A stretch of DNA of 46,551 bases, taken from contig CAYHBG010000003.1 of NCBI GenBank assembly GCA_964354815.1, positions 1 through 46,551 of the forward strand, given 5' to 3'. The notes under the pieces are model-generated. The model did not search any database. It worked only from the letters and a program-made list of their open reading frames with translations, and was not told where the DNA came from. Of the stretch, positions 1 through 46,551 are shown piece by piece. The stretch comes from an uncultured Thermotogae bacterium. Its GTDB lineage: Bacteria > Bipolaricaulota > Bipolaricaulia > UBA7950 > UBA9294. Made by a program: the position numbers and the translations under genes. How positions within the stretch are numbered: position 1 is the stretch's first letter; each line of letters opens with the position of its first letter.

Positions 1-55
1 CCAAACGCCACCCTGATTTTTCAGTCCTCCGAATACTCCTTCAGATCCGGCAGCT
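1..55. repeat. Terminal direct repeat, left copy (55 bp, identical to 46497-46551); indicates a circularly closed contig
   Basis: Bases 1-55 (CCAAACGCCACCCTGATTTTTCAGTCCTCCGAATACTCCTTCAGATCCGGCAGCT) recur exactly as the last 55 bases. The repeat contains the stop codon and last ~10 codons of the minus-strand primase gene. Confidence 0.95.
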
Positions 56-2327
56 TGTGGCCGCCTACACTCGAACTTGTAGACTGAACACCGCCTAACA
101 CAAGTCCGACGAGCATACGCTTTCCTTTCGCCCCCTTCCGATTCGGGACACCCAGCCGGGCCAAAGCCTTCCCGAATTTCTGGGGATTGGGCACCGAAGG
201 GTTGCCCGCTCGAAGCCCCTGGGTCTCGTGTATCCACTCGATGAAGTGCTGGTAGGCCTCCGTCGAGCCCACCTCTCCGGGCCCCTTCCGAGCGCACTCA
301 CGGAACCAGTCGTCGACGGGGTTCATGGACGCCCAGTACTCTGCGGCGGCCTGCTGGACCGCAGGGCAGCTGCCCAGAGATCCGGCCGACTGGAAGGCCC
401 TGAGGCCCTCCAGAACCCACTCCATCACCACGAGCAGGCCGGCCTCGCTCGTGAACATCGACAGAAGGGCCGGGTTGACCGTGCGGGGCTTGTGGTCGGC
501 CGGAACCACGCGGAGCCTTCGCTCGATGCCCGAGTCGAGGAAGTCGGCCTCAGGCGCCACGTTGCCTGCCACCCACGCCGTGAACTGCGGGTTGAACTCG
601 AAGGGGTGACCGAACAGGTGACGACCCAGAAGGCGGTCTCCGCCCGTGAGGTCCTTCATTCGAGCGCCCAGCCGAGCTTTGTTTGGGATCTCACTGCACA
701 CGACAAACCGCACGCCGCGCAGCCGAGCGATGTCGGGAGTGGCGGCCGAGCCCGAAGCGGGTGAGTCGCCCGCGAAGGTCTCGAACGCGACCTTCGCGCC
801 ATACGAACCGAACACCGCGAGCAGCGTGTTGAGGAACGTGCTCTTGCCCGTGCCTCCCTGCCCGTACAGGAAAAGGATCACGTGCTCGATCAGAACGCCG
901 AGCGTGCTCACGCCCACGGCCCTGTGCACGAACGAGAGCACCTCGGGGTCGGGGAACGTGTCGACGAGGAACTCGGCCCACCTCTTCCGAAGCCAGTCGC
1001 TTGGCGTTGCGTAGTACGATCCCATCTGCCTCGTGATGTAGTCGGCCGGCTCCGCCTTCCGAGAGTGGTGCGAGTCAAGCTCCACCACGAACCGCACGTT
1101 GGCTCCGTCGTCCCCCATCAGCAGGAGGTTTGTGTCGGAGTCGAAAACCGAAACGTCCACCAGAACAGAAGGCTCGACCGCTAGCCTGGCCACGATCGCC
1201 TTCACGCGGGACGCCATCCGAAGCTGCCTGCTCATGGCCATCAGACGATCGCGCCGAGTCGCGTCTGCCACCTCCCGCGCCGCGTCGTCGAAAAGAACCT
1301 CGTGGAGCTGGCCCACGGACTGGTGCACCCAGTCCACCGCCACGTGCTCCCACATCCCCCGCGTGTATCGGAACCACTGCTTCGACGCGGGCTCGAACGC
1401 GAAGGAACGAGATGGGTCCATCAGGAAAAGGTCCACGAATCCCTGGTCCGTCCTGTCCTCCGTCAGCGGGTTCGCTCTTCCGAAACGGTCCCATCCCGAA
1501 GCCACGATGCGCTCGACCTCACCGCCCGCCGCAAGAGCGTCTGCCAGCCGCTCGGGCCTCCCGCGGTACACCACCTCCGCGAAAGCGCGCGTGCGCTCCA
1601 TCGCCTCTGCCCTGCTCGTGAGGTACCGGCACATTCGGTTCGCGAAGAAGCGAACGCGGTCGTGGCCGGGGATCTCGTCCACGTTCACGCGCGCTGCCGC
1701 CTCCGGCCTAACGTGCGCCCGAAGGAGGTCTTCGAGCTGCTGCGGCATGCTGGGAACGTCGGCTGGGTCCTGGGGCAGACCGCGCTCCCACACGTAGTGG
1801 ACCCCACTCTTGTGGCGTGACGGAGGAACGACCGCCTGCGCCTTGCCCGGCGTTCGGAGGTCCAGCGCGTATGCCACGTCGTCGTTCTGCCAAGCGATGC
1901 GCTTGGCCTTGAGCGCTAGGTCGGCCGGGAAACGAAGGTAGTAGTGCGCCGAGCTGTCGGTTCGCCGCATGACGGGCGTGTCTGCCGGGCATATTTCGTC
2001 GAGCCAGTCGACGGTCGCGCTCGTGTCGGCGTCGATCACCACCACGCCGGGAGGCGGCACGAGCCCGAGGTTTCCTCCCGCGTCGAGCTGAGCCTGCGCG
2101 GCCGCCATCAGCGTGTCGACCGAGCATCCCTTCCAGCGCTCGGCCGCCGTCGAGTTGAAGCCGGCCGAAAGGGGCCTCTTCCCCGGCGTCTGGCAGTCGA
2201 CCTGCGACCAGCTGCCGTCGGGCTGCCGTACGCCGTGCGTGTGCGGGGACACCCCGCAGAGGTCCACCAGACCAGCCACCCACGCGGGCGGTATGCAATC
2301 CTCAAGAATCCTGATATCGTTCGCCAC
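21..2327 (-). CDS. Bifunctional primase-polymerase / D5-P4-type primase-helicase
   Basis: ORF 21..2486. N-terminal prim-pol-like region (GLVPPPGVVVIDADT). Central D5_N-like region. C-terminal P-loop NTPase with Walker A LFLYGQGGTGKSTF, as in P4/D5 primase-helicases. Likely start is GTG at 2327, preceded by AGAGAGG 4 nt upstream; the alternative is the TTG at 2486 given by the track. Confidence 0.85.
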   Translation of the reverse strand: MANDIRILEDCIPPAWVAGLVDLCGVSPHTHGVRQPDGSWSQVDCQTPGKRPLSAGFNSTAAERWKGCSVDTLMAAAQAQLDAGGNLGLVPPPGVVVIDADTSATVDWLDEICPADTPVMRRTDSSAHYYLRFPADLALKAKRIAWQNDDVAYALDLRTPGKAQAVVPPSRHKSGVHYVWERGLPQDPADVPSMPQQLEDLLRAHVRPEAAARVNVDEIPGHDRVRFFANRMCRYLTSRAEAMERTRAFAEVVYRGRPERLADALAAGGEVERIVASGWDRFGRANPLTEDRTDQGFVDLFLMDPSRSFAFEPASKQWFRYTRGMWEHVAVDWVHQSVGQLHEVLFDDAAREVADATRRDRLMAMSRQLRMASRVKAIVARLAVEPSVLVDVSVFDSDTNLLLMGDDGANVRFVVELDSHHSRKAEPADYITRQMGSYYATPSDWLRKRWAEFLVDTFPDPEVLSFVHRAVGVSTLGVLIEHVILFLYGQGGTGKSTFLNTLLAVFGSYGAKVAFETFAGDSPASGSAATPDIARLRGVRFVVCSEIPNKARLGARMKDLTGGDRLLGRHLFGHPFEFNPQFTAWVAGNVAPEADFLDSGIERRLRVVPADHKPRTVNPALLSMFTSEAGLLVVMEWVLEGLRAFQSAGSLGSCPAVQQAAAEYWASMNPVDDWFRECARKGPGEVGSTEAYQHFIEWIHETQGLRAGNPSVPNPQKFGKALARLGVPNRKGAKGKRMLVGLVLGGVQSTSSSVGGHKLPDLKEYSED

Positions 2328-2517
2328 GTTACCTCTCTTTCCTCGGGGCCCGGTCCGCACGTTGCGGGCCGGGCCTCTGCCGTTTTGGGAGCCGCCACCG
2401 TAGCGCGCCTCAAGAAAGCGCAAGGAGCACCCGATGCGCCCCTTGCGGGGTTGTAGATGGCGTGTAGACTCCCGCTCGTTCGACAACCACTTCGGAGATC
2501 GCAGACGAAATAGACTC

Positions 2518-2575
2518 TCAATCGCGGGCCACGGCGTGCCAGTCCCGAACAGCGCCAGGATGAAGAATCAATCGC
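2518..2575. promoter_or_regulatory. Two direct TCAATCGC boxes (2518-2525, 2568-2575) in the primase-proximal part of the divergent control region
   Basis: The same octamer forms the 5' stem arm of the leader hairpins at 3417-3424 and 4710-4717. Read on the minus strand (GCGATTGA) the two boxes lie upstream of the primase start. Confidence 0.3.
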
Positions 2576-2786
2576 ACGGCATCTCCGAGAGCCGGGACCA
2601 CAAAGGGGTCGTGCGACAGGCGAAGGCCCACACCTCGACGCGCGACCCCGCACGACTCACCGCTGCTCACCGTTCACCGAACGGCGCACCACCGAGTCCG
2701 CGGATCTCCGAGCGACCAGCAGAGACCGGCCCAGCCTACGACATCCAACATCTACAGCGATCCAAGCCGGGGACGCCCGGCCAGGA

Positions 2787-2970
2787 TCGCAGAGATGGAA
2801 TCACGCACGCGCCGCTCGGAACTAGCAGGCACCGATCCCCCGCCGCCATACGGGGACCTCGACGATGCCGGGCCCGGAACGTCAAGCCGCGTGGACAAGC
2901 TGGACCGCCGCAGAGCCCAAGGGAGCGACCACGGTGGGGCGAAGGTCAGTGCGTGATTCCATCTCTGCGA
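2787..2970. repeat. Perfect 22-bp inverted repeat flanking a 140-bp spacer
   Basis: 2787-2808 TCGCAGAGATGGAATCACGCAC is the exact reverse complement of 2949-2970 GTGCGTGATTCCATCTCTGCGA. It lies in the non-coding region between the divergent primase and early genes. Confidence 0.9.
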
Positions 2971-2997
2971 CCCAACAACATTCCGCAGAGAAGGAGA
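2963..2997 (+). promoter_or_regulatory. Leader hairpin A plus Shine-Dalgarno of gene 3004
   Basis: CTCTGCG (2963-2969) / CGCAGAG (2984-2990) form a 7-bp stem around the CA-rich loop ACCCAACAACATTC. AAGGAGA follows directly at 2991-2997, then ATG at 3004. Same architecture as 3418-3455 and 4711-4745. Confidence 0.5.
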
Positions 2998-3003
2998 CAT
3001 AAC

Positions 3004-3339
3004 ATGAAGGGTAGATTTGCTTTCTTCGTCCGGCCTGACCAGATCCGGGTGCACAACCCCGAGCCGAGCGCGATCGACGACCAGTACTACTACCTCGACC
3101 GGTTCCGCGTCATCGCGGAAGACGAGATCGGGGACCGGGTGGTTCACGTCCACCTCTTCGAGAAGGAGGACGAGGCCGAGCGGTTCGCGGACAAGGTCGC
3201 GGTTGCTCACCGGAAGGGCCGGGCGCTGAGCGACGACCACTGGTATCCGATCGATCCCTGCTATGGCTCGAAGGCCTATCAGCGGGACGAGCCGTTCATC
3301 GCGGCCCGCGAACGACGAGAGGAACAGCAGGGCTGGTGA
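3004..3339 (+). CDS. Hypothetical early protein (111 aa)
   Basis: ATG at 3004, 6 nt after AAGGAGA. The 190 residues upstream in the same open frame (2434-3003) are R/P/G-rich junk. The sequence from MKGRFAFFVRPDQ onward is globular-looking. Confidence 0.7.
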   Translation: MKGRFAFFVRPDQIRVHNPEPSAIDDQYYYLDRFRVIAEDEIGDRVVHVHLFEKEDEAERFADKVAVAHRKGRALSDDHWYPIDPCYGSKAYQRDEPFIAARERREEQQGW

Positions 3340-3455
3340 GATTCAGACGGCCGGCAGGGGGTGCGTTAACGGGGACTTACACGCTGCAGCGTGCCCGTGA
3401 AACCCTGCCGGCCCACTCAATCGCACCCAACCTAACAACGCGATTGACTAGGAGA
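3340..3455 (+). promoter_or_regulatory. Two-hairpin leader module B (GATTCAGACG box, hairpin 1, hairpin 2, SD)
   Basis: GATTCAGACG at 3340-3349. Hairpin 1 is GGCCGGCAGGG 3349-3359 / CCCTGCCGGCC 3403-3413 (11 bp, 43-nt loop). Hairpin 2 is CAATCGC 3418-3424 / GCGATTG 3440-3446 with loop ACCCAACCTAACAAC. AGGAGA at 3450-3455, ATG at 3464. Confidence 0.55.
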
Positions 3456-3463
3456 ACAAGACC

Positions 3464-4528
3464 ATGGCAGCAGCATTCGACATCAAGACCGTGACCTACG
3501 CCGACCTCAAGAGCCGGCACGTGTTCCTCCGGGATCTGGACCCGGCCGACAAGGCGGCGGCCATCGCGAAGATCCCCAACAACGAGCGCCTGCGGCTCGC
3601 GAGCCGGAGCGCGTTCCCCGGCACCGACGTGAGCGGGCTCTCATGGGACGAGGCCGCTCGCAAGGGCGGCATCGACTTCACGGTGACGGAGGAGCCGGTC
3701 TACTACACGAACGAGAGCGGGCCGGTTCGGACCATCGTGCCGGGCTACAAGGCGCTCGTCAAAACCGACCGAAAGCCGATCAGCATCGTGTCGGACACCT
3801 ACGGCACGCTGCAGAACAGCGACGCGTTCGCGGGCTTCAAGGCCCTGTGCGACGCGGGCCACGCGGTGCCCGCGAGCGTGTGGTCGAAGGACGGCGGGCG
3901 CCAAGTTGGCGCGGCGGCCCTCATCGGCAACAGCGCCATCGCGGCGCGCATCGGCGGCGACAAGCCGGAGGTCTTCGCGCACTACATCGTGGCGCGCGGT
4001 GGCTTCACGGGGCAGGAGGCGCAGACCTTCGAGCGGTACTGCGCTCAGCTCATCTGCTTCAACGGTGCCGTCACCAACGCACGCGAGAGCCGCGTGTACC
4101 TGAAGCACTCCAGCCGCGTGACTCAGCGCGTGGGCGAGGCCAACGAGGCGCTCGTCAAGCTGATCAACGACGCGGTGGAGGAGCAGCGGCTCTTCGAGGA
4201 GCTTGCGCAGTCGAAGTTCGACCTGCGGCAGTTCCTCGACTTCGCGGACGAGCTGCTGGGCGGCATCGACCTGGAGAAGGCCTCCGATCGGTCGAAGACC
4301 ATCTACTCCAACAAGCTGGAGGAGCTGGGCTTCCTCTTCACCGAGGGCCAGGGCAATCATGGCCAGTCGAAGCTCGACGCCTACTCGGCCATCACCGAGT
4401 GGCTGACGCCGCGACGGGCGCAGTACGAGGACGCCGCGAAGTTCGCGGCCAAGTTCTACAACGACACGGCGGCGGGCGCTCGCCCGGCGCAGCTCCGGGA
4501 GCGGGCCGTTCGCCTGCTCACGAAGTAG
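3464..4528 (+). CDS. DUF932-like phage/plasmid protein (354 aa)
   Basis: The segment GIDFTVTEEPVYY...PGYKALVKTDRKPISIVSDTYGTLQNSDAFAGFKALCDAG...GGRQV follows the pattern I recall for DUF932 / TIGR03299 proteins. Strong SD AGGAGA. Confidence 0.6.
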   Translation: MAAAFDIKTVTYADLKSRHVFLRDLDPADKAAAIAKIPNNERLRLASRSAFPGTDVSGLSWDEAARKGGIDFTVTEEPVYYTNESGPVRTIVPGYKALVKTDRKPISIVSDTYGTLQNSDAFAGFKALCDAGHAVPASVWSKDGGRQVGAAALIGNSAIAARIGGDKPEVFAHYIVARGGFTGQEAQTFERYCAQLICFNGAVTNARESRVYLKHSSRVTQRVGEANEALVKLINDAVEEQRLFEELAQSKFDLRQFLDFADELLGGIDLEKASDRSKTIYSNKLEELGFLFTEGQGNHGQSKLDAYSAITEWLTPRRAQYEDAAKFAAKFYNDTAAGARPAQLRERAVRLLTK

Positions 4529-4537
4529 GAGGCCGAC

Positions 4538-4639
4538 ATGACCTACGAGGACAAGGTGTACCTGTTCTGCATCGTCATCCCGCTGGGCGGGCTGGCGTTT
4601 GCGCTGGCGGTCTTGGGCCTAACAGTCTTCGCGCGGTGA
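4538..4639 (+). CDS. Small single-pass membrane protein (33 aa)
   Basis: ATG at 4538, 6 nt after GGAGG. MTYEDKVYLFCIVIPLGGLAFALAVLGLTVFAR has one hydrophobic helix. Not in the ORF track because it is too short. Confidence 0.45.
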   Translation: MTYEDKVYLFCIVIPLGGLAFALAVLGLTVFAR

Positions 4640-4672
4640 TATGACGCGCGGGGAGATCGAATCATCGGATGT

Positions 4673-4745
4673 GATTCAGACGCCCGGCAGGATGTTCCTG
4701 CCGGGCCACTCAATCGCACCCCAACACACAGCGATTGGAAGGAGA
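4673..4745 (+). promoter_or_regulatory. Two-hairpin leader module C (GATTCAGACG box, hairpin 1, hairpin 2, SD)
   Basis: GATTCAGACG at 4673-4682. Hairpin 1 is GCCCGGCAGGA 4682-4692 / TCCTGCCGGGC 4696-4706 (11 bp, 3-nt loop). Hairpin 2 is CAATCGC 4711-4717 / GCGATTG 4731-4737 with loop ACCCCAACACACA. AAGGAGA at 4739-4745, ATG at 4751. Confidence 0.55.
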
Positions 4746-4750
4746 CGAGC

Positions 4751-4990
4751 ATGACACCGGAAGAGTGCGCCGACAGCGCGCACGCGTTCATCGCCGCGAG
4801 CGGCTCTCCGCTCAAGGCCATCAACAACCTGCGCGCTCTGCAGGCGCGCAAGGAGGAGCTGGGCATCGACGCGGAAGGGATCCGCGATCTCGACGAGCTG
4901 ATCCTGTTCACGCGCAACGTGCGCGAGGCGCAGATCGAGGCGGGCCAGATCTTCAAGCGGGCCCGCGCCGCCCGGAGGTACAAGGCATGA
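4751..4990 (+). CDS. Hypothetical early protein (79 aa)
   Basis: ORF-track ORF with a strong SD. Its stop overlaps the next start (ATGA). Confidence 0.7.
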   Translation: MTPEECADSAHAFIAASGSPLKAINNLRALQARKEELGIDAEGIRDLDELILFTRNVREAQIEAGQIFKRARAARRYKA

Positions 4991-5316
4991 GCGAGCGAGA
5001 CGAGAAGACGCTGCTGGCGGAGGTCGCCAGCAGGCTGTGGGACGTGATCGAGCTGATCCTCGAAGAGGAGCAGAAGATCAAGCCGCCCGCTCAGCGGGCG
5101 GACGGCAAGTCGCTGGCGACGGAGCCCGCGCGCAAGTACGTGTTCGCCAAGCGTCCGAACGCGACCCTCCGCCCCGGCGGCAAGTGCAAGAAACGAAAGC
5201 ACGAGCTGAGGGCCGAGGACATCGGGACGAACAGCGTGGGCAAACACTTCTGCAAGAAGTGCCGACGGATCGCCTACGCCCGCAAGAGGCGGGCGAAGAA
5301 GGGGGACATGTTTTGA
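4987..5316 (+). CDS. Hypothetical basic protein with Cys pairs (109 aa)
   Basis: ATG at 4987 overlaps the previous stop; GGAGG lies 9 nt upstream. The C-terminal part GGKCKKRKHEL...GKHFCKKCRRIAYARKRRAKKG is basic and zinc-ribbon-like. Confidence 0.6.
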   Translation: MSERDEKTLLAEVASRLWDVIELILEEEQKIKPPAQRADGKSLATEPARKYVFAKRPNATLRPGGKCKKRKHELRAEDIGTNSVGKHFCKKCRRIAYARKRRAKKGDMF

Positions 5317-5426
5317 GCGAGAAGGACGTGAAGCAGAAGCACCCGCCCGAGCGGGGCATCGACGAGTGGATCAAACTAGCACTGCGACAAAGGGAGAAGG
5401 ACCTTGAATTACATCAAAAACCTTGA
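5313..5426 (+). CDS. Small hypothetical protein (37 aa, TTG start)
   Basis: TTG at 5313, 6 nt after AGGGGGA. The first 20 codons all end in G/C, which is a strong coding signature in this genome. Overlaps neighbours at both ends. Confidence 0.45.
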   Translation: MSEKDVKQKHPPERGIDEWIKLALRQREKDLELHQKP

Positions 5427-5712
5427 GCTGGAGCTGAAGGCCGCGCAGGCCTTCGAGCAGGCGCTCTCGGCCGCGGTCATCGACTTCAAGTCGGTGCTTC
5501 GGTCGGCCAAGTTCGTCGGGGTTGACGAGCGCGGAGACCGCAAGGACTGGATCTCGGTCGGAGACGTGTGGAGGTGGCTCGAACGCATCGAGGAGTCGGC
5601 CTACCACGCGAAGTACGCGGAGATCGAGGCTGGCCGTGCGGACCTCCGCGAGGCGGCCGAGAAGAAGCTTGCCGCAGCCGCGGTCGGCGTGAAGGAAGGA
5701 GACCTCTTCTGA
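5404..5712 (+). CDS. Hypothetical early protein (102 aa, TTG start)
   Basis: ORF-track ORF. AGGGAGAAGGA lies 4-5 nt upstream of the TTG at 5404. Confidence 0.6.
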   Translation: MNYIKNLELELKAAQAFEQALSAAVIDFKSVLRSAKFVGVDERGDRKDWISVGDVWRWLERIEESAYHAKYAEIEAGRADLREAAEKKLAAAAVGVKEGDLF

Positions 5713-5903
5713 TGGGCAAACGAAGGAACAGGGACTGGCTCTCGATCATCACGAAGTTCGTGCAGTCGGGCCAGGAACAGCAGAGGATCAAGACGGGGTC
5801 CGAGTCCACCGCGCGGCAGACCGCTTGGAGGCTTCGGCCCCGCTTCAAGGGTTGGGTTCGCGTGGAGGCAGACCGCGGGTACGTGGTCTTGAGGAGGATC
5901 TGA
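5712..5903 (+). CDS. Hypothetical early protein (63 aa)
   Basis: ATG at 5712 overlaps the previous stop (TGATG). GAAGGAGA lies upstream. MGKRRNRDWLSIITKFVQSG... Confidence 0.5.
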   Translation: MGKRRNRDWLSIITKFVQSGQEQQRIKTGSESTARQTAWRLRPRFKGWVRVEADRGYVVLRRI

Positions 5904-5904
5904 C

Positions 5905-6150
5905 ATGACAGACATCACGCACGAGGAAGACATCGTCGCGATCAAGAAGCGCATCGCGGCCTACGAGGCCGCGAAGCAGGCGGAGAACGAGGCGCACGTG
6001 CGAGCCGTGGCCACGGTCGGCTCTCAGGTCGGGCGCCTGCGCTACGACGTGCACGAACGCTTCGGGCTTCTGAACTGGCTCGTCCTCACCCTCATCGTGA
6101 TCGAGGTGGCCAGCAAGGTGCTGGACCTGTACCTGCACGATGTCCTGTGA
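5905..6150 (+). CDS. Hypothetical protein with C-terminal transmembrane helix (81 aa)
   Basis: GAGGAGGA SD. The C-terminal segment LLNWLVLTLIVIEVASKVL is hydrophobic. Confidence 0.65.
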   Translation: MTDITHEEDIVAIKKRIAAYEAAKQAENEAHVRAVATVGSQVGRLRYDVHERFGLLNWLVLTLIVIEVASKVLDLYLHDVL

Positions 6151-6331
6151 GGGCCTGATCGATCGACTGCTGGACGCCTGCCAGGGCTGCACGCGGTACA
6201 TCCGCGAGGCCCTGGAAGAGGCGGGCGTCCAGTACGTCGAGGACTTTCCCGATTCCGACTTCCTCGTGCAGCGCGTTCGAGCGCTGCGCGAGGAGGACAC
6301 ACTCTACGACTGGAGGAACGATGACGACTGA
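6140..6331 (+). CDS. Hypothetical acidic protein (63 aa)
   Basis: ORF-track ORF with high third-position GC throughout. No clear SD; overlaps the previous gene by 11 nt. Confidence 0.5.
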   Translation: MSCEGLIDRLLDACQGCTRYIREALEEAGVQYVEDFPDSDFLVQRVRALREEDTLYDWRNDDD

Positions 6332-6545
6332 CATTCCGCGGGTGGGCTGCCGCGCGTGGAGCGAGAAGGTGTGGACGTTCGACTGCGACCACTGCGGGGT
6401 CCCTCACCTGCACGGAGCGGGGGCCGGCCACAGGGCGGCCCACTGCACGAGCCCGTCCAGCCCATACCAACAAACCGGCTACATCCTGTACCTAACGAAC
6501 GAGGAGCTGATCGGACATGACCAAACACGCGATCCACAACCCTAG
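6321..6545 (+). CDS. Hypothetical Cys/His-rich (zinc-binding-like) protein (74 aa)
   Basis: GGAGGA lies 4 nt upstream of the ATG. VGCRAWSEKVWTFDCDHCGVPHLHGAGAGHRAAHC contains a C-x13-C-x2-C ... H-x4-C arrangement. Confidence 0.55.
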   Translation: MTTDIPRVGCRAWSEKVWTFDCDHCGVPHLHGAGAGHRAAHCTSPSSPYQQTGYILYLTNEELIGHDQTRDPQP

Positions 6546-7734
6546 CTCGGCCGACTACTGGCTGGAGTGTGGACACTGGTACCACCACAAGATCGCGGCC
6601 GAGGCCGCGAAGGAGGACTACAACCCAGACAGCGACGCGAGCGTGCGGGGGCACCGACTGCACGACATCGCGGAGGGGGCCATGCGTTATGTGCTAGGCC
6701 AGACCCCCGACTGGTCAACCGCGCTGGTCGAGAACGCGGTGGGGCTGGTCATCGAGACGCTGGAGCTGGACGATCAGGTTCCGGCCGAAGACTTCGAGCA
6801 GGTCGTCACGGCGCTATGCGCTGTGCTTCAGCTGATCGACACGCTGACCGAGCAGGCGGGCGGGGACATCCGCGTGCTTCTTGAGAAGCGGGTGAGGCTG
6901 TCGCACGAGCCAGACTCGTACGGCACCGTCGACGTGGCCATCGTCGGTCCCGACTTCCTTGTGGTGCTCGACTACAAGTTCGGGGCCGTTGAGGTGGAGG
7001 CCGACGCGAACCAGTTCTGGGTGTACGCGTCGAACCTCGCCCGCACGATCCCCCGCAAGAAGCGGGTGGTCCTCGGCGTGGTTCAGCCGAGGATTCGTGA
7101 GGACGTTCTCACGTTCGAGACGAGTTGGGACGACCTCGTCGAGTTCCGTGGCCACGTGAACCACACCGTCAGCCGACAGCGTGCGGGTTCGGCCTACGCA
7201 CCCAGCGACATCAGCACGTGCAACTACTGCCCGTTCCGAGACCGCTGCGTGGGATACACGCAGCTTGTCACGTCGGCCACCGACACGCTGTTCAACATCG
7301 TGAACGACGGGCAGATCGAGTGGGTCGTGGCCAACCGCACGGCCATCACGGAGGGCGTCGAGATCCTGGCGGGCGTGGTCAAGGATCAGGTCGATCGGTT
7401 CCCCAACTGGAGCCGAAAGACCGTCGACAACCCCGCCAAGTGGAACCCGGCCGTCGAGCCGGGGGAGATCGCTCATCAGCTTCGGCTGAAGGGCGTGGTC
7501 GAGCCCTACACGCTGAAGACGCCGGCCTTGCTTCGGGACGAGTACCCCGACTCGGCAGGCGTCATCGACAAGTTCGTGCTAGAGCGTGGCACGCACGTCC
7601 GACTGACGCGTCCGACATCGGCGCCGGACCTGCGAGCTGAAATCAAGACGAGAGAGATCAGTGAAGCGAACGAGGCGAAAGCTGCGGCCAAGGCGGCCAA
7701 GGCGGAAGCCAAGTCAAAGAAGGAAAAGAAATAA
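6517..7734 (+). CDS. PD-(D/E)XK exonuclease, Cas4/RecB-like (DUF2800-type)
   Basis: Nuclease core TVDVAIVGPDFLVVLDYKFG (D ... D-Y-K). One N-terminal Cys (LECGHWY) plus the C-terminal cluster CNYCPFRDRC, as in the Cas4-type 4-Cys arrangement. Length and position (next to the SSB and polymerase) fit DUF2800 phage exonucleases. Confidence 0.8.
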   Translation: MTKHAIHNPSSADYWLECGHWYHHKIAAEAAKEDYNPDSDASVRGHRLHDIAEGAMRYVLGQTPDWSTALVENAVGLVIETLELDDQVPAEDFEQVVTALCAVLQLIDTLTEQAGGDIRVLLEKRVRLSHEPDSYGTVDVAIVGPDFLVVLDYKFGAVEVEADANQFWVYASNLARTIPRKKRVVLGVVQPRIREDVLTFETSWDDLVEFRGHVNHTVSRQRAGSAYAPSDISTCNYCPFRDRCVGYTQLVTSATDTLFNIVNDGQIEWVVANRTAITEGVEILAGVVKDQVDRFPNWSRKTVDNPAKWNPAVEPGEIAHQLRLKGVVEPYTLKTPALLRDEYPDSAGVIDKFVLERGTHVRLTRPTSAPDLRAEIKTREISEANEAKAAAKAAKAEAKSKKEKK

Positions 7735-7735
7735 C

Positions 7736-8662
7736 ATGGGCATCAATTACGAGCAGGCGGTGGGCCTCGAAGGTTTCGAGGACATCGCGGACTTCCAGCT
7801 GGACGAGCAGGAGCAGAAGGGCATCGCGGCCCTCACCGGCATCGTCGTGTTCCCCCCGAACCTCGCCGCGCCGGGAGGCGCCCCGGGATTCGACGCGAAG
7901 TTCGGCGTCGACATCATGGTCCAGAAGGGGAGCGAGGACGCTCAGCTTCTGTTCGCGGTGTCGAAGCACGTCGCGACGACCAAGTGGGGCGAGGATACGG
8001 AGCGCGAGTACGACATCGCGCTCCAGATCGCGTCGGGCCTCAAGAAGGTCAACGTCAACATCAAGGACGGTGACCTCATCGACCCCGAGTTCAACGCGGG
8101 CTTCTGGGTCGTGGGCGCGAAGAACGAGGACCAGCCCGTGATCCTCGACGCTCAGGGCCGCGTGTGCACGCGTCCCGACCAGTACCCCACCCGCAACTGG
8201 GCCGTTCGCTGCATCATCGAGTTCTGGGCGCAGCCCAAGCGCGATCGCGTGAACACGCGGCTTCTGGCCGTGCAGGGGCTTTTCCCCGCCGCGAGGCGGG
8301 TGGGCCGAACGCAGGAGCAGACTCTTGCGCTCGTGCAGGGCGTCGTGGCCAAGCTGCCCGCCATCTCGGCGCCGCAGGCGGCCGTCAGGCAGGCGATCGC
8401 TGCCCCGGCCCCCGAGGCCCGGCCGGCACCCGCGGCGCCCGCTGCGGCCCCGTCCAGGCGGCGTGCGGCGCCCGTGGAGGCGGAGGCACCGGCCCCTGCC
8501 CCCAAGAGGGGCCGAGGCGCGGCCAAGCCTCCGCAGGAGGACCCGTCGGCCTTCTTCCGAGAGGCGGCCCCCGCCGAGGCGGAGCCGGCACCGCGGCGAG
8601 GGCGCCGCGTGGTCGTCGAGGACTCGAACGGAGACGAGTTCGACCTCGAAGCGGACGCCTGA
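7736..8662 (+). CDS. ssDNA-binding protein-like (DUF2815-type) with low-complexity linker and acidic tail
   Basis: ATG at 7736, just after the previous stop. The N-terminal ~200 aa resemble DUF2815 proteins, which usually follow DUF2800 exonucleases. The C-terminus is an Ala/Pro/Arg-rich linker ending in the acidic tail EDSNGDEFDLEADA, typical of SSBs. Confidence 0.6.
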   Translation: MGINYEQAVGLEGFEDIADFQLDEQEQKGIAALTGIVVFPPNLAAPGGAPGFDAKFGVDIMVQKGSEDAQLLFAVSKHVATTKWGEDTEREYDIALQIASGLKKVNVNIKDGDLIDPEFNAGFWVVGAKNEDQPVILDAQGRVCTRPDQYPTRNWAVRCIIEFWAQPKRDRVNTRLLAVQGLFPAARRVGRTQEQTLALVQGVVAKLPAISAPQAAVRQAIAAPAPEARPAPAAPAAAPSRRRAAPVEAEAPAPAPKRGRGAAKPPQEDPSAFFREAAPAEAEPAPRRGRRVVVEDSNGDEFDLEADA

Positions 8663-8668
8663 GGCAAC

Positions 8669-8752
8669 GGGCTGAGGTTCAGCCCAGGCCGTCGGCTCTC
8701 CGAGTTGGGGGTGGGCCGACGGCCCGGGGACAGCGCGAAGTGGCGCTGTCCC
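8669..8752 (+). other. Three consecutive GC-rich hairpins preceding the terminator
   Basis: H1 is GGGCTGA 8669-8675 / TCAGCCC 8679-8685. H2 is GGCCGTCGGC 8687-8696 / GCCGACGGCC 8715-8724. H3 is GGGACAGCGC 8727-8736 / GCGCTGTCCC 8743-8752. Confidence 0.7.
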
Positions 8753-8763
8753 TGTCATGACGA

Positions 8764-8793
8764 GGGGCCCGGCGCGAGCCGGGCCCCTTTTTT
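8764..8793 (+). terminator. Rho-independent terminator
   Basis: GGGGCCCGGC 8764-8773, loop GCGA, GCCGGGCCCC 8778-8787, followed by TTTTTT 8788-8793. Located between the SSB-like and polymerase genes. Confidence 0.8.
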
Positions 8794-8808
8794 CGTTTGG
8801 AGGTTTCC

Positions 8809-10788
8809 ATGGCAAGCAACATCGTTTTCGTGGACGCGGAGAGCCAGTCCGCGCTCGACCTCACGAGGGTCGGAGCGCACGTGTACTGCGCGGACCGATC
8901 CACGCGTCCGATCCTTTGGTCCGTTCTGCCGTTCGACGACTCGCGCGCTCTGGTGTTCGAGGAGCCTGACCTCTACGTGGTGCTAGGCCAGCTTCGCAAG
9001 GCCCGCGCGCTGAAGTGGGGCAAGAAGTCGAACCCGCTCTACATCGTGCACTGGTCCCCCTTCGACAGGCTCCTCGCGAAGGCATGGCACGAGAGGTCCG
9101 GCAGCGACTGGCCGGCAGACGACCAGCCCACTCGGGCCGGGGTGGCGGGGCCCTACAACACGATCTGGGTCGACCTTTCGGAGCTTGCGCTCACGACGGG
9201 ACTCCCCATCAAGCTGCAGAGGGCGGCAGACTTCGATGGGGTCGAGCTGAAGAGCCCCGGCAAGAAGCTCATCGGCCTCTTCTGCGTTCCGAGCGACAAC
9301 AACACCTTCGAGGACTCCACCTCTCAGCCGGTGGCCTGGGAGCAGTTCAGGCAGTACTGCGCGCAGGACACGCAGGCGCTGCGCCCTCTGTTCGTTAGGC
9401 TGCAGCGAAACGGCGTCGACCCCCTCTTCCACGCGGCTCGTTCCTGGGCCGTCAGGCAAATGAACGAGAGGGGCGTTCCGGTGGACGTGGCCAGCACGCG
9501 CTACGCGCTCGACACCCTCGACGTGGCGCAGGACAAGGCCGAGAGGGAGGTGTTCGACCGATATGGATTCAAGACCACCCAGGTCAGGCAGGCCGCCGAA
9601 TTCATCGGGACCCCGAACCTGCAGCTGGAGACGGTGGAGGCCGCCATCGAGTCGGGAAAGCTCGACGCGGACCAGCTTTTCGTGGCCGAGGCCCGAGTGG
9701 GCCTGGCCGGAGCAGCCCGCAAGAAGCTTCGGCCGCTTCTCCTCCACACGGGGACCGACCGGAGGATCCGTGGGGGGTTCATCTATCACGGGGCTTGGAC
9801 TGGGCGCCTAACATCGTTAGGCGTGCAGTTTCAGAATTTCGTGAGGCAGCCGTCGGACCCCGCCTTCTTCGACAACATGTTCCACATCGAGCCGACCGAG
9901 CTTTTCTCGGCCACGCGACACAACATCCGCGGGTTCCTGCAGGCGCCCGAGGGCCGCACGTTCGTGGCGGGCGACTACAAGGCCATCGAGCTGAGGGTTG
10001 GGGCCTGGCTGGCGCGCGAGGAGTGGCTTCTGTCTCTCCTTCGGTCTGGCGTGGACGTGTACCGCGCGGCCGCTTCCGAGCGGCTGTCGAAGCCGATCTC
10101 AGAAGTGACGGAGGACGAGCGGCAGTTCTACAAGAGCGTGGAGCTGGGCTGCATGTACGGTCTCGGGCCCGACGGTTGGGTCACTCAGCAGGGAAAGAAG
10201 GGCATCACGTACCTGCGCCCCGCAGCGAAGGTCATCACGGACCAGTACCGCGTGACGCACCCCGCCTTCGTGGCGGCTTGGCGACACGCGTCCGACTCGT
10301 TCACGCGTGCCCTTCTTCGGCCTCCCGGGCTTGTGACGTACGCGTTCGACGACCGTGTGCGGTTCACGAAGCACGAGAACTGCGTGACGGCCACGAGGCC
10401 GAGCGGTGCCACGCAGACTTTCTGGATGCCCTCGATCGTCGAGGGCAAGTGGCCAGACGGGACCCCGCGAGACGAGATCCAGGTCGTGCTCAAGAACGAC
10501 AAGACCGGCTACATGGAGCCGGCCCGCACGTACGGCGCTCGGATCTTCCAGGGCCTCGTGCAGGGCATAGCGTTCGACCTCATGATCGAGGCGCTAGGCC
10601 GGTGCGAGTACACGGGCCTGTGCCCCGTCATGAGCATCCACGACGAGGTCGTGACGGAGGTGGGTGAGGACTCAGCGGCGGAGCAGGAAAGGCTCCTGCG
10701 CCGCGAGCTGCTGAACGGCCGGGAGTGGGCTGAATCCATCCCGGTGGAGGTGAGCATGTGGACGAGCCGGAGATTTACAGCGAAGTGA
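8809..10788 (+). CDS. Family A DNA polymerase with 3'-5' proofreading exonuclease domain
   Basis: Exo motifs VFVDAESQS, HWSPFDRLL and YCAQDTQAL. Pol motif A GDYKAIELRV, motif B RQFYKSVELGCMYGLG, motif C MSIHDEVVTEV. ATG at 8809, 5 nt after GGAGG (the track ORF opens at TTG 8797). Confidence 0.95.
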   Translation: MASNIVFVDAESQSALDLTRVGAHVYCADRSTRPILWSVLPFDDSRALVFEEPDLYVVLGQLRKARALKWGKKSNPLYIVHWSPFDRLLAKAWHERSGSDWPADDQPTRAGVAGPYNTIWVDLSELALTTGLPIKLQRAADFDGVELKSPGKKLIGLFCVPSDNNTFEDSTSQPVAWEQFRQYCAQDTQALRPLFVRLQRNGVDPLFHAARSWAVRQMNERGVPVDVASTRYALDTLDVAQDKAEREVFDRYGFKTTQVRQAAEFIGTPNLQLETVEAAIESGKLDADQLFVAEARVGLAGAARKKLRPLLLHTGTDRRIRGGFIYHGAWTGRLTSLGVQFQNFVRQPSDPAFFDNMFHIEPTELFSATRHNIRGFLQAPEGRTFVAGDYKAIELRVGAWLAREEWLLSLLRSGVDVYRAAASERLSKPISEVTEDERQFYKSVELGCMYGLGPDGWVTQQGKKGITYLRPAAKVITDQYRVTHPAFVAAWRHASDSFTRALLRPPGLVTYAFDDRVRFTKHENCVTATRPSGATQTFWMPSIVEGKWPDGTPRDEIQVVLKNDKTGYMEPARTYGARIFQGLVQGIAFDLMIEALGRCEYTGLCPVMSIHDEVVTEVGEDSAAEQERLLRRELLNGREWAESIPVEVSMWTSRRFTAK

Positions 10789-11204
10789 GGGAGTCGGAGA
10801 TCGAGGCAAAGGGCCGAGCGCTCGTGACCAACAAATATGACGGGGTGCTCCTCAAGTTCCGGCTGATAGGCCGGCGCGGGGGAAGCGACAACCTTCTGGT
10901 GTTGCCCTACGCGCCGGTTGTTTTCGTCGAGTTCAAGACGTTCGACGGTCGGCAGTCGGCCGGACAGCTTCGGTTCGAGCACGAGATGGTGGGTCGGGGA
11001 CAGAGGTACTGGATCGTGCGGTCGGTCGAAAGTTTCGACCTTCGCATCCGCGAGTACCTCAACTACTGCGACGGAGGAGGTGAGAGGTGGAAAGAAGATC
11101 GCTGGACGAACTACGACCCGGACAGAGAGAAGCGTGGCCTTGGCTCGCGTCGAGGACCGAAGCGCTCGTGCCCGCCCCCATCGGCTGGGGAAAGACGATC
11201 GTGA
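10758..11204 (+). CDS. VRR-NUC domain nuclease
   Basis: The pattern GGSDNLLVLPYAPVVFVEFKTFDGRQSAGQLRFEHEMVGRGQRYWIV matches the VRR-NUC D ... E-x-K core followed by Q. GTG start overlaps the polymerase 3' end. The 3' 118 nt overlap the helicase gene. Confidence 0.75.
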   Translation: MDEPEIYSEVRESEIEAKGRALVTNKYDGVLLKFRLIGRRGGSDNLLVLPYAPVVFVEFKTFDGRQSAGQLRFEHEMVGRGQRYWIVRSVESFDLRIREYLNYCDGGGERWKEDRWTNYDPDREKRGLGSRRGPKRSCPPPSAGERRS

Positions 11205-12532
11205 CGCTGCTGGCCATCGCGAGGATCCGTCAGGTGTACGGGCCCTGGCGCACGCTGGTGGTGTCCCGCAAGCAGATCGTCGAGAAGACCTGGCCACATC
11301 AGATCGACGAGTGGGGCCTCGACCTGACCTACGCCAGCGCGGCGGAGCGAAGAAGCTCCGCCGTTCTGGCGAGGCCAGACGTGCTGGGCCTCAACTTCGA
11401 GAACCTTGAGTGGTTCTACGACATGGTCGACGAAGACCCCACGCTCCTGCCCGAGATCCTCGTGATCGACGAGAGTCACCACATGAAGGCTTTCTCGGCC
11501 AACCGCGTGCAGAGGCACTGCGGCTTCAAGAAGAAGGGGAAGGGCAGAAGGCCCGGATACGTTCACCAGTTCAAGCGCCGCTTCGCTCTGACGGGAACGC
11601 CTAACCCGGAAGGATACGCGGACCTTTGGACGCAGGAGGCAAGCATCTCTCTTCGCCGAAGGCTCGGTCTCAACATCACGATGTTCAGGAGGGACTTCTG
11701 CGTGGAGGAGTGGGTGGGAGAGCGCGTGAAGTACACGGTCGACCGCGTGGGAGAGGATCGTGTCGAGCGCGCCCTCGCGCCCATCACGTACAAGGCCTCG
11801 CTCGGGCGCTACCTCGACACGCCGCACCCGTTGGAGACGACGGTGCACGTGCCCTGGGACCCAGGAGCGTTCGACGAGTACTGCGCGCTGGCGGCCGACT
11901 TCGAGCTGGACCTTCGGGACAGGCTCCGAACGGTGGAGCCGGAGGAGAACCTTGAGCACGCGGACGTGGACCGGCTCATGCAGATGGGCATCGACCACGC
12001 GTTCGCTCCCAACGTGGGCGTGCTCCTCGGAAAGCTGCGTCAGGCCTGCTCAGGCTTCGTGTACGACGCTTCGGGCAGGGCCAGGCTCCTGCTGGACCAC
12101 GACGCCAAGATCGAGGCGCTGCGCGACATCGTGCAGCGCGCAGAGGGCGTCCCCGTTCTGGTGTTCGCCGAGTACCAGGCCGAGCTGAAGATGATCAGGC
12201 AGGCGTTCCCGAAGGCGCAGATCGGAATCCCCAAGTCGCTGTCCGCGTGGCAGCGCCGAGAGGTCCCCGTCCTCGCTTGCAACCCAGCCAGCGCGGGGGA
12301 GGGACTCGACGGTCTGCAGCACGGCTCGCACGTTGCCGTGTTCTACTCGACGCCGTGGAGCGGGGGCCTTCGCAACCAGGCCATCGGGCGCCTGGACCGG
12401 GGAGGCCAGACCCGGCAGGTGTCCGTCATCAGCATGGAGAGGCCCGACTCGGTGGACCAGTACGTGAAGGAGAAGCAGCGGAACAAACAGGCGAAGCTCG
12501 CCAAGTTCCTCCGCAAGGTCACGCAGGCCTAG
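11087..12532 (+). CDS. SNF2-family DEAD/DEAH-box helicase
   Basis: LRPGQREAW, motif I PIGWGKT, motif II LVIDESHHMK, motif III LTGTPNPEG, motif VI NQAIGRLDRGGQTRQV. GTG start follows GGAGGAGG. Confidence 0.9.
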   Translation: MERRSLDELRPGQREAWPWLASRTEALVPAPIGWGKTIVTLLAIARIRQVYGPWRTLVVSRKQIVEKTWPHQIDEWGLDLTYASAAERRSSAVLARPDVLGLNFENLEWFYDMVDEDPTLLPEILVIDESHHMKAFSANRVQRHCGFKKKGKGRRPGYVHQFKRRFALTGTPNPEGYADLWTQEASISLRRRLGLNITMFRRDFCVEEWVGERVKYTVDRVGEDRVERALAPITYKASLGRYLDTPHPLETTVHVPWDPGAFDEYCALAADFELDLRDRLRTVEPEENLEHADVDRLMQMGIDHAFAPNVGVLLGKLRQACSGFVYDASGRARLLLDHDAKIEALRDIVQRAEGVPVLVFAEYQAELKMIRQAFPKAQIGIPKSLSAWQRREVPVLACNPASAGEGLDGLQHGSHVAVFYSTPWSGGLRNQAIGRLDRGGQTRQVSVISMERPDSVDQYVKEKQRNKQAKLAKFLRKVTQA

Positions 12533-12891
12533 CCCGACAGCGCGGCAGCCAGCCAGGTCGTCCATCCCGTGTGGACGACCTGGCCAAGGCACGCTCCCAC
12601 AAGCATGAATCGCATGTCTCGCTCGGTGTCGTCGATTCGTTCGATGGGCGCCTGCGACACGAACTCCCGCCAATGCGCGACGGCCCACGCCGCCGCCGCC
12701 GTTCCCAAGCAAGCGATCAGGAACCACCCCGCTAGGTGGAGGCACTGGTCGACTGCGTCGCGTCCGCGTCGGTCGAGGTGATCCTCGTACCAGTCGTCAG
12801 CGCGCTGGAACACTCGATGCAAGGCATCGACAAACCCCCCTTCCTTCTCCTGCAGCACCTCCTGCACATCAGTCTCTGACAGATCGGACAT
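12529..12891 (-). CDS. Two-pass membrane protein (120 aa), last gene of the late block
   Basis: ATG at 12891, 7 nt after GAGGAGAG. Acidic N-terminus, then the hydrophobic segments LHLAGWFLIACLGTAAAAWAVA and MRFMLVGACLGQVVHTGWTTWLAAAL. Its stop codon overlaps the helicase stop (shared CTAG). Confidence 0.6.
   Translation of the reverse strand: MSDLSETDVQEVLQEKEGGFVDALHRVFQRADDWYEDHLDRRGRDAVDQCLHLAGWFLIACLGTAAAAWAVAHWREFVSQAPIERIDDTERDMRFMLVGACLGQVVHTGWTTWLAAALSG
12552..12584. other. Perfect 13-bp hairpin at the convergence point of the plus and minus transcription blocks
   Basis: GCCAGGTCGTCCA 12552-12564, loop TCCCGTG, TGGACGACCTGGC 12572-12584. It starts 20 nt beyond the helicase stop and lies inside the 3' end of the minus-strand gene 12529-12891. 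No U-tract on either strand. Confidence 0.6.
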
Positions 12892-12952
12892 CGGTTCGCT
12901 CTCCTCTGCGGATACCGCCCGCACACAACGCACGGCCCGATCATCCTGTTGC

Positions 12953-13279
12953 TCACGCGCGGCGTCTCCACAGAAGAGCGGCCACGCCAGCGCTTATCAC
13001 GACGGGCGTGGGCGGCTCGGGGACCGGCACGCAGTCTTCGGGGTAACCCCGAACGACGACCACAGACACGAGCCCACCCACCGCGTTGTGGGCCGACACG
13101 TGAACGCACTCGGTGCCCGTCGACTGCGACCAACCCGGCTCCACGCGAACGGTCGTGACGGGGCCCTGCGACTCAAGGCACTTCATCTGGATGTCGTACC
13201 CGCCCGCAGCGTGTGCGGAGCCGCCGCACGAGAAGGCAGAGAAGAGGACCGCGAGAACGAGGGCCGTCGTGTAACGCAT
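12953..13279 (-). CDS. Small exported protein with C-terminal PEP-CTERM sorting signal (108 aa)
   Basis: N-terminus MRYTTALVLAVLFSAFSCGGSAHA/AG is a signal peptide. The C-terminus PVPEPPTPVVISAGVAALLWRRRA-stop has the PEP motif, a hydrophobic helix and an Arg cluster. Start overlaps the upstream stop (TGATG). Confidence 0.75.
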   Translation of the reverse strand: MRYTTALVLAVLFSAFSCGGSAHAAGGYDIQMKCLESQGPVTTVRVEPGWSQSTGTECVHVSAHNAVGGLVSVVVVRGYPEDCVPVPEPPTPVVISAGVAALLWRRRA

Positions 13280-14181
13280 CAGAGTGTCCTCATCCACTGG
13301 CACTGCGAACCTGCCAGCGCGTTGATCAAGCTGTTCGCCACCTCGCTCGCATGCGTGACCTGCATCGTGCCCGATGCCGACGGCGTGACGATGCCCTCGA
13401 TGATCGCCACGTTGCCAGCCGTCAAGCTCGATGCGTTCGACGCGGCCGGGATGGCGAAGGCCGTCGCGTAGTTGGTCGTCAGCGTGGTGGCCGTGAGCGG
13501 GTAGCTGCTCGTGTAGCTGAGGTTCGTGACCGTCGGGCCGCTCATGCTCCAGCGAGACCCGGTCGTCGTCGCGGCAGACGTGTAGGCGATCGCGCAGCGC
13601 CACCAGTACGACTCGCCTGCCGTCACCGAGAAGCTGAGCCCGGTCACGTCCTCGATCGTGTTCGCGACGGCGTTGTTATTTCCGACCGCGGCCGAAAGAA
13701 CGACGGTGTTGAGCGTGTTGGCGACCTGTCCGGCGTTCTGCACGCTGGTCTTGAGGCGGCCCTGCGAGTCGTAGAATCCGAAGTTGCCGTTCGCGAGAAG
13801 CTTGATCGACTCGCCCGCCGCCACCGTGGCCTTGAACTGTCTTCGGTCGGTCGCGCTGCGGTCGATGTTGATCGTGATGTCGTTGGACGTGGACGCGTGC
13901 GTGTTGTAGACGGTCAGCTCGCGCACATAACGCCAGTTCGACGCGGCGGGGGCAGCGAGGATCGTGGTGGTCGTGGCAGACGACACGGTCCCCGTCGTCG
14001 TGCCGGGGGTCGTCAGGGCCGTGGCCGTGACGTTGCTCCACGACACGTGGTACTCGGTCGTCGCGGTCGACGACGTGATCATCTCCAGCGAGTCGGTCGA
14101 CCCCTCCAGAATCAGGTTCGCGCCAGCGGCCCCGGCCCAGAGACTAGAAGCCAGCCAGAGTAGCAGCAGCAGCATTCGCAT
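13279..14181 (-). CDS. Exported beta-rich, Ser/Thr/Ala-rich protein (300 aa), fibre/lectin-like
   Basis: Signal peptide MRMLLLLLWLASSLWAGAAGA. GGGGGA SD 7 nt upstream. The composition is typical of phage fibre distal domains. No enzymatic motif recognised. Confidence 0.65.
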   Translation of the reverse strand: MRMLLLLLWLASSLWAGAAGANLILEGSTDSLEMITSSTATTEYHVSWSNVTATALTTPGTTTGTVSSATTTTILAAPAASNWRYVRELTVYNTHASTSNDITINIDRSATDRRQFKATVAAGESIKLLANGNFGFYDSQGRLKTSVQNAGQVANTLNTVVLSAAVGNNNAVANTIEDVTGLSFSVTAGESYWWRCAIAYTSAATTTGSRWSMSGPTVTNLSYTSSYPLTATTLTTNYATAFAIPAASNASSLTAGNVAIIEGIVTPSASGTMQVTHASEVANSLINALAGSQCQWMRTL

Positions 14182-15040
14182 ACGTTATTCCCCCACCGCC
14201 GCCCTCGGCGTCTGAACCGTCCCCCACGCAGCCGTCGGGGATCGGTGTTGAGTCGTTCTCCAGAATGCAGTTGTCGATGATGTAGTCCAGCTCCGCGTCG
14301 GCCCGCTGCGCTCCCGCCGTCGCGCGGATCGCCGCCGCGTCGTTGTCGTCGAGAAGACCGCGCGCGTATGCCGTCGTGGGGAGAGCGGCGATGGCCTCCA
14401 GGTCCGCGTCGAGCCAGGCGCTGTCGAGGCGAGCGCCGGCACCCGCCTTCGGAATCGCGTTGGCCGCGGCGGTCGCGGTGGCGACCTCGTCTCCTCCCCC
14501 GTTCTGGTGCTCGGTCGCGTGGGTCTCCTCTTCGAGGTCGTTGGCCACGTTGGTTCCGGCGTTCACCACGAGGTCGCAGTCGACCTTGGCGCCCGTGGTC
14601 TCCCACGTGCACAGCGCCTCGTCGGTCTCGGTCCCCACGACCTCGTCGGCCTCCGTCAGACCGTTCACCTGCGCGTCGGTGGCGGTCCCCGACAGCCAGC
14701 TGAAGTCGGGCTGCGCCCGCGTGACGGCGCCCGCGGCCACGCCCGTCACGCACTGGTTCGCGACGGCGGCCCCGAACACGATCTCGGCAGACAGCGAACC
14801 GCTGGCCGTTCCCACGAGGTAGTCGACGGTCGTCGGCGCGCCTCCACCCCCGCCGATGGCCGCTCCGCCGATGGTGGTGCCGGCACGGAGGTCGACCGGA
14901 GCCACGGTGTCGGCTGGAGCCGTCAGAAGCGCGTTGAGGCGCGCGTTCAGTTTGTTGACGCGGGGCGTGAGGTCCTGCGCCGAAGCGCCGACCGCGCACA
15001 GCAGCCCCACCCACACGACTAGCGCTTCAAGATTCCGCAT
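14144..15040 (-). CDS. Exported tail-fibre-like protein (298 aa)
   Basis: Signal peptide MRNLEALVVWVGLLCAVGASA/QD. Contains HATEHQNGGGDEV and ANAIPKAGAGARLDSAWLDADLEAIAAL, motifs I recognise from many phage tail-fibre proteins. Confidence 0.7.
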   Translation of the reverse strand: MRNLEALVVWVGLLCAVGASAQDLTPRVNKLNARLNALLTAPADTVAPVDLRAGTTIGGAAIGGGGGAPTTVDYLVGTASGSLSAEIVFGAAVANQCVTGVAAGAVTRAQPDFSWLSGTATDAQVNGLTEADEVVGTETDEALCTWETTGAKVDCDLVVNAGTNVANDLEEETHATEHQNGGGDEVATATAAANAIPKAGAGARLDSAWLDADLEAIAALPTTAYARGLLDDNDAAAIRATAGAQRADAELDYIIDNCILENDSTPIPDGCVGDGSDAEGGGGGITYANAAAATLAGF

Positions 15041-15312
15041 CGCGTAAGCATCGCCCCCATCGCCTCGACGGCCTCGGCCACGTGCGCCTCATCCCCCGCC
15101 GCCGTTTCCTGCTCCGCCAGCTGCACCAGCGCGAAGTAGCCGATCAACTGCTGCCTGTTCCACTTCCGACATACCCCCTCCGGCACCGGCCGCGGAGCGG
15201 GCGGCTGCCTCGGACATGCGAGAAAGCTCGTCGAGATCAGGATCAGAATCCACGAGAAGGTCGATCGTCGCCACGAGGTCGGCCATCCGCGACTGGATGT
15301 CGTCTCTCTCAC
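15019..15312 (-). CDS. Candidate o-spanin (outer-membrane lipoprotein), overlapped with the i-spanin gene
   Basis: Alternative frame, GTG start at 15312. WRRSTFSWILILISTSFLAC fits the lipobox pattern. The mature part begins CPRQPPAPRPVPEG (Pro-rich). By hand count, third-position GC in 15091-15216 is about 36/42 in this frame versus 21/42 in the i-spanin frame. Confidence 0.45.
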   Translation of the reverse strand: MRETTSSRGWPTSWRRSTFSWILILISTSFLACPRQPPAPRPVPEGVCRKWNRQQLIGYFALVQLAEQETAAGDEAHVAEAVEAMGAMLTRCGILKR

Positions 15313-15433
15313 GTTGCGCCTCCAACAGCCTCTTCTTGGTCTTCCTGCGCGCGGCCTCGACCGCGCAAAGCGCGGCGACCAACACGAGGATCACGCCCGC
15401 GTTGACCGCCGCCGCCCACGCCATCGCGCTCAC
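15089..15433 (-). CDS. Candidate i-spanin (N-terminal TM helix plus coiled coil)
   Basis: GTG at 15433 overlaps the holin stop (GTGA), with GAAGG 7 nt upstream; the alternative start is ATG at 15424. AWAAAVNAGVILVLVAALCAV is followed by the charged helical EAARRKTKKRLLEAQRERDDIQSRMADLVATIDLL. Confidence 0.5.
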   Translation of the reverse strand: MSAMAWAAAVNAGVILVLVAALCAVEAARRKTKKRLLEAQRERDDIQSRMADLVATIDLLVDSDPDLDELSRMSEAAARSAAGAGGGMSEVEQAAVDRLLRAGAAGGAGNGGGG

Positions 15434-15621
15434 GGGTTCGCCTTCGACCGCCGACGCAGGATGAACACACCCACGCCCAGAAGAGACAGCACCAGCGCGC
15501 CCCAAGGCGGCGGGATGATGGGCGTCTGCAGGAGCATCTGCTGCGCTGCCTCCAACCCGCCCAGAACCGCGACCGCCACCCCGGCCTCCGTCAGACCCGT
15601 CTTCTGAATTGCTCCGCTCAC
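15430..15621 (-). CDS. Candidate holin (63 aa, two hydrophobic segments, basic C-terminus)
   Basis: GTG at 15621 overlaps the upstream stop (GTGA), with GAGGAGG 7 nt upstream. GLTEAGVAVAVLGGLEAA and WGALVLSLLGVGVFIL are followed by RRRSKANP. Lies next to the endolysin and spanin genes. Confidence 0.5.
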   Translation of the reverse strand: MSGAIQKTGLTEAGVAVAVLGGLEAAQQMLLQTPIIPPPWGALVLSLLGVGVFILRRRSKANP

Positions 15622-15866
15622 TTCGCGTCCTCCTCTTTCATCGGGCAATCGGCCCGAAACAGCGTGAAGTCTTCGGACGTGACCGCGTGGTCCCCGTCGA
15701 GGTCGGCCCGTTTGTTGTAGCCCACGTCTCCCTCGGCCAGCCCCAGCGTTTCGTAGAACGCGCTGTAGTCGGCCAGCGTGGACTGTTTTCCGTCGCGGTC
15801 GAGGTCGCAGGGCTTGTCCTGGCACCCGGCCAGCACCAGCGCGGCGGCGAGAAGTAGTCGTTTCAT
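15618..15866 (-). CDS. Lipoprotein with two EF-hand/dockerin-like calcium-binding loops (82 aa)
   Basis: MKRLLLAAALVLAGC is a canonical lipobox. The loops are DLDRDGKQSTLAD and DLDGDHAVTSEDF. ATGA overlap with the endolysin stop. Confidence 0.65.
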   Translation of the reverse strand: MKRLLLAAALVLAGCQDKPCDLDRDGKQSTLADYSAFYETLGLAEGDVGYNKRADLDGDHAVTSEDFTLFRADCPMKEEDAK

Positions 15867-16261
15867 GCGGTCCCCCTCTGAGGCTTGGGGTCGTGCTCCA
15901 CGTGGATGTGGAGGTTCGTCCCTTCGCCGTGAACGATCACATCGTAGTCGGCCCCCAGCCATTTGCGAATCTGGGACCCCACGAGGTCGTAGTGCATCTT
16001 CAGCAGACGCTCGCCCCTCCCGTTCTCGGCCGTGAAGTCGAAGGCCTTGCAGGCCTCGTGCTGGTCCTTCGTGTCTCGGATGTGGCGGTGGCCCTCCGTC
16101 ACGCGGACGACCGACACGTCCTCGCGTAGGGCGAATGCCTGAACCGACGCTCGAAGGATCTCCAGCGTGTAGGGCTGGAAGTGCGCCGCGAACATGCGGC
16201 AGCCCCGCCCCGATGCAGAGTCTCTGTCGTCCTTGAATATCACGCGAGGTCCTAACGTCAT
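15863..16261 (-). CDS. Endolysin candidate, M15-type (hedgehog/DD-peptidase fold) zinc peptidase (132 aa)
   Basis: H-x6-D motif (QHEACKAFD) and LHIHVEH, preceded by LEILRASVQAF...VRVTEGHRH, as in Peptidase_M15_3-like phage lysins. ATGA overlap with the upstream gene. Confidence 0.6.
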   Translation of the reverse strand: MTLGPRVIFKDDRDSASGRGCRMFAAHFQPYTLEILRASVQAFALREDVSVVRVTEGHRHIRDTKDQHEACKAFDFTAENGRGERLLKMHYDLVGSQIRKWLGADYDVIVHGEGTNLHIHVEHDPKPQRGTA

Positions 16262-16575
16262 TTCAGTACGTGCTCCTTGAACCAGCCCCACACGGCAGAC
16301 AGCGCGCCGCCGCCCAGCACGATGGTCGCTCCCGTCCGCATCCAGGTGTCCTTGCGCTCGTCGGCCTTCTCCTCGGCGTCGTCGCGCTCGTCGAACCGCG
16401 CGTTGGTGTTCTCGATGTGCAGCGCCAGCGTGGTGTCGATGCGAGCAATCTTCTCGCCCTGCGAGTCGATCTTCGCGTGAATGTCCTTCAACGCCGCAGT
16501 CCTGTCCCGATTCGCCTCGGTGAACTTCTGATCGATGTGGTTGATCAGCGTGAGCGTGTCGTGTTCAGCGGGCAT
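16258..16575 (-). CDS. Coiled-coil protein with C-terminal TM anchor (105 aa)
   Basis: ATG at 16575 overlaps the upstream stop (TGATG). Helical, charged body, then TGATIVLGGGALSAVWGWF near the C-terminus. Confidence 0.55.
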   Translation of the reverse strand: MPAEHDTLTLINHIDQKFTEANRDRTAALKDIHAKIDSQGEKIARIDTTLALHIENTNARFDERDDAEEKADERKDTWMRTGATIVLGGGALSAVWGWFKEHVLK

Positions 16576-16667
16576 CAGGGGAACCCGCTCGTGGCGAACC
16601 ACGCGATTACTGCGCCGCCGCCGACCGCCTCCAGCACCCGCCAGTAGTGGAACTCGTCGTCAGCCAT
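16575..16667 (-). CDS. Micro-ORF, 30-aa membrane peptide
   Basis: MADDEFHYWRVLEAVGGGAVIAWFATSGFP. Its start overlaps the stop of the 437-aa gene and its stop overlaps the next start (TGATG at both ends). It exactly fills the gap between neighbours. Confidence 0.4.
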   Translation of the reverse strand: MADDEFHYWRVLEAVGGGAVIAWFATSGFP

Positions 16668-17980
16668 CAGGGCATGCCCACCGCAGCGCATGAGACCGGG
16701 ACGCCTTGGCGGATGTGGATGTTGTCTCGGTAGCGGTAGGCCACCTCTGCAAGTCCTGTGTCGTTGGCGAGGTTCGAGTATGCGTTCCACCAGAATGAGT
16801 TGTAGTAGTTGGAGACCATTGCAGTCGTGTCGAGTCCGCTGATGTGGATCACGAGCATCTCGTTGTGCCAGACCTTGAGTTCCATCGACGACGTGCCCAT
16901 GCCCGTGATATGCCCGCGCGTGCAGGCCCACTCACCCCACGGCCAATCCGTCGCACGGTCGTATTTCGTGACGCCGCTTCCCTCGTACTCATCGACGGCC
17001 CAGTTCGGGAATACGTTTCCGTCCGCCGAGAGGCCCATCTTCGTGTCGTCGTTCATGCAACCAATCGATCCGACATGCGCCGTAGCGGTGTGGATGTACG
17101 ACTCACAGGCGGCGTTGGATGTCACCCAGAAGAACGGCTGATAGGGGAAGAAATCGTTATCGCCCGCGCCGCCCGGGCCGATCATCCCCATGAACGGCTG
17201 TTCGTCTGCGGGTCTCCACTCTTCAAACTTCCAGGGAGCCCCTGATGTAATAATCCCGCTATCGATTGTGTTTGTGGCGTGCGCACTGAGCATCGTGAAC
17301 CCGATCTCAGTCGAGTTTGTAAAGTTCTTCTGACCAGCGCCGCCGTCCGTGTCGAAGTAGGCGCCGCCTCTTGGCACGCGGATCGCGAGGTGAGCATTTC
17401 CCGCTCCGATATCTGCGGTGGCACCAGTCCCACCCGTGAGGGTCAAGTCCGTGACTTCTTCGTCGAAGTCTCCCGAACGCTGAAACCAAACCTGCGATTT
17501 GTCATTGATATCAGGTCCCCAGCAATCGAGGCCAGCGCCGTTTAGAGCACCCTGCGCCGCCGAGCAGTATGTCAGAACACCGGCACATACACCCGTCGCT
17601 TCATTGACGTTCGACCCGCAGGCCGATCCAAGTGTCGGCGTTGGATCTGATGAACTGAAATAACCATCCCAAGACGGCTGACCGTAGATCGAGTACCACG
17701 TCGATGCTTCGCCTCGGTTATGGTTGACGCCTGAACCCGTGCCCGCGATGATGCTATTGGCCGTGTTCAGGTAGTAGTCCGGGTTCTCAAAGTCCTCGCA
17801 AAGCAACAGGCTCCCGTCCGACACCGTGTCGCAGTAGCAGTCGACGCCGTCTGTGCAGGCGCTGAATGAACCACCTCCACCGGCCGGAGGCGCGATTCGC
17901 GACACGCCGACGAAAGTCACGCCAGAGTCGGCCGACGCACTGACCGAAAATAGCAATGCAAGGACGACGAGAAACCGCAT
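16667..17980 (-). CDS. Exported Cys- and aromatic-rich protein (437 aa), candidate glycan-degrading enzyme
   Basis: Signal peptide MRFLVVLALLFSVSASA/DS. GAGGTG lies 4 nt upstream of the ATG at 17980; the alternative is ATG at 17992, overlapping the upstream stop. The C-terminal strand pattern (ELKVWHNEMLVIHISG...AYRYRDNIHIRQG) is reminiscent of concanavalin-like lyases/glucanases, but this is weak. Confidence 0.65.
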   Translation of the reverse strand: MRFLVVLALLFSVSASADSGVTFVGVSRIAPPAGGGGSFSACTDGVDCYCDTVSDGSLLLCEDFENPDYYLNTANSIIAGTGSGVNHNRGEASTWYSIYGQPSWDGYFSSSDPTPTLGSACGSNVNEATGVCAGVLTYCSAAQGALNGAGLDCWGPDINDKSQVWFQRSGDFDEEVTDLTLTGGTGATADIGAGNAHLAIRVPRGGAYFDTDGGAGQKNFTNSTEIGFTMLSAHATNTIDSGIITSGAPWKFEEWRPADEQPFMGMIGPGGAGDNDFFPYQPFFWVTSNAACESYIHTATAHVGSIGCMNDDTKMGLSADGNVFPNWAVDEYEGSGVTKYDRATDWPWGEWACTRGHITGMGTSSMELKVWHNEMLVIHISGLDTTAMVSNYYNSFWWNAYSNLANDTGLAEVAYRYRDNIHIRQGVPVSCAAVGMP

Positions 17981-17988
17981 AACACACC

Positions 17989-18750
17989 TCATTCTGATTT
18001 GAATCCGAGAACGGTCACAACCCAGTGGTTGTTTGCTGTGTAGGTTGACGACGCCGTTTGGGTGGTCAGAGGCGATGTGAACGATCTGCACCACGTGTAG
18101 GCCCCGTTCTGCTGGTGGACGTGATCGGCTGTCGTCCCGGCAACCACCGAGTTGCTGTGTGTTCCGCTCGTGTAGATTGCTGAAAGAGCGCACACCACGT
18201 TGTCAGAGCCGGTCGTCGAGAAAGACCCCGACAGAAGGCTAAGGCTGTTTCCCTGCCCCTCGCGCGTCCCGCTGATGTCCTTCGACACCGTCTCGGTTCC
18301 CGCTCGGCGGTACTGCATCACGATGATTCGGCTGTATGCCTTCGCCGCTCCCAGCGTGGCCGTGAACGTGGCCGTCGCGTTGGCCGACGCGCTCGTCTTG
18401 TAGAGCGGGTGGACGGTGATTTCGCCGCCCGAGTTGGTGATGTCCTCTCCTGTGTCGAAGGTCAGCGAGTTGGAGCCGCCGTCCGTGACGGTGGCCGTCG
18501 TGGCGCCGCCGTCCTCGTACGACACCATCGCGACGACGAGGTCGCCCGCCGCCAGGACAAGTGGGTCGGATGTGGAAACGGTCGTGCCAGCCGCGTCCAC
18601 TCCACCGCTCGCGGAGTCGACGAACGTGAACTCGGTGCCTCCACCCCCGCCGCCGCCGCCGCCGCTCTCGCCACCCCCGCCCATCGTGACGACGCCAGGC
18701 CACGCGCAGAGGAGCGGGATCGCGAGGAGAACGAGTAGTAGTTTTCGCAT
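17989..18750 (-). CDS. Exported protein with poly-Gly linker and beta-rich domain (253 aa)
   Basis: MRKLLLVLLAIPLLCAWPGVVTM, then GGGGESGGGGGGGGG, then a ~200-aa Ser/Thr-rich domain. Start overlaps the tailspike stop (TGATG). Confidence 0.65.
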   Translation of the reverse strand: MRKLLLVLLAIPLLCAWPGVVTMGGGGESGGGGGGGGGTEFTFVDSASGGVDAAGTTVSTSDPLVLAAGDLVVAMVSYEDGGATTATVTDGGSNSLTFDTGEDITNSGGEITVHPLYKTSASANATATFTATLGAAKAYSRIIVMQYRRAGTETVSKDISGTREGQGNSLSLLSGSFSTTGSDNVVCALSAIYTSGTHSNSVVAGTTADHVHQQNGAYTWCRSFTSPLTTQTASSTYTANNHWVVTVLGFKSE

Positions 18751-21700
18751 CAGTTTGCCGCCCAGTCGCCGGCCTTGCCCAGCACGATCCACTCGTCGTC
18801 AGCCCCGTTGTCGCGTCCGATCATGCACACGAAGTCGCCCGTCGTGGGCGTGCTGGCGTCGATCGTGGAACCGGCCGTTCCGGCCACGCCCGACAGCCTG
18901 ATCCAGTCGTCCGCGTCGGCGTCGATGATGAGGTTGCCGGCCCCGTTCATGTTGTAGAAGCATGCGTTGACCCCGTCGCCGGCCGTGGCGATCTTGGGGA
19001 GCGTGACCGTCTTCGTGGACCCGCTCGTGTACCAGTGGACCGCGCCTCGGATCGATCGTCCGCTGGGCGAGTGCGTGGTGCCCGACGTGGTGAGGTTGTA
19101 GGAGGTTCCGGTCAGGAACCCGCTCACGTCGAGGGGCTTGGTCGTGGTGATGATCGCGTTCGCCCCGTTGAGGAGCATGTACTGCTGATCGATTCCGGTC
19201 CCGTCGTCGACGACCATCTCCATCGATGACGTGGTGCCGTTGTCGCTGAGCCTGACCGCGACCTCCTGCGCGTCCGTCGCGCTCGTGAGCCTGACCTCGG
19301 CGGTGTCCGAGGGCGTGGTCGTGATCGTGGGCGCGACGACCGAACCGAGAAGCGTCAGCTTGTCGAGGGCGGCGTCATACACCATCCCCGCATCGCCGCC
19401 CAGAACGTCTCCGGTGTCGTGGTACTGAACGGTTCCGATGGCGCCGCCAGGTGCGCCGCTGCCACCCGTGTCGAGTGCCGTCAGCGCGTTGTTCTGGCAC
19501 TTCATCAGCTTGCCTTCAGACGTGTCGTAGAAGATCCCACCGCCCGGATTCGCGAAGGTGGAGCAGTCGTTCAGGGCGTCGCCCGTCTCGAACTCGACGC
19601 CGAGAGCGTCCGCGAACATCTCGGCCGTGTTGATCTGCGCGCCCGTGAAGGTGTTGCTCGCGTCGGTCCTCGCGGCCGTGAAGTTGGCGTCTGGGAACGT
19701 GACTGTCCTCGCCTGCGTCGGACCCGCGATCATCAGCGAGAAAGGCGCGAGCGGGAAGAAGTACTCGGTGTCTGCGCCGCCCGTGTCTGGCGCGAGAGAA
19801 ATGCTGTACTTGAACTCGGTCGGATTGTTGGTTGCGCCCTCTCCGATCCATCCGCCGGCTCCCGTTCCGGTGGTCGTGAACTCAAGTTGCTCGACGCCCA
19901 TCGACGCGGACGCGTAGTCCTTCGAGAAGTCGAAGTCGAAGGAGATCGTGTCGGGGTCGCCGTTCGTGAAGACGGGGACGATGCCTCGGCCACCGTACAG
20001 CTCGACTCCGTCCGGGGAATCGACGTAGTTGGTCCCTCCCTCGGAGATGGGGAACCCGTGATTGAACTGGGTCCACTCGCCCTCCGTCTTGCAGATCCCG
20101 TCGGTGGCGGGCGTCGGCTCGCACACGAAGAGGGTGTCGTCGGACTGGAAGCAGAGGTCTCCCGCAACGTGAACGCCGGCCGCGCCCCAGGCAGGGCAGT
20201 TGGCCGAATATCCCACTTCGCCCGTTGCGGTGGTCGCCAATGCTCCGTTCCACACGCTGATATTCGCGGAGTTGAGCAACCTGATCTCAGCCCCGCCAGT
20301 GTAGTTCACACCGCCAGCAAGGTCTCCTCCTATCACTACGTCGGGTGTGCCGAACCAGTTATTGTCGCTGCGCACGATGTCGTGCCCTACCGCCGCACTC
20401 GACATTTGTGGGGCGATTCCTATGTACGACGCATGATTGCTGACGATGTTGATGTTGTCGGTCTCGTTCTCCCAGTGCGTTCCAATATCCCGGACAAGGC
20501 ACGCCGACGCTGTCGTGTCGGTTCCGAGAATTGAGAGTCCGATCGTGTTGGCCTCAATGGTCGCACCCGACAAAGTTATGTTTTGGCACGACCCCTGGTC
20601 CGCTAGCAGAAGGCCCACATCGTTCGCCCTGATCTGAACGCCAGACAATAGGTTTGCGTTGGACTGATTGCTTTCGGGGCTGGCAATCGTCAATACCTTC
20701 GTCAGCTTGATACCCGCATCGAAGTTCTTGATCGTCCCGCCTATGATCTGCGACTTCAATCCGAACCGCATTAGGACACCAGTCCCTAACGTGTCAGTCA
20801 GGTCGCCCAAACTTGTGTCGATGCCGATCACGGAAACGTGATCGAGCAAGAAATTGGCGACACCGTGCTCTCCGGTCAAATACGCATCGAAGGCCTCCGA
20901 CTCGATCTGGATTCCAATCCCGTTTGCGGTGATACCCGGAAGAACCATGTCAAACCCGCGCAGCACCTGACTTGACCCATTCACTCGGATCGCGGTCTTG
21001 TCTGCGCTGTTGTTGATGATCAGCGTGCTTCCGCCATAGACGTTGTACTCCGTCGCGTTCATGGAGCCCGCCCCTTCCAGAGAGCAGTGCCCACGGTGGC
21101 CCCAGTTGTCAGCAGGCAGGTTGATGATGGGCGAAGCAATGGCCGTCGCGTCGATCGTTGTGACGCCAGCCGGCAGAATGACCCGACCACCGTTAGCGGC
21201 ATCGCAGGCTGCGAGCGCCTGAACGATTCCACCCGTGTCGGACCCTGACGCGTACTGCGACGCGAACCACGTGCGCGAGTCGAGCTTCTTCGTCTGAAGG
21301 TCGAGAACCTGAGTGATGCTGTTCCCGTTCGCTTCGAGCGGGCCTCCGAGGGTCGGCGAGCCGTCGGCGGCCACCTCGGCAATGCCGCCTCCGGCGATCC
21401 CGATCCCGACCCAGCTCGTACCGTTCCAACCGCACCACAGGTCGGCGGTGGCCGGCGTCCCGCCCACGTCGCAGACGGACCCCACGTTGTTGTCGTCGGT
21501 CAGCAGCCACTGGTCTCCGGCCGCCGGGACCGACAAGATCATGTCTTCGTAGAGGCCGCTTCCGATCACGCCGCCAGACCCGCTTCCCGCCGAAGCGGAG
21601 CAGAAAACCAGCGCGTACGACGGGATGGTGGTCGACGTTTCGGACGTGTCGACGACGATCCTGAACTGCGTGGAGTCCTGCGGCACCACGATGGTCTGGT

Positions 21701-21998
21701 CCACCGTGAACTGCACGACGAGCGTGGCCGCCTCGATTTCGGCCAGCGTGTCGTCGGTCGGCCTCGTCGCGTACAACGACGCGACCGCCCCGGTGGAGCG
21801 GTCCCAAGTCACGCGCATGGAACCGCACGACTGGATCGGCATCGTGAAGTCGTTGACCGCGCGGTTCGACCCGAACTCGAACATCTGCGAGGCGCCCGAA
21901 GGCAGCTGCTTGTAGCTGCCCGTGAACTCCGCGGCGGTCGCGGGCAACGCCAGGAAAAGGGCCAGCAGAAATAACACAAAGCGAATCTTCATCATCAT
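18750..21998 (-). CDS. Tailspike/depolymerase-like protein with right-handed beta-helix (1082 aa) and N-terminal signal peptide
   Basis: MMMKIRFVLFLLALFLALPATA/AE. Fibre motif DGSPTLGGPLEANGNSITQV. Pectate-lyase-like start of the beta-helix IVQALAACDAANGGRVILPAGVTTIDA, followed by many short repetitive strands. AGGAGGGA SD. Confidence 0.8.
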   Translation of the reverse strand: MMMKIRFVLFLLALFLALPATAAEFTGSYKQLPSGASQMFEFGSNRAVNDFTMPIQSCGSMRVTWDRSTGAVASLYATRPTDDTLAEIEAATLVVQFTVDQTIVVPQDSTQFRIVVDTSETSTTIPSYALVFCSASAGSGSGGVIGSGLYEDMILSVPAAGDQWLLTDDNNVGSVCDVGGTPATADLWCGWNGTSWVGIGIAGGGIAEVAADGSPTLGGPLEANGNSITQVLDLQTKKLDSRTWFASQYASGSDTGGIVQALAACDAANGGRVILPAGVTTIDATAIASPIINLPADNWGHRGHCSLEGAGSMNATEYNVYGGSTLIINNSADKTAIRVNGSSQVLRGFDMVLPGITANGIGIQIESEAFDAYLTGEHGVANFLLDHVSVIGIDTSLGDLTDTLGTGVLMRFGLKSQIIGGTIKNFDAGIKLTKVLTIASPESNQSNANLLSGVQIRANDVGLLLADQGSCQNITLSGATIEANTIGLSILGTDTTASACLVRDIGTHWENETDNINIVSNHASYIGIAPQMSSAAVGHDIVRSDNNWFGTPDVVIGGDLAGGVNYTGGAEIRLLNSANISVWNGALATTATGEVGYSANCPAWGAAGVHVAGDLCFQSDDTLFVCEPTPATDGICKTEGEWTQFNHGFPISEGGTNYVDSPDGVELYGGRGIVPVFTNGDPDTISFDFDFSKDYASASMGVEQLEFTTTGTGAGGWIGEGATNNPTEFKYSISLAPDTGGADTEYFFPLAPFSLMIAGPTQARTVTFPDANFTAARTDASNTFTGAQINTAEMFADALGVEFETGDALNDCSTFANPGGGIFYDTSEGKLMKCQNNALTALDTGGSGAPGGAIGTVQYHDTGDVLGGDAGMVYDAALDKLTLLGSVVAPTITTTPSDTAEVRLTSATDAQEVAVRLSDNGTTSSMEMVVDDGTGIDQQYMLLNGANAIITTTKPLDVSGFLTGTSYNLTTSGTTHSPSGRSIRGAVHWYTSGSTKTVTLPKIATAGDGVNACFYNMNGAGNLIIDADADDWIRLSGVAGTAGSTIDASTPTTGDFVCMIGRDNGADDEWIVLGKAGDWAAN

Positions 21999-24900
21999 TC
22001 CCTCCTATCTCGGGGCTTTCGCCAGATCAGGTCGCGCGGAGAGCCCATCTCCTCGCCCGGCCAGAAGTTGTCGACCCAGATCTCGGCTTGCGAGAGCGGG
22101 GCCACGCGACCCATCGTGAGACCTTGCATCGTCAGAAGCGTGAGCTTCTCCGCGTCGAACTGCTCGTCCTCGTTGAACACCGCCTGCAGCTCGTCGAACA
22201 TCTGAACGGGCACGTCGAGCATTCGGCTGGCCGGGCTCTTTCCGAGGAACCTTCGCTTCTCGGGAAAAAGCATACCGTCGACCAGCTGGCTGACGCCCGG
22301 AACAGGCGACGCGAGAAGCGAAACGGCGCGCTTGAGTGACCAAGACAGCCACTCCTTCTCGCCCTCGTCGTCCTCGGGAGGGCCCTCCCCGCGGATCAGC
22401 GCGTCGAGCATCGCTGGCACGTAGATGGTCGTGATGATCATCCACGCGGCCGACGCCGGCATGGCCCTTCGGACCGCGCGCCCGTCCACGTCCTCGGTCG
22501 CCTGAAGCCCGCCCGCCATCCGAGCGGCGCGACGCGTTCGCGCGTAGATGTTGGACGTGAACGATCCGAACAGCGTGACCCACCGAACCCATCCCTCGGC
22601 CCGCATGAGCTGGCTCGCTCCCGCGATGGTCGACGATCCCTGCGTGCGCTCGATCGCACGATCTGCCTCTCGGATCGCGCGGGCCATGTCGCCGTGCTGA
22701 GACATCGACTTCATGCGCTGCGCGTCCCACACGATCGAGCTGACCACCGCGTCGGCCGTCGTGATGAGGATGCCCGTGTTGGCGTCGATGCGCGCCTTCA
22801 GCGAGTTTCGGTCCTGCTTCCTCGAAAGCATCTCCCGAAGCTCGCGGTCCTTCGTGATGCCGCGGTGCTGGAGCACTCGGCTGGCCGCGCGGACCTCGCG
22901 CACGAGACCCCAAACACCCTTGCGCGTCGAGTTGGCGATGGCCATGGCCATCCAGTGCGGTCCGACCTCCGAGAATCCGGGAGCGAGGCCCGTCACCTGA
23001 ATGAGGCCGGTCGAGATGCGGTAGGCGAGGCCCGAGTAGATCACGCTCGAACGCGCCAAGCTGTTGATCTTCTCGGCCTTCCGCCATCCGTCAGACGGTT
23101 TGCCGCTCTTCACTCGCGCGGCGTCGTGCACCATCTTCTTGAGCGCGTCCACGTACTCGGGCCCCCACGTCTTTCGGATGACCGACTCGAAGCGGGGGTG
23201 GTTCACGATCTTGTAGGTGTCGCGAACGGCCTTGCGCATCGTGAGGTCGTAGATCACGCGGTCAAGATGCTGAGAGATGACTCCGATGTCGGTGTCGAGC
23301 GGGGCCGAGTACTTGGCCGCGCGCGACTTCACGTGTCCGTGCTCGACCTCGCTCTTCACGAAGTTGTGGCCGAACATCCCCTCCACGTCTGCCTTGTCGT
23401 TGAGGGCCTGCGCTCGTTTGTTGTACTTGCTCCAGTACTTGGCGGGCATGTACCCGCCGTTCATCTTCTGTCCGGTGTGCGCGATGAACTCGCGGCGCTC
23501 CAGCGCGGTCGGGCGGTTGCCCGTCATCTCGAACTCGTGCTCGAACACTCGCCCGCGAAGACCCTCGAACGCGTCCCAGATCTCCTGCGCGATCTTCAGA
23601 TCCTCGACTGTCAGGTGCTGCTGGATCGCCTGCTCCATCACGCCGGGCGTCCAGCCCTTGAGGTCCTCGTTTCCCGCATATCCCTCGTCGCGGCGGTACA
23701 GGTTCGACTCGGTCCCCGAGTGGAGGAACCACATGAGGACCTCGTAGATCCGCACCTTATTCGGCGTGCCGGGGTTGTCGACGCCCGGCAGCGCGATCTC
23801 GCGGTTCATGCGAACCCAGTCGAGCTTGTCCATGGCCGCGAGCCAAGGCTTCGTCAGCTCGTTGGAACCGTCGATGTAGTCGTGCTCGCCTCGGTCGATG
23901 CTCTCGAACACGTACCGCCGAAGCGTGTTGTTCTGGATGTCGTCGCCGCCCGCGAAGTCGATCCAGTCGACGATGCGAAGGAGCATCGCGTCGGCCCACC
24001 GGATCATGTCTCGGAGCGACTGCAGCGACATCGGGTTAGGCCGGCTCGACTGGCCCTGCTTTCGGAGTCCGTTGACCTCCTCCACGCGCGACACGATCTG
24101 GTCCACGGCCGTCTCGATGGCCACCTTCTCGCCCGTGCGGATGTCCTTGACCTCCTGCCTCGAAGCGGTCTCGATGTTTCGGATCACGTCGATGAGCCCG
24201 AGGAACTCGCTGACGGGCATCTTGGACCAGTGCCTCGTGTCGGACTCCGCGTGCATCAGCCAGTCGGGAACCGAGATCGATTCGAGGTGCGACTCCTCTG
24301 CCGACTTCACGAACTCGGCCAGCGACTGAAGACCCTCGGCCTGCTGCGCGGCCACGATGATCTTCTGCAGCTTCACACCGAAAAGCGTCTGGCCCTCGGG
24401 CCGACCGCGGCGGGCCTTGCTGAGGTCGTACCTCTGCATCAGCTTGACGATCTGCGCGGCTCCGTCGAAGCCGGGCGCTCGCAGCTTCGCGAGGTTCTTT
24501 CCCTTCTTGAGCTTGTCGAGCATGCGCCACCCGCGCTCGCTCTCGACCATCGTGCGGTTGATCTCGTCGACCGCGTAGTCGGCCATCATCTGCCGCTCGA
24601 TCTCCACGGCCGCGTCCGCGAACTTCCTGGCGGCGAGCGCCTTGCGAGCGGCCTTTCCCGCGGCGCTCGCGACGGTGTTCCACGCGTGGCGCTGCTTCTT
24701 GAGGTCGCCGGCCAGAACGTCTCCGACCAGCTGGCGGGCCCGGCCTCGGAGGATGCCCGCGCGAAGGCGCTCCTCGATCGCTCGGAGCGTCTGCCCTGCC
24801 ACCCGAGCCTGCTTCCTGCCCTCGACCGCGGCCGTCTGCTGCGCGCGGGCGTTGACCACGAGGGCCTGAAGGTCCGAGATGGCCTGCTGGCTGGCTCCCG

Positions 24901-27900
24901 ACGAAACGGCCTCGGCCAGCGAGGCCTCGGCCAGCGCCACGTCGGATGCCGCGTCAGGCGCCGCAGGAGCCCCCGTGCTGGCCTGGGCCGTGCGGGCGGC
25001 GTCGAGGGCCGGCCCCTCGACCATCTGCCGCAGAGCGGCCAGCTCAGCCAGCGCCAGGGCCTCTCGGTCGGCTCCGGCCGCCGCCTCGGCGTCGGCCGTG
25101 ACCGACTCCTCCGACCACTGGTCGTTGCCCTCGATCTCGCGGTTCACGCGCTCCTGCACGTGCTGGTCGACGGTCCGGGCCTGAAGCATGGACTCGACCA
25201 TGTCTCCGACCGACCCGAAGCCCAGCGACTCGGCCGCCCACTCGGGGTCCATTCCGTTGGCCACCACCAGCCTTCGGCCCGTGCCCTGCGCAGGACGGGC
25301 CAGGAGCGCGTCGATGAGTCCCGGCCCCTGCGTCCCGAGGATCTCTTCGAGGCCGGCCCTGTCGAGGCCCTGGCCCTGCTCCGAACGCTTCAGCCACTCG
25401 ATCGCGGCCCAGCCCGGGTCGGCGGCCACCGCGGCCTCTGCCTCCTGCCGGAACATGTCCATGGCCTGCGCGAGCTGCTCTCGCATTCGCCGCTTCGCGT
25501 CGGGCATGTGGCGGCGGGTCACCCGCGTGAAGGCCTCGCTCTTGTGGCGCACCCACATCTTCTGATACGCGGCCCACTGCGCGTCGGACCAGCCCTCGGG
25601 CCGGTCCGCAAAAAGCGGCTCCGCGATGTCGCCGGCCGCCTCCTCCACGGCCCCTTCAATCAGGAACAGTCTGTCGTACACTTCGCGGATCTCATCCGTG
25701 AGGCTGACCCCCAGCAACTCGCGGGTCTGGCGCAGGCCGCCGTAGGCCTGACGCACCCACGACTTGAACTTGAAGAAGATGCCCTCCATCTCGGGCGTGG
25801 GCGCCTTGCCCTCTGCCAGCCACACCTCGAAGCCGCGAGCGAAAAGCTCGTGCGGCTTGTCGGGCTTGCCCTGGAACATCTGGTCGACGAGCGGGCGAGT
25901 GAGGTGCTCGAAGCTCTGCGCGCCGGTCCAACGCACGACGGTGTCGAGGTCCGCGTTCATCTGCTCGCTCGCGAGACCGAGCTGACGGAACACGACCATC
26001 TGCTGCAGGTACCAGTGCGCCAGCTCGTGCTGGAACCCCGTGAGGTCCGACGCGGACAGCACCGCCGCGTAGGCCTCCTTCTCCTTCAGCGCGATCTGGG
26101 CGCGCGGTCCGTCGGACGCCTGCTTGCCCGCCGAGTCGAGGGTCTCGACGATCTCGCTGATGGCCGCGTCGTCGTAGATCACGTAGTTGGTCGCGGTCTC
26201 TCCGTCCACTGTGCGGCGGCCCGAAATCGACTGCGCGTCGTAGCTGTGGCCCAACACACCGTTCGCAGCGAGTGACTCGGACAGGCCTTGCGGCGTGAAC
26301 TGCTCGCTGGTTGCCAGCTCGTAGATCTGCTCGAACCGCGCGTCCGTTCTCTTGATGAAGTCGAGCGTCGAGTTCGGAACACCTTCGCGCAGCGCGCGGA
26401 TGATGCCTTCGCGAACCTTCGGGTCCTGCTTGCTGAGCGGCAGCTCCCAGATCGCGAGGTCGTGGCTGTCGGGGATGTGGACGGCCGCGATCATTCCCTT
26501 GTTCTTGACGAGCGCGTCGAAGTCGAACGCCTCCATCTCCTCCGCAACGAGCCGCTCCGTCTCGGTCAGCGCAGCCTCGTTCCCCGCTCGTGTCTCCGGC
26601 GTGATGTGGTGTATTCGGGTGTAGCCGTCATCAGCGCTGAGGCGCATCGTCTTGTCGATGTCGGACTTGACTAGAAGCCCGACAGCTCTCCGCAGCGCGT
26701 CCTCTTCGATCGGCACCATCGTACCATCACGACTCGTGGCACCGTTGTAGATGCGAAGCGTGTGGTGCGCGATGATCTGCTCGATCCTTTCTCGGGCCCC
26801 TTCGATGTTTTGAGAGTGAACGGACCTAAGAAGACCCCAGACAGTCGGGGGCGCAATAACCGGATGGCCTTTGTACTGCCAGCCGCCCGACAGCTTGTCG
26901 CGATAGAACCTCGCGATGCCCCGGCTCGTGGTGAAGTAGATGCCCCAGCCGAACGCCTGCGCGCCCTCGCCGGTCCCGATGAAGCTGATGTCGAACTTCT
27001 TGAAGATCGCGGCGGTGCCGTGGAACACGAGCTGGCTGAGGATGTCGAGCTTCGTGGCTGTCTTCGTGCGCGCCTGCTTGTCGTTTACTCCGACTTCGAG
27101 GGGCGTTCCGAGGGGGCTGACGGTTCGCTTGGGCTCGAAGCCGAGTCGCTCGACTGCGGCGCTGTACTCTCGCCAGACCGGCTGATAAAGATCGTTGACG
27201 ACGGCTGACTGTAGATCGGGTGCTCCGGCGGCAGCTCCGTCGACCCAAGTCGTTGCAATATTCGCCGCGCCTCTTCCCGCGTAAATGTCACTGCCATCGT
27301 AGTTGCTCTCCACAGCGTAGTGGCTCAGAACATAGAACCCGTCGCCCAGCGCGGCGGCGATCTTCGTGCCGAACTCGTCGAACATGTCGGCCGTGTAGTC
27401 GCCATCGGCGAAGCGGCGGCCGTCCATGAACGTGAGCCCAAGACCGTCCGGCGACAGCGTGAAGTTGACGCCGTCGGGGTCCTGGGTCGGGTTCACCTTA
27501 GCGTAGAGGGCCTCGACATCGCTCGCGCTGATCTTGCCGCCGCCCTGCCGGTCAAACCGCAGCACGAAGTCCTGCCCGTTGAAGTCGGGCCGGGCCGTGA
27601 TCGAGGCGTCCTGCAGGAACGCGTCGCCCAGCAGCCGAGAGGCCGTCAGGGCCGTCTGCCACGACTCTCCGGGGTACGTGATCACGAGGCTCGGCTCGAC
27701 GCGGTCGAAGGTCCCAAGCGTCTTCGTGATGATGTGGTTGATGCCAAGCCGCCGCAGGACCTTGATCTGCCCGTCCGCGTCCGTGATCGCGGTCAGCACG
27801 CGGTCCTGGTACTCGACGAGGTCGGCCAGCGGGGTGCTCTTCGGGAACCCGTAGCCGCGGCCCTGCCCTGGGTTCACCGACACGGTGGTGGTCGGAGCAC

Positions 27901-30900
27901 GAGCCTCGGCCAGGGCGTCCAGCTCTGCCGCGAACTCGTTGGTCGACCAAGGGTCCGCCTGCACGTCCGACGTGAAGCTGGGGTCGACCTCGCGCCCGAG
28001 CGCGGTGTTGAGCGGAGTCGTCGTGTCGAACTGACCGTTCGCGATCATCTCCTCGATCTGCCCGATCTCGTCCTGCGACTTGAACTGCGCCTCCTCCCAC
28101 GACCCCTCCGTGAACTGGCTCACGGGTTTGGTGTCGCGGGGAGACAGGTGCGTCTTCGCGTAGAACCACAGAAGAGCCTGGATCTCGTCGGGAGCCATCC
28201 CGAAGTGCTGCGCCAGCTGCTCGGTCATCAGCATCGAATAACGGATCGCTTCGGGGCTGGGCATCTGCGCGGTGTCGACGATCGTGCTGATGCCGGTCTT
28301 CTCGCTGGTGACCCAGTCGCGGAACCGGAACCCGAACACCCGCGACATGTGAACGTCCTGCACGGTGAACGGATAGAACTTGTTGTCGGCCCGACGCCTC
28401 GTCAGCGTCATGTAGTTGGACACCTTGAGGCCGCCCGCGTAGGTGCCGGTCTGGTACACCTCCACGATCTTATCGAGCGCCGCGTTGGTGATCTTGATGC
28501 CGAGGCGTCCGGGCCCCTTGCGGATGACCTCGCGCTTGAATCCGTCGGGGTCGGTGGTCGGGTCGAACTTCCGCGCGGCGATCATGATCCGAAGCGTGTT
28601 CTTGAGGTTCTGCCACGTGTTGGTCTGCGCGCTCGTGATGCCGAAGATGATGGAGGCCTCGTGCAGGTTGGCCCGTCCGACCACCCGCGCGATGCCCTCT
28701 CCGAACTGCTTGTACCAGTCGCGCTGCCCTCCCGCCTCTCGCCTCGCCGTCTCCACGAATCCGACCAGCTCGTTGAAGGACGTGGGCCTAACGTCCGCGT
28801 CCAGGCTCTCAAGGTCAGCCGAACGCGCTCCCTCTTTCTCGACCCGAAGCATCTTCTTGGCCAGCTTCGCCGCGCGCTTCACGAGGCTGAGGTCCTCGTC
28901 GTCCGACATCGCCGCGTCCTGCAGCTTGATGTTCTCCTCCGCAAGCTCCTGCGCCGTGAGCCGGACGGCCTCCCCGCGCTTCTTGGGCGCTCCGGGTAGG
29001 TCCGCCAGCACGCTGCTCGTGAGGCCCTCTCGTCCGGTCCTCGCGACCGTGGAGAGGAAAGCCTCCTCCACGCGCCCGACCGGCAGGTTGGTGGCCGGCG
29101 TCTCGTTGGCCGCCTGCACGCGGACCTTCGCCTGCTCCTCCACCTCTTCCTGCGACAGCGGGGCCAGCTCGGGCCCGGCCGCGGAACCGTCGACCTCGCC
29201 CGCTCGGATCGCGCGGACCTGCTCCTTCGACAGCACGTTGAGCGGGTACAGCGCGAAGACTTCCTCGGGCGTGTACAGCTTGCCGGTGGCCTGCGAGACC
29301 ATCGCGGCCAGCGCGCGCACGCGATCGCGCACGGCCATGCCCTCGGTCTCGGCCGTCTTCTCGTCGCGGAAGCCCGTCTTCGCGAGCTGTTCGGCCACCC
29401 GCATGCCGACCTCACCCGCGGAGCTGTCGAGCATGACCTGCATGGCCAGCACGCTGTCCTTTTCCTCGGCGAGGTCGCCGAGGCCGATCTCCTGCATGCT
29501 CTTCTTCTGAGCTTCCATCCGCTGTGCTGGCGTCAGGCCGGCGGGCACGCTGGTGAGGTGCGCTCGGATGTGCGGCATCAGCTTGCTGTTGCTGACGACC
29601 GTCGCGAACTCGCGCGCGGGGATCGCGACCCTTCGTCCCTGGTCTCGGGCGTCCTGAATCCGCTTGCTGACTTCCGGCATAACGGCGTCGGCCTCCTCGG
29701 CGGGAATCGCCTCAGAGTTGAGAGCACCCTGCAGGATGTCTGGGTCCACGTACACGGTCGATCGGTCGGACCCCTCCGTGAGGATCCCGAGGAACTCGCC
29801 GGCCAGACGCGGTGAACGCTCGATCAGCTTGGATGTCGACTCGGTCTTGGCCCAAGCGTCGAAGAACTCGGCGTCGTCCTCCTGCGCGGAAACCTCTTTG
29901 TTCGCGCGGTACGACGCGAGGGGAGCGAACAGACCGCCCGTCAGCATCATGGTCGCGAACACGCTCGCGGCCTCTTCCAGGCCCTGCACGGCGTTAGGCC
30001 CCATCTCCTGCAGGAACACCTCGTCGAGGATCGCTCCGAGAGGCTTGCCCTGGCCTGCTCGCAGTACGGCGTCGCCGATCGCGGGGCTCAGAACGGCCTG
30101 GAAAAACTCCTCGCTGGCCTCCGCGCCAGACGCTTTCGCGGCGGCCCCCAGCCACCCCACGGCCCGGGCAAGTCGTGTCGGGTTCGCGAAGTAGGCGAGC
30201 GCCTCCTTCCGAACGGCAGGCTTGAGCATGCCGGGGATCGCCTTGGCCAGGAGCGGCTTCCCGAACACGTTCCACTGGAACTTCGCTCCCATGAACTCGA
30301 TGCCCGTCTCGACGGTGCCGAAGGTGATCGCAGCGAGCTTCGTCGCGAGGGCGTCGGGGTCCTCGCCCGCCTCGATCATGTCGCCGTACGCGGATCCGGT
30401 CGAGCGCCTCCACATCGACACGACGGCCCCGATCGCGAACGCGGACGGCAGAATGACGAGGGGTGCCGTGGTCGCGCCGATGGCCGCTCCGGGCGCAGCG
30501 CCAACGCCTGCGGTCGGGGCGCCAAACAACGCGGCGCCTGCCGCCGCGCCGCCCACGATCGCGAAGGGCACCGCCACCCGGGCGGCCTTCGCTCCCTCGA
30601 TCGCGGGGTCCACGAACATGGTGTCGGCCATCCCGCCCAGCGTTTCGAGGATGCGACGGTCGAACGCAGACTTGGGCTGTCCGCCCGTCTCCGCGATCTG
30701 TTTGTTGATCCGGCTGATCTCGCCGGCCACCTCCCACGCGGGGGCGCCGCGAAACAGATCCTCGTACACGCGGCTCTTCTCCAGCTGCAGGCGGCTGCGC
30801 TGCAGAGCGCCGGCCACCACCGCGGGCTTGTCGATCACGTCGCGCATGAGCTGGGCCGCGCCCTCGAAGAAGGTCGAGTCGTCTGCCCCGTAGAAGTTGG

Positions 30901-31267
30901 CCTCGGGGTTCTGCTCGACGAAGCGAACGAATCGCTCGTCGCTAGCGAGGGCCGACACGCGCCGCTGTCGCTCCTCCACCGACATCCCGACGGGCGTCTG
31001 TCCGGTCGGGTCTGCGGTCCTCTCGAAGTTGAAGAGCCTCGACTGGATCGCGTCGGGCCCCACCTTCAGCCCGATGTCCTGGCGGTGCACGGCCGCCTTC
31101 GCGCGGTCGAGGCGCGCGGCCTCCTCGATCTCGATGGGCTGATTCGACGGGACCACCGACTTCAGGCCAGCGGCCACGTCGAACGAACGCTTCGCGGCGA
31201 TCCGCTCGCGGTACGGCTCGTCGGTCAGCAGCATGTCGAGGGGCAGGCTCACGAGGTCTTCGCTCAC
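21995..31267 (-). CDS. Giant virion/ejection protein (3090 aa), polyvalent-protein-like, with ART-like and HExxH motifs
   Basis: Single uninterrupted ORF at the position of T7 gp16. Gly/Ala-zipper hydrophobic region near the N-terminus (VPFAIVGGAAAGAALFGAPTAGVGAAPGAAIGATTAPLVILPSAFAIGAVV). VFHGTAAIFKKFD ... GWGIYFTTS ... NYVIYDD at nt 26168-27025. FQHELAHWY with HELAH at nt 26015-26029. Confidence 0.85.
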   Translation of the reverse strand: MSEDLVSLPLDMLLTDEPYRERIAAKRSFDVAAGLKSVVPSNQPIEIEEAARLDRAKAAVHRQDIGLKVGPDAIQSRLFNFERTADPTGQTPVGMSVEERQRRVSALASDERFVRFVEQNPEANFYGADDSTFFEGAAQLMRDVIDKPAVVAGALQRSRLQLEKSRVYEDLFRGAPAWEVAGEISRINKQIAETGGQPKSAFDRRILETLGGMADTMFVDPAIEGAKAARVAVPFAIVGGAAAGAALFGAPTAGVGAAPGAAIGATTAPLVILPSAFAIGAVVSMWRRSTGSAYGDMIEAGEDPDALATKLAAITFGTVETGIEFMGAKFQWNVFGKPLLAKAIPGMLKPAVRKEALAYFANPTRLARAVGWLGAAAKASGAEASEEFFQAVLSPAIGDAVLRAGQGKPLGAILDEVFLQEMGPNAVQGLEEAASVFATMMLTGGLFAPLASYRANKEVSAQEDDAEFFDAWAKTESTSKLIERSPRLAGEFLGILTEGSDRSTVYVDPDILQGALNSEAIPAEEADAVMPEVSKRIQDARDQGRRVAIPAREFATVVSNSKLMPHIRAHLTSVPAGLTPAQRMEAQKKSMQEIGLGDLAEEKDSVLAMQVMLDSSAGEVGMRVAEQLAKTGFRDEKTAETEGMAVRDRVRALAAMVSQATGKLYTPEEVFALYPLNVLSKEQVRAIRAGEVDGSAAGPELAPLSQEEVEEQAKVRVQAANETPATNLPVGRVEEAFLSTVARTGREGLTSSVLADLPGAPKKRGEAVRLTAQELAEENIKLQDAAMSDDEDLSLVKRAAKLAKKMLRVEKEGARSADLESLDADVRPTSFNELVGFVETARREAGGQRDWYKQFGEGIARVVGRANLHEASIIFGITSAQTNTWQNLKNTLRIMIAARKFDPTTDPDGFKREVIRKGPGRLGIKITNAALDKIVEVYQTGTYAGGLKVSNYMTLTRRRADNKFYPFTVQDVHMSRVFGFRFRDWVTSEKTGISTIVDTAQMPSPEAIRYSMLMTEQLAQHFGMAPDEIQALLWFYAKTHLSPRDTKPVSQFTEGSWEEAQFKSQDEIGQIEEMIANGQFDTTTPLNTALGREVDPSFTSDVQADPWSTNEFAAELDALAEARAPTTTVSVNPGQGRGYGFPKSTPLADLVEYQDRVLTAITDADGQIKVLRRLGINHIITKTLGTFDRVEPSLVITYPGESWQTALTASRLLGDAFLQDASITARPDFNGQDFVLRFDRQGGGKISASDVEALYAKVNPTQDPDGVNFTLSPDGLGLTFMDGRRFADGDYTADMFDEFGTKIAAALGDGFYVLSHYAVESNYDGSDIYAGRGAANIATTWVDGAAAGAPDLQSAVVNDLYQPVWREYSAAVERLGFEPKRTVSPLGTPLEVGVNDKQARTKTATKLDILSQLVFHGTAAIFKKFDISFIGTGEGAQAFGWGIYFTTSRGIARFYRDKLSGGWQYKGHPVIAPPTVWGLLRSVHSQNIEGARERIEQIIAHHTLRIYNGATSRDGTMVPIEEDALRRAVGLLVKSDIDKTMRLSADDGYTRIHHITPETRAGNEAALTETERLVAEEMEAFDFDALVKNKGMIAAVHIPDSHDLAIWELPLSKQDPKVREGIIRALREGVPNSTLDFIKRTDARFEQIYELATSEQFTPQGLSESLAANGVLGHSYDAQSISGRRTVDGETATNYVIYDDAAISEIVETLDSAGKQASDGPRAQIALKEKEAYAAVLSASDLTGFQHELAHWYLQQMVVFRQLGLASEQMNADLDTVVRWTGAQSFEHLTRPLVDQMFQGKPDKPHELFARGFEVWLAEGKAPTPEMEGIFFKFKSWVRQAYGGLRQTRELLGVSLTDEIREVYDRLFLIEGAVEEAAGDIAEPLFADRPEGWSDAQWAAYQKMWVRHKSEAFTRVTRRHMPDAKRRMREQLAQAMDMFRQEAEAAVAADPGWAAIEWLKRSEQGQGLDRAGLEEILGTQGPGLIDALLARPAQGTGRRLVVANGMDPEWAAESLGFGSVGDMVESMLQARTVDQHVQERVNREIEGNDQWSEESVTADAEAAAGADREALALAELAALRQMVEGPALDAARTAQASTGAPAAPDAASDVALAEASLAEAVSSGASQQAISDLQALVVNARAQQTAAVEGRKQARVAGQTLRAIEERLRAGILRGRARQLVGDVLAGDLKKQRHAWNTVASAAGKAARKALAARKFADAAVEIERQMMADYAVDEINRTMVESERGWRMLDKLKKGKNLAKLRAPGFDGAAQIVKLMQRYDLSKARRGRPEGQTLFGVKLQKIIVAAQQAEGLQSLAEFVKSAEESHLESISVPDWLMHAESDTRHWSKMPVSEFLGLIDVIRNIETASRQEVKDIRTGEKVAIETAVDQIVSRVEEVNGLRKQGQSSRPNPMSLQSLRDMIRWADAMLLRIVDWIDFAGGDDIQNNTLRRYVFESIDRGEHDYIDGSNELTKPWLAAMDKLDWVRMNREIALPGVDNPGTPNKVRIYEVLMWFLHSGTESNLYRRDEGYAGNEDLKGWTPGVMEQAIQQHLTVEDLKIAQEIWDAFEGLRGRVFEHEFEMTGNRPTALERREFIAHTGQKMNGGYMPAKYWSKYNKRAQALNDKADVEGMFGHNFVKSEVEHGHVKSRAAKYSAPLDTDIGVISQHLDRVIYDLTMRKAVRDTYKIVNHPRFESVIRKTWGPEYVDALKKMVHDAARVKSGKPSDGWRKAEKINSLARSSVIYSGLAYRISTGLIQVTGLAPGFSEVGPHWMAMAIANSTRKGVWGLVREVRAASRVLQHRGITKDRELREMLSRKQDRNSLKARIDANTGILITTADAVVSSIVWDAQRMKSMSQHGDMARAIREADRAIERTQGSSTIAGASQLMRAEGWVRWVTLFGSFTSNIYARTRRAARMAGGLQATEDVDGRAVRRAMPASAAWMIITTIYVPAMLDALIRGEGPPEDDEGEKEWLSWSLKRAVSLLASPVPGVSQLVDGMLFPEKRRFLGKSPASRMLDVPVQMFDELQAVFNEDEQFDAEKLTLLTMQGLTMGRVAPLSQAEIWVDNFWPGEEMGSPRDLIWRKPRDRRE

Positions 31268-33183
31268 TTCGCCACCGCCTTCTCCGCGGTGTCGTCCCTG
31301 AATCTGCGGGGTTCGAGCCCGTCCACGATCGGCGTGAGCGGCGCGTTCGTCAGAAGCCCGAACCGCAGAAGGTGGATCACCATGGCGGGGTCCCTCGACA
31401 GGCTCTCGGGCGTCGAGTCGAGCGGGAACCGCCTACCATCCACCACCAGACTGGGATGGTTCATTCCGATCTCTAGCGCCGTGGCGATGAGGCCTTGGTC
31501 CTTCTTCTGCGCGAGGTCGAAGGACACCTCCTCGGGGTCCGCCGTGAACAGCTCGCCTAGCGTCCCATCGAACCCACCGCTGTGCCACTGGTCGTCGTAC
31601 GACAGGTGAAGGCTCGTGGCCATCCTCTCCAGCTCGATGCGGTCCGGCAGCTTCTCGTTCAGCCGGAAGAAGTCCTGCGACAGGTCCAGCATCTGCTGGT
31701 ACTTCTTCGCGTACGATCCCCGCACGTCCTTGGCCGGCGTCTTCTCGTAGGGGCCCTTCCCGTCTACCCGCACGCGGGCGGCGTCGAGAGCCTCTCCTAT
31801 CACCTTCGGTTCGGGAACCGACCCCTTCATGCCGAGGGCGGGTCCCGCCCACGCCGTGAAGTCGGACTCCTTCATGAAGGGCTTCCAGTACATGATCTCG
31901 GACCGACTCATGCCATCTGTCGGCTGGTACAGGCGGTCCTTGGCCTTGGGCGTCGACTCGGCCGGGAACCCGGTGCCCGTCTTCCCCATGTTGGTCTGCA
32001 CCTGAAGAAGCCAACCAGCGAACTGCGTGTCCCTCTCCCCGTGCGCGCCCTCAAGAAGGCGAGTGACCTCCGCCGACACCGCCGCGGTGTCCCCCTTGGC
32101 CAGAAGCTTGATGACGTTGGTCTGCTGAGCGCCTCGCAGGTCGTCGTGCGCCTGCTTGTCGGAGTCGAGACGAAGGCCCAGGTCCACGCTGGCCCTCCGC
32201 TTGACCTCCTGCACCATGTCGTCGGGAGCCTCGTATCCATTTCGGGCCTTGAAGTCGGACTTGAACACCGAAGCCGCGTGGTCCCGCAACGCCTTCTCGC
32301 TGGGCGTGCTGTCGCTCGCGAGCACGGCCGAGTAGGAGCCCGACACGATCCCGTCCATCGACGAGTAGGCGCCCTCGTCCACGATCCTCTTGGTGACGGC
32401 GGCCCGCTCGGTCGGAGACCACATCGACTCGTAGGCCTCTTGGATCTTGCGCGCGACGGGGATCCTGTTGGGCGATAGGTCCAGCTGCGCGAAAACAGAC
32501 TTGTACGCGTTCTCCGCGATGAGGTTGCGGGTCTGCACGGCGGTCTCTTCGTCGCTCATGCCCCGGTGCATCATCTCAAGGTTCTGCTCGGTCTCCTTGA
32601 TCAGGTCGGGGTCCGCGTAGCTCGTCGTCCCGTCGGGCCGCGTACGCGGGAGGAATCGCTCGGGCGCCTCGATGACCGTCTTCTGCATGCGCGTGCTGAT
32701 CGCGGCTCCGGCACGCGACACACGCAGGTCTTCGAGCTGTCCGGCCTCCTCCGCCGCCACCTGATCGCGGGTGCGAGCGATCTCCTTCGTCGCGAACTCG
32801 ATGAACGCGTCGCGGCCCGGGCCCGTCTTCATCTTCGACGCGTACTCGCGCGCGTGGTCGTTCAGCTTCTGCGTGGTCTCCAGGGCCGCGCCCTCGAAGT
32901 CCTCCGCTCGGCGAAGGAGAACGCCGTCCTTGCCCCGGAGAAGGTCCGACTCGAAGGACCAGTAGTCCTGCTGCCCCTCCAGGTACACGCGCTCGTTGGC
33001 CCGCTGGTTGTACCCACGAGCCACGATCGCGACGGCTCGGTTCGTGTCTTCCCCCAGCCGATCGAGAGCGCCACCCAGCAGCGTCATTCCAGCCGCCACG
33101 CGGTCTGCGCCAACGTCGGTCTGCACGCCGCCTAACGAGGCGCCGAGGGAGTTGCGAACGTCTACCGGCTCGACTTTGGCCAC
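31264..33183 (-). CDS. Internal virion protein (639 aa; positional analogue of T7 gp15)
   Basis: GTG start 6 nt after GAGG. Largely helical, charged protein between a Gly-zipper protein and the giant protein. Confidence 0.6.
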   Translation of the reverse strand: MAKVEPVDVRNSLGASLGGVQTDVGADRVAAGMTLLGGALDRLGEDTNRAVAIVARGYNQRANERVYLEGQQDYWSFESDLLRGKDGVLLRRAEDFEGAALETTQKLNDHAREYASKMKTGPGRDAFIEFATKEIARTRDQVAAEEAGQLEDLRVSRAGAAISTRMQKTVIEAPERFLPRTRPDGTTSYADPDLIKETEQNLEMMHRGMSDEETAVQTRNLIAENAYKSVFAQLDLSPNRIPVARKIQEAYESMWSPTERAAVTKRIVDEGAYSSMDGIVSGSYSAVLASDSTPSEKALRDHAASVFKSDFKARNGYEAPDDMVQEVKRRASVDLGLRLDSDKQAHDDLRGAQQTNVIKLLAKGDTAAVSAEVTRLLEGAHGERDTQFAGWLLQVQTNMGKTGTGFPAESTPKAKDRLYQPTDGMSRSEIMYWKPFMKESDFTAWAGPALGMKGSVPEPKVIGEALDAARVRVDGKGPYEKTPAKDVRGSYAKKYQQMLDLSQDFFRLNEKLPDRIELERMATSLHLSYDDQWHSGGFDGTLGELFTADPEEVSFDLAQKKDQGLIATALEIGMNHPSLVVDGRRFPLDSTPESLSRDPAMVIHLLRFGLLTNAPLTPIVDGLEPRRFRDDTAEKAVAK

Positions 33184-33834
33184 TTATCGCCTCGTCACGT
33201 AGTTGGAAGGCCCGATGGCGAACGGGCGATCCCAGTCAACCCCGCCGAACGTATCCTCGTTGGCGACCGAAGCTTTTCCGAACCCGCCCATCGCGTATCC
33301 CACGCTGGTGTAGGCGCTCGTTATCCCGCCGAGTATCCCAACGCCCGCCGCCGCGGCGCCGTACATGTGGCCCGACGCGATGTTGTTTCCGCGAGCGATC
33401 GCGTTGCTGGCCGTCAGCTGCAGAGACAGCACGCGCGCGTCCACGTTTCGCTTGATGATGTCTCCGTCGAACGTCTGGAACTTGCGGGCCTCGGTCATCT
33501 GCCGGGCCACGTTGCCGATCGAAAGGTCCTTCGACGACGTGGCCTGCGCGACCATCAGTCGTCCAAACTCGCGCTGCGCCTGCACGCCGAACTTGAACAT
33601 CTCGACCTCGCCCGCCTGCTCGGCCAGAGCGGCCTCGTAGCGTGCGATCTTGGCCTCGTACTTTCCCTGGTCCTTCGCGGCGTCGGCCGCCTGCATCTGG
33701 CCCGAGATCGTGACGGCTCCGCTGATGATGGCGGGGATCGACGCAACAGCCACGTTGGCGGCCAGCGCAGCGCCCGCGCTGAGGCTCGTCGCGATGCCGG
33801 CTCCGGCCGCTCCAGCCGCTAGGAAGATGCACAT
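33184..33834 (-). CDS. Internal virion protein with Gly/Ala-zipper membrane segments (216 aa; positional analogue of T7 gp14)
   Basis: ATG at 33834, 6 nt after GGAGAGGGGA; the alternative is ATG at 33852. MCIFLAAGAAGAGIATSLSAGAALAANVAVASIPAIISGAV, plus a second Gly-rich hydrophobic segment near the C-terminus. Confidence 0.6.
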   Translation of the reverse strand: MCIFLAAGAAGAGIATSLSAGAALAANVAVASIPAIISGAVTISGQMQAADAAKDQGKYEAKIARYEAALAEQAGEVEMFKFGVQAQREFGRLMVAQATSSKDLSIGNVARQMTEARKFQTFDGDIIKRNVDARVLSLQLTASNAIARGNNIASGHMYGAAAAGVGILGGITSAYTSVGYAMGGFGKASVANEDTFGGVDWDRPFAIGPSNYVTRR

Positions 33835-34301
33835 GTCTGGTCCCCTCTCCACCAGAACACGTAGTAGTCGTGTTCTCCGCGCTTGACGACCGTGTCCTTG
33901 AAGATCTCGAACCCGAGCACCTCAAGCATGCTCTGCGCCGGACCGTCCTCCGCCGGCACGTAGTTCATCATGGGTCCGGGGTACGCCTTCGTCAGCTCGG
34001 CCCACCACCGCTTGGCCTCTCGCATCACGCGGATCGGGTGCTCCATCAGAGCGAGCTGCGTCATTACCATCCAAGGCACCTGCACCTTCTCGTCGTCTGC
34101 CACACCAAACATCGCAACCGGCTCGTCCCCAAGCATGACGAGGCGAGCCATCTTCGAGCTGCGCCAGCAGTACTCAAGCCCCTCCTCCACCGTCGCGAAC
34201 GAGCGGAGGAAGTCGTCTCGCTCGGGGATTCGGATGTCGCACGCCAGAACGGACAGCTGGCTCGGTGTCACGACGGGCAGGTACGTGATTTCACTCAGCA
34301 T
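33819..34301 (-). CDS. Small virion-module protein, GNAT-fold-like (160 aa)
   Basis: The pattern LVMLGDEPVAMFGV...VPWMVMT...YPGPMMNYVPAEDGPAQSMLEVLGFEI resembles acetyltransferase-fold proteins seen next to internal virion genes in podoviruses. This is recollection only. Confidence 0.45.
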   Translation of the reverse strand: MLSEITYLPVVTPSQLSVLACDIRIPERDDFLRSFATVEEGLEYCWRSSKMARLVMLGDEPVAMFGVADDEKVQVPWMVMTQLALMEHPIRVMREAKRWWAELTKAYPGPMMNYVPAEDGPAQSMLEVLGFEIFKDTVVKRGEHDYYVFWWRGDQTCASS

Positions 34302-37074
34302 CGATTGTGCCCGCCTCGATTGTGGGGACGACAGCCGTCAGAGAGAACGGGAAGCCGTCCTCCGACTGGATCACCAGACGACCGTCTCGCCTCCACTCGG
34401 GATGCGGAGTGGTCGGAATAACGCCGCGAAGGGCCAGCCTGTTCATGCTGAAGTCCTCCTCCGTCCGCAGCTGCGACAGAGACAGCGTGAGGAGGTTGGC
34501 TCGCCGACGACCGTACGAGAACCCAACGGCCAGGCTGAACCGAAGAAGGATCTCGCTGACCTGCACGGGTAGGCCCGTGATGGGGTTGGTGGGCGAGTCG
34601 ATGTCCAGCGTCTCGATCTCACACACGTACGTCTCTCCCGCCACGATCTTGCCCGCGTAGGTGGCCGACGTGGGGGCGAACTGGTACTGCCCTCCCGCGG
34701 CCAGCGTGAGGCCCGTGTACATCGTGAGGTCTGCCCGAATAGCAACGGACCCAGCCCGATAGTTGAGGTTGTGGGCCCGATACAGGTTTCCGACGCCGTC
34801 GTTGTAGAGGCCCGAGATCCCGTACTCGAAGAATCCGCTCGGGAGGATCGTCTCCGCGTTGAACAGCTGCCGAGTCGTCGGGTCCGCGTTGATGGCCCGA
34901 TACAGCCGGTACCTGTTCCCGCTGACCTGCTCCGCCATGAACACGAGACCGTCGATCGCGACGAGAGGAGATCCGGCCGACGCCCGGAACTGGAACAGCT
35001 CGTTGGCCGACAGCGCGCTTCCAGTCGTTAGGTGGAGAGCGAGCGTCGATCCCTCCCACACCGTCTGGGCGACCGTCACGCTCCCGTCGCAGAACCCCAG
35101 AGTCAGCACGGGGCTGTTGGACTCGACCGCGTTGTCGAGCCAGATCCCCTGGTCCACAAACTCCGGGTCTATCATCGTCATTCGCTCGATCTGTGTGTAG
35201 CGGGTGGTGGACCCATAGAGCCTCTCCACCGTCACGTACACGTTGTCGAGCCCACCCTCGTTGACGACCGCGCAGGCCTTCATCTTCCCGTTGGTGTCCA
35301 CGCGCGACCACGCGAACACCTGCTGGTCACGAACGTACGTGCAGAAAAGCCCCTGCCCGTCCGACATGATCTGGAACAGCACGTTGAAGGGAGACTGCGA
35401 GAAGCACTGGTCCACGACGACGCGCTGCTTGAAGAGATGGTTCGCGAACAGCGACAGGTTGCTGGAAGCGAACCCGTCGCTCTGAATCGCAAACGCCAGG
35501 TCCCTCACCACGTGGCCCGAGTAGTCGACGAATATGGCCGACTCCCCCACCAGAACGGGCTTCACGAACGAGCTTCCCCAGTGGCTCTGCGCGAGCAGGC
35601 CAGAGCTGGGCGTGATGCCTTCCTTGTCCCCCGTGTCGAAGCCCCACTCTCCGTCCGACGTGAGAATCAGTAGGTCCTTCAGCGGAACGAAGTGCTGAAC
35701 CTCGTGCACGGACCGGCCCACGATGGCCAGCTCGACGGGGTCGTCGTCCGTGCTTACGGTCGATGTCGCGAAGCTCGACAGCGAGCCGGACCTCGATCCG
35801 TACACGTCCCGCAGCAGGTTGTTCGTACGCCCGAACCAGATGCGCTGTTGCGCCAGCTCGACCGCGTTGGGGTACTTGTCGGCCGCGTCGAAGATGTCGG
35901 CCGTCAGCGGCGGGGCAATCGATAGGTTGGGGGCCGCGCCCTCGTCCACGTACGCGAGCGTGCCGGACGTTCCCTCGACGATTCCCAGAAGCCCGTACAC
36001 GCCCGACGTGGCCTTGTACACGCGATACTTGTCGTTGCCTGCCACGTGCGCCCACTGAATGCGGACCGGGTTCGCCGAACTCATGGACTGCGCGTCGATC
36101 TTCGGGTTGCCCGGTCCCACGTAGCTAGGGTGGTCCGTGGGCAGCGAGTCGACCGTCAGAAGAAACGCAAGTGACTCCTCGAACGTGCCGTTGGCCGTCT
36201 CGATCGAAGTGACCGCGTACAGGATCTCGTCGGTCCCCGACGGCGGATCAGACCCGTTCGCGTACGTCGACTGCGTGACGGTGGGGGCCGCGTTGCTAGG
36301 CGCGGGGTCGAACGGGACGATGGTCCAAGCGGTGTCGCCGGTCCGCGTGATGACCTTGGTGGGCGCCGACTCGTGGGACACATACAGCGTGTCGTTGGCC
36401 TGCGTGAAGTCCAGCTCCATCGGGTCGACGGTCGAGTACCAGCCGTCGGTGTTGTCGAGGAAGTAGATCAGGCCAAACAGCGACTCCGAACCGTTGCTGA
36501 CGTACCCAGACGTGGCGAGGTTTCCGCCCGTCAAGTAGTCCTGAACGTAGAAGCGGGTGTCCGTCGGAGCGGGCGTGGACAACGCGCCGCCTCCCGGATG
36601 AATGCGGAGCCAGCGGTTCTGGCACTCGATGAACCCGCCCGTCGACCAGAAGATGATGTCGTTGGCGTTGTACAGCCCGAAGTTGCCCGCTCCACCCGCC
36701 GAGTCGTTCACGTACGTCCCGAAAGCGTCCTGCCCCATCGTGACGTTGGCCGCGTTCGAGCACAGCATCGCTTCGAGGATGATTCCGCCGTCCTTCGAGA
36801 AGTAGATCCGATTCTGCATCGCGTACACGATGTACGTCTGTTCGTTGTTGAACTCGAACGCGATGGGGCGAACGGGGCGGTCGAGCGTGTTGGTGGGACC
36901 GTGCGCGAACCCGATGAACTCCAGGCCGGGACGCTTGATCACGCCGCCTTCCGGCCGAACGATCACGTTGCGGCCAACACGCATCATCGTGGCATAGCGT
37001 TCGAGGTCGATGCGGGCCCAAAGTCCCGGGTCCACCTCTCCTCCGCTGAACGATCCTTGGTATAGCCTCGGCAT
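34291..37074 (-). CDS. Tail tubular protein B / nozzle-like protein (927 aa)
   Basis: Size and position fit. The N-terminus MPRLYQGSFSGGEVDPGLWARIDLERYATMMRVGRNVIVRPEGGVIKRPG resembles podovirus nozzle proteins. Confidence 0.6.
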   Translation of the reverse strand: MPRLYQGSFSGGEVDPGLWARIDLERYATMMRVGRNVIVRPEGGVIKRPGLEFIGFAHGPTNTLDRPVRPIAFEFNNEQTYIVYAMQNRIYFSKDGGIILEAMLCSNAANVTMGQDAFGTYVNDSAGGAGNFGLYNANDIIFWSTGGFIECQNRWLRIHPGGGALSTPAPTDTRFYVQDYLTGGNLATSGYVSNGSESLFGLIYFLDNTDGWYSTVDPMELDFTQANDTLYVSHESAPTKVITRTGDTAWTIVPFDPAPSNAAPTVTQSTYANGSDPPSGTDEILYAVTSIETANGTFEESLAFLLTVDSLPTDHPSYVGPGNPKIDAQSMSSANPVRIQWAHVAGNDKYRVYKATSGVYGLLGIVEGTSGTLAYVDEGAAPNLSIAPPLTADIFDAADKYPNAVELAQQRIWFGRTNNLLRDVYGSRSGSLSSFATSTVSTDDDPVELAIVGRSVHEVQHFVPLKDLLILTSDGEWGFDTGDKEGITPSSGLLAQSHWGSSFVKPVLVGESAIFVDYSGHVVRDLAFAIQSDGFASSNLSLFANHLFKQRVVVDQCFSQSPFNVLFQIMSDGQGLFCTYVRDQQVFAWSRVDTNGKMKACAVVNEGGLDNVYVTVERLYGSTTRYTQIERMTMIDPEFVDQGIWLDNAVESNSPVLTLGFCDGSVTVAQTVWEGSTLALHLTTGSALSANELFQFRASAGSPLVAIDGLVFMAEQVSGNRYRLYRAINADPTTRQLFNAETILPSGFFEYGISGLYNDGVGNLYRAHNLNYRAGSVAIRADLTMYTGLTLAAGGQYQFAPTSATYAGKIVAGETYVCEIETLDIDSPTNPITGLPVQVSEILLRFSLAVGFSYGRRRANLLTLSLSQLRTEEDFSMNRLALRGVIPTTPHPEWRRDGRLVIQSEDGFPFSLTAVVPTIEAGTIDAE

Positions 37075-37077
37075 GTG

Positions 37078-38079
37078 TCAGCGCCTCGACCGGGCCGCGC
37101 GGGACTGTCCGCCTCCCTCGATGTAACCGTCGTCCGACGACAGAACAGAAACGGCCTTCGAGAACGCGACGATGCTCGCCTTCTCCAGCGCCGCGATCAT
37201 GCGAGGAGACTTCGCGTGCGTGATGGAGGCCTGGAACGCAAGCTCGGCCGCGATGGAGTTCTGCGCCTCCACCGGCCACCGCGACACCGTGGTGTCGTCG
37301 ATCAGGTACAAGGCCGACGCGTTCTGTTTGTTGGTCCCGATGTGGTCGGACCACGTCGTGACGCTCTCGTCGAGGTACGGGCTTCCGTAGGCAAGCTCCA
37401 TCGTCAGACCCGCCGCGCCCGTCAGCGCGTACACGCCCGCGACGACGCCGGGCTCGAAGTCGCAGGACCAGGCGGTTCCACCCTCGTAGGTCTGCGCGAC
37501 GGCCCCCGGAAGCACGACCTCTGTTTCCCTGTCCATCCAGTCGAACCCGAAGTCGACAGCCGCGTCGGCCTTGTCCACCACGAAGTGCTCGACGTTGTCG
37601 TTGTCGAAGAACCGGGCCTGGCACCACTCGCGGTACACGTAGTTGGGCAGGTTGTTGGACGCTCCAGTCGTCCCGATCACGTACCCGGCCGCGACGGTCG
37701 CGTTGACCTCTGAGTACGCGATGGGAAGCGAAATCATCTGGTAGTTGGACGCCCAGCCCGCCTCGGGGACCTCGTCCGCGAACCGGAGGAACTGCAGGCT
37801 GTCGACGGGCTGCGCGTACACGTAGTCCCACACGTCGGACCACTGATGCGTCGTGCCCAGGTAGTCCTTGGTCGGCGCCTCGCGCAGGACCTGCGATCGA
37901 CGGAGGAAGTCGAACTTGCCGTCGCGAAACTGAGCCACTCTGATCTGGTCGTACAGCTGCTCGAACGTCAGCTCCAGAGCGGTGGTGGGCGAGCCCGAGT
38001 CGAGCACGTGGATGCCCGGAGACATGCCCATTCGGACAGCCGCCAGCTTCCAGAGACCAGTCTTGTCCGCGACGGTCAT
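37078..38079 (-). CDS. Head-tail adaptor / tail tubular protein A-like (333 aa)
   Basis: Assigned by position between the capsid module and the nozzle gene. No diagnostic motif recognised. Confidence 0.45.
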   Translation of the reverse strand: MTVADKTGLWKLAAVRMGMSPGIHVLDSGSPTTALELTFEQLYDQIRVAQFRDGKFDFLRRSQVLREAPTKDYLGTTHQWSDVWDYVYAQPVDSLQFLRFADEVPEAGWASNYQMISLPIAYSEVNATVAAGYVIGTTGASNNLPNYVYREWCQARFFDNDNVEHFVVDKADAAVDFGFDWMDRETEVVLPGAVAQTYEGGTAWSCDFEPGVVAGVYALTGAAGLTMELAYGSPYLDESVTTWSDHIGTNKQNASALYLIDDTTVSRWPVEAQNSIAAELAFQASITHAKSPRMIAALEKASIVAFSKAVSVLSSDDGYIEGGGQSRAARSRR

Positions 38080-38092
38080 TCAAACCCCACGA

Positions 38093-38120
38093 GGAGGGGA
38101 GGACGTTAGTCCTCCCCTCC
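38093..38120 (-). other. 12-bp GC hairpin between capsid and tail modules
   Basis: GGAGGGGAGGAC 38093-38104, loop GTTA, GTCCTCCCCTCC 38109-38120. It sits in the only sizeable gap of the structural operon. No U-tract follows on the transcribed strand. Confidence 0.6.
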
Positions 38121-38127
38121 CCTTCGG

Positions 38128-38529
38128 CTAACGCTTCTTCAGACTCTTAGCCAGGTCTCGGTCGAACTCCGGCCACGCCTCCACGATGTCGGCGCGCTGG
38201 ATCTCGAAGCCCGTGATGGCAAAGACACGCTGCAACGACGGCTGTCCCTTGATGGTCCAGTGGTTGTTGTCGGCGGGGTCCAGAGCTTCGAGAGCCTTTC
38301 GGATCCCGAACTCGCGGTCCCCGCGCAGGGCCGAGTAGTCCTCGGCTGACTGCTGCTCCTTCGTGAGCACGACCTTGGTGTCGTCTGCCTCTCCCGGCTG
38401 CACGATGCGGAAGTGGGGTGACGCCACGGGTAACCCGTTGTCGTCGAACGAGGAGATCTCGCGCTCCTCTCCCATCATCCACCGTCGTCCGTACTGCAGG
38501 CAGACCTTGTAGCAGCGTTCGCGTGCCAT
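38128..38529 (-). CDS. Hypothetical head-module protein (133 aa)
   Basis: ATG at 38529 (the track ORF opens one codon earlier at a TTG). A GGGGG stretch lies upstream. Confidence 0.6.
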   Translation of the reverse strand: MARERCYKVCLQYGRRWMMGEEREISSFDDNGLPVASPHFRIVQPGEADDTKVVLTKEQQSAEDYSALRGDREFGIRKALEALDPADNNHWTIKGQPSLQRVFAITGFEIQRADIVEAWPEFDRDLAKSLKKR

Positions 38530-38540
38530 CAACTAACCCC

Positions 38541-38984
38541 CTACGGCATCGCCGCGTCTTGGTCCGAACCGGCCGGCTGAATCCAGGCCGTGCACATGCC
38601 AGTGGTCGTGGTCGCGGCCGCGATCACGTACTGGATGCCGATGTGCGACGCGTCCACGTCCAGCATGGGGTTCACGATCGGGAACCGGAACTTGGTCCCG
38701 ACCGGCGCATACTGCGCGTGCACCATCACGCCGGTCTGCGCCTGCACGACCGGGTTGGCCAAGGCGGCCGAGTTGCCGGTGGCCAGCTGCACGTTCAGCG
38801 TGGCCGCACTGCCCGCGCTGGCGAACGCTTCGGTCACCTGCACCACGATCTCCATCGGCGCTCCGCGTCTCTCGCGGAGCGTGCTCGCCACTTCCGCGAG
38901 CACGAACGTGTCGGTCGACACGTACGTTCCCGCGACCTGGCTGAGGTCCTGGTCCTCATTGAACATCAGGAGTTTGTCCAACAT
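38541..38984 (-). CDS. Capsid decoration/cement protein-like (147 aa)
   Basis: Immediately downstream of the major capsid gene. MLDKLLMFNEDQDLSQVAGTYVSTDTFVL...GAPMEIVVQVTEAFASAGSAATLNVQLATGNS follows the pattern I recall for BPP-1 Bbp16 / epsilon15 gp10-type cement proteins. Confidence 0.55.
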   Translation of the reverse strand: MLDKLLMFNEDQDLSQVAGTYVSTDTFVLAEVASTLRERRGAPMEIVVQVTEAFASAGSAATLNVQLATGNSAALANPVVQAQTGVMVHAQYAPVGTKFRFPIVNPMLDVDASHIGIQYVIAAATTTTGMCTAWIQPAGSDQDAAMP

Positions 38985-39014
38985 ATCTTTGTGTCCTTTC
39001 CCTCGGATCAGGCG

Positions 39015-40010
39015 TTAGGCGCCGATCCGGGTCTCCGTGTAGCTGAGCAGGGTTTCGAGGTGCTTGATGGGGCTGCCCCAGAAGCCGGTGACAGGCCCAC
39101 CGTTGTCCTGCTGTTGCTGGCTCAGCGCCATGTTGCTTTTGTTCATGGCCTCGATGTCGAGAACCGTCTTCACGTCTCGGGTCGTGTACCACACCAGCTT
39201 GCCCGAGTTGGGCATGTGGAGGTTGTTGTACGCGTCCGCCATCAGGTCGAGGATGTTTGTCGCACCCGTGATGTCGGTCGAGTTGACGTGGATCCGGCAC
39301 GCCTTGCGCCAGTCACGAACCGAAAGACCCGCCATCCACTGGTAGTGGGTGCGGTAGCCCTGGTAGTAGCCGCCGGCTCCGTCGCTCAGCGTCTCTTCGC
39401 CGAGGTCCTGAACCTTGAGGCCGGCCACGTCGGACATGCCCTTCGGAAACAGACCGTGCGTCGCGCTGGAGTCCCAGATGATCCCCCAGATCGAGCTGTT
39501 CACGTCGGTCCCCGAGGCGGTGGCCGACTGCACGATCATTCGACCGTTGTCCGCACCCAGCGAGTTGTATCGCGCGGCCAGACCCATGAACTTCTCGGGG
39601 TCCGTGTCGGTGTTGCCCTCGATCACGGCCGTGGCCATGGTCTGCGACAAACCCTCCATGAATCCCTTCTCCTCGCTCATGCGCCACGCCGCCGTGTTGC
39701 CGTTGAGGTCCGCGATCATCTTGTCGACTTCCGCGTACGTCTCCAGCGAACCGATCACGTCGTTGACCTGCTTGGTCTTGCCCTTCTCGACCGGCACGCC
39801 GTAGTTCAGCTTGCGCCAGGTTCCGACCGGCAGACCAGACCGCACCGTGGTGCGGTGATGAAGCGGTCCGTTCGCTTCGAGGACGACCATGTCCTCCACG
39901 ATCGGGATCGCCTTGGACATGATCTCCATGATCATGGCCATTCCGCCGTCCGGGTCTCGTCGCTTGGCCCAGTCCAGATACGTGGGCCGAAGGTCACTCA
40001 AAGCTGCCAT
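39015..40010 (-). CDS. Major capsid protein (331 aa)
   Basis: Directly follows the scaffold-like gene and has an AAAGGA SD. Size and sequence character (EANGPLHHRTTVRSGLPVGTWRKLNYGVPVEKGKT) are typical of podovirus HK97-fold coat proteins. Confidence 0.8.
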   Translation of the reverse strand: MAALSDLRPTYLDWAKRRDPDGGMAMIMEIMSKAIPIVEDMVVLEANGPLHHRTTVRSGLPVGTWRKLNYGVPVEKGKTKQVNDVIGSLETYAEVDKMIADLNGNTAAWRMSEEKGFMEGLSQTMATAVIEGNTDTDPEKFMGLAARYNSLGADNGRMIVQSATASGTDVNSSIWGIIWDSSATHGLFPKGMSDVAGLKVQDLGEETLSDGAGGYYQGYRTHYQWMAGLSVRDWRKACRIHVNSTDITGATNILDLMADAYNNLHMPNSGKLVWYTTRDVKTVLDIEAMNKSNMALSQQQQDNGGPVTGFWGSPIKHLETLLSYTETRIGA

Positions 40011-40022
40011 CTGTTAGTCCTT

Positions 40023-40754
40023 TCAGTTCGCGGCGTGGTTGCTCTTGGAGAAGATCTCGCTGGCAGGGTCACGCTGCGGTCTCGGCTTGTCCGCGCCAAA
40101 CCCGACGGGCGTCTCGCGAAGAGACGCACCGATCTGGCTCAGAAGCCGAGCAACGCTGGGGTGGGTGATGAGGCCCGAGTCCTGCAGGAATCCGAGCAGC
40201 TCCGGGTTGGCCAATGACGACCGTTGGAACGCGTTCAGGTTCTCCTGCGTGGTCTTGAGCTTCGCACCCCCCAGCTCGGGGTCCTTGAGCAGCGCGCTCT
40301 TCCACTCGTCTCTCACCTGCTGCGCCTCGGCCGCGCTCTCTTCTGCGATCTGCTGTCGAGTGCTCTCGACAACGCCGACCGCGAGGTTGACCAGACTCTG
40401 GGCGCCCTCTTGGGGCAGCCCGTACTTCTGGCCCAGCTCCGTGAAGACAGCGAGGTCCTGATCCGCGATGGTGTAGCCGTCGGGAAGGGTGAAGGCCTCG
40501 TAAGCGCCGGCTTCCGGCTTGTCGCCGTCCGCCTTCGGTTCCTCAGTCTTCGGCTTCTCTCCATCCGCCTTCGGAACTTCCTTGGGCGGCGTGGTCGTTT
40601 GGGGCGCCTGCGCTTCGAGCGAGTCGCCAAGGTTCGGAGCGGCAGCGACCGGCGTTGCCGGGGTGACAGGCGTGGCCGGGGCCGTGGTCTCGACCTTCGT
40701 GTCGGTGGTCGGCGCTGCTGTCTCAGTGTTATTCATCCAGCTGGGTGCGGACAT
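40023..40754 (-). CDS. Scaffolding protein (243 aa)
   Basis: Thr/Pro/Ala/Lys/Glu-rich disordered N-terminus and helical C-terminus, between the portal and capsid genes. AGGAGAG lies 5-6 nt upstream of the ATG at 40754. Confidence 0.7.
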   Translation of the reverse strand: MSAPSWMNNTETAAPTTDTKVETTAPATPVTPATPVAAAPNLGDSLEAQAPQTTTPPKEVPKADGEKPKTEEPKADGDKPEAGAYEAFTLPDGYTIADQDLAVFTELGQKYGLPQEGAQSLVNLAVGVVESTRQQIAEESAAEAQQVRDEWKSALLKDPELGGAKLKTTQENLNAFQRSSLANPELLGFLQDSGLITHPSVARLLSQIGASLRETPVGFGADKPRPQRDPASEIFSKSNHAAN

Positions 40755-40998
40755 TGAGTCTCTCCTGTTGAAGGGTGTTGTACTGCGCGGGGAAGTACTG
40801 GTGGACCTCTTCCACCAGAAGCGACACGAACGAAGCGCGCCCGTTCACGTAGCTCGCGTCCGCACTCTGCTCCGGCGCGACTGGTCCAGCCCACGGCGTG
40901 ATGCCCGAGTCGAGCCACTCGATCAGCAGCGCGCGAAAGTCGCGTAGCTCCAGAAGTCTGCCCAGCCTCATCTGCTGGTCGGTCGGTCCACTCGTCAT
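40729..40998 (-). CDS. Hypothetical protein (89 aa)
   Basis: ATGA overlap with the portal stop. Coding-like codon usage. Confidence 0.55.
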   Translation of the reverse strand: MTSGPTDQQMRLGRLLELRDFRALLIEWLDSGITPWAGPVAPEQSADASYVNGRASFVSLLVEEVHQYFPAQYNTLQQERLNVRTQLDE

Positions 40999-42701
40999 GC
41001 GGCACCCGCCAGAAGCGCGTTGAGGATGTTGGGTTGGATCTGCTGTGAGGCGGCGGCTGCGCCTGCCTGCGCTGCCTTGGCCGCCTCACCGGCCAGAGCC
41101 ACGTTCTCTGCCTGCTGCTGCTTGGCCGCGCGAGCACGCCGGATGTCGTCCACGTCCTCCTGGTCACGCGCCGCCTTCGACGGGAACCCGATGCGGTCCC
41201 AGTACTCGTCGATGGTCACGTCGATGTCGAGCTTGTCGAGACCGTCGACCCACCCTGCCTGCGCTGCGGCCGACACGAAGTTGACGCCCTGCTCGATCGA
41301 GATCGTCTGAATGGCCCGCTGCGCCTGCGCGAGGATCGAGATGTACTCGACCTTGAAGTCGACGCCCGCGAGGATCTCGGGAGCCTGCGGCAGCATGCCG
41401 ACCCTTCGCATGATGCCGATCACGCGCGTGACGGCGGGGTCCAGAAGCTCGTCGTTAATCGACTCCAGCACGGGCCCCAGCATGATGAGCTTCTCCTCGT
41501 GCCGCTCCTCGATCTCGCGCGCGGTCGTCTGGCGCTGGACCGTCTGCGTGATCATGAGGAACAGGTCCTCGAAGAAGTGCTCGCTCAGCCTCTGCTGGAT
41601 GATCTCGATGTCTGCCTGCACGTACTGGATCGGCAGGTTCACGTTGTACAGCGACTCGATCTTGCCCGGACCGTCGTGGTACGTGACACGCCCGCGGACC
41701 AGCGACACGCCACCGCTCGTTCGCAACGCGACGGGCGCCTGCATGGGCGGAGTGACCATCTTGTCGACGGCCTCGCACTTCTGGTCTTCGAGGAACATCA
41801 GCTGCTTGGCGTCGGGCAGAGCGTCGTGCCCGGCCCCGTATCCGTAGGCGTCGCCGTTCTCGCTCTTGGCCATGCGGAACACCATCACGGGGAACTCGTG
41901 ATAGCCGTGCACGCGCAGGAACTGCTTCTCGTATCCCTTGCACCACCACACCGACACGAACCTGAACGCAGCGATGCCGATGGCAGGCATGCCTTCCTTG
42001 AAGAAGGGGTTGGGCTCGATCGCGTTGCGGATCTCGAACCGCTTGAAGCGGCCCTTACACACGTCGTTGTACAGCTTCTCCGGCAGCTCGGACTTGTCGA
42101 ACTGAGACAGAAGCTCGTGGCCCGTCGGGTTGTAGTCGCGGAAGAACACGTCCACGCGACCATCCGAGTTGGTGGCCGCGTACCACGACCCGATCGGGTG
42201 CACCTGACACCGAATCACGTCGGTCTCGTGCTCGTCGATCTGCATGGCCGCCACGCCCACGTCCACGAAGTCTGCGTAGGCGGTGTGCGTGCCGCGGTAG
42301 AAGTTGGACTTCGCGAACACGTAGTCCATCCGCTTGTCGACCTCGTCGTAGTACTCGCTCACGCCGGGGTGCTTCTTGAGGTCGGTGGTGGGCGGGCCCA
42401 GCTTCTTCCAGGGCCTCGACGGGCTCGTGACGCCGGCCTGCAGTCCGCTCTGCGCGTTCTTGCTCACCCGAAGCGTGGTGCTGTTGACGACCTTGTCGTG
42501 GATCTTCTGCCCGTGGATCACGTTGCCCGACGGCCCGCGCACCTCTGCGCGCGTGTCGTTGCGAACGTAGAACCCACGCCTCGGTCTGAAGTGGTCGAAG
42601 ATCTCGCGGTACTGCGCCTTGTAGCTCTGGTCGAACTCACGCTTCAGCTCCGCGCGGCTCTCCTCGAAGAACTTCACGTCGAAGCTCGTGACCTCGGCCA
42701 T
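40995..42701 (-). CDS. Portal (head-to-tail connector) protein, podovirus type (568 aa)
   Basis: Size and position downstream of terL. The N-terminal region (FDQSYKAQYREIFDHFRPRRGFY ... SPSRPWKKL) resembles T7 gp8-type connectors. Confidence 0.8.
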   Translation of the reverse strand: MAEVTSFDVKFFEESRAELKREFDQSYKAQYREIFDHFRPRRGFYVRNDTRAEVRGPSGNVIHGQKIHDKVVNSTTLRVSKNAQSGLQAGVTSPSRPWKKLGPPTTDLKKHPGVSEYYDEVDKRMDYVFAKSNFYRGTHTAYADFVDVGVAAMQIDEHETDVIRCQVHPIGSWYAATNSDGRVDVFFRDYNPTGHELLSQFDKSELPEKLYNDVCKGRFKRFEIRNAIEPNPFFKEGMPAIGIAAFRFVSVWWCKGYEKQFLRVHGYHEFPVMVFRMAKSENGDAYGYGAGHDALPDAKQLMFLEDQKCEAVDKMVTPPMQAPVALRTSGGVSLVRGRVTYHDGPGKIESLYNVNLPIQYVQADIEIIQQRLSEHFFEDLFLMITQTVQRQTTAREIEERHEEKLIMLGPVLESINDELLDPAVTRVIGIMRRVGMLPQAPEILAGVDFKVEYISILAQAQRAIQTISIEQGVNFVSAAAQAGWVDGLDKLDIDVTIDEYWDRIGFPSKAARDQEDVDDIRRARAAKQQQAENVALAGEAAKAAQAGAAAASQQIQPNILNALLAGAA

Positions 42702-42895
42702 TACTTGAGGCCTCGCGACGTGTTGGTCTTCGTGAGCACGCCACCCGCGCCCGTCGAGATGGTCGACGACAGCCCAGCGAAGATTCTCTTCTGGCGCTCC
42801 TCTTGGACCGTGCTCGCGATGGCGGCCTGCTCCGACTCGAAGTCGGGCGGGGTCGGCGGTACGGGCGGCGGCTTGGGCGGGTCGACCTTACACAC
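42701..42895 (-). CDS. Small Pro-rich hypothetical protein (64 aa, GTG start)
   Basis: High third-position GC throughout. Its stop overlaps the portal start. Confidence 0.55.
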   Translation of the reverse strand: MCKVDPPKPPPVPPTPPDFESEQAAIASTVQEERQKRIFAGLSSTISTGAGGVLTKTNTSRGLK

Positions 42896-42908
42896 TGTTG
42901 CGTGTACC

Positions 42909-43622
42909 TCAGTATCGTTTCGTGCGCTGCGTGAGCAGGCCCGGGATGTTGGGGATCGTTGCGGCTCCGCTCCGACGCGGTCTGCGTCCTGAGCTGACTT
43001 CCTGGTTCGTCTTGATGGCCGCGCGCTGACGTGCGCGGAACTCCGCGAGCACCGACTGCACCTCGTTGCGCTGGCCCTGCGCTAGTTCGAGGTTCGACTT
43101 GATGTTGGACTGCAGCTGGTTAGCGGCCGTTCGCTCGGACGGACCCTTCAGGTTCAGCGCGCGAAGAGACGAGCTGGCCGACTTCAGAGCTGCGATGCGA
43201 GCCTGCGTGCCGACCACGTACTGCGGCTTCGTCTTGGGGTCGCCCGTTAGGTTGGTTGGAGCGAGGAACTTCTCGCTCTCCTGCAGCTTGCGCATGGACT
43301 CGCCGAACTTCCCCTGCCCGTCGCGTCCGGTCAGGATGCTGTCCAGCCTGGGGTCGGGATTCGATCCGGTTCGCGTGGGCGCTTTGGGCTGCGGCAGTCC
43401 GTAGAACAGCGGGATGTCCTCCGCGTTCTTGACGCGGATGGAGCTGGGCACCTTCGGGAGAGTGAGCGATGGCTGCAGCTGCGGAGCGATGGGCTGGCCG
43501 TTTCGGTCCTTGCCAGCAGACACATAACGCGGGTCGTCGTACGTGCGGCCTGACCTCAGCTTCAGCTGCGGGATGCCACGCGTGATCGTGTTCGTCTCGG
43601 ACTGGCTGGTCTTCTTGGCCAC
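42909..43622 (-). CDS. Hypothetical protein (237 aa), disordered N-half and coiled-coil C-half
   Basis: GTG at 43622, 5 nt after GAGGGGGA and just downstream of the terL stop. The upstream part of track ORF 42909..44129 overlaps terL and is discarded. Confidence 0.6.
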   Translation of the reverse strand: MAKKTSQSETNTITRGIPQLKLRSGRTYDDPRYVSAGKDRNGQPIAPQLQPSLTLPKVPSSIRVKNAEDIPLFYGLPQPKAPTRTGSNPDPRLDSILTGRDGQGKFGESMRKLQESEKFLAPTNLTGDPKTKPQYVVGTQARIAALKSASSSLRALNLKGPSERTAANQLQSNIKSNLELAQGQRNEVQSVLAEFRARQRAAIKTNQEVSSGRRPRRSGAATIPNIPGLLTQRTKRY

Positions 43623-43633
43623 TCGTGTCCCCC

Positions 43634-45130
43634 TCAGCGCCAACCGCGAACGTAGTCGGTCTCCGCAGTTTGGGAAGGCAAAACCGCGGATTTCCTGGGG
43701 TCCACGATCGGGGAAACCAGTTGCGCAAACGTGAGGGCCAAAGCATCGCCGTGGTCTGGGCTCGGAAGACCGTCGCGCTTCATGATCTCCTTCGGCGTCA
43801 GGGCCATCGAGTTCGTGCGGTTCTCCTTGATCGTGTAGGTCTGGTTCTTGAGGTCCGCTTCGAGATCCTTGTCCTGCCAGGGAATGCTTCCGTTGGCCTT
43901 GATCCAATCTCGCATGTCGCACCACATCTCGGTGCGCTTGTTCACGTAGTCGGGATTCCGGGGCACGGCACCGAACAGCACCTCGGTCACGTTGAAGCCA
44001 CGATGCCGAAGAATATCGATGAGACCACCACCCACACCACCGCCGTCGATGTTCACGTAGTGCGGCTTGTACTCGACGATGAGAGGAGCGATCGCGTCCG
44101 CTAGTTGCACCATGTCGAACTGACGCCACGAGTAGTAGTTGTAGATGCCGCCCGACACACCCTTTCGTGTGTACAGAACGGACTCATCGTCTCCGAACCG
44201 AGCCACGTCGATTCCGAACACGAGCGGGTCCGTCACGTTGGGCGCGTTGTCCCTCGACTGCGCGGCCTGAATGTCTTCAAGTGATATCAGCTGGTTGCTC
44301 GCGCGCATGGGGAACTCGCCCAGCACACGAACGCGAACGAAGTCAGAACCAAGACCGTAGTCGTCTACCCACTGCTGCAGCTGCGCTTTGTTGGTGCCCT
44401 CCACCGAACGGCTGTCGACCTTTCGGTGCCTCCACCGATGCTTCAAACGATTATGCGTGTCGAAGAAGCGTCCGGTCGGACGCGTGGGGTTTCCCTGAAC
44501 GATGAAGATGATCTCTGTGTTCGCGTCAGTGAGAGCGCCCTCCACGACCTCCCAAATAGCATCATGAACAGCGCTGGCCTCGTCCATCAGGAACAGAATG
44601 CGCTTGCCCTCGTTGTGCAGACCCGCGAAAGCCTCGGGGTTGTTCTCGCTCCAGGGCAGAGCGTCCATGCGCCACGTGAGAGCGTGCTCGTTGTCGGAGC
44701 TTCGGAACACCGTGTTGTCGACCTTGAAGAAGTCACGCACCGCGCACATCGCGTACCACTTCCGAAGCTCAGGCCACGTCTTGGTGCGAAGCTGGGCCTC
44801 GGTGTTGGCCGTGACGGTTCCTCTCGCGTCGACGACCGTGGACGTGCCCCACAAAATCAGGAACGCCATCAGCGCAGACTTCCCGATCCCGTGACCGCTC
44901 GCGATGCTGTCCCTGAACGGCTCGAACCTGCGTGCGCTGTTGAGGTGCTCGCCTAACGCGATCAGCTCCTCGGCCTGCCAAGACCTCGGACCCACCTTGT
45001 CTTCGAGCGGTGTTCCAGGCTCACCCCAAGGAAAAGCACGCATCACGAACTGGTACGGGTCCCTCGCAGTCTGCCTCAGCAGCTGAGCGGCGAGGTCGAC
45101 TGCCGTGGGTTGGATGCTAGGCGCGGCCAC
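43634..45130 (-). CDS. terL: Terminase large subunit
   Basis: Walker A IASGHGIGKSALM, Walker B RILFLMDEAS, and a C-terminal nuclease-like half. 498 aa. Confidence 0.9.
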   Translation of the reverse strand: MAAPSIQPTAVDLAAQLLRQTARDPYQFVMRAFPWGEPGTPLEDKVGPRSWQAEELIALGEHLNSARRFEPFRDSIASGHGIGKSALMAFLILWGTSTVVDARGTVTANTEAQLRTKTWPELRKWYAMCAVRDFFKVDNTVFRSSDNEHALTWRMDALPWSENNPEAFAGLHNEGKRILFLMDEASAVHDAIWEVVEGALTDANTEIIFIVQGNPTRPTGRFFDTHNRLKHRWRHRKVDSRSVEGTNKAQLQQWVDDYGLGSDFVRVRVLGEFPMRASNQLISLEDIQAAQSRDNAPNVTDPLVFGIDVARFGDDESVLYTRKGVSGGIYNYYSWRQFDMVQLADAIAPLIVEYKPHYVNIDGGGVGGGLIDILRHRGFNVTEVLFGAVPRNPDYVNKRTEMWCDMRDWIKANGSIPWQDKDLEADLKNQTYTIKENRTNSMALTPKEIMKRDGLPSPDHGDALALTFAQLVSPIVDPRKSAVLPSQTAETDYVRGWR

Positions 45131-45302
45131 GGGTACACGCGCAGATCGAGAGCCGAAGAAGACAAACCGAGCAGATCGGCTCCATGCATGCCTGATTCAC
45201 CTTCCTCAGGAAGGCCCGCTCGTCCGGGGACAACTCTCGCATACGCTCCAGCTCCACCGATCGTTGCGCCTCGTTCTCGTCCACCGGCTTCTCTCCGGTC
45301 AC
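45117..45302 (-). CDS. Small hypothetical protein (61 aa, GTG start)
   Basis: GTGA overlap with the upstream stop, and a 14-nt overlap with the terL start. Weak support only. Confidence 0.35.
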   Translation of the reverse strand: MTGEKPVDENEAQRSVELERMRELSPDERAFLRKVNQACMEPICSVCLLRLSICACTRGRA

Positions 45303-45685
45303 AACGAGAAGTCGTGCGCCGCGTCCATCGACGCCTTGATGATGTCGTCGATCTTCCCGCGCTTCATGTACAGGTCGAAGTAGCTGTTCAGCTTCGTGTC
45401 GAGTGTGAGGGGCATGGTGAGGCAGAAGTCGTCCGCCATCTCGAACGCCTTGAACATCAGCTCCCTGTGGAACATCAGCTGCTCCGCACTCGCCTTCGCG
45501 ACCAGCTGCTGCAGCACCATCACGGCAACGTCCTGCCGCGTGGGCATAACGACCTCCTGCAGGAACTGCTGGAAGCGCGGACCCTGCACCGCGAACACGC
45601 GGTCGAACTTCACCACGTTGTCCTCGGCCATCCCGTTCCCGGGCTTGGGCGAGAATGCCTCACTCGTCTTGTGATCCAATGACAT
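45299..45685 (-). CDS. Hypothetical protein (128 aa)
   Basis: ATG at 45685, 8 nt after GAGAGGAG. Overlaps the terS 3' end by 26 nt. Confidence 0.6.
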   Translation of the reverse strand: MSLDHKTSEAFSPKPGNGMAEDNVVKFDRVFAVQGPRFQQFLQEVVMPTRQDVAVMVLQQLVAKASAEQLMFHRELMFKAFEMADDFCLTMPLTLDTKLNSYFDLYMKRGKIDDIIKASMDAAHDFSL

Positions 45686-46361
45686 CGGCCAGACTCCTCT
45701 CGGTTGTGTGGACCTCTTCCGCATCGATCTGGCGAACCAGTCGCTCAGGCTCGGGGATGTTCTTCTCGATCGCGTTCAGGAGCCTCGCGAGCGAAGCCTC
45801 GGAAGACCTCTGCTCGGGGCTCGTGTATGCCGACACAAGATAGTTTCGCGCGATCTTGTCGAGGACCGCCAGCCGATCGATCAGCTTGATCTTGCTGACC
45901 TTCGTGGTCACTCGACGACGACCATCCTGCACGGATGTCTCCTCGCACACCTCGAACGCGGAGATCAGCTTCTGCACGCCGTAGGGCATTTGGTCGATGT
46001 CCAGCAGACGACCGTCGTGATCGAATAGCTCGGACAGGGGGATCTCCCAGAGGTCCGCAAGCTCCGACAGAAGCCAGGCCGCGTCGAGTCCGTTCCTCGC
46101 GACTCTTCCGGCGGGACGCGAGTCGAGGATCGCCTGCACCACGCTCGGCTTGGTCAGAAGCTTCGCGCCGGCCGCCTTCGCGGTGGTCTCGCTGTATCCC
46201 GCGAGGATCGAAGCGCGTCTCGCCCGCTCGGTCCGGCTGAGGGTGGCCGGGAGCGTGTGCCACGCGTCCACGAACGCGGCCTGCATGGCCTTGAACGAGT
46301 CGCGGGTCTTCTTGGGGTGCTGTTCGCGCGTCAAGCCGGCAGTGTCCACGACCCGCGCCAC
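45660..46361 (-). CDS. terS: Terminase small subunit
   Basis: ARRASILAGYSETTAKAAGAKLLTKPSVVQAILD matches the helix-turn-helix region of Terminase_2-type small subunits. First gene of the late block; GTG start. Confidence 0.75.
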   Translation of the reverse strand: MARVVDTAGLTREQHPKKTRDSFKAMQAAFVDAWHTLPATLSRTERARRASILAGYSETTAKAAGAKLLTKPSVVQAILDSRPAGRVARNGLDAAWLLSELADLWEIPLSELFDHDGRLLDIDQMPYGVQKLISAFEVCEETSVQDGRRRVTTKVSKIKLIDRLAVLDKIARNYLVSAYTSPEQRSSEASLARLLNAIEKNIPEPERLVRQIDAEEVHTTERSLADVIGSQDE

Positions 46362-46424
46362 GCGTCAAGCGGACGCGCCCCCGGCCCCGCGTCGGGGGCC
46401 GGGTGGCGTGTAGTGGCATGTAGG

Positions 46425-46490
46425 TCCGTTTTACCTATAGGTAAAAATAAAAAGACAAAAAATTCTGACGAATAGGTGAATACGCCTCTA
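46425..46490. promoter_or_regulatory. AT-rich island with perfect 18-bp palindrome and ATAGGT repeats upstream of terS
   Basis: TTTTACCTATAGGTAAAA at 46429-46446 is a perfect palindrome. ATAGGT occurs at 46437-46442 and 46472-46477. A/T runs AAAAATAAAAAGACAAAAAATT. This is the only markedly AT-rich stretch I saw in the window. It lies between the primase 3' end and the terS start. Confidence 0.5.
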
Positions 46491-46496
46491 ATGCCC

Positions 46497-46551
46497 CCAA
46501 ACGCCACCCTGATTTTTCAGTCCTCCGAATACTCCTTCAGATCCGGCAGCT
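46497..46551. repeat. Terminal direct repeat, right copy (identical to 1-55)
   Basis: Exact 55/55 identity with the first 55 bases. Confidence 0.95.

Follow-up and report, generated by a model that had tools for sequence, protein, structure and literature searches.

The first three intergenic gaps of an early operon in the window (the whole stretch of DNA analysed, 46,551 nucleotides), downstream of a conserved promoter-like site, carry inverted repeats close to the SD sequences of the genes that start at 3004 (gene A), 3464 (a DUF932 gene) and 4751 (gene C). Their presence raises the question of whether these elements act as RNA or as DNA, and what they do for the genes that follow. A sequence-only reading had reported a hairpin adjoining each SD sequence and, in the second and third copies (B and C), another hairpin upstream. 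The coordinates and sequences of these hairpins match, and the two differences between B and C in each arm of the upstream hairpin pair mutually and are compensatory, as had been claimed. Copies B and C comprise the following features.

Copy B (DUF932 gene)
3335-3348, plus strand: 5' strand of the lower stem and AC side of the 2x2 internal loop (GGTGAGATTCAG)
3349-3413, plus strand: upper stem (hp1), 11 bp with a variable 43-nt apex; arm GGCCGGCAGGG (3349-3359) pairs with CCCTGCCGGCC (3403-3413), and CACT comes next
3414-3427, plus strand: internal loop CA and 3' strand of the lower stem (CTCAATCGCACC), common to hp2
3417-3447, plus strand: SD-proximal hairpin (hp2), TCAATCGC, 15-nt G-free loop, GCGATTGA; core CAATCGC (3418-3424), loop (3425-3439), GCGATTG (3440-3446)
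3450-3455, plus strand: SD sequence AGGAGA of the DUF932 gene (ATG 3464)
Copy C (gene C)
4659-4665, plus strand: S1, GAATCAT, as placed by the MFE fold
4667-4681, plus strand: 5' strand of the lower stem (to GATTCAG) and internal loop AC
4682-4706, plus strand: upper stem (hp1), 11 bp with a TGT loop; GCCCGGCAGGA (4682-4692), TGT, TCCTGCCGGGC (4696-4706), and CACT comes next
4707-4721, plus strand: internal loop CA and 3' strand of the lower stem (CTCAATCGCACCC), common to hp2
4710-4738, plus strand: SD-proximal hairpin (hp2), TCAATCGC, 13-nt G-free loop, GCGATTGG; core CAATCGC (4711-4717), loop (4718-4730), GCGATTG (4731-4737)
4739-4745, plus strand: SD sequence AAGGAGA of gene C (ATG 4751)

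The sequence GATTCAGACG occurs at 3340-3349 in copy B and at 4673-4682 in copy C, its final G being the first base of the hp1 arm. In both copies the MFE fold contains the lower stem. Read in a fixed register, that of copy B has two unpaired, two paired, one unpaired, four paired, one unpaired and four paired positions, and covaries; that of copy C has two unpaired, two paired, one unpaired, four paired, one marked ':', two paired, one unpaired and two paired positions. S1 of copy C and GTGATTC (4671-4677), in the 5' strand of the lower stem, can form an additional competing helix. The stop codon of gene A (3337-3339) lies inside the 5' strand of the copy B lower stem, and an upstream stop codon is found in this strand or at most 7 nt from it in 8 of 11 copies. 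An ORF of 37 aa (4641-4754) was rejected as coding: it is not conserved, and most or all frames of the relatives are interrupted by stops.

Copies A, B and C and their relatives all form a long stem of about 23-26 helical positions, with a hypervariable apex of 3 to about 140 nt. A conserved symmetric 2x2 internal loop (A.A plus Y.Y; AC/CA) divides this stem in B, C and most relatives, whereas copy A has a near-perfect helix at the place of the loop. The SD-proximal hairpin of every copy takes its 5' arm, along with the loop start ACC(C), from the 3' strand of the long stem. Because of this shared strand, the full long stem and hp2, which overlap by 8-12 nt, cannot form at once. In 11 of 12 copies the long stem is the more stable by 0.7-11.9 kcal/mol; in copies B and C of the window the two folds are almost isoenergetic, the long stem being ahead by 0.7 and 1.5 kcal/mol (ddG -0.7 and -1.5). 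Thus both hairpins of the sequence-only reading are present, but hp1 continues into a covarying lower stem and the pair amounts to only one of two competing folds. Similarly, the ACCC that begins the loops is conserved as described, but is largely explained by pairing with upstream GGU(G) in the long stem rather than by a loop-specific ligand. Complementarity of ACCCAAC to 16S RNA is unnecessary as an explanation, since ACC pairs with the upstream GGU. A trans-acting partner of the loop was also rejected, GTTGGGT being neither enriched nor present in the leader, as were AAN repeats of the Hfq/Crc type, which by eye are inconsistent between copies.

Copy A, which had been described as a lone hairpin, does contain that hairpin, but a long-range helix of its own takes the place of the upstream hairpin.

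Copy A (gene A)
2757-2790, plus strand: H0, a small version of the long stem seen in B and C; GCGATCC/GGATCGC, AA/CA internal loop, GCCGGG-GACG-CCCGGC
2784-2808, plus strand: 5' strand of the long-range helix (GGATCGCAGAGATGGAATCACGCAC), resembling the 3' arm of the hairpin plus the SD sequence
2809-2948, plus strand: hypervariable apex inside the helix, from the alignment of relatives
2949-2973, plus strand: 3' strand of the long-range helix, with anti-SD UUCC (2957-2960), the entire 5' arm of hairpin A and the loop ACCC
2962-2991, plus strand: hairpin A, TCTCTGCG, 14-nt G-free loop, CGCAGAGA; core CTCTGCG (2963-2969), loop (2970-2983), CGCAGAG (2984-2990)
2991-2997, plus strand: SD sequence AAGGAGA of gene A (ATG 3004)

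The 25 positions of 2784-2808 and 2949-2973 pair with one mismatch. Across five lineages this helix is 94.8% paired, compared with 30-49% in slid registers, and both sides have changed in seven pairs; the arms are 140 nt apart in the window, and the span from arm to arm varies between lineages from 86 to 180 nt. H0, the 3' strand of which overlaps the 5' strand of the long-range helix, has double changes among its RNAalifold pairs (columns 297-330). The local fold of hairpin A extends further, UUCC (2957-2960) pairing with GGAG (2993-2996) of the SD sequence, and such anti-SD pairing recurs in L026, L032, L034 and L024. To judge from its sequence, the 5' strand at 2784-2808 may act as an anti-sequestor. 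Copy A thereby resembles systems of SD sequestration and anti-sequestration such as the alternative folds of lambda cIII, in that UUCC pairs with either the SD sequence or an upstream GGAA.

These elements belong to a clade of uncultured high-GC podovirus-like phages represented by assemblies only. The DUF932 protein is 38-83% identical across nine syntenic relatives in public assemblies, all of which carry equivalent elements; the SRA assemblies SRR32919007, SRR26786814 and SRR31065123 are among the sources of the relatives. At these nine loci the sequences of the stems have been swapped while pairing is retained, which indicates selection on structure, not on sequence, as the sequence-only reading had proposed. 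Among cultured phages, neither a DNA similarity search nor a search with the DUF932 protein gave a match. The polymerase, terminase and primase have distant matches only. Scans of IMG/VR at the DNA level (with a 15-mer, the hp2 pattern and the copy A leader) yielded chance matches or none, and a scan with a single protein yielded none; a protein-alignment scan found one relative, L284, at 33%. No Rfam family matched the whole window at the gathering score, the region 2300-4800 gave only chance-level matches (E at least 0.5), and a tRNA/tmRNA search found none. The inverted repeats sit in a regulatory region near a divergent promoter and a primase gene. Transcription of the early genes may begin at the following site.

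2443-2470, plus strand: candidate early promoter, TTGCGG, 16 nt, TAGACT, with the direct repeat TGTAGA-N5-TGTAGA

The position and spacing of this candidate are kept in L026, L032 and L034 (TTGACG/TTGACA ... TAGAGT/TAGATT), and a consensus scan did not flag 2443-2470. With this candidate as promoter, the leader of gene A would measure about 520 nt, and the elements would be intercistronic in an early polycistronic transcript. A promoter within the module itself was rejected: the stretch just 5' of hp2 is a GC-rich stem with no conserved -10. The leader at 2477-2783, of about 300 nt, is highly conserved and structured.

From the window alone, the evidence for structure is thin: short motifs are not enriched, a generic pattern of hairpin and then SD sequence occurs 28 times compared with 7-23 (average about 13) in shuffles, and RNA folding z-scores are only -2.5 to -3.3. 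Structural conservation with compensatory changes was followed through at least nine lineages; the comparison used fixed-register alignments and scripts, since MAFFT does not align the diverged arms consistently. In the SD-proximal hairpin, 102 of 102 cells are paired (six positions in each of 17 distinct copies, among which 11 different stem sequences occur), compared with 48.6 +/- 7.1 in a partner-swapped control. The long stem of the B/C type has 87.2% of its cells paired versus 26-41% in slid registers, with both sides changed in 12 of 18 pairs. For the flanks of the long stem in all copies, read in a fixed register, 138 of 168 cells are paired versus 81 +/- 9 after swapping of partners. 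At least five of the six flank pairs are formed in all 11 phage copies anchored via the hp1 core; as a negative control, the 238 unrelated hp1-core hairpins among the genomic and metagenomic matches listed form this many in 13 cases, and none of these 238 listed matches combines the lower stem, hp2 and an SD sequence. At the base of hp1 (N-CCGG/CCGG-N) and in the AC/CA loop the sequence hardly varies and does not covary, and the loops of the SD-proximal hairpins contain no G in 183 nt. In some lineages hp2 is small-looped and lies 6-25 nt from the SD sequence with a third hairpin between them, so the SD-adjoining position is not universal.

The non-Watson-Crick pairs of hp2 comprise six G.U and no A.C, which fits an RNA of the plus strand. 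Cruciform DNA, which the sequence-only reading had kept as an option, is unlikely on this account and because every copy is on the coding strand and adjoins an SD sequence. A feature of the DNA, whether cruciforms or repeated sites for a regulator or replication protein, would suit the location of the repeats by a divergent promoter and a primase gene, and has a precedent in the ESAS, which were read as protein sites on DNA (PMC3203893). These belong to the SAS/ESAS of Cluster K mycobacteriophages, repeated motifs of unassigned function that are placed directly before the starts of some non-structural genes and include the SD sequence and, in half of the cases, an inverted repeat with a variable spacer (PMC3203893). 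The ESAS arms follow one consensus per genome, with departures that do not support RNA pairing (PMC3203893). In the phages studied here, the arms differ between copies and between lineages in a compensatory manner and the 13-bp SAS (GGGATAGGAGCCC) is absent. Stems that are wholly different and yet paired are the opposite of a shared binding motif; in addition, the elements are without exception oriented like the mRNA, and 140 nt separate the two arms in copy A. We regard a DNA-level role as highly improbable.

At the RNA level, termination comes to mind, since the stems are strong, GC-rich and directly after stop codons. The sequence-only reading had set ordinary terminators aside, and rightly: no T-tract follows either hairpin, hp1 being succeeded by CACTCAATCGC and hp2 by the SD sequence, and a scan for terminators on the plus strand flagged neither. 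Factor-independent termination at U-less hairpins has been proposed for high-GC bacteria, and an expression gradient along the early operon is plausible. The stems might therefore be attenuators or structural insulators that pause or partly terminate RNA polymerase or block 3' exonucleases, a reading that we consider improbable, as we do its corollary that the small hairpin merely shields the RBS from upstream structure. Canonical U-tract terminators elsewhere in these genomes show that hp1 differs from the type usual in the clade, and attenuation would leave the covarying lower stem, the shared strand and the conserved internal loop unexplained. One such canonical terminator (8764-8793) lies 9 nt upstream of the polA SD sequence, leaving no space for a promoter, and the relatives likewise have a terminator ahead of the polymerase gene. 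Read-through is needed at this site, and processive antitermination of the kind directed by put (HK022) and nut (lambda) would provide it: the structure of the nascent RNA, by itself or aided by a phage protein, would alter RNA polymerase to this end. Sites of the put kind are paired, covarying stem-loops repeated in early operons, and, as here, put and nut lie in early transcripts with terminators downstream. However, put requires two stems that form together, whereas formation of the full long stem precludes hp2; each operon has three SD-bound copies rather than one directly after the promoter; the hypervariable apex of hp1, with no conserved apical loop, is unlike the loops of boxB; and partial read-through would be enough for polA expression. 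Antitermination is thus a quite unlikely role for these elements.

Among the roles suggested by the sequence-only reading, the best remaining candidate is an RNase III-type site together with a 5' stabiliser. On our analysis the element most likely directs cutting of the mRNA and tunes its stability and translation, comparable to the RNase III sites of T7. The T7 early polycistronic precursor has five RNase III signals (PMC3867540). As here, these signals (R0.3, R0.5, R1, R1.1 and R1.3) are related irregular hairpins between the first genes of the early operon, with upper and lower stems, an internal loop between them and about two helical turns, in which sequence diverges while the fold stays. 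The idealised E. coli substrate of RNase III is 22 bp, or two helical turns (PMC3867540); the long stem has the length of such an irregular hairpin (about 20-22 bp), and B, C and most relatives have an internal loop. In RNase III sites such loops limit cutting to one strand, and the 3' hairpins left behind, which protect the upstream product of T7 cleavage, are stability determinants (PMC3867540); here, cleavage would have the same outcome.

The elements would act in cis as RNA in a polycistronic early transcript. The long stem would fold first during transcription and be the stabler fold, leaving the G-free CA-rich tract, the 3' arm of the hairpin and the SD sequence single-stranded, so that translation would be on. 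It would also be a T7-type substrate for a double-strand-specific endonuclease, the obvious candidate being RNase III of the host. Cutting in or close to the internal loop, on its 3' side, would free the shared strand, and the short hairpin would then form at a distance of 1-3 nt from the new 5' end: hp2 begins 3 nt past the upper stem, so that a cut in the loop gives a nearly flush 5'-terminal hairpin. As a 5' stabiliser, the short hairpin would guard the cistron downstream, while the 3' end of the upstream cistron would be guarded by the upper stem. Like the stabilisers of ompA and papA, or SP82 polypurine and ermC, the hairpin is short, stable and directly 5' of a strong SD sequence. RppH of Bacillus subtilis does not act unless two or more 5' nucleotides are unpaired, and a stem-loop at the 5' terminus makes mRNA more stable (PMC3997798); a hairpin at the 5' end would block decay that depends on this end (PMC3997798). 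In contrast to the known stabilisers, hp2 would become 5'-terminal only after the putative processing, and it competes with another helix; in our model the stabiliser geometry fits only if the cut lies in the 3' side of the internal loop.

Several features depart from the T7 signals: the apex is hypervariable (3 to about 140 nt), the 2x2 loop (A.A plus Y.Y) adjoins an invariant CCGG, and the strand common to the SD-proximal hairpin makes an X-X'-X switch that is no part of a T7 signal. RNase III is governed mostly by antideterminants, and the near-invariant CCGG base and AC/CA loop fit a sequence-specific binder better. In copy A, the refolded hairpin would pair the SD sequence (UUCC with GGAG), and processing is predicted by the model to lower translation of the first gene, the opposite of its effect in the classic cases of T7 0.3 and lambda N. 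In the leaders of lambda N and adhE, which RNase III activates, there is likewise a long helix, as copy A has for the first early gene, but there the RBS is concealed by the long structure until cleavage turns translation on, whereas in copy A the long helix frees the SD sequence and the local hairpin hides it. The reading that we favour, at somewhat less than even chances, is that of an intercistronic processing signal like those of T7, in which cutting or opening the long stem frees a small hairpin beside the SD sequence.

A bistable riboregulator that is read by protein and not cleaved, in which a phage or host RNA-binding protein shifts the balance of folds to time early translation, is possible with a lower probability. 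In such a regulator the long stem would be the state with an open RBS and the SD-proximal hairpin the state in which the RBS is hindered (sequestered in copy A). Near-isoenergetic folds in the window copies, the alternative hairpin of copy A that pairs the SD sequence in five of five lineages, the strictly G-free loops and the near-invariance of the hp1 base and AC/CA loop all suit such a switch, as do the stop codons at the lower stem, where terminating ribosomes could flip it. The target might be the invariant internal loop with its CCGG base or the CA-rich tract, a tentative suggestion in either form. The early proteins have no recognisable RNA-binding or nuclease domain, no binder can read hp2 because its stems and loops are fully different between lineages, and a switch alone leaves a helix of about 25 bp with a hypervariable apex unexplained.

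It is conceivable, if unlikely, that the modules are an undescribed family of self-contained RNA switches in which chained exclusive helices make an early-gene timer. Speculatively, the chains would run from H0 through the long helix to the SD hairpin in copy A, and from S1 through the lower stem to hp2 in copy C. They could perhaps be flipped by a nuclease, by a terminating ribosome or by protein recognition of the invariant AC/CA-CCGG junction. On this view, processing of the copy A helix might also release the leader at 2477-2783 as a separate phage non-coding RNA. Post-transcriptional control of early genes is well described for only a few model phages (T7, lambda and T4). The first cistrons of this phage group are wired by covarying RNA, a probable processing stem being joined to an SD-proximal hairpin through a shared strand. 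If the stems are ordinary RNase III sites, they would be a tidy and unsurprising extension of the T7 paradigm. If the proposed arrangement is confirmed, Rfam would gain a new family of cis-regulatory RNA, and the early operons of this group of phages would have a usable marker. The elements would then also exemplify a compact design from nature whereby cutting or opening an RNA resets the 5' end of the cistron that follows.

Taken alone, the window offers weak evidence for the structured modules that precede the starts at 3004 (gene A), 3464 (the DUF932 gene) and 4751 (gene C), here copies A, B and C, because short module motifs are not enriched within it, a hairpin followed by a Shine-Dalgarno sequence (SD) is a common pattern in its G+C-rich DNA, and the folding z-scores of the module regions are only about -3. 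The sequences and coordinates given by the sequence-only reading were all correct. Ten homologues of the DUF932 protein (38-83% identical) were identified in public assemblies, on contigs syntenic with the window, and modules of the same type occur there in the leaders of the first gene and the DUF932 gene and in the next intergenic gap. Across these syntenic relatives the arms remain paired despite swapped stem sequences, so that the structure is kept, as had been proposed from the three copies.

The window, a 46.5-kb contig of 65% G+C, looks like a complete podovirus-like phage genome, and an exact 55-bp terminal direct repeat (1-55 and 46497-46551) is consistent with a complete assembly of a circular or terminally redundant genome. 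Its main features are:

21-2330, minus strand: PrimPol/D5-type primase-helicase
from 3004, plus strand: early and replication block (DUF932 protein, DUF2800 nuclease, family A DNA polymerase, SNF2 helicase)
21995-31267, minus strand: 3090-aa ORF, a polyvalent protein with a weak match, below the Pfam cut-off, to ART-PolyVal (ADP-ribosyltransferase domain of polyvalent proteins)

All remaining genes are on the minus strand, and the minus-strand genes include one weak, sub-threshold nozzle-like match. No DNA-level similarity to any cultured phage was found for the window, and the closest proteins to its own are 26-47% identical. One relative, L026, encodes beside its terminase genes (62-283, minus strand) a small protein whose hairpin domain is of the Acb2/Tad1 type, an anti-CBASS/Thoeris sponge family.

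The SD-proximal hairpin (hp2) has stem variants CAAUCGC, CUCUGCG, UCUAGGCG, CUAGGC, CUAUGCG, CUGGGC, UAGGCGG, GAUCGG and GCCAG, and all 102 cells are paired at six loop-proximal positions in 17 distinct copies (partner-swapped control, 48.6 +/- 7.1). G, which makes up 31.7% of the background, is absent from the 183 nt of large hp2 loops; other lineages have a small loop and a CA-rich tract (CUAAC, CAACAC) 3' of the hairpin instead. The 38%-identical relative L044 shares the plan in wholly different sequence, with a 16-bp lower stem and the GAUCGG hairpin. In L284, a DUF932 relative at 33% identity identified in IMG/VR, a G-free hairpin with a CA loop (AAGGGCC...GGCCTT) abuts the SD (2900-2997), and an intercistronic hairpin of its own, AGCCCCACTAGC-gcaat-GCTAGTGGGGCT, is repeated twice (~3985-4035 and ~4350-4400); the module habit therefore reaches past the close clade.

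In the upstream hairpin (hp1), the differences between copies B and C are compensatory, as had been noted. Both hairpins of the two-hairpin module originally described are present, but the element is larger: outward from the base of hp1, in fixed register, nearly every copy has two unpaired positions followed by 6-12 pairs, a lower stem set off by a 2x2 internal loop that is usually AC opposite CA. This long stem is paired in 87.2% of cells in a gapless 13-copy alignment, a figure that drops to 26-41% with the partner shifted 1-3 columns, and 12 of its 18 pairs have changed on both sides. At least five of six flank pairs were formed in all 11 likewise-anchored phage copies but, among the matches listed, in only 13 of the 238 unrelated genome or metagenome hairpins that share their hp1 core and loop flanks. 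The hp1 base, CCGG/CCGG, is nearly invariant. A motif, CAACTAACGA, recurs in relatives 5' of several modules, where its AACG is part of the lower stem. Two relatives, L030 (~2040-2075) and L032 (~2393-2435), carry a tRNA-like fragment, made up of the T-arm GGTTCGATTCC and a CCA-bearing acceptor 3' strand, after which comes CAACTAACGAG; ARAGORN found no tRNA.

In all copies the long stem uses as its 3' strand a segment that takes in the entire hp2 5' arm together with ACC(C), the first bases of the loop, and the two structures are therefore mutually exclusive, an X-X'-X design. The loop start is conserved, as first observed, and pairing to a GGU(G) further upstream accounts for most of this conservation. 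Folded with full context, 11 of 12 B/C-type copies prefer the long stem, with a margin of 0.7-11.9 kcal/mol that is just 0.7 and 1.5 kcal/mol in copies B and C of the window; the predicted long-stem fold leaves the SD, the CA-rich tract and the 3' arm of hp2 all unpaired. Other sites in and around the modules are:

2443-2470: promoter-like site, TTGCGG-16 nt-TAGACT, with direct repeat TGTAGA-N5-TGTAGA, ~520 nt 5' of gene A
2757-2790: H0, a hairpin resembling a miniature B/C long stem (7-bp outer helix, AA/CA internal loop, GCCGGG-GACG-CCCGGC)
3337-3339: stop codon of the upstream cistron at the lower-stem 5' strand
4659-4665: S1, a competing helix in copy C

Action at the DNA level is unlikely; every copy is oriented with the mRNA strand and adjoins an SD, and the non-Watson-Crick cells of hp2 are six G.U and never A.C (22 G.U versus 12 A.C with all helices pooled, the A.C cells mostly in fixed mismatch columns). 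No ORF is conserved across the modules of the relatives compared. A 37-aa ORF through module C (4641-4754), which begins 1 nt past the previous stop and finishes in an ATGA overlap with gene C, is unconserved in relatives and probably fortuitous.

Copy A has a differently built counterpart of the long stem, a helix of 25 positions, one of them mismatched (2784-2808 with 2949-2973), that spans a variable 140-nt apex and is 94.8% paired in five lineages, with seven pairs altered on both sides. Its local hairpin extends in the folds of all five lineages, UUCC (2957-2960) pairing with GGAG of the SD, and the long helix's upstream arm, GAUGGAAUC, is predicted to mimic the SD and thereby free it. 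The 3' strand of H0 overlaps the long helix, creating a chain of three mutually exclusive helices. The promoter-like site, whose position and spacing are kept in the relatives L026, L032 and L034, may be an early promoter with operator, and the modules would then sit within the early transcript. The ~300-nt leader between this site and copy A (2477-2783) exceeds the neighbouring proteins in nucleotide conservation and appears structured, RNAalifold predicting 67 pairs, 18 with double changes, from four sequences; it has no Rfam match and could be a phage non-coding RNA freed by processing. Between the primase start and the candidate promoter, a strong plus-strand hairpin with a T-tract (2345-2386) is kept in relatives; its minus-strand counterpart is a hairpin of the 5' UTR, before the primase SD.

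The long stems match bacterial RNase III substrates in size and shape, with about two helical turns and internal loops; in RNase III sites, such as the five signals of the T7 early precursor, internal loops confine cleavage to a single strand, and a stabilising hairpin is left at the 3' end (PMC3867540). Cutting of the internal loop on its 3' side would release the shared strand. Since hp2 starts 3 nt past hp1, it would then form nearly flush with the new 5' end, arranged like a 5' stabiliser (PMC3997798); the SD of copy A would also be masked by this refolding. Because of this stem size and shape and the hp2 geometry, we tentatively favour a processing-triggered refolding element, at slightly less than even confidence. 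The analysis establishes the helices with their covariation, shared strand, energies and geometry; the cleavage, the enzyme responsible and whether expression would rise or fall are putative. The main rival, a protein-operated switch independent of cleavage, is less probable, and is kept in contention by the invariant AC/CA-CCGG junction, which points to a sequence-specific reader. The absence of a T-tract 3' of every module hairpin agrees with the earlier view that these are not ordinary terminators, and termination without a U-tract is unlikely. Three hairpins and then a canonical intrinsic terminator with T6 (8764-8793) occupy 8668-8808, the terminator lying just 9 nt 5' of the DNA polymerase gene's SD (gene start, 8809), and relatives are arranged alike; polymerase expression therefore needs read-through. 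Antitermination by the modules would suit this arrangement, but fits poorly with mutually exclusive stems in three copies that are each bound to an SD. In 8 of the 11 B/C-type copies the upstream cistron's stop codon falls within the 5' strand of the lower stem or at most 7 nt before it, so that a terminating ribosome could also melt that stem; simple genome compaction is an equally good explanation of the position.

No Rfam family matched the element. The nearest described look-alikes in phage genomics are the start-associated sequences (SAS) and extended SAS (ESAS) of Cluster K mycobacteriophages; departures in the arms of the ESAS do not favour pairing (PMC3203893), and this is the decisive difference from the module arms, which stay paired. 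Functionally closest are the T7 early RNase III sites, to which the module adds a strand shared with the SD-proximal hairpin, a hypervariable apex and an invariant junction. That these phages carry a new RNA element is well supported, and the mechanism proposed for it from sequence is plausible.

What the first reader, a model, noticed from the sequence alone, without database searches (positions are those of the whole stretch)
12953..21998. Every fibre / depolymerase-like protein of this phage begins with a classical Sec signal peptide
Six proteins in the distal late block start with an n-region, a hydrophobic core and an AxA-type cleavage site:
- 1082 aa: MMMKIRFVLFLLALFLALPATA/AE
- 253 aa: MRKLLLVLLAIPLLCAWPG
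- 437 aa: MRFLVVLALLFSVSASA/DS
- 298 aa: MRNLEALVVWVGLLCAVGASA/QD
- 300 aa: MRMLLLLLWLASSLWAGAAGA
- 108 aa: MRYTTALVLAVLFSAFSCGGSAHA/AG
The block also holds a canonical lipoprotein (LAGC). Several of these proteins are clearly fibre-like. The 1082-aa protein has the fibre motif SPTLGGPLEANGNSI and a pectate-lyase-type beta-helix entry GGRVILPAGVTTIDA. The 298-aa protein has HATEHQNGGGDEV and IPKAGAGARLDSAWL. Tails of tailed phages assemble in the cytoplasm, so exported receptor-binding proteins are not expected, and no alternative signal-less fibre gene exists in the genome. Either the N-termini are uncleaved helices with a new role in assembly or anchoring, or the phage secretes a battery of fibre-like enzymes/lectins into the envelope and uses something else for adsorption. 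I am not aware of either having been described.
Basis: partly seen in the sequence, partly recalled or inferred. Interest (0 to 1): 0.85.

Follow-up and report, generated by a model that had tools for sequence, protein, structure and literature searches.

The report
Phage tail-fibre proteins carrying export signals
In this complete podovirus genome, the only candidate host-recognition protein and five neighbouring fibre-like proteins start with genuine-looking secretion signals, and related uncultured phages show the same pattern; this implies these proteins fold outside the cytoplasm, where tailed-phage particles are normally built.

Summary
The window is a complete 46.5-kb BPP-1/epsilon15-like podovirus. 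Six proteins of the distal late block, plus one lipoprotein, have n-region, 11-14-residue hydrophobic core and small -3/-1 residues. None of the ~36 other genes does, and neither do about 157 other mechanical ORFs.

The signal is conserved:
- All 35 homologues of the N-terminal domain of the 1082-aa protein keep it. An Ala sits at the aligned -1 position in 23 of 26, while the core sequence drifts.
- 107 of 149 homologues of any module start with a signal peptide.
- Syntenic genes in related metagenomic phages do too.

The exported proteins are 2.6-fold enriched in Cys, with conserved pairs. One ends in a probable PEP-CTERM anchor.

The 1082-aa protein sits exactly where five GenBank relatives, four of them cultured, encode a signal-less tail fibre or tailspike. 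That canonical docking domain is absent from the whole genome.

Best reading (about 0.45): real Sec export, periplasmic oxidative folding, and attachment of the spike to the tail only after the holin breaches the inner membrane.

Main rival (about 0.35): the proteins are exported, act on the envelope and never join the virion.

I found no description of either in phages. The closest analogues are bacterial: Bdellovibrio MAT fibres and WceF. No signal-peptide predictor or experiment was available.

The parts
18750..21998 (-). p1082: signal peptide + conserved N-domain + beta-helix + mosaic C-terminal modules. It is the syntenic replacement of the podovirus tail fibre/tailspike.
   Evidence: AGGAGG Shine-Dalgarno site; ATGA overlap with the stop of the giant internal protein. 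277 homologues with mosaic module sharing. Sits at the same locus as Bbp9, Dpo31 and similar proteins in relatives.
21933..21998 (-). p1082 signal peptide, aa 1-22 (MMMKIRFVLFLLALFLALPATA | AEF)
   Evidence: In the alignment of 26 homologues, the column of A22 is Ala in 23/26 and the column of A20 is a small residue in 25/26. Every sequence but one (a 17-residue N-terminus) has K/R in the first 8 residues, and acidic residues are almost absent before the site. AF2 models aa 3-15 as a lone helix.
21594..21932 (-). p1082 N-domain, aa 23-135: eight-stranded beta-sandwich with an invariant Cys58 and a near-invariant Cys133.
   Evidence: AF2 with a 26-sequence alignment gives pLDDT 88, and above 95 over aa 21-135. 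Foldseek finds only generic jelly-roll/cupin/CBM-like matches, TM 0.4-0.6. No PDB sequence relative. It lies at the N-terminus of 35 otherwise different proteins.
20049..21281 (-). p1082 aa 240-650: probable right-handed beta-helix (CASH/pectate-lyase-like) module.
   Evidence: About 25 homologues. The profile matches the N-cap of AlgE4/AlgE6 epimerases and a pectate lyase at E = 1.4e-4 to 2e-3. Faint NosD/Beta_helix Pfam hits in homologues. Weak evidence only.
19449..19646 (-). p1082 aa 785-850: highly conserved two-Cys module (…DCSTF…GGGIFYD.SEGK..KCQ.N…).
   Evidence: Shared by more than 80 protein clusters at 50-63% identity, with both Cys invariant. Almost absent from 185,579 reference genomes.
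18753..19130 (-). p1082 aa 957-1082: C-terminal knob with a conserved Cys pair.
   Evidence: About 43 homologues, many of them short stand-alone proteins. C1013 and C1058 are invariant. No PDB or Pfam relative.
17989..18750 (-). p253: signal peptide, Gly-run linker, Thr/Ser/Ala-rich beta domain.
   Evidence: N-terminus MRKLLLVLLAIPLLCAWPG. The start overlaps the p1082 stop by 1 nt. A homologue at 51% identity, with a signal peptide (…AMPATA|F), lies directly after the signal-peptide-bearing spike of phage contig L013.
16667..17980 (-). p437: signal peptide (SASA|DS) and a Cys-rich (12 Cys) mature protein.
   Evidence: Weak homologue with a signal peptide in L013. No family hit.
16258..16602 (-). 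p114: small protein with a C-terminal transmembrane segment (lysis-cassette member).
   Evidence: Counterparts in L004, L009, L013 and L015.
15863..16261 (-). p142 (more likely 132 aa, starting at ATG 16261): conserved lysis-cassette protein, putative endolysin (inferred).
   Evidence: 40-62% identical homologues at the same place in L007, L009, L013 and L015. No Pfam hit. The enzymatic role is inferred from position and an HxH motif only.
15618..15866 (-). Lipoprotein (MKRLLLAAALVLAG|C) with a dockerin/EF-hand-like Ca-binding repeat pair.
   Evidence: Lipobox seen directly in the sequence. Weak Dockerin_1 hit, E = 0.008, below the Pfam cut-off. Homologues in L009 and L013.
15430..15621 (-). 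Holin candidate: 63 aa, two transmembrane segments, basic C-terminus.
   Evidence: GTG start with GAGGAGG Shine-Dalgarno site; GC3 frame plot. 36% identical homologue in L013.
15089..15424 (-). i-spanin candidate (N-terminal transmembrane segment + coiled coil).
15019..15312 (-). o-spanin candidate overlapping the i-spanin gene in another frame (lipobox SFLA|C, Pro-rich).
   Evidence: The GC3 frame switches and a GGAGG site precedes the GTG start.
14144..15040 (-). p298: signal peptide (GASA|QD) + fibre-type modules (GGGAPTTVDYLV; H..EH.NGG.DE; IPKA.A.G.LD..WL).
   Evidence: Full-length homologues P0154, P0158 and P0164 have divergent signal peptides followed by a conserved mature start, (D/T)PRVN.L.ARLNAL. 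The same sub-motifs occur in signal-less phage fibre proteins.
13279..14181 (-). p300: signal peptide (AAGA|N) + Thr/Ser/Ala-rich beta domain.
   Evidence: Homologues at 54-56% identity, with signal peptides, in L004 and L009.
12953..13279 (-). p108: signal peptide (SAHA|AG) + small Cys-containing domain + C-terminal PEP-CTERM-like anchor. The anchor is aa 85-108, window 12956-13027 (VPVPEPPTPVVISAGVAALLWRRRA).
   Evidence: Pfam PF07589: E = 8.7e-4, 19.7 bits against a 20.7 cut-off. TIGR02595: 15.5 against 16, plus two PEP-CTERM family models. The L013 homologue, 50% identical, ends VPVPEHPSLGLGLVLLAGLARGRRRE.
21995..31267 (-). Context: giant 3090-aa internal virion protein whose stop overlaps the p1082 start.
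   Evidence: The C-terminal ~800 aa are homologous to BPP-1 Bbp10 and to counterparts in CP2, Carin1 and Vibrio phages. Zero Cys.
34291..38079 (-). Context: nozzle (927 aa, 34291-37074) and adaptor (333 aa, 37078-38079). These are the only possible docking platform, or the only possible alternative adsorption device.
   Evidence: PHROG tail-protein hits. The nozzle is 33% identical to BPP-1 Bbp13, with two insertions of about 90 and 175 aa. The adaptor is 110 aa longer than Bbp14.

Best explanation
The N-termini are real, cleavable Sec (type I) signal peptides.

Proposed sequence of events:
1. Late in infection, the phage translates p1082, p253, p437, p298, p300 and p108, plus one lipoprotein, from the distal end of the late transcription unit.
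2. SecYEG exports them unfolded, and signal peptidase cuts at the conserved A-x-A site. For p1082 the cut is after A22, leaving AEFTG…
3. They fold in the oxidising periplasm, where the conserved cysteine pairs become disulfides.
4. p1082 is the phage's receptor-binding spike. It has replaced the usual signal-less tail fibre at the same locus, swapping the canonical tail-docking domain for 'signal peptide + new beta-sandwich domain'.
5. Heads and tails are built in the cytoplasm, so the spike can reach the tail only when the holin opens the inner membrane. In the seconds before the spanins and the endolysin burst the cell, the two compartments mix at high concentration. Alternatively the attachment happens in the fresh lysate.
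6. The other exported proteins are either spike accessories or act on the envelope. p108 would be handed to the host's exosortase system.

Shown: the signal-peptide features and their conservation; the synteny; the lack of any other fibre; the Cys enrichment.

Inferred: actual export and cleavage; disulfide formation; the spike role of p1082; post-breach attachment.
For: Signal peptide is real:
- All 7 N-termini pass a strict rule that flags 0 of about 157 other ORFs and 0 of about 36 other genes.
- 35/35 N-domain homologues, and 107/149 homologues of any p1082 module, begin with one.
- In the 26-sequence alignment, the -1 column is Ala in 23/26 and the -3 column is a small residue in 25/26, while the hydrophobic core is not conserved in sequence.
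- p298 homologues have unrelated signal peptides before a conserved mature N-terminus.
- Cores are 11-14 aa.

Extracytoplasmic folding:
- Cys is 1.78% in the mature exported proteins against 0.68% elsewhere (p = 1e-6).
- p1082 has 16 Cys in local pairs and p437 has 12. The giant internal protein has none.
- The pairs C58/C133, C812/C834 and C1013/C1058 are invariant or nearly so in homologues.
- p108 carries a PEP-CTERM-like anchor, a signal that only makes sense on exported proteins.

Spike role:
- The p1082 start overlaps the stop of the giant internal protein.
- In BPP-1, Carin1 (validated EPS depolymerase Dpo31), CP2, Vibrio 1.021 and ctEw122, the gene at this position is the tail fibre or spike. 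It carries the canonical 'Y.GNG…F.F.F' N-terminus and no signal peptide.
- That canonical domain is absent from the complete genome.
- Related phage contigs L004, L007/L008 and L009 have the same order: giant protein, then signal-peptide + N-domain protein.
- In the T7-like contigs L001 and L010, the gene lies after the large terminase. From my own knowledge, SP6 and K1-5 keep their tailspikes there.
- In a lambda-like contig (L014) a signal-peptide-bearing homologue follows gpJ.
- The protein is a mosaic. Its modules are shared with signal-less phage fibres that start MADTKISALTS….
- The family is essentially absent from 185,579 bacterial and archaeal genomes, so these are not prophage morons.

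Feasibility, from established knowledge: P22 tailspikes and T4 fibres attach to finished particles in vitro, and canonical holins make very large inner-membrane lesions.
Against: - No signal-peptide predictor, proteomics or experiment was available. Export and cleavage are inferred.
- I know of no precedent for a tailed phage whose receptor-binding protein is assembled from the periplasm.
- The N-domain shows no fold similarity to known tail-docking domains.
- The N-domain occurs in phages whose adaptor and nozzle proteins share no detectable sequence similarity with those of this phage (L024). This is unexpected for a docking domain.
- One such phage (L001) also has a canonical signal-less fibre.
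- The same block encodes a lipoprotein and a PEP-CTERM protein, which points to an envelope-directed programme rather than virion building.
- Disulfides could also form after release.
Confidence: 0.45

Rival explanations
1. Exported but never part of the virion. The phage secretes a set of fibre- or lectin-like proteins and enzymes into the periplasm, outer membrane or exopolysaccharide matrix of the infected cell.

Possible roles there: destroying or masking receptors (superinfection exclusion, or preventing progeny from sticking to debris), loosening the matrix before the burst, or decorating the cell surface as Bdellovibrio MAT fibres do. In that last case the conserved N-domain would bind a host envelope component.

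Adsorption would then rely on the enlarged nozzle or adaptor.
For: - The signal-peptide evidence is the same as above.
- The N-domain is shared by phages with unrelated tail hubs.
- The T7-like phage L001 has a canonical fibre as well.
- A lipoprotein with dockerin-like repeats and a PEP-CTERM protein lie in the same block.
- The whole distal cassette (p253, p437, lysis genes, p108) moves between podoviruses with different head/tail modules. That fits a host-envelope-specific cassette.
- The nozzle has two unexplained insertions and the adaptor is 110 aa longer than in BPP-1.
- Bacterial analogues exist. MAT fibres have a signal peptide, a conserved ~130-aa beta-rich N-domain and mosaic trimeric fibres, and are surface-located (PMC10769870). 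WceF is an exported tailspike-fold EPS hydrolase (PMC7949094).
Against: - It leaves a complete podovirus genome with no recognisable receptor-binding protein, while all five GenBank relatives examined encode one at exactly the p1082 locus.
- The genes sit at canonical fibre/spike loci in at least four phage architectures.
- They are absent from bacterial genomes and prophages, where exclusion or conversion genes normally abound.
- No route across the outer membrane is evident.
Confidence: 0.35
2. The hydrophobic N-termini are not cleaved signal peptides. They would be signal-anchors or amphipathic assembly helices that hold the fibres at the cytoplasmic face of, or across, the inner membrane until lysis. 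Alternatively they would be buried in the tail on docking.
For: - This is the only way to keep classical cytoplasmic tail assembly.
- AF2 models the segment as a helix.
- p253 lacks a clear AxA site.
Against: - Cores are only 11-14 residues, followed by a helix-breaking Pro and a conserved small-x-small site at one aligned position in 23-25 of 26 homologues.
- Core sequence is free to vary. That is typical of signal peptides and unlike a helix that docks into a protein partner.
- Cys-pair enrichment and the PEP-CTERM tail point to the periplasmic side.
- A strongly hydrophobic N-terminus with a basic n-region would be targeted to Sec/SRP in any case (established knowledge).
Confidence: 0.08
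3. Artefact. The start codons are wrongly chosen, or the matches are chance in GC-rich sequence, and the real proteins begin downstream of the hydrophobic stretch.
For: - GC-rich genomes are rich in Ala, Leu and Val codons.
- Three of the ORFs extend upstream of the chosen ATG.
Against: - Shine-Dalgarno sites or stop/start overlaps sit at the chosen starts.
- GC3 supports the frames.
- 0 of about 157 other ORFs pass the rule.
- Independent gene calls in many assemblies include the hydrophobic segment.
- The next Met in p1082 lies inside the beta-sandwich.
Confidence: 0.02

Closest known systems
Podovirus tail fibres/tailspikes at the same locus: BPP-1 Bbp9 (+Mtd), Cobetia phage Carin1 Dpo31, T7 gp17, P22/epsilon15 tailspikes
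   Same: - Gene position directly after the internal virion proteins.
- Size of about 1000 aa.
- Mosaic build, with a conserved N-terminal module and swappable distal modules.
- A probable beta-helix.
- Modules shared with signal-less phage fibres.
   Different: - A Sec signal peptide is present.
- The canonical N-terminal tail-docking domain is missing and replaced by an unrelated beta-sandwich.
- Many conserved Cys pairs.
Bdellovibrio bacteriovorus MAT (mosaic adhesive trimer) fibres (Caulton et al. 2024, PMC10769870)
   Same: The architecture is the same: signal peptide, then an invariant ~130-aa beta-rich N-terminal domain with no PDB homologue, then a long mosaic fibre with phage-like, swappable tips (compared).
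   Different: - MATs are chromosomal genes of a predatory bacterium and are displayed on its own surface.
- The proteins here are encoded at fibre loci of lytic phage genomes.
- No sequence relative turned up in 185,579 reference genomes, a set that would normally include Bdellovibrio.
- Homology of the N-domains could not be tested directly.
Pantoea stewartii WceF and periplasmic EPS-trimming beta-helix enzymes (AlgG, NosD-like CASH proteins)
   Same: Exported proteins with a tailspike-like right-handed beta-helix that act on exopolysaccharide (PMC7949094). The beta-helix cap of p1082 weakly matches AlgE epimerases and a pectate lyase.
   Different: - WceF uses a Tat signal and is a host gene inside an EPS operon.
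- There is no mosaic fibre part and no phage context.
Phage-encoded exported accessory proteins (lambda Lom and Bor, T5 Llp, phi80/N15 Cor), Rz1-type o-spanins, and filamentous-phage pIII
   Same: These are phage genes with Sec or lipoprotein signals placed next to tail-fibre genes. pIII is a receptor-binding protein that is Sec-exported and disulfide-bonded (own knowledge; Lom is mentioned in PMC12309495).
   Different: - Lom, Bor, Cor and Llp are small, not fibre-like, and common in prophages.
- pIII belongs to phages that assemble by extrusion through the membrane. This phage is tailed and has a holin-endolysin-spanin cassette.

Membership tests
Sec-type (signal peptidase I) signal peptide | Positively charged n-region at the extreme N-terminus | tested here: met
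   K/R lies within the first 6 residues of all 7 proteins. p298 has net charge 0. 25 of 26 aligned homologues have K/R in the first 8 residues.
Sec-type (signal peptidase I) signal peptide | Uninterrupted hydrophobic core of about 7-15 residues, shorter than a transmembrane anchor | tested here: met
   Cores are 11-14 residues with 8-residue hydropathy of 2.8-3.7.
Sec-type (signal peptidase I) signal peptide | c-region with small uncharged residues at -3 and -1 (AxA) | tested here: met
   Sites are ATA|A, ASA|D, ASA|Q, AGA|N and AHA|A. The aligned -1 position is Ala in 23/26 and -3 is small in 25/26. p253 is unclear.
Sec-type (signal peptidase I) signal peptide | Physico-chemical pattern conserved in homologues while the sequence drifts | tested here: met
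   35/35 N-domain homologues and 107/149 of all homologues. The p298 family also shows this.
Sec-type (signal peptidase I) signal peptide | Positive call by a trained predictor, or demonstrated export and cleavage | not testable with these tools
   No SignalP, LipoP or DeepTMHMM was available, and no proteomics.
Bacterial lipoprotein signal (signal peptidase II) | Lipobox [LVI][ASTVI][GAS]C after a hydrophobic core | tested here: met
   VLAG|C at 15618-15866. SFLA|C in the embedded o-spanin at 15019-15312.
PEP-CTERM / exosortase sorting domain | C-terminal P-E-P motif, transmembrane helix and Arg cluster on a protein that has an N-terminal signal peptide | tested here: inconclusive
   p108 ends VPEPPTPVVISAGVAALLWRRRA and has a signal peptide. 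HMM scores fall just under the cut-offs: 19.7 against 20.7, and 15.5 against 16. The L013 homologue keeps the anchor.
PEP-CTERM / exosortase sorting domain | Host encodes an exosortase (EpsH/XrtA) | not testable with these tools
   The host is unknown. No relatives were found in reference genomes.
Podovirus tail fibre/tailspike (T7 gp17 / BPP-1 Bbp9 type) | Canonical N-terminal tail-docking domain | tested here: not met
   No Pfam or PHROG hit. tblastn with Bbp9, Dpo31 and the L001 fibre finds nothing in the window. The N-domain fold is a generic beta-sandwich.
Podovirus tail fibre/tailspike (T7 gp17 / BPP-1 Bbp9 type) | Gene located immediately after the internal virion protein genes | tested here: met
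Podovirus tail fibre/tailspike (T7 gp17 / BPP-1 Bbp9 type) | Physical presence on the virion tail, as a trimer | not testable with these tools
   The single-sequence AF2 model of the full protein was unusable, pLDDT 34. No multimer prediction was possible.
Bdellovibrio MAT fibre family | Signal peptide directly followed by a conserved ~130-aa beta-rich N-domain, then a mosaic fibre | tested here: met
   compared with the description in PMC10769870. This is similarity of architecture only.
Bdellovibrio MAT fibre family | Sequence or structure homology of the N-domain to MAT N-domains | not tested
   No MAT N-domain sequence or structure was at hand. Pattern scans of reference genomes found no relative.
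Bdellovibrio MAT fibre family | Chromosomal gene of the producing bacterium, displayed on its surface | tested here: not met
   The nine distinct loci inspected are phage-like contigs; eight carry terminase, portal, capsid or tail genes or the internal-protein-plus-replication layout, and L002 shows only internal-protein-like genes with no family hit.
Pectate-lyase-superfamily / CASH beta-helix depolymerase | Right-handed parallel beta-helix detected by profile or structure | tested here: inconclusive
   Only the ~30-residue cap motif matches AlgE and pectate lyase, E = 1e-4 to 2e-3. NosD/Beta_helix hits are faint. Catalytic residues are not identified.

The most novel reading that the evidence does not exclude
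A widespread but uncultured set of tailed phages would build their virions in two compartments. The set includes podoviruses of BPP-1-like, T7/SP6-like and SU10-like types, and at least one lambda-like siphovirus.

Heads and tails assemble in the cytoplasm. The receptor-binding spikes or fibres are Sec-exported, disulfide-bonded in the periplasm, and possibly pre-act on the envelope. They are joined to the tail only when the holin breaches the inner membrane.

The signal peptide plus a new beta-sandwich N-domain would replace the canonical tail-docking domain.
Probability: 0.4. Interest if true: 0.92.

Novelty: new variant of a known kind. Interest (0 to 1): 0.72.

Why it matters
Textbook assembly of tailed phages is entirely cytoplasmic, and receptor-binding proteins are not expected to carry export signals.

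This case has four features:
- The only spike candidate of a complete phage genome carries an export signal.
- So do its counterparts in several unrelated tail architectures.
- So do more than 100 homologous protein clusters.
- All of this comes with a disulfide signature.

If the spikes do end up on virions, three things follow:
- Assembly must be completed across a membrane breach. That would be a new step in phage morphogenesis, linking lysis timing to infectivity.
- Periplasmic folding factors (Sec, LepB, Dsb) become host factors for phage infectivity.
- Such spikes would need periplasmic expression to be produced for biotechnology.

If the spikes do not end up on virions:
- The phage has no recognisable adsorption protein.
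- It would instead deploy a large secreted 'fibre' arsenal on the infected cell. That would be a phage counterpart of the Bdellovibrio MAT fibres, which is equally undescribed.

Either way, annotation pipelines that treat signal peptides as evidence against a structural role would mislabel these genes.

Tried and rejected
- Pfam, PHROG and NCBIfam scans of all block proteins gave nothing except borderline PEP-CTERM and dockerin hits and weak holin-like hits.
- tblastn of p1082, p298, p300 and p437 against 50,697 GenBank phage records found no match.
- The word-indexed protein search found only p1082 itself, and only 2 hits for the N-domain profile. The exhaustive HMMER search was what revealed the family.
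- Single-sequence AF2 of p1082 was unusable, pLDDT 34.
- Foldseek of the N-domain gave only generic beta-sandwich matches, so it neither supports nor excludes a docking role.
- PDB profile searches for the N-domain, the whole protein and the C-terminal knob found nothing useful.
- I looked for co-variation between the N-domain and the tail hub. The adaptor and nozzle of the T7-like N-domain phage (L024) show no similarity to those of the window. This gives no support for docking and counts mildly against it.
- Host identification failed. There are no relatives of the N-domain in 185,579 genomes, and only four weak hits for the two-Cys module, in Saccharibacteria, Patescibacteria and Planctomycetota MAGs.
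- A dual-start model (long exported form plus short cytoplasmic form) was rejected. The next Met codons of p1082 lie inside the beta-sandwich and are not preceded by conserved starts.
- A SAR-type (signal-arrest-release) reading was rejected. The cores are Leu/Phe-rich, not Gly/Ala-rich.
- A Tat signal was rejected because there is no twin-arginine motif.
- Searches of the held paper library for a precedent found none.

Full report
**What the window is**

The 46,551-bp contig carries a 55-bp terminal direct repeat, so it is a complete circular assembly of about 46.5 kb. GC content is 65%.

Early and replication genes:
- Most lie on the + strand at 2.4-12.5 kb: PD-(D/E)XK exonuclease, family-A DNA polymerase and SNF2 helicase.
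- A primase-helicase lies at 21-2486 on the minus strand.

The late genes run on the minus strand from 46.4 kb down to 12.5 kb, in this order:
- small and large terminase
- T7-type portal (PF12236)
- scaffold/protease
- GP7-type major capsid protein
- Bbp16-like protein
- adaptor (333 aa)
- nozzle (927 aa)
- four internal virion proteins, the last a 3090-aa giant

The capsid protein is about 46% identical to those of BPP-1 and epsilon15-like podoviruses. The C-terminal ~800 aa of the giant protein are homologous to BPP-1 Bbp10 and its counterparts in Xanthomonas CP2, Cobetia Carin1 and Vibrio phages. The finding concerns everything downstream of that giant gene.

**Anatomy of the block (all minus strand)**

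- p1082, 18750-21998. Its ATG overlaps the giant protein's stop, and AGGAGG lies 5 nt upstream.
- p253, 17989-18750. Its start overlaps the p1082 stop by 1 nt.
- p437, 16667-17980.
- A lysis cassette:
  - p114, with a C-terminal transmembrane segment
  - p142, a putative endolysin that more likely starts at 16261
  - an 82-aa lipoprotein (VLAG|C) with a dockerin-like repeat pair
  - a 63-aa two-transmembrane holin, 15430-15621
  - an i-spanin, 15089-15424, with an o-spanin (SFLA|C) overlapping it in another frame, 15019-15312
- p298, 14144-15040.
- p300, 13279-14181.
- p108, 12953-13279.
- A small membrane protein.

**Is the signal-peptide pattern more than chance?**

Yes.
- A strict n/h/c rule flags all seven proteins. 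It flags none of the other ~36 genes. Of 164 mechanical ORFs of at least 100 aa in all six frames, it flags only three, all of them these genes. Fisher test: p = 5e-5.
- The hydrophobic cores are 11-14 residues, which is signal-peptide length and not anchor length.
- Start codons are backed by Shine-Dalgarno sites or stop/start overlaps, and by GC3.

**Conservation, the strongest evidence**

The exhaustive HMMER search with p1082 found 277 relatives. They are mosaic: different proteins share different modules of p1082. The modules are an N-terminal ~135 aa, a 240-650 module, a ~45-aa two-Cys module at 785-850, and a C-terminal knob at 957-1082.

- Thirty-five proteins share the N-terminal module, always at their own N-terminus, and every one starts with a signal peptide.
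- In the 26-sequence alignment, the column of p1082 A22 is Ala in 23/26 and the column of A20 is a small residue in 25/26. The next residues are E/Q then I/F/L. The hydrophobic core varies freely. This is how signal peptides evolve. It places cleavage after A22.
- Of all 149 listed homologues, 107 begin with a signal peptide. Many of these share only the beta-helix or the distal modules.
- The signal-less remainder are fragments or classic phage fibres (MADTKISALTS…) that share module 715-830.
- The p298 family behaves the same way. Its signal peptides are unrelated, and they are followed by a conserved mature start, (D/T)PRVN.L.ARLNAL.

**Independent signs of an extracytoplasmic fate**

- Mature exported proteins contain 1.78% Cys against 0.68% in all other proteins (p = 1e-6).
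- p1082 has 16 Cys in local pairs and p437 has 12. The 3090-aa and 639-aa internal proteins have none.
- C58 is invariant and C133 nearly so in the N-domain. Both Cys of the 785-850 module are invariant, as are both Cys of the knob.
- p108 ends in VPVPEPPTPVVISAGVAALLWRRRA. This is a full-length match to the PEP-CTERM models, just under their cut-offs. The 50%-identical homologue in another phage keeps the anchor. PEP-CTERM proteins are Sec substrates processed by exosortase (established knowledge).

**What p1082 is**

With the 26-sequence alignment, AF2 gives a confident model of aa 1-160 (pLDDT 88). It shows a lone N-terminal helix, which is the signal peptide, and an eight-stranded beta-sandwich spanning aa 28-134.

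Foldseek finds only generic jelly-roll, cupin and CBM-like folds, with nothing resembling a known tail-docking domain. The 240-650 module weakly matches the cap of AlgE epimerases and a pectate lyase, so 'beta-helix, depolymerase-like' is plausible but not proven.

*Synteny is clear.* In BPP-1 (Bbp9, then Mtd), Carin1 (Dpo31, a validated EPS depolymerase), CP2, Vibrio 1.021 and ctEw122, the gene after the Bbp10-like or giant protein is the tail fibre or spike. In all five it starts with the canonical docking motif and has no signal peptide. That domain is absent from this genome.

*Metagenomic relatives.* Contigs L004, L007/L008 and L009 share the giant protein. All have the order 'giant, then signal-peptide + N-domain protein (1103-1254 aa), then an ~850-aa signal-peptide/lipobox protein, then lysis genes'. 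L004 and L009 add signal-peptide-bearing p298 and p300 homologues.

*Other phage architectures.*
- In the T7-like contigs L001/L024 and L010, the signal-peptide + N-domain gene lies after the large terminase. From my own knowledge, that is where SP6 and K1-5 keep their tailspikes. L001 also has a 396-aa canonical fibre or adaptor.
- An SU10-adaptor podovirus (L013) has a signal-peptide-bearing spike with 26 Cys. It is followed by p253, p437, lysis-gene and p108 homologues.
- A lambda-like siphovirus (L014) has a signal-peptide-bearing homologue right after gpJ.
- A temperate HK97-type element (L015) has a lipobox or signal-peptide beta-helix protein with 25 Cys.

The family is essentially absent from 185,579 reference genomes.

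**Mechanism**

I take export as close to established, about 0.9 on sequence grounds. Two readings remain.

*(a) Virion spike, about 0.45.* p1082 is the virion's spike. It must then meet the tail after the holin opens the inner membrane, or in the lysate. This is physically reasonable, because tailspikes and fibres add last and attach in vitro (established knowledge). It explains several things:
- the locus
- the loss of the canonical docking domain
- the lack of any other receptor-binding protein
- the mosaicism
- the absence from prophages

*(b) Not on the virion, about 0.35.* The proteins never join the virion and act on the infected cell's envelope. Supporting points:
- The N-domain occurs with unrelated tail hubs, and alongside a canonical fibre in L001.
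- A lipoprotein and a PEP-CTERM protein are its neighbours.
- The cassette moves between phage types.
- The nozzle and adaptor are enlarged.
- Bacterial analogues exist (MAT fibres, WceF).

I rank (a) first, because (b) leaves a complete podovirus with no adsorption protein. The margin is small.

Uncleaved anchors (0.08) and artefact (0.02) are unlikely.

**Comparison with known systems and novelty**

The held paper library yielded no report of tailed-phage receptor-binding proteins with Sec signals.

The nearest architecture is the Bdellovibrio MAT family. It has a signal peptide, an invariant ~130-aa beta-rich N-domain without PDB homologues, and mosaic phage-like tips, and it is surface-displayed (PMC10769870). 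WceF is an exported tailspike-fold enzyme with a Tat signal (PMC7949094). Both are bacterial genes.

Among phages, Lom, Bor, Cor and Llp are small exported accessories. Only filamentous phages export their receptor-binding protein.

I therefore classify this as a new variant of a known kind: phage spikes and fibres with an export signal and a new N-terminal module. If the two-compartment assembly reading is right, the mechanism itself would be new.

**Limits**

- No trained signal-peptide predictor was available.
- There is no multimer or full-length structure.
- The host is unknown.
- There is no proteomics.
- The heuristic signal-peptide rules are my own.
- E-values for the beta-helix and PEP-CTERM matches are borderline.

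Noticed in passing
window 15019-15424: Rz/Rz1-style spanin pair. The Pro-rich lipoprotein ORF (lipobox SFLA|C, GTG 15312 with a GGAGG site) overlaps the 3' part of the i-spanin gene in a different frame and runs about 70 nt past its stop. GC3 switches frame across the overlap.
   Followed up: partly
window 21995-33183: The 3090-aa giant internal virion protein and the 639-aa protein before it contain no cysteine at all. The exported proteins next door are Cys-rich. This would fit proteins that must unfold and pass the tail channel.
   Followed up: partly
window 19449-19646 (p1082 aa 785-850): A ~45-aa two-Cys module (…DCSTF..TGGGIFYDDSEGKFKKCQDN.LTDLDT) is 50-63% identical across more than 80 protein clusters. 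These come from contigs with very different amino-acid composition, and the module is sometimes present 2-3 times per protein. It is nearly absent from reference genomes. Its function is unknown.
   Followed up: partly
window 15618-15866: The LAGC lipoprotein carries two DxDxDG-type Ca-binding loops resembling a type I dockerin (Pfam E = 0.008, below cut-off). It is conserved in L009 and L013 inside the lysis cassette. No cohesin-like partner was looked for.
   Followed up: no
window 12956-13027; L013 16799-17053: A phage-encoded probable PEP-CTERM protein. The L013 homologue keeps the anchor but has no in-frame signal peptide: the ORF opens only 6 codons upstream of its ATG. That copy is possibly a decaying gene or an assembly error.
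   Followed up: partly
window 34291-38079: Relative to BPP-1 Bbp13, the nozzle has two insertions, at about aa 127-212 and 645-822. The adaptor is 333 aa against 223 aa in Bbp14. These regions are unannotated. They could be a docking platform for the new N-domain or an adsorption device in their own right.
   Followed up: partly
L004 (JACCDG011143899.1, 63-kb contig) 10001-23705: This contig carries two signal-peptide + N-domain genes. The second follows a second set of internal-protein-like genes (150, 251, 374 and 709 aa) that matches the layout of L002. It is either a larger phage with two spike modules or a chimeric assembly.
   Followed up: no
L013 13294-17053 versus window 12953-18750: The whole distal cassette is shared with a podovirus that has a different (SU10-adaptor) tail module: p253 at 51% identity, p437 weakly, the lipoprotein, p142 at 62%, the holin, and p108 at 50%. 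The cassette seems to move as a unit.
   Followed up: partly
window 15863-16291 and homologues in L007, L009, L013, L015: p142 is a conserved ~130-aa lysis-cassette protein (…HGEG.N.HIH.E.DP…) with no Pfam, NCBIfam or PHROG endolysin hit. It may be an unrecognised endolysin family.
   Followed up: no
L002 4787-6623: P0040 (181 aa: signal peptide + N-domain) is followed by an overlapping out-of-frame ORF of at least 450 aa (it runs off the contig end). The homologue P0053 (909 aa) reads through the same junction (…DGDGLYEY.RFP.D.DGDG…) in one frame. This may be a frameshift, either programmed or a sequencing error.
   Followed up: no

Follow-up and report, generated by a model that had tools for sequence, protein, structure and literature searches.

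A giant protein of 3,090 residues, encoded on the minus strand of the 46,551-nucleotide stretch analyzed here (the window), is by sequence a homolog of Bbp10 of phage BPP-1 and carries in its middle a domain of the PARP/diphtheria-toxin class of ADP-ribosyltransferases (ARTs), directly followed by a strongly conserved HExxH domain. Taken as a whole, the data are probably best explained by a podophage ejection protein made polyvalent by these two domains, whose delivery and activities we infer.

A Bbp10 homolog at the ejection-protein position

Translation of positions 21995-31267 of the minus strand yields a single reading frame of 3,090 aa with no interruption. An earlier reading of this DNA from its letters only (the sequence-only reading) had proposed an H-Y-E ART beside an HExxH metallopeptidase inside one virion protein. 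The motifs it quoted all exist within this ORF, and its residue numbering (H1416) and spacings (~270 and ~45 residues) are correct. Two of its positions needed correction: the 42-residue stretch VFHGT...ARFY, placed at nt 26931-27025, occupies nt 26903-27028, and VDGETATNYVIYDD, given an end at nt 26188, ends at nt 26209. The modules outside the two central domains are as follows.

21995..31267, minus strand: giant ORF, 3,090 aa, GTG start
29198..31267, minus strand: conserved N-terminal module (aa 1-~690), common to relatives of about 3,000 aa
27068..29170, minus strand: variable cargo region (aa ~700-1400), flanked by the N-terminal module and the ART domain
22139..24850, minus strand: conserved C-terminal module (aa 2140-3043), matching phrog_9880 and Bbp10

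By blastp, residues 1699-2968 of the giant ORF align with residues 752-1935 of Bbp10 (E 1e-63, about 1,270 aa), and a second segment pairs residues 477-678 with Bbp10 407-595. AF_016, JessA_39, and vir555_54 also match the ORF, and phrog_9880 matches its residues 2140-3043 (E 9e-159). Upstream on the same strand, PHROG matches identify a terminase, portal, protease, major head protein, tail tube A/B, and internal virion protein. The giant ORF, encoded on the strand of the head genes, thus follows those for tail tube A/B and the small internal virion proteins, and BPP-1, phage AF, Jess A, and vir555 have an identical gene order. When its neighbors were compared by blastp with their counterparts in these four phages, only a 160-aa protein matched (AF_013), and the synteny therefore rests on PHROG matches and gene order. 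A Pfam search of five neighboring proteins gave no match, an NCBIfam search of the giant protein and its neighbors gave nothing useful, and a PDB sequence search with the whole giant protein gave no match.

We conclude that the giant ORF is, by sequence, a homolog of Bbp10 at the position that gp16 holds in T7 and Bbp10 in BPP-1 within the podophage structural module. By analogy, it would correspond to Bbp10 and gp16 and serve a BPP-1/T7-type podophage as its large internal virion (ejection) protein; synteny and the examples of T7 and BPP-1 suggest that it is packaged, ejected, and exposed to the cytoplasm. That both central domains sit in a giant protein at the internal virion (ejection) protein position, as the sequence-only reading had it, is borne out.

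An ART domain related to ART-PolyVal

The ART domain and its motifs map as follows.

26132..27046, minus strand: ART domain (aa ~1408-1712), ART-PolyVal-related, predicted PARP/diphtheria-toxin-like fold with two helical inserts
27014..27028, minus strand: VFHGT (aa 1414-1418)
27020..27022, minus strand: His1416 codon, HGT motif of strand 1, equivalent to the NAD-binding residue His862 of PARP1
26930..26977, minus strand: GTGEGAQAFGWGIYFT (aa 1431-1446), subfamily signature loop and strand 2 with Tyr1444, equivalent to PARP1 Tyr896
26930..26950, minus strand: GWGIYFT (aa 1440-1446)
26903..26905, minus strand: Tyr1455 codon, helix after strand 2, equivalent to PARP1 Tyr907
26498..26887, minus strand: helical insertion of ~130 aa (aa ~1461-1590), between the post-strand-2 helix and strand 3
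26168..26209, minus strand: VDGETATNYVIYDD (aa 1687-1700)
26168..26191, minus strand: TNYVIYDD (aa 1693-1700), strand equivalent to PARP1 NEYIVYD, with Asn1694 at the position of the catalytic Glu

Homologs of the ART region numbered 26, most of them with precomputed matches to the Pfam family PF18760 (ART-PolyVal). His1416 is invariant in every homolog that has the N-terminal half of the domain. Tyr1444 is invariant or nearly so in homolog alignments A1 and A3, as are G1431 and E1434, the latter being lost in relative P0033; Tyr1455 is invariant in A3 (column Y50). His1416, Tyr1444, and Tyr1455 are the predicted NAD-binding residues of the domain. A match to the ART-PolyVal profile, suggested by the sequence-only reading, was found in part: the protein matches model positions 8-48 of 140, at 22.4 bits for the whole protein and 27.3-28.5 bits for fragments (E 2e-4 to 3e-6), but this lies under the gathering cut-off of 31.2 bits. 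Homologs P0007 (32.3 bits) and P0015 (32.4 bits) exceed the cut-off, and the vRNAP of Roseovarius Plymouth podovirus 1 (RPP1), the prototype with ART-PolyVal (N4-ART) and MPTase, scores 36.5 bits over model positions 5-70. Members of this ART subfamily are also found among the internal virion or head-module proteins of Burkholderia Bp-AMP1-4, Ralstonia RS-PI-1, vir555, and Sulfitobacter phiGT1. A PDB search with profile A1 gave one match, a spurious SSB.

An AlphaFold model of residues 1395-1900 (506 aa) found no PDB match better than E 1.9, likely because inserts of ~130 and ~30 aa interrupt the ART core. The ~130-aa helical insertion is modeled with low confidence (pLDDT 34-59) and is missing from the closest relative, P0031, in which the equivalents of aa 1456 and 1591 are adjoining residues 1743 and 1753; in other homologs, the insert at this site varies in size. 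We modeled an artificial construct from which the inserts were deleted, with full-length homologs aligned to the trimmed sequence (pLDDT 83.4, pTM 0.80). Its top 50 PDB matches are exclusively ARTs (tankyrases, PARP1/2, diphtheria toxin, and RES), with probabilities up to 0.99, TM 0.40-0.46, and a best E of 3e-3, none reaching E<=1e-3; structure prediction thus came out in favor of the split-beta-sheet ART fold expected from the motifs. Searched against BFVD, the full model gave 20 matches at E<=1e-3, including proteins labeled "ART-PolyVal-like" and "PolyVal ADP-Ribosyltransferase", with E 5e-11 to 1e-9 for the ART-PolyVal-like proteins. With a PARP1 query sequence checked against the PDB, hhalign paired H862, Y896, Y907, and E988 with H1416, Y1444, Y1455, and N1694, at low probability (27-41%), and aligned GWGIYF with PARP1 GKGIYF and D1699 with PARP1 D993. 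The models show a predicted fold of the PARP/diphtheria-toxin type, and together with residue conservation they support assignment of this region to the H-Y-x class of ARTs, as a relative of ART-PolyVal.

Asparagine at the catalytic position

The residue equivalent to Glu988 of PARP1 is Asn1694, which stands at the start of a predicted strand and is N in 45 of 47 subfamily members. Where the H-Y-[EDQ] clade begins strand 5 with Glu, Asp, or Gln, this domain has Asn1694. Conservation and fold uphold the PARP/diphtheria-toxin (H-Y-x) class to which the sequence-only reading had pointed, but not its Glu. Its candidate for that role, E1690 of the GET motif, lies four residues upstream of Asn1694 and is acidic in just 22 of 45 relatives, and we rejected it as the catalytic residue; H1416, Y1444, Y1455, and the HExxH motif are invariant, and Glu1690 is not.

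The ART-PolyVal family is described as H-Y-D (Iyer et al., PMC5512222), and an invariant Asp in that configuration was sought in the subfamily; none was found. D1699 is conserved at 93% but is N in the closest relative, where the D1699/D1700 pair reads NN, which leaves this pair unsupported as the family's Asp. None of the acidic residues of the domain's C-terminal half is invariant, and the canonical G[FY]DG motif of RPP1 and P0100 reads GVLG here, with H and Y present. By alignment, the tetrad is H-Y-Y-N, not H-Y-E. With the acid absent at the PARP-equivalent position and the aspartates replaced by NN in the closest relative, enzymatic activity of the ART is therefore not assured.

These same features (the Asn in place of PARP1 Glu988, the poorly conserved Glu1690, the NN pair, and the want of an invariant acid in the C-terminal half) would fit a domain that binds NAD+ or an ADP-ribose derivative without transfer, as a pseudo-enzyme, sensor, sponge, or structural module, and inactive ART-like domains such as PARP13 and TASOR exist (PMC7955679). 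We think this unlikely. A near-invariant Asn speaks for selection on a particular chemistry and against decay, the H, Y, and Y are invariant, and certain human PARPs in which I, L, or Y replaces the Glu are listed as active mono-ARTs (table of PMC7955679). In addition, the near-invariant Glu1434 of the GTGEG loop could provide an acid from elsewhere, and the domain turns up as cargo repeatedly in unrelated podophages, within their ejection and head proteins, a pattern that suits an effector. We therefore continue to favor an ART that transfers ADP-ribose.

An invariant HExxH domain

The second domain begins just after the ART.

25628..26110, minus strand: HExxH...E...E domain (aa ~1720-1880), zincin-like by motif, resident in Bbp10-like giant proteins
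26015..26029, minus strand: HELAH (aa 1747-1751; H1747, E1748, H1751), putative zinc-binding/catalytic motif
25829..25855, minus strand: PHELFARGF (aa 1805-1813)
25826..25852, minus strand: HELFARGFE (aa 1806-1814), downstream helix, with Glu1807 and Glu1814 as candidate third zinc ligands

H1747, E1748, H1751, E1807, and E1814 are invariant in all 153 aligned domains, and A1810, R1811, and F1813 are conserved in more than 87% of them, so that the claim of a strongly conserved HExxH...E domain adjoining the ART stands. HELAH lies on a predicted helix (model residues 348-368, pLDDT ~86-89) and the HELFARGFE helix, 56-63 residues later, is modeled at pLDDT ~90; the presumed beta-strand region before HELAH has pLDDT <50.

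In an exhaustive profile search with the domain, 10,941 clusters at 50% identity passed E<=1e-3, and 9,259 passed E<=1e-10; most of the matches lie in proteins of 1,500-4,800 aa. Set against this result, the absence of any match in a word-indexed protein search with the domain alone is an artefact of low sensitivity. By tblastn, the domain matches BPP-1, AF, CP2, Jess A, and Vibrio and Xanthomonas podophages. Elsewhere it accompanies a strong ART-PolyVal (102 bits), LPD22, LPD23, LPD3, PBECR3, and RadC in the same proteins, and the last strand of an ART lies immediately upstream of it in 26 of 152 domains.

No zincin family was matched. Pfam, including its zincin, MPTase-PolyVal, and ArdC-type models, gave no match at E<=1 to the domain or to 20 family members, and Foldseek recovered no zincin fold from the PDB with the model that includes the domain. 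PDB searches with profiles A2 and A5 returned only weak motif-level matches, those for the domain being to Spartan, YME1, and FtsH (E 0.12-1.5), and a probably spurious match to TraO at E 0.002. The profile of the domain aligned by hhalign with the RPP1 MPTase showed nothing alike beyond HExxH itself (probability 3.5%). Thus, of the ArdC-like or gluzincin-like signature that had been proposed, the invariant motif holds up, but neither an ArdC, MPTase-PolyVal, or other zincin model nor a zincin fold goes with it, and we call the domain zincin-like by motif and conservation only.

With no zincin family or fold matched, the domain could instead serve the ejection channel as a structural or metal-binding element, or be another envelope enzyme acting, for example, on peptidoglycan peptides. 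Its presence in essentially all Bbp10-like proteins would then mark core machinery rather than a weapon, and some records are annotated "lysis protein". The invariant H, E, and H with two Glu on a downstream helix is, however, the active-site pattern of gluzincins, and the best PDB sequence matches at the motif, weak as they are, are zinc metalloproteases. Known peptidoglycan peptidases of virions use other motifs, those of M23 and M15 (HxxxD, HxH). The domain also co-occurs with domains of polyvalent proteins, a class in which MPTase is the commonest domain (PMC5512222). A role other than that of a peptidase therefore seems to us improbable, and a zinc metallopeptidase remains the preferred reading.

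That the motifs of both domains arose by chance, within a structural protein that is long and ordinary in composition, is refuted by the conservation of key residues across tens to hundreds of distant homologs, which is the real proof against chance, and retains a negligible probability: HExxH arises in 4.1% of 20,000 shuffles of the protein, not significant alone, and the Pfam scores are under threshold, but the HG[ST]...GxY[FL][AST] pair arises in 0.04%, the pair plus a downstream x[YF][VI][VI][YF]D strand in 0 of 20,000, and the fold matches are solely ARTs.

ART as cargo and HExxH as resident core

The N-terminal part of the protein (aa ~4-890) is 25-39% identical by blastp to P0031, P0040, P0033, P0039, and P0100. 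The cargo region that follows has no Pfam match and no counterpart in Bbp10 by blastp, and a word-indexed search with aa 830-1400 found one database homolog only, P0174. Relatives bear different domains at this site, among them DUF7178 and a canonical ART-PolyVal. In the cargo of relatives, a further HExxH motif and a stretch resembling GNAT can also be made out by eye.

We conclude that the giant ORF is built as a polyvalent protein, with an N-terminal module, variable cargo, and ART, then a resident HExxH domain and a C-terminal ejection module. Sequence comparison places the ART as variable cargo directly upstream of the HExxH domain, and the HExxH domain as a resident component at the core of all Bbp10-like proteins rather than as optional cargo. 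The two do not, then, form one optional effector pair, as had been suggested. The ART is coupled in fixed order to what is, by profile search, an undescribed HExxH family that numbers about 10,900 clusters and lacks a Pfam model. Polyvalent proteins join at least two unrelated effector-type domains in one virion-module polypeptide, and here the ART, HExxH, and variable cargo are found within 3,090 aa. The protein belongs to the polyvalent-protein class of Iyer et al. 2017; the concept is published and the member is new.

Comparison with known systems

In 2017, Iyer, Burroughs, Anand, de Souza, and Aravind described polyvalent proteins of virions that combine ART and MPTase domains (PMC5512222). 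Like the giant ORF, the RPP1 vRNAP is a giant virion-module protein that strings together unrelated enzymatic domains, and it too has an H-Y-x ART directly upstream of an HExxH domain (ART at aa 1023-1096 and later; M90/SprT-like peptidase at aa 1252-1387). The carriers differ, being a Bbp10/gp16-type ejection protein here and an N4 virion RNA polymerase in RPP1. The ART subfamily of the giant ORF has a GTGEGAQAFG loop, large helical inserts, and Asn, whereas ART-PolyVal is described with Asp, and for the HExxH domain of the giant ORF there is no match to the Pfam zincin models or to the peptidase of RPP1.

Bbp10 of BPP-1 and its homologs in AF, CP2, Jess A, and other phages are annotated as "crystallin beta/gamma motif-containing protein". 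Bbp10 (2,052 aa) shares with the giant ORF its gene position and homology from the HExxH domain to the C-terminus, along with part of the N-terminus, but is without an ART; relative to it, the giant ORF has about 1,000 extra residues, cargo and ART, just before the HExxH domain.

The best fold matches of the ART are the catalytic domains of tankyrase, PARP1/2, and diphtheria toxin, at 12-21% sequence identity. HG[ST], GxYF[AT], and the helix Tyr align with PARPs, and TNYVIYD pairs with PARP1 NEYIVYD; the domain differs in having Asn for the catalytic Glu, two helical inserts, and no PARP regulatory domain. A functional model is offered by Alt of T4, a head-packaged ART that is injected with the DNA and modifies host RNA polymerase (PMC5512222, PMC9503650), although Alt is of the R-S-E clade and stands as a small protein of its own, and T4 belongs to the myoviruses.

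Proposed mechanism

In the reading that we favor, the giant protein, by analogy with T7 and BPP-1, would be carried in the capsid and leave through the tail before the DNA does, and its middle part would enter the cytoplasm. There, the ART would bind host NAD+ and mono-ADP-ribosylate at least one host target, which would benefit the phage before expression of any phage gene. We propose mono-ADP-ribosylation because PARPs without the Glu remain mono-transferases, an argument by analogy. The HExxH domain would be a zinc metallopeptidase that most likely cleaves the giant protein itself, freeing or activating its modules, a role that Iyer et al. proposed for MPTase domains (PMC5512222); cleavage of host proteins is less likely.

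A bolder version, which we regard as doubtful, joins two proposals: that Asn ARTs with the GTGEG loop are a separate enzymatic class, and that the HExxH domain is a built-in self-cleaving protease that releases swappable cargo. ARTs of the Asn type might modify some other acceptor, such as nucleic acid or a small molecule, rely on substrate-assisted catalysis, or use Glu1434 as the acid.

Implications

The protein is of value as a concrete, testable example of a concept that dates from 2017, and it introduces no new principle. Our literature search found no biochemical characterization of ART-PolyVal-type domains or of the HExxH domain of Bbp10-like proteins, and the Asn variant offers a defined mutational target. 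The interval from the N-terminal module to the HExxH domain is a site of cargo swapping that could be mined for new anti-defense or takeover effectors. If the HExxH domain is self-cleaving, Bbp10-type ejectosomes would be programmable vehicles that cut off their cargo and release it in the host cytoplasm.

If the functions proposed here hold, the DNA-ejection machinery would deliver an NAD+-using enzyme before phage transcription. NAD+ is cytoplasmic, and with an ART in an ejection protein, the middle of Bbp10/gp16-type proteins would therefore reach the cytoplasm. Such exposure would constrain models of the podophage ejectosome.

The giant ORF encodes a Bbp10-type internal virion protein

The giant ORF is uninterrupted in the window (65% G+C), and structural genes matched to PHROG families lie upstream of it on the same strand.

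Genes used to place the giant ORF (PHROG family matches, except for the giant ORF itself)
43634-45130, - strand, terminase
40995-42701, - strand, portal / head-tail adaptor
40023-40754, - strand, protease
39015-40010, - strand, major head protein
37078-38079, - strand, tail tube A
34291-37074, - strand, tail tube B
33819-34301, - strand, internal virion protein
21995-31267, - strand, giant ORF, uninterrupted, GTG start, 3,090 codons

Two ORFs, of 222 and 639 aa, separate the internal virion protein gene from the giant ORF, and the opposite arm of the window carries primase/helicase, exonuclease, DNA polymerase, and helicase genes. Annotations of Bordetella phage BPP-1 (Bbp13 tail, Bbp12 internal virion protein, Bbp11, Bbp10) show a matching gene order, as do those of Pseudomonas phage AF, Caulobacter phage Jess A, and the assembled virus vir555. 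By blastp, residues 1699-2968 of the giant protein align with Bbp10 752-1935 (E 1e-63) and residues 477-678 with Bbp10 407-595, and phrog_9880 covers residues 2140-3043 (E 9e-159). Given this gene order and these matches, we conclude that the giant protein is a large internal virion protein of the Bbp10 type, in the position of T7 gp16. Unlike Bbp10, it has ~1,000 additional residues (aa ~700-1700) directly ahead of its HExxH domain.

The phage is BPP-1-like in structural gene order; a search of 50,697 GenBank phage records found no close DNA relative of the window, the sole match being 55 nt of a BPP-1-like phage. The giant ORF overlaps each adjacent ORF by 4 nt, suggesting that it may be translationally coupled to both. 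The downstream proteins of 1,082 and 508 aa (16667-21998, - strand) and the upstream proteins of 639 and 222 aa (31264-33852, - strand) had no PHROG, Pfam, or NCBIfam match, and blastp matched none of the four to the proteins at corresponding positions in BPP-1, AF, Jess A, or vir555.

The giant protein contains a PARP-like ADP-ribosyltransferase domain

Every peptide quoted in the sequence-only reading is present in the translated giant ORF, with residue numbers and spacings as claimed; two of the nucleotide ranges were a little too short.

Motifs in the translation of the giant ORF
nt 27014-27028, - strand, VFHGT, aa 1414-1418
nt 26930-26950, - strand, GWGIYFT, aa 1440-1446
nt 26168-26209, - strand, VDGETATNYVIYDD, aa 1687-1700
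nt 26015-26029, - strand, HELAH, aa 1747-1751
nt 25829-25855, - strand, PHELFARGF, aa 1805-1813

In 20,000 shuffles of the giant protein, an HExxH motif by itself arose in 4.1%, the H...Y motif pair in 0.04%, and the pair followed by the downstream strand motif in none. The ADP-ribosyltransferase (ART) and HExxH motifs are not chance occurrences, as they are kept in homologues.

The sole Pfam match of the whole giant protein is to ART-PolyVal (PF18760), at residues 1413-1458 (E 2.3e-4, 22.4 bits); it spans only model positions 8-47 of 140 and falls under the 31.2-bit cut-off, with fragments of the protein scoring 27.3-28.5 bits. A protein search returned 26 homologues of the ART domain, most with a precomputed PF18760 match; on rescanning, these matches covered only model positions ~6-66, and two exceeded the cut-off. 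The family prototype, the virion RNA polymerase of Roseovarius Plymouth podovirus 1 (RPP1), itself matches only positions 5-70 (36.5 bits). Among the ART proteins we also found repeated weak matches to DUF3990 and, in one homologue, a weak match to RES, both members of the Pfam ART clan (PMC7955679). Invariant or nearly invariant in the alignments are H1416, G1417, G1431, E1434, Y1444, F1445, A1452, Y1455, G1670, G1673, Y1676, N1694, and V1696.

A first structural model, of residues 1395-1900 (pLDDT 69.8), had a confident beta core and two badly modelled helical inserts, and with both domains included it matched nothing in the PDB. We also modelled an artificial, insert-deleted construct (aa 1406-1466 + 1588-1632 + 1660-1714, aligned to full-length homologues), which gave a pLDDT of 83.4 and a pTM of 0.80. 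Its best 50 PDB matches all belong to the ART superfamily, including tankyrase 1/2, PARP1, PARP2, diphtheria toxin, and a RES toxin, none of them individually strong (best E 3e-3, probability up to 0.99, TM 0.40-0.46). The weight of the evidence for the predicted ART fold is therefore in the uniformity of this list, not in any single match. Searched against predicted structures of viral proteins, the full model produced 20 matches at E<=1e-3, among them proteins named "ART-PolyVal-like domain-containing protein" and "PolyVal ADP-Ribosyltransferase", and a protein of Burkholderia phage Bp-AMP4.

One helical insert, of ~130 residues (aa ~1461-1590; 26498-26887, - strand), is modelled with low confidence and is absent from the homologous protein P0031; the size of the insert found here differs from one homologue to another.

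An asparagine occupies the position of the catalytic acid

Aligning the ART profile by hhalign to the PARP1 catalytic domain (a sequence 100% identical to PDB 6m3i) paired FHGT with WHGS (H1416 = H862), GWGIYF with GKGIYF (Y1444 = Y896), ARFY with SANY (Y1455 = Y907), and TNYVIYD with NEYIVYD (N1694 = E988, D1699 = D993), at pairwise E-values of 3e-4 to 7e-4 and a probability of just 27-41%. Asn1694 is placed by the structure models at the start of a predicted strand, and its position is Asn in 45 of 47 instances of this ART subfamily. Glu1690, four residues upstream, had been proposed as the catalytic residue of an H-Y-E site; its position is acidic (Asp/Glu) in only 22 of 45, and the site reads instead as H-Y-Y-N. 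Asp fills the D1699 position in 42 of 45; in P0031, the closest relative, the strand is NFVIWNN, so neither post-strand aspartate is essential. The GTGEG-loop residue Glu1434 does not vary among the first 26 homologues and is Ala in another, P0033.

The ART-PolyVal active site has been described as His, Tyr, and Asp (Iyer et al., PMC5512222), and the G[FY]DG of canonical members (RPP1 and the homologue P0100) is GVLG in the giant protein. From the PARP1 pairings and the subfamily conservation, the NAD-binding half of the site is intact, with the usual catalytic acid replaced. Because PARPs with I, L, or Y at the Glu988-equivalent position are listed as mono-transferases (PMC7955679), mono-ADP-ribosylation would be the likeliest activity.

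The HExxH domain belongs to a large family and is probably a peptidase

When residues ~1411-1871 were compared with phages by tblastn, the part in common with ~50 podophages was limited to the C-terminal third, which is the HExxH region; these phages include BPP-1, AF, HU1, CP2, Jess A, and Vibrio phages. An exhaustive profile search recovered 10,941 clusters (50% identity) at E<=1e-3 and 9,259 at E<=1e-10, mostly of proteins of 1,500-4,800 aa. A word-indexed protein search with the same domain returned no matches, whereas the exhaustive search found ~10,900 clusters, one at E 3e-68; word-indexed negatives for short domains should therefore not be trusted.

Across 153 aligned domains, H1747, E1748, H1751, E1807, E1814, P1823, F1831, and Y1842 are invariant, a pattern that reads as gluzincin, with both motif His residues and a downstream Glu as putative metal ligands and the motif Glu as base. 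Both the HExxH motif and HELFARGFE lie on helices modelled with confidence; the strand region ahead of the motif is poorly modelled. No Pfam zincin family matched this domain or 20 family members, and the only returns of a PDB profile search were motif-level matches to Spartan (E 0.12), YME1, and FtsH. The metallopeptidase proposed from sequence thus holds for its conserved HExxH...E residues, with no curated zincin family or fold matched. We regard the domain as a probable peptidase.

Other carriers of the domain also contain ART-PolyVal (102 bits), LPD22, LPD23, LPD3, PBECR3, and RadC, placing it in the polyvalent-protein network. The last strand of the ART subfamily lies directly upstream in 26 of 152 domains, 19 of these 26 also having the N-terminal ART motif, so the ART-then-HExxH order is recurrent. 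RPP1 has the same ART-then-peptidase order, but its peptidase domain is unrelated, with no hhalign alignment support between the two.

The ART domain is variable cargo

Relatives of the giant protein differ ahead of the HExxH domain, and the ART domain is variable cargo. P0031 (53% identity over aa 1591-3089) shares the ART but lacks the ~130-aa helical insert, and P0033 likewise carries the ART. P0040 (51% identity over aa 1615-3090), P0039, P0100, P0041, P0043, and P0110 share its N-terminal module and the entire part from the HExxH domain to the C-terminus, with different sequence in between. Cargo in relatives includes DUF7178 and a canonical ART-PolyVal over model positions 1-130. The cargo region of the giant protein itself (aa ~700-1400; 27068-29170, - strand) had no Pfam match and a single database homologue, P0174 (44-45% identity over aa 820-1043).

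By eye, RDWYKQFGEG...SAQTNTWQN in this region resembles the DUF7178 motif that relatives carry at this position, but Pfam gave no confirmation of this domain for the giant protein. The cargo of P0039, P0041, P0043, P0110, and P0033 shows, also by eye, a second, different HExxH motif, RVTHE[IV]AHG...YGGRGRRAGAMG, which precedes the conserved HExxH domain and has no Pfam match. A GNAT-like stretch (…GGRKLDCFDT.LP..YS.MGF…) was seen in the same way in P0031, P0040, P0100, and P0003.

Burkholderia phages Bp-AMP1 to Bp-AMP4, Ralstonia phage RS-PI-1, and vir555 also carry the ART subfamily of the giant protein, within proteins of the internal virion or the head module. In Sulfitobacter phage phiGT1 the subfamily occurs as a free-standing 387-aa protein, gene 5 (4918-6081 of its record), two genes after the portal gene; the product is 38% identical to the homologue P0020 and annotated "hypothetical protein". 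This suggests that gene 5 may encode a head-packaged ART, unannotated as such in its record.

Implications

Domain identities, at graded levels, residue conservation, gene position, and modular structure are observed for the giant protein. Drawing on T7 and BPP-1 biology and on Iyer et al., we infer that it would be packaged and then ejected ahead of the DNA, and that its middle part would reach the cytoplasm, where NAD+ is available. There, the ART domain could modify host targets, and the HExxH domain could cleave its carrier and so free or activate modules, or instead attack a host protein. Among the larger ORFs scanned in the window, none was seen to encode a T7-type RNA polymerase, so early transcription would need the host polymerase, which, speculatively, makes it one plausible target of an Alt-like action.

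A 2017 paper (PMC5512222) described polyvalent virion proteins with ART and metallopeptidase domains, a 2022 paper (PMC9503650) returned to them, and related viral proteins are already named "ART-PolyVal-like" in UniProt. The polyvalent-protein paper makes no mention of BPP-1-type or gp16-position proteins, and we found no biochemical study of an ART-PolyVal-type ART family in the literature searched. To the known concept of polyvalent ART and metallopeptidase proteins, our analysis adds an invariant Asn at the catalytic position. Of further interest are a very large HExxH domain family without Pfam coverage and a site of cargo swapping in Bbp10-type ejection proteins.
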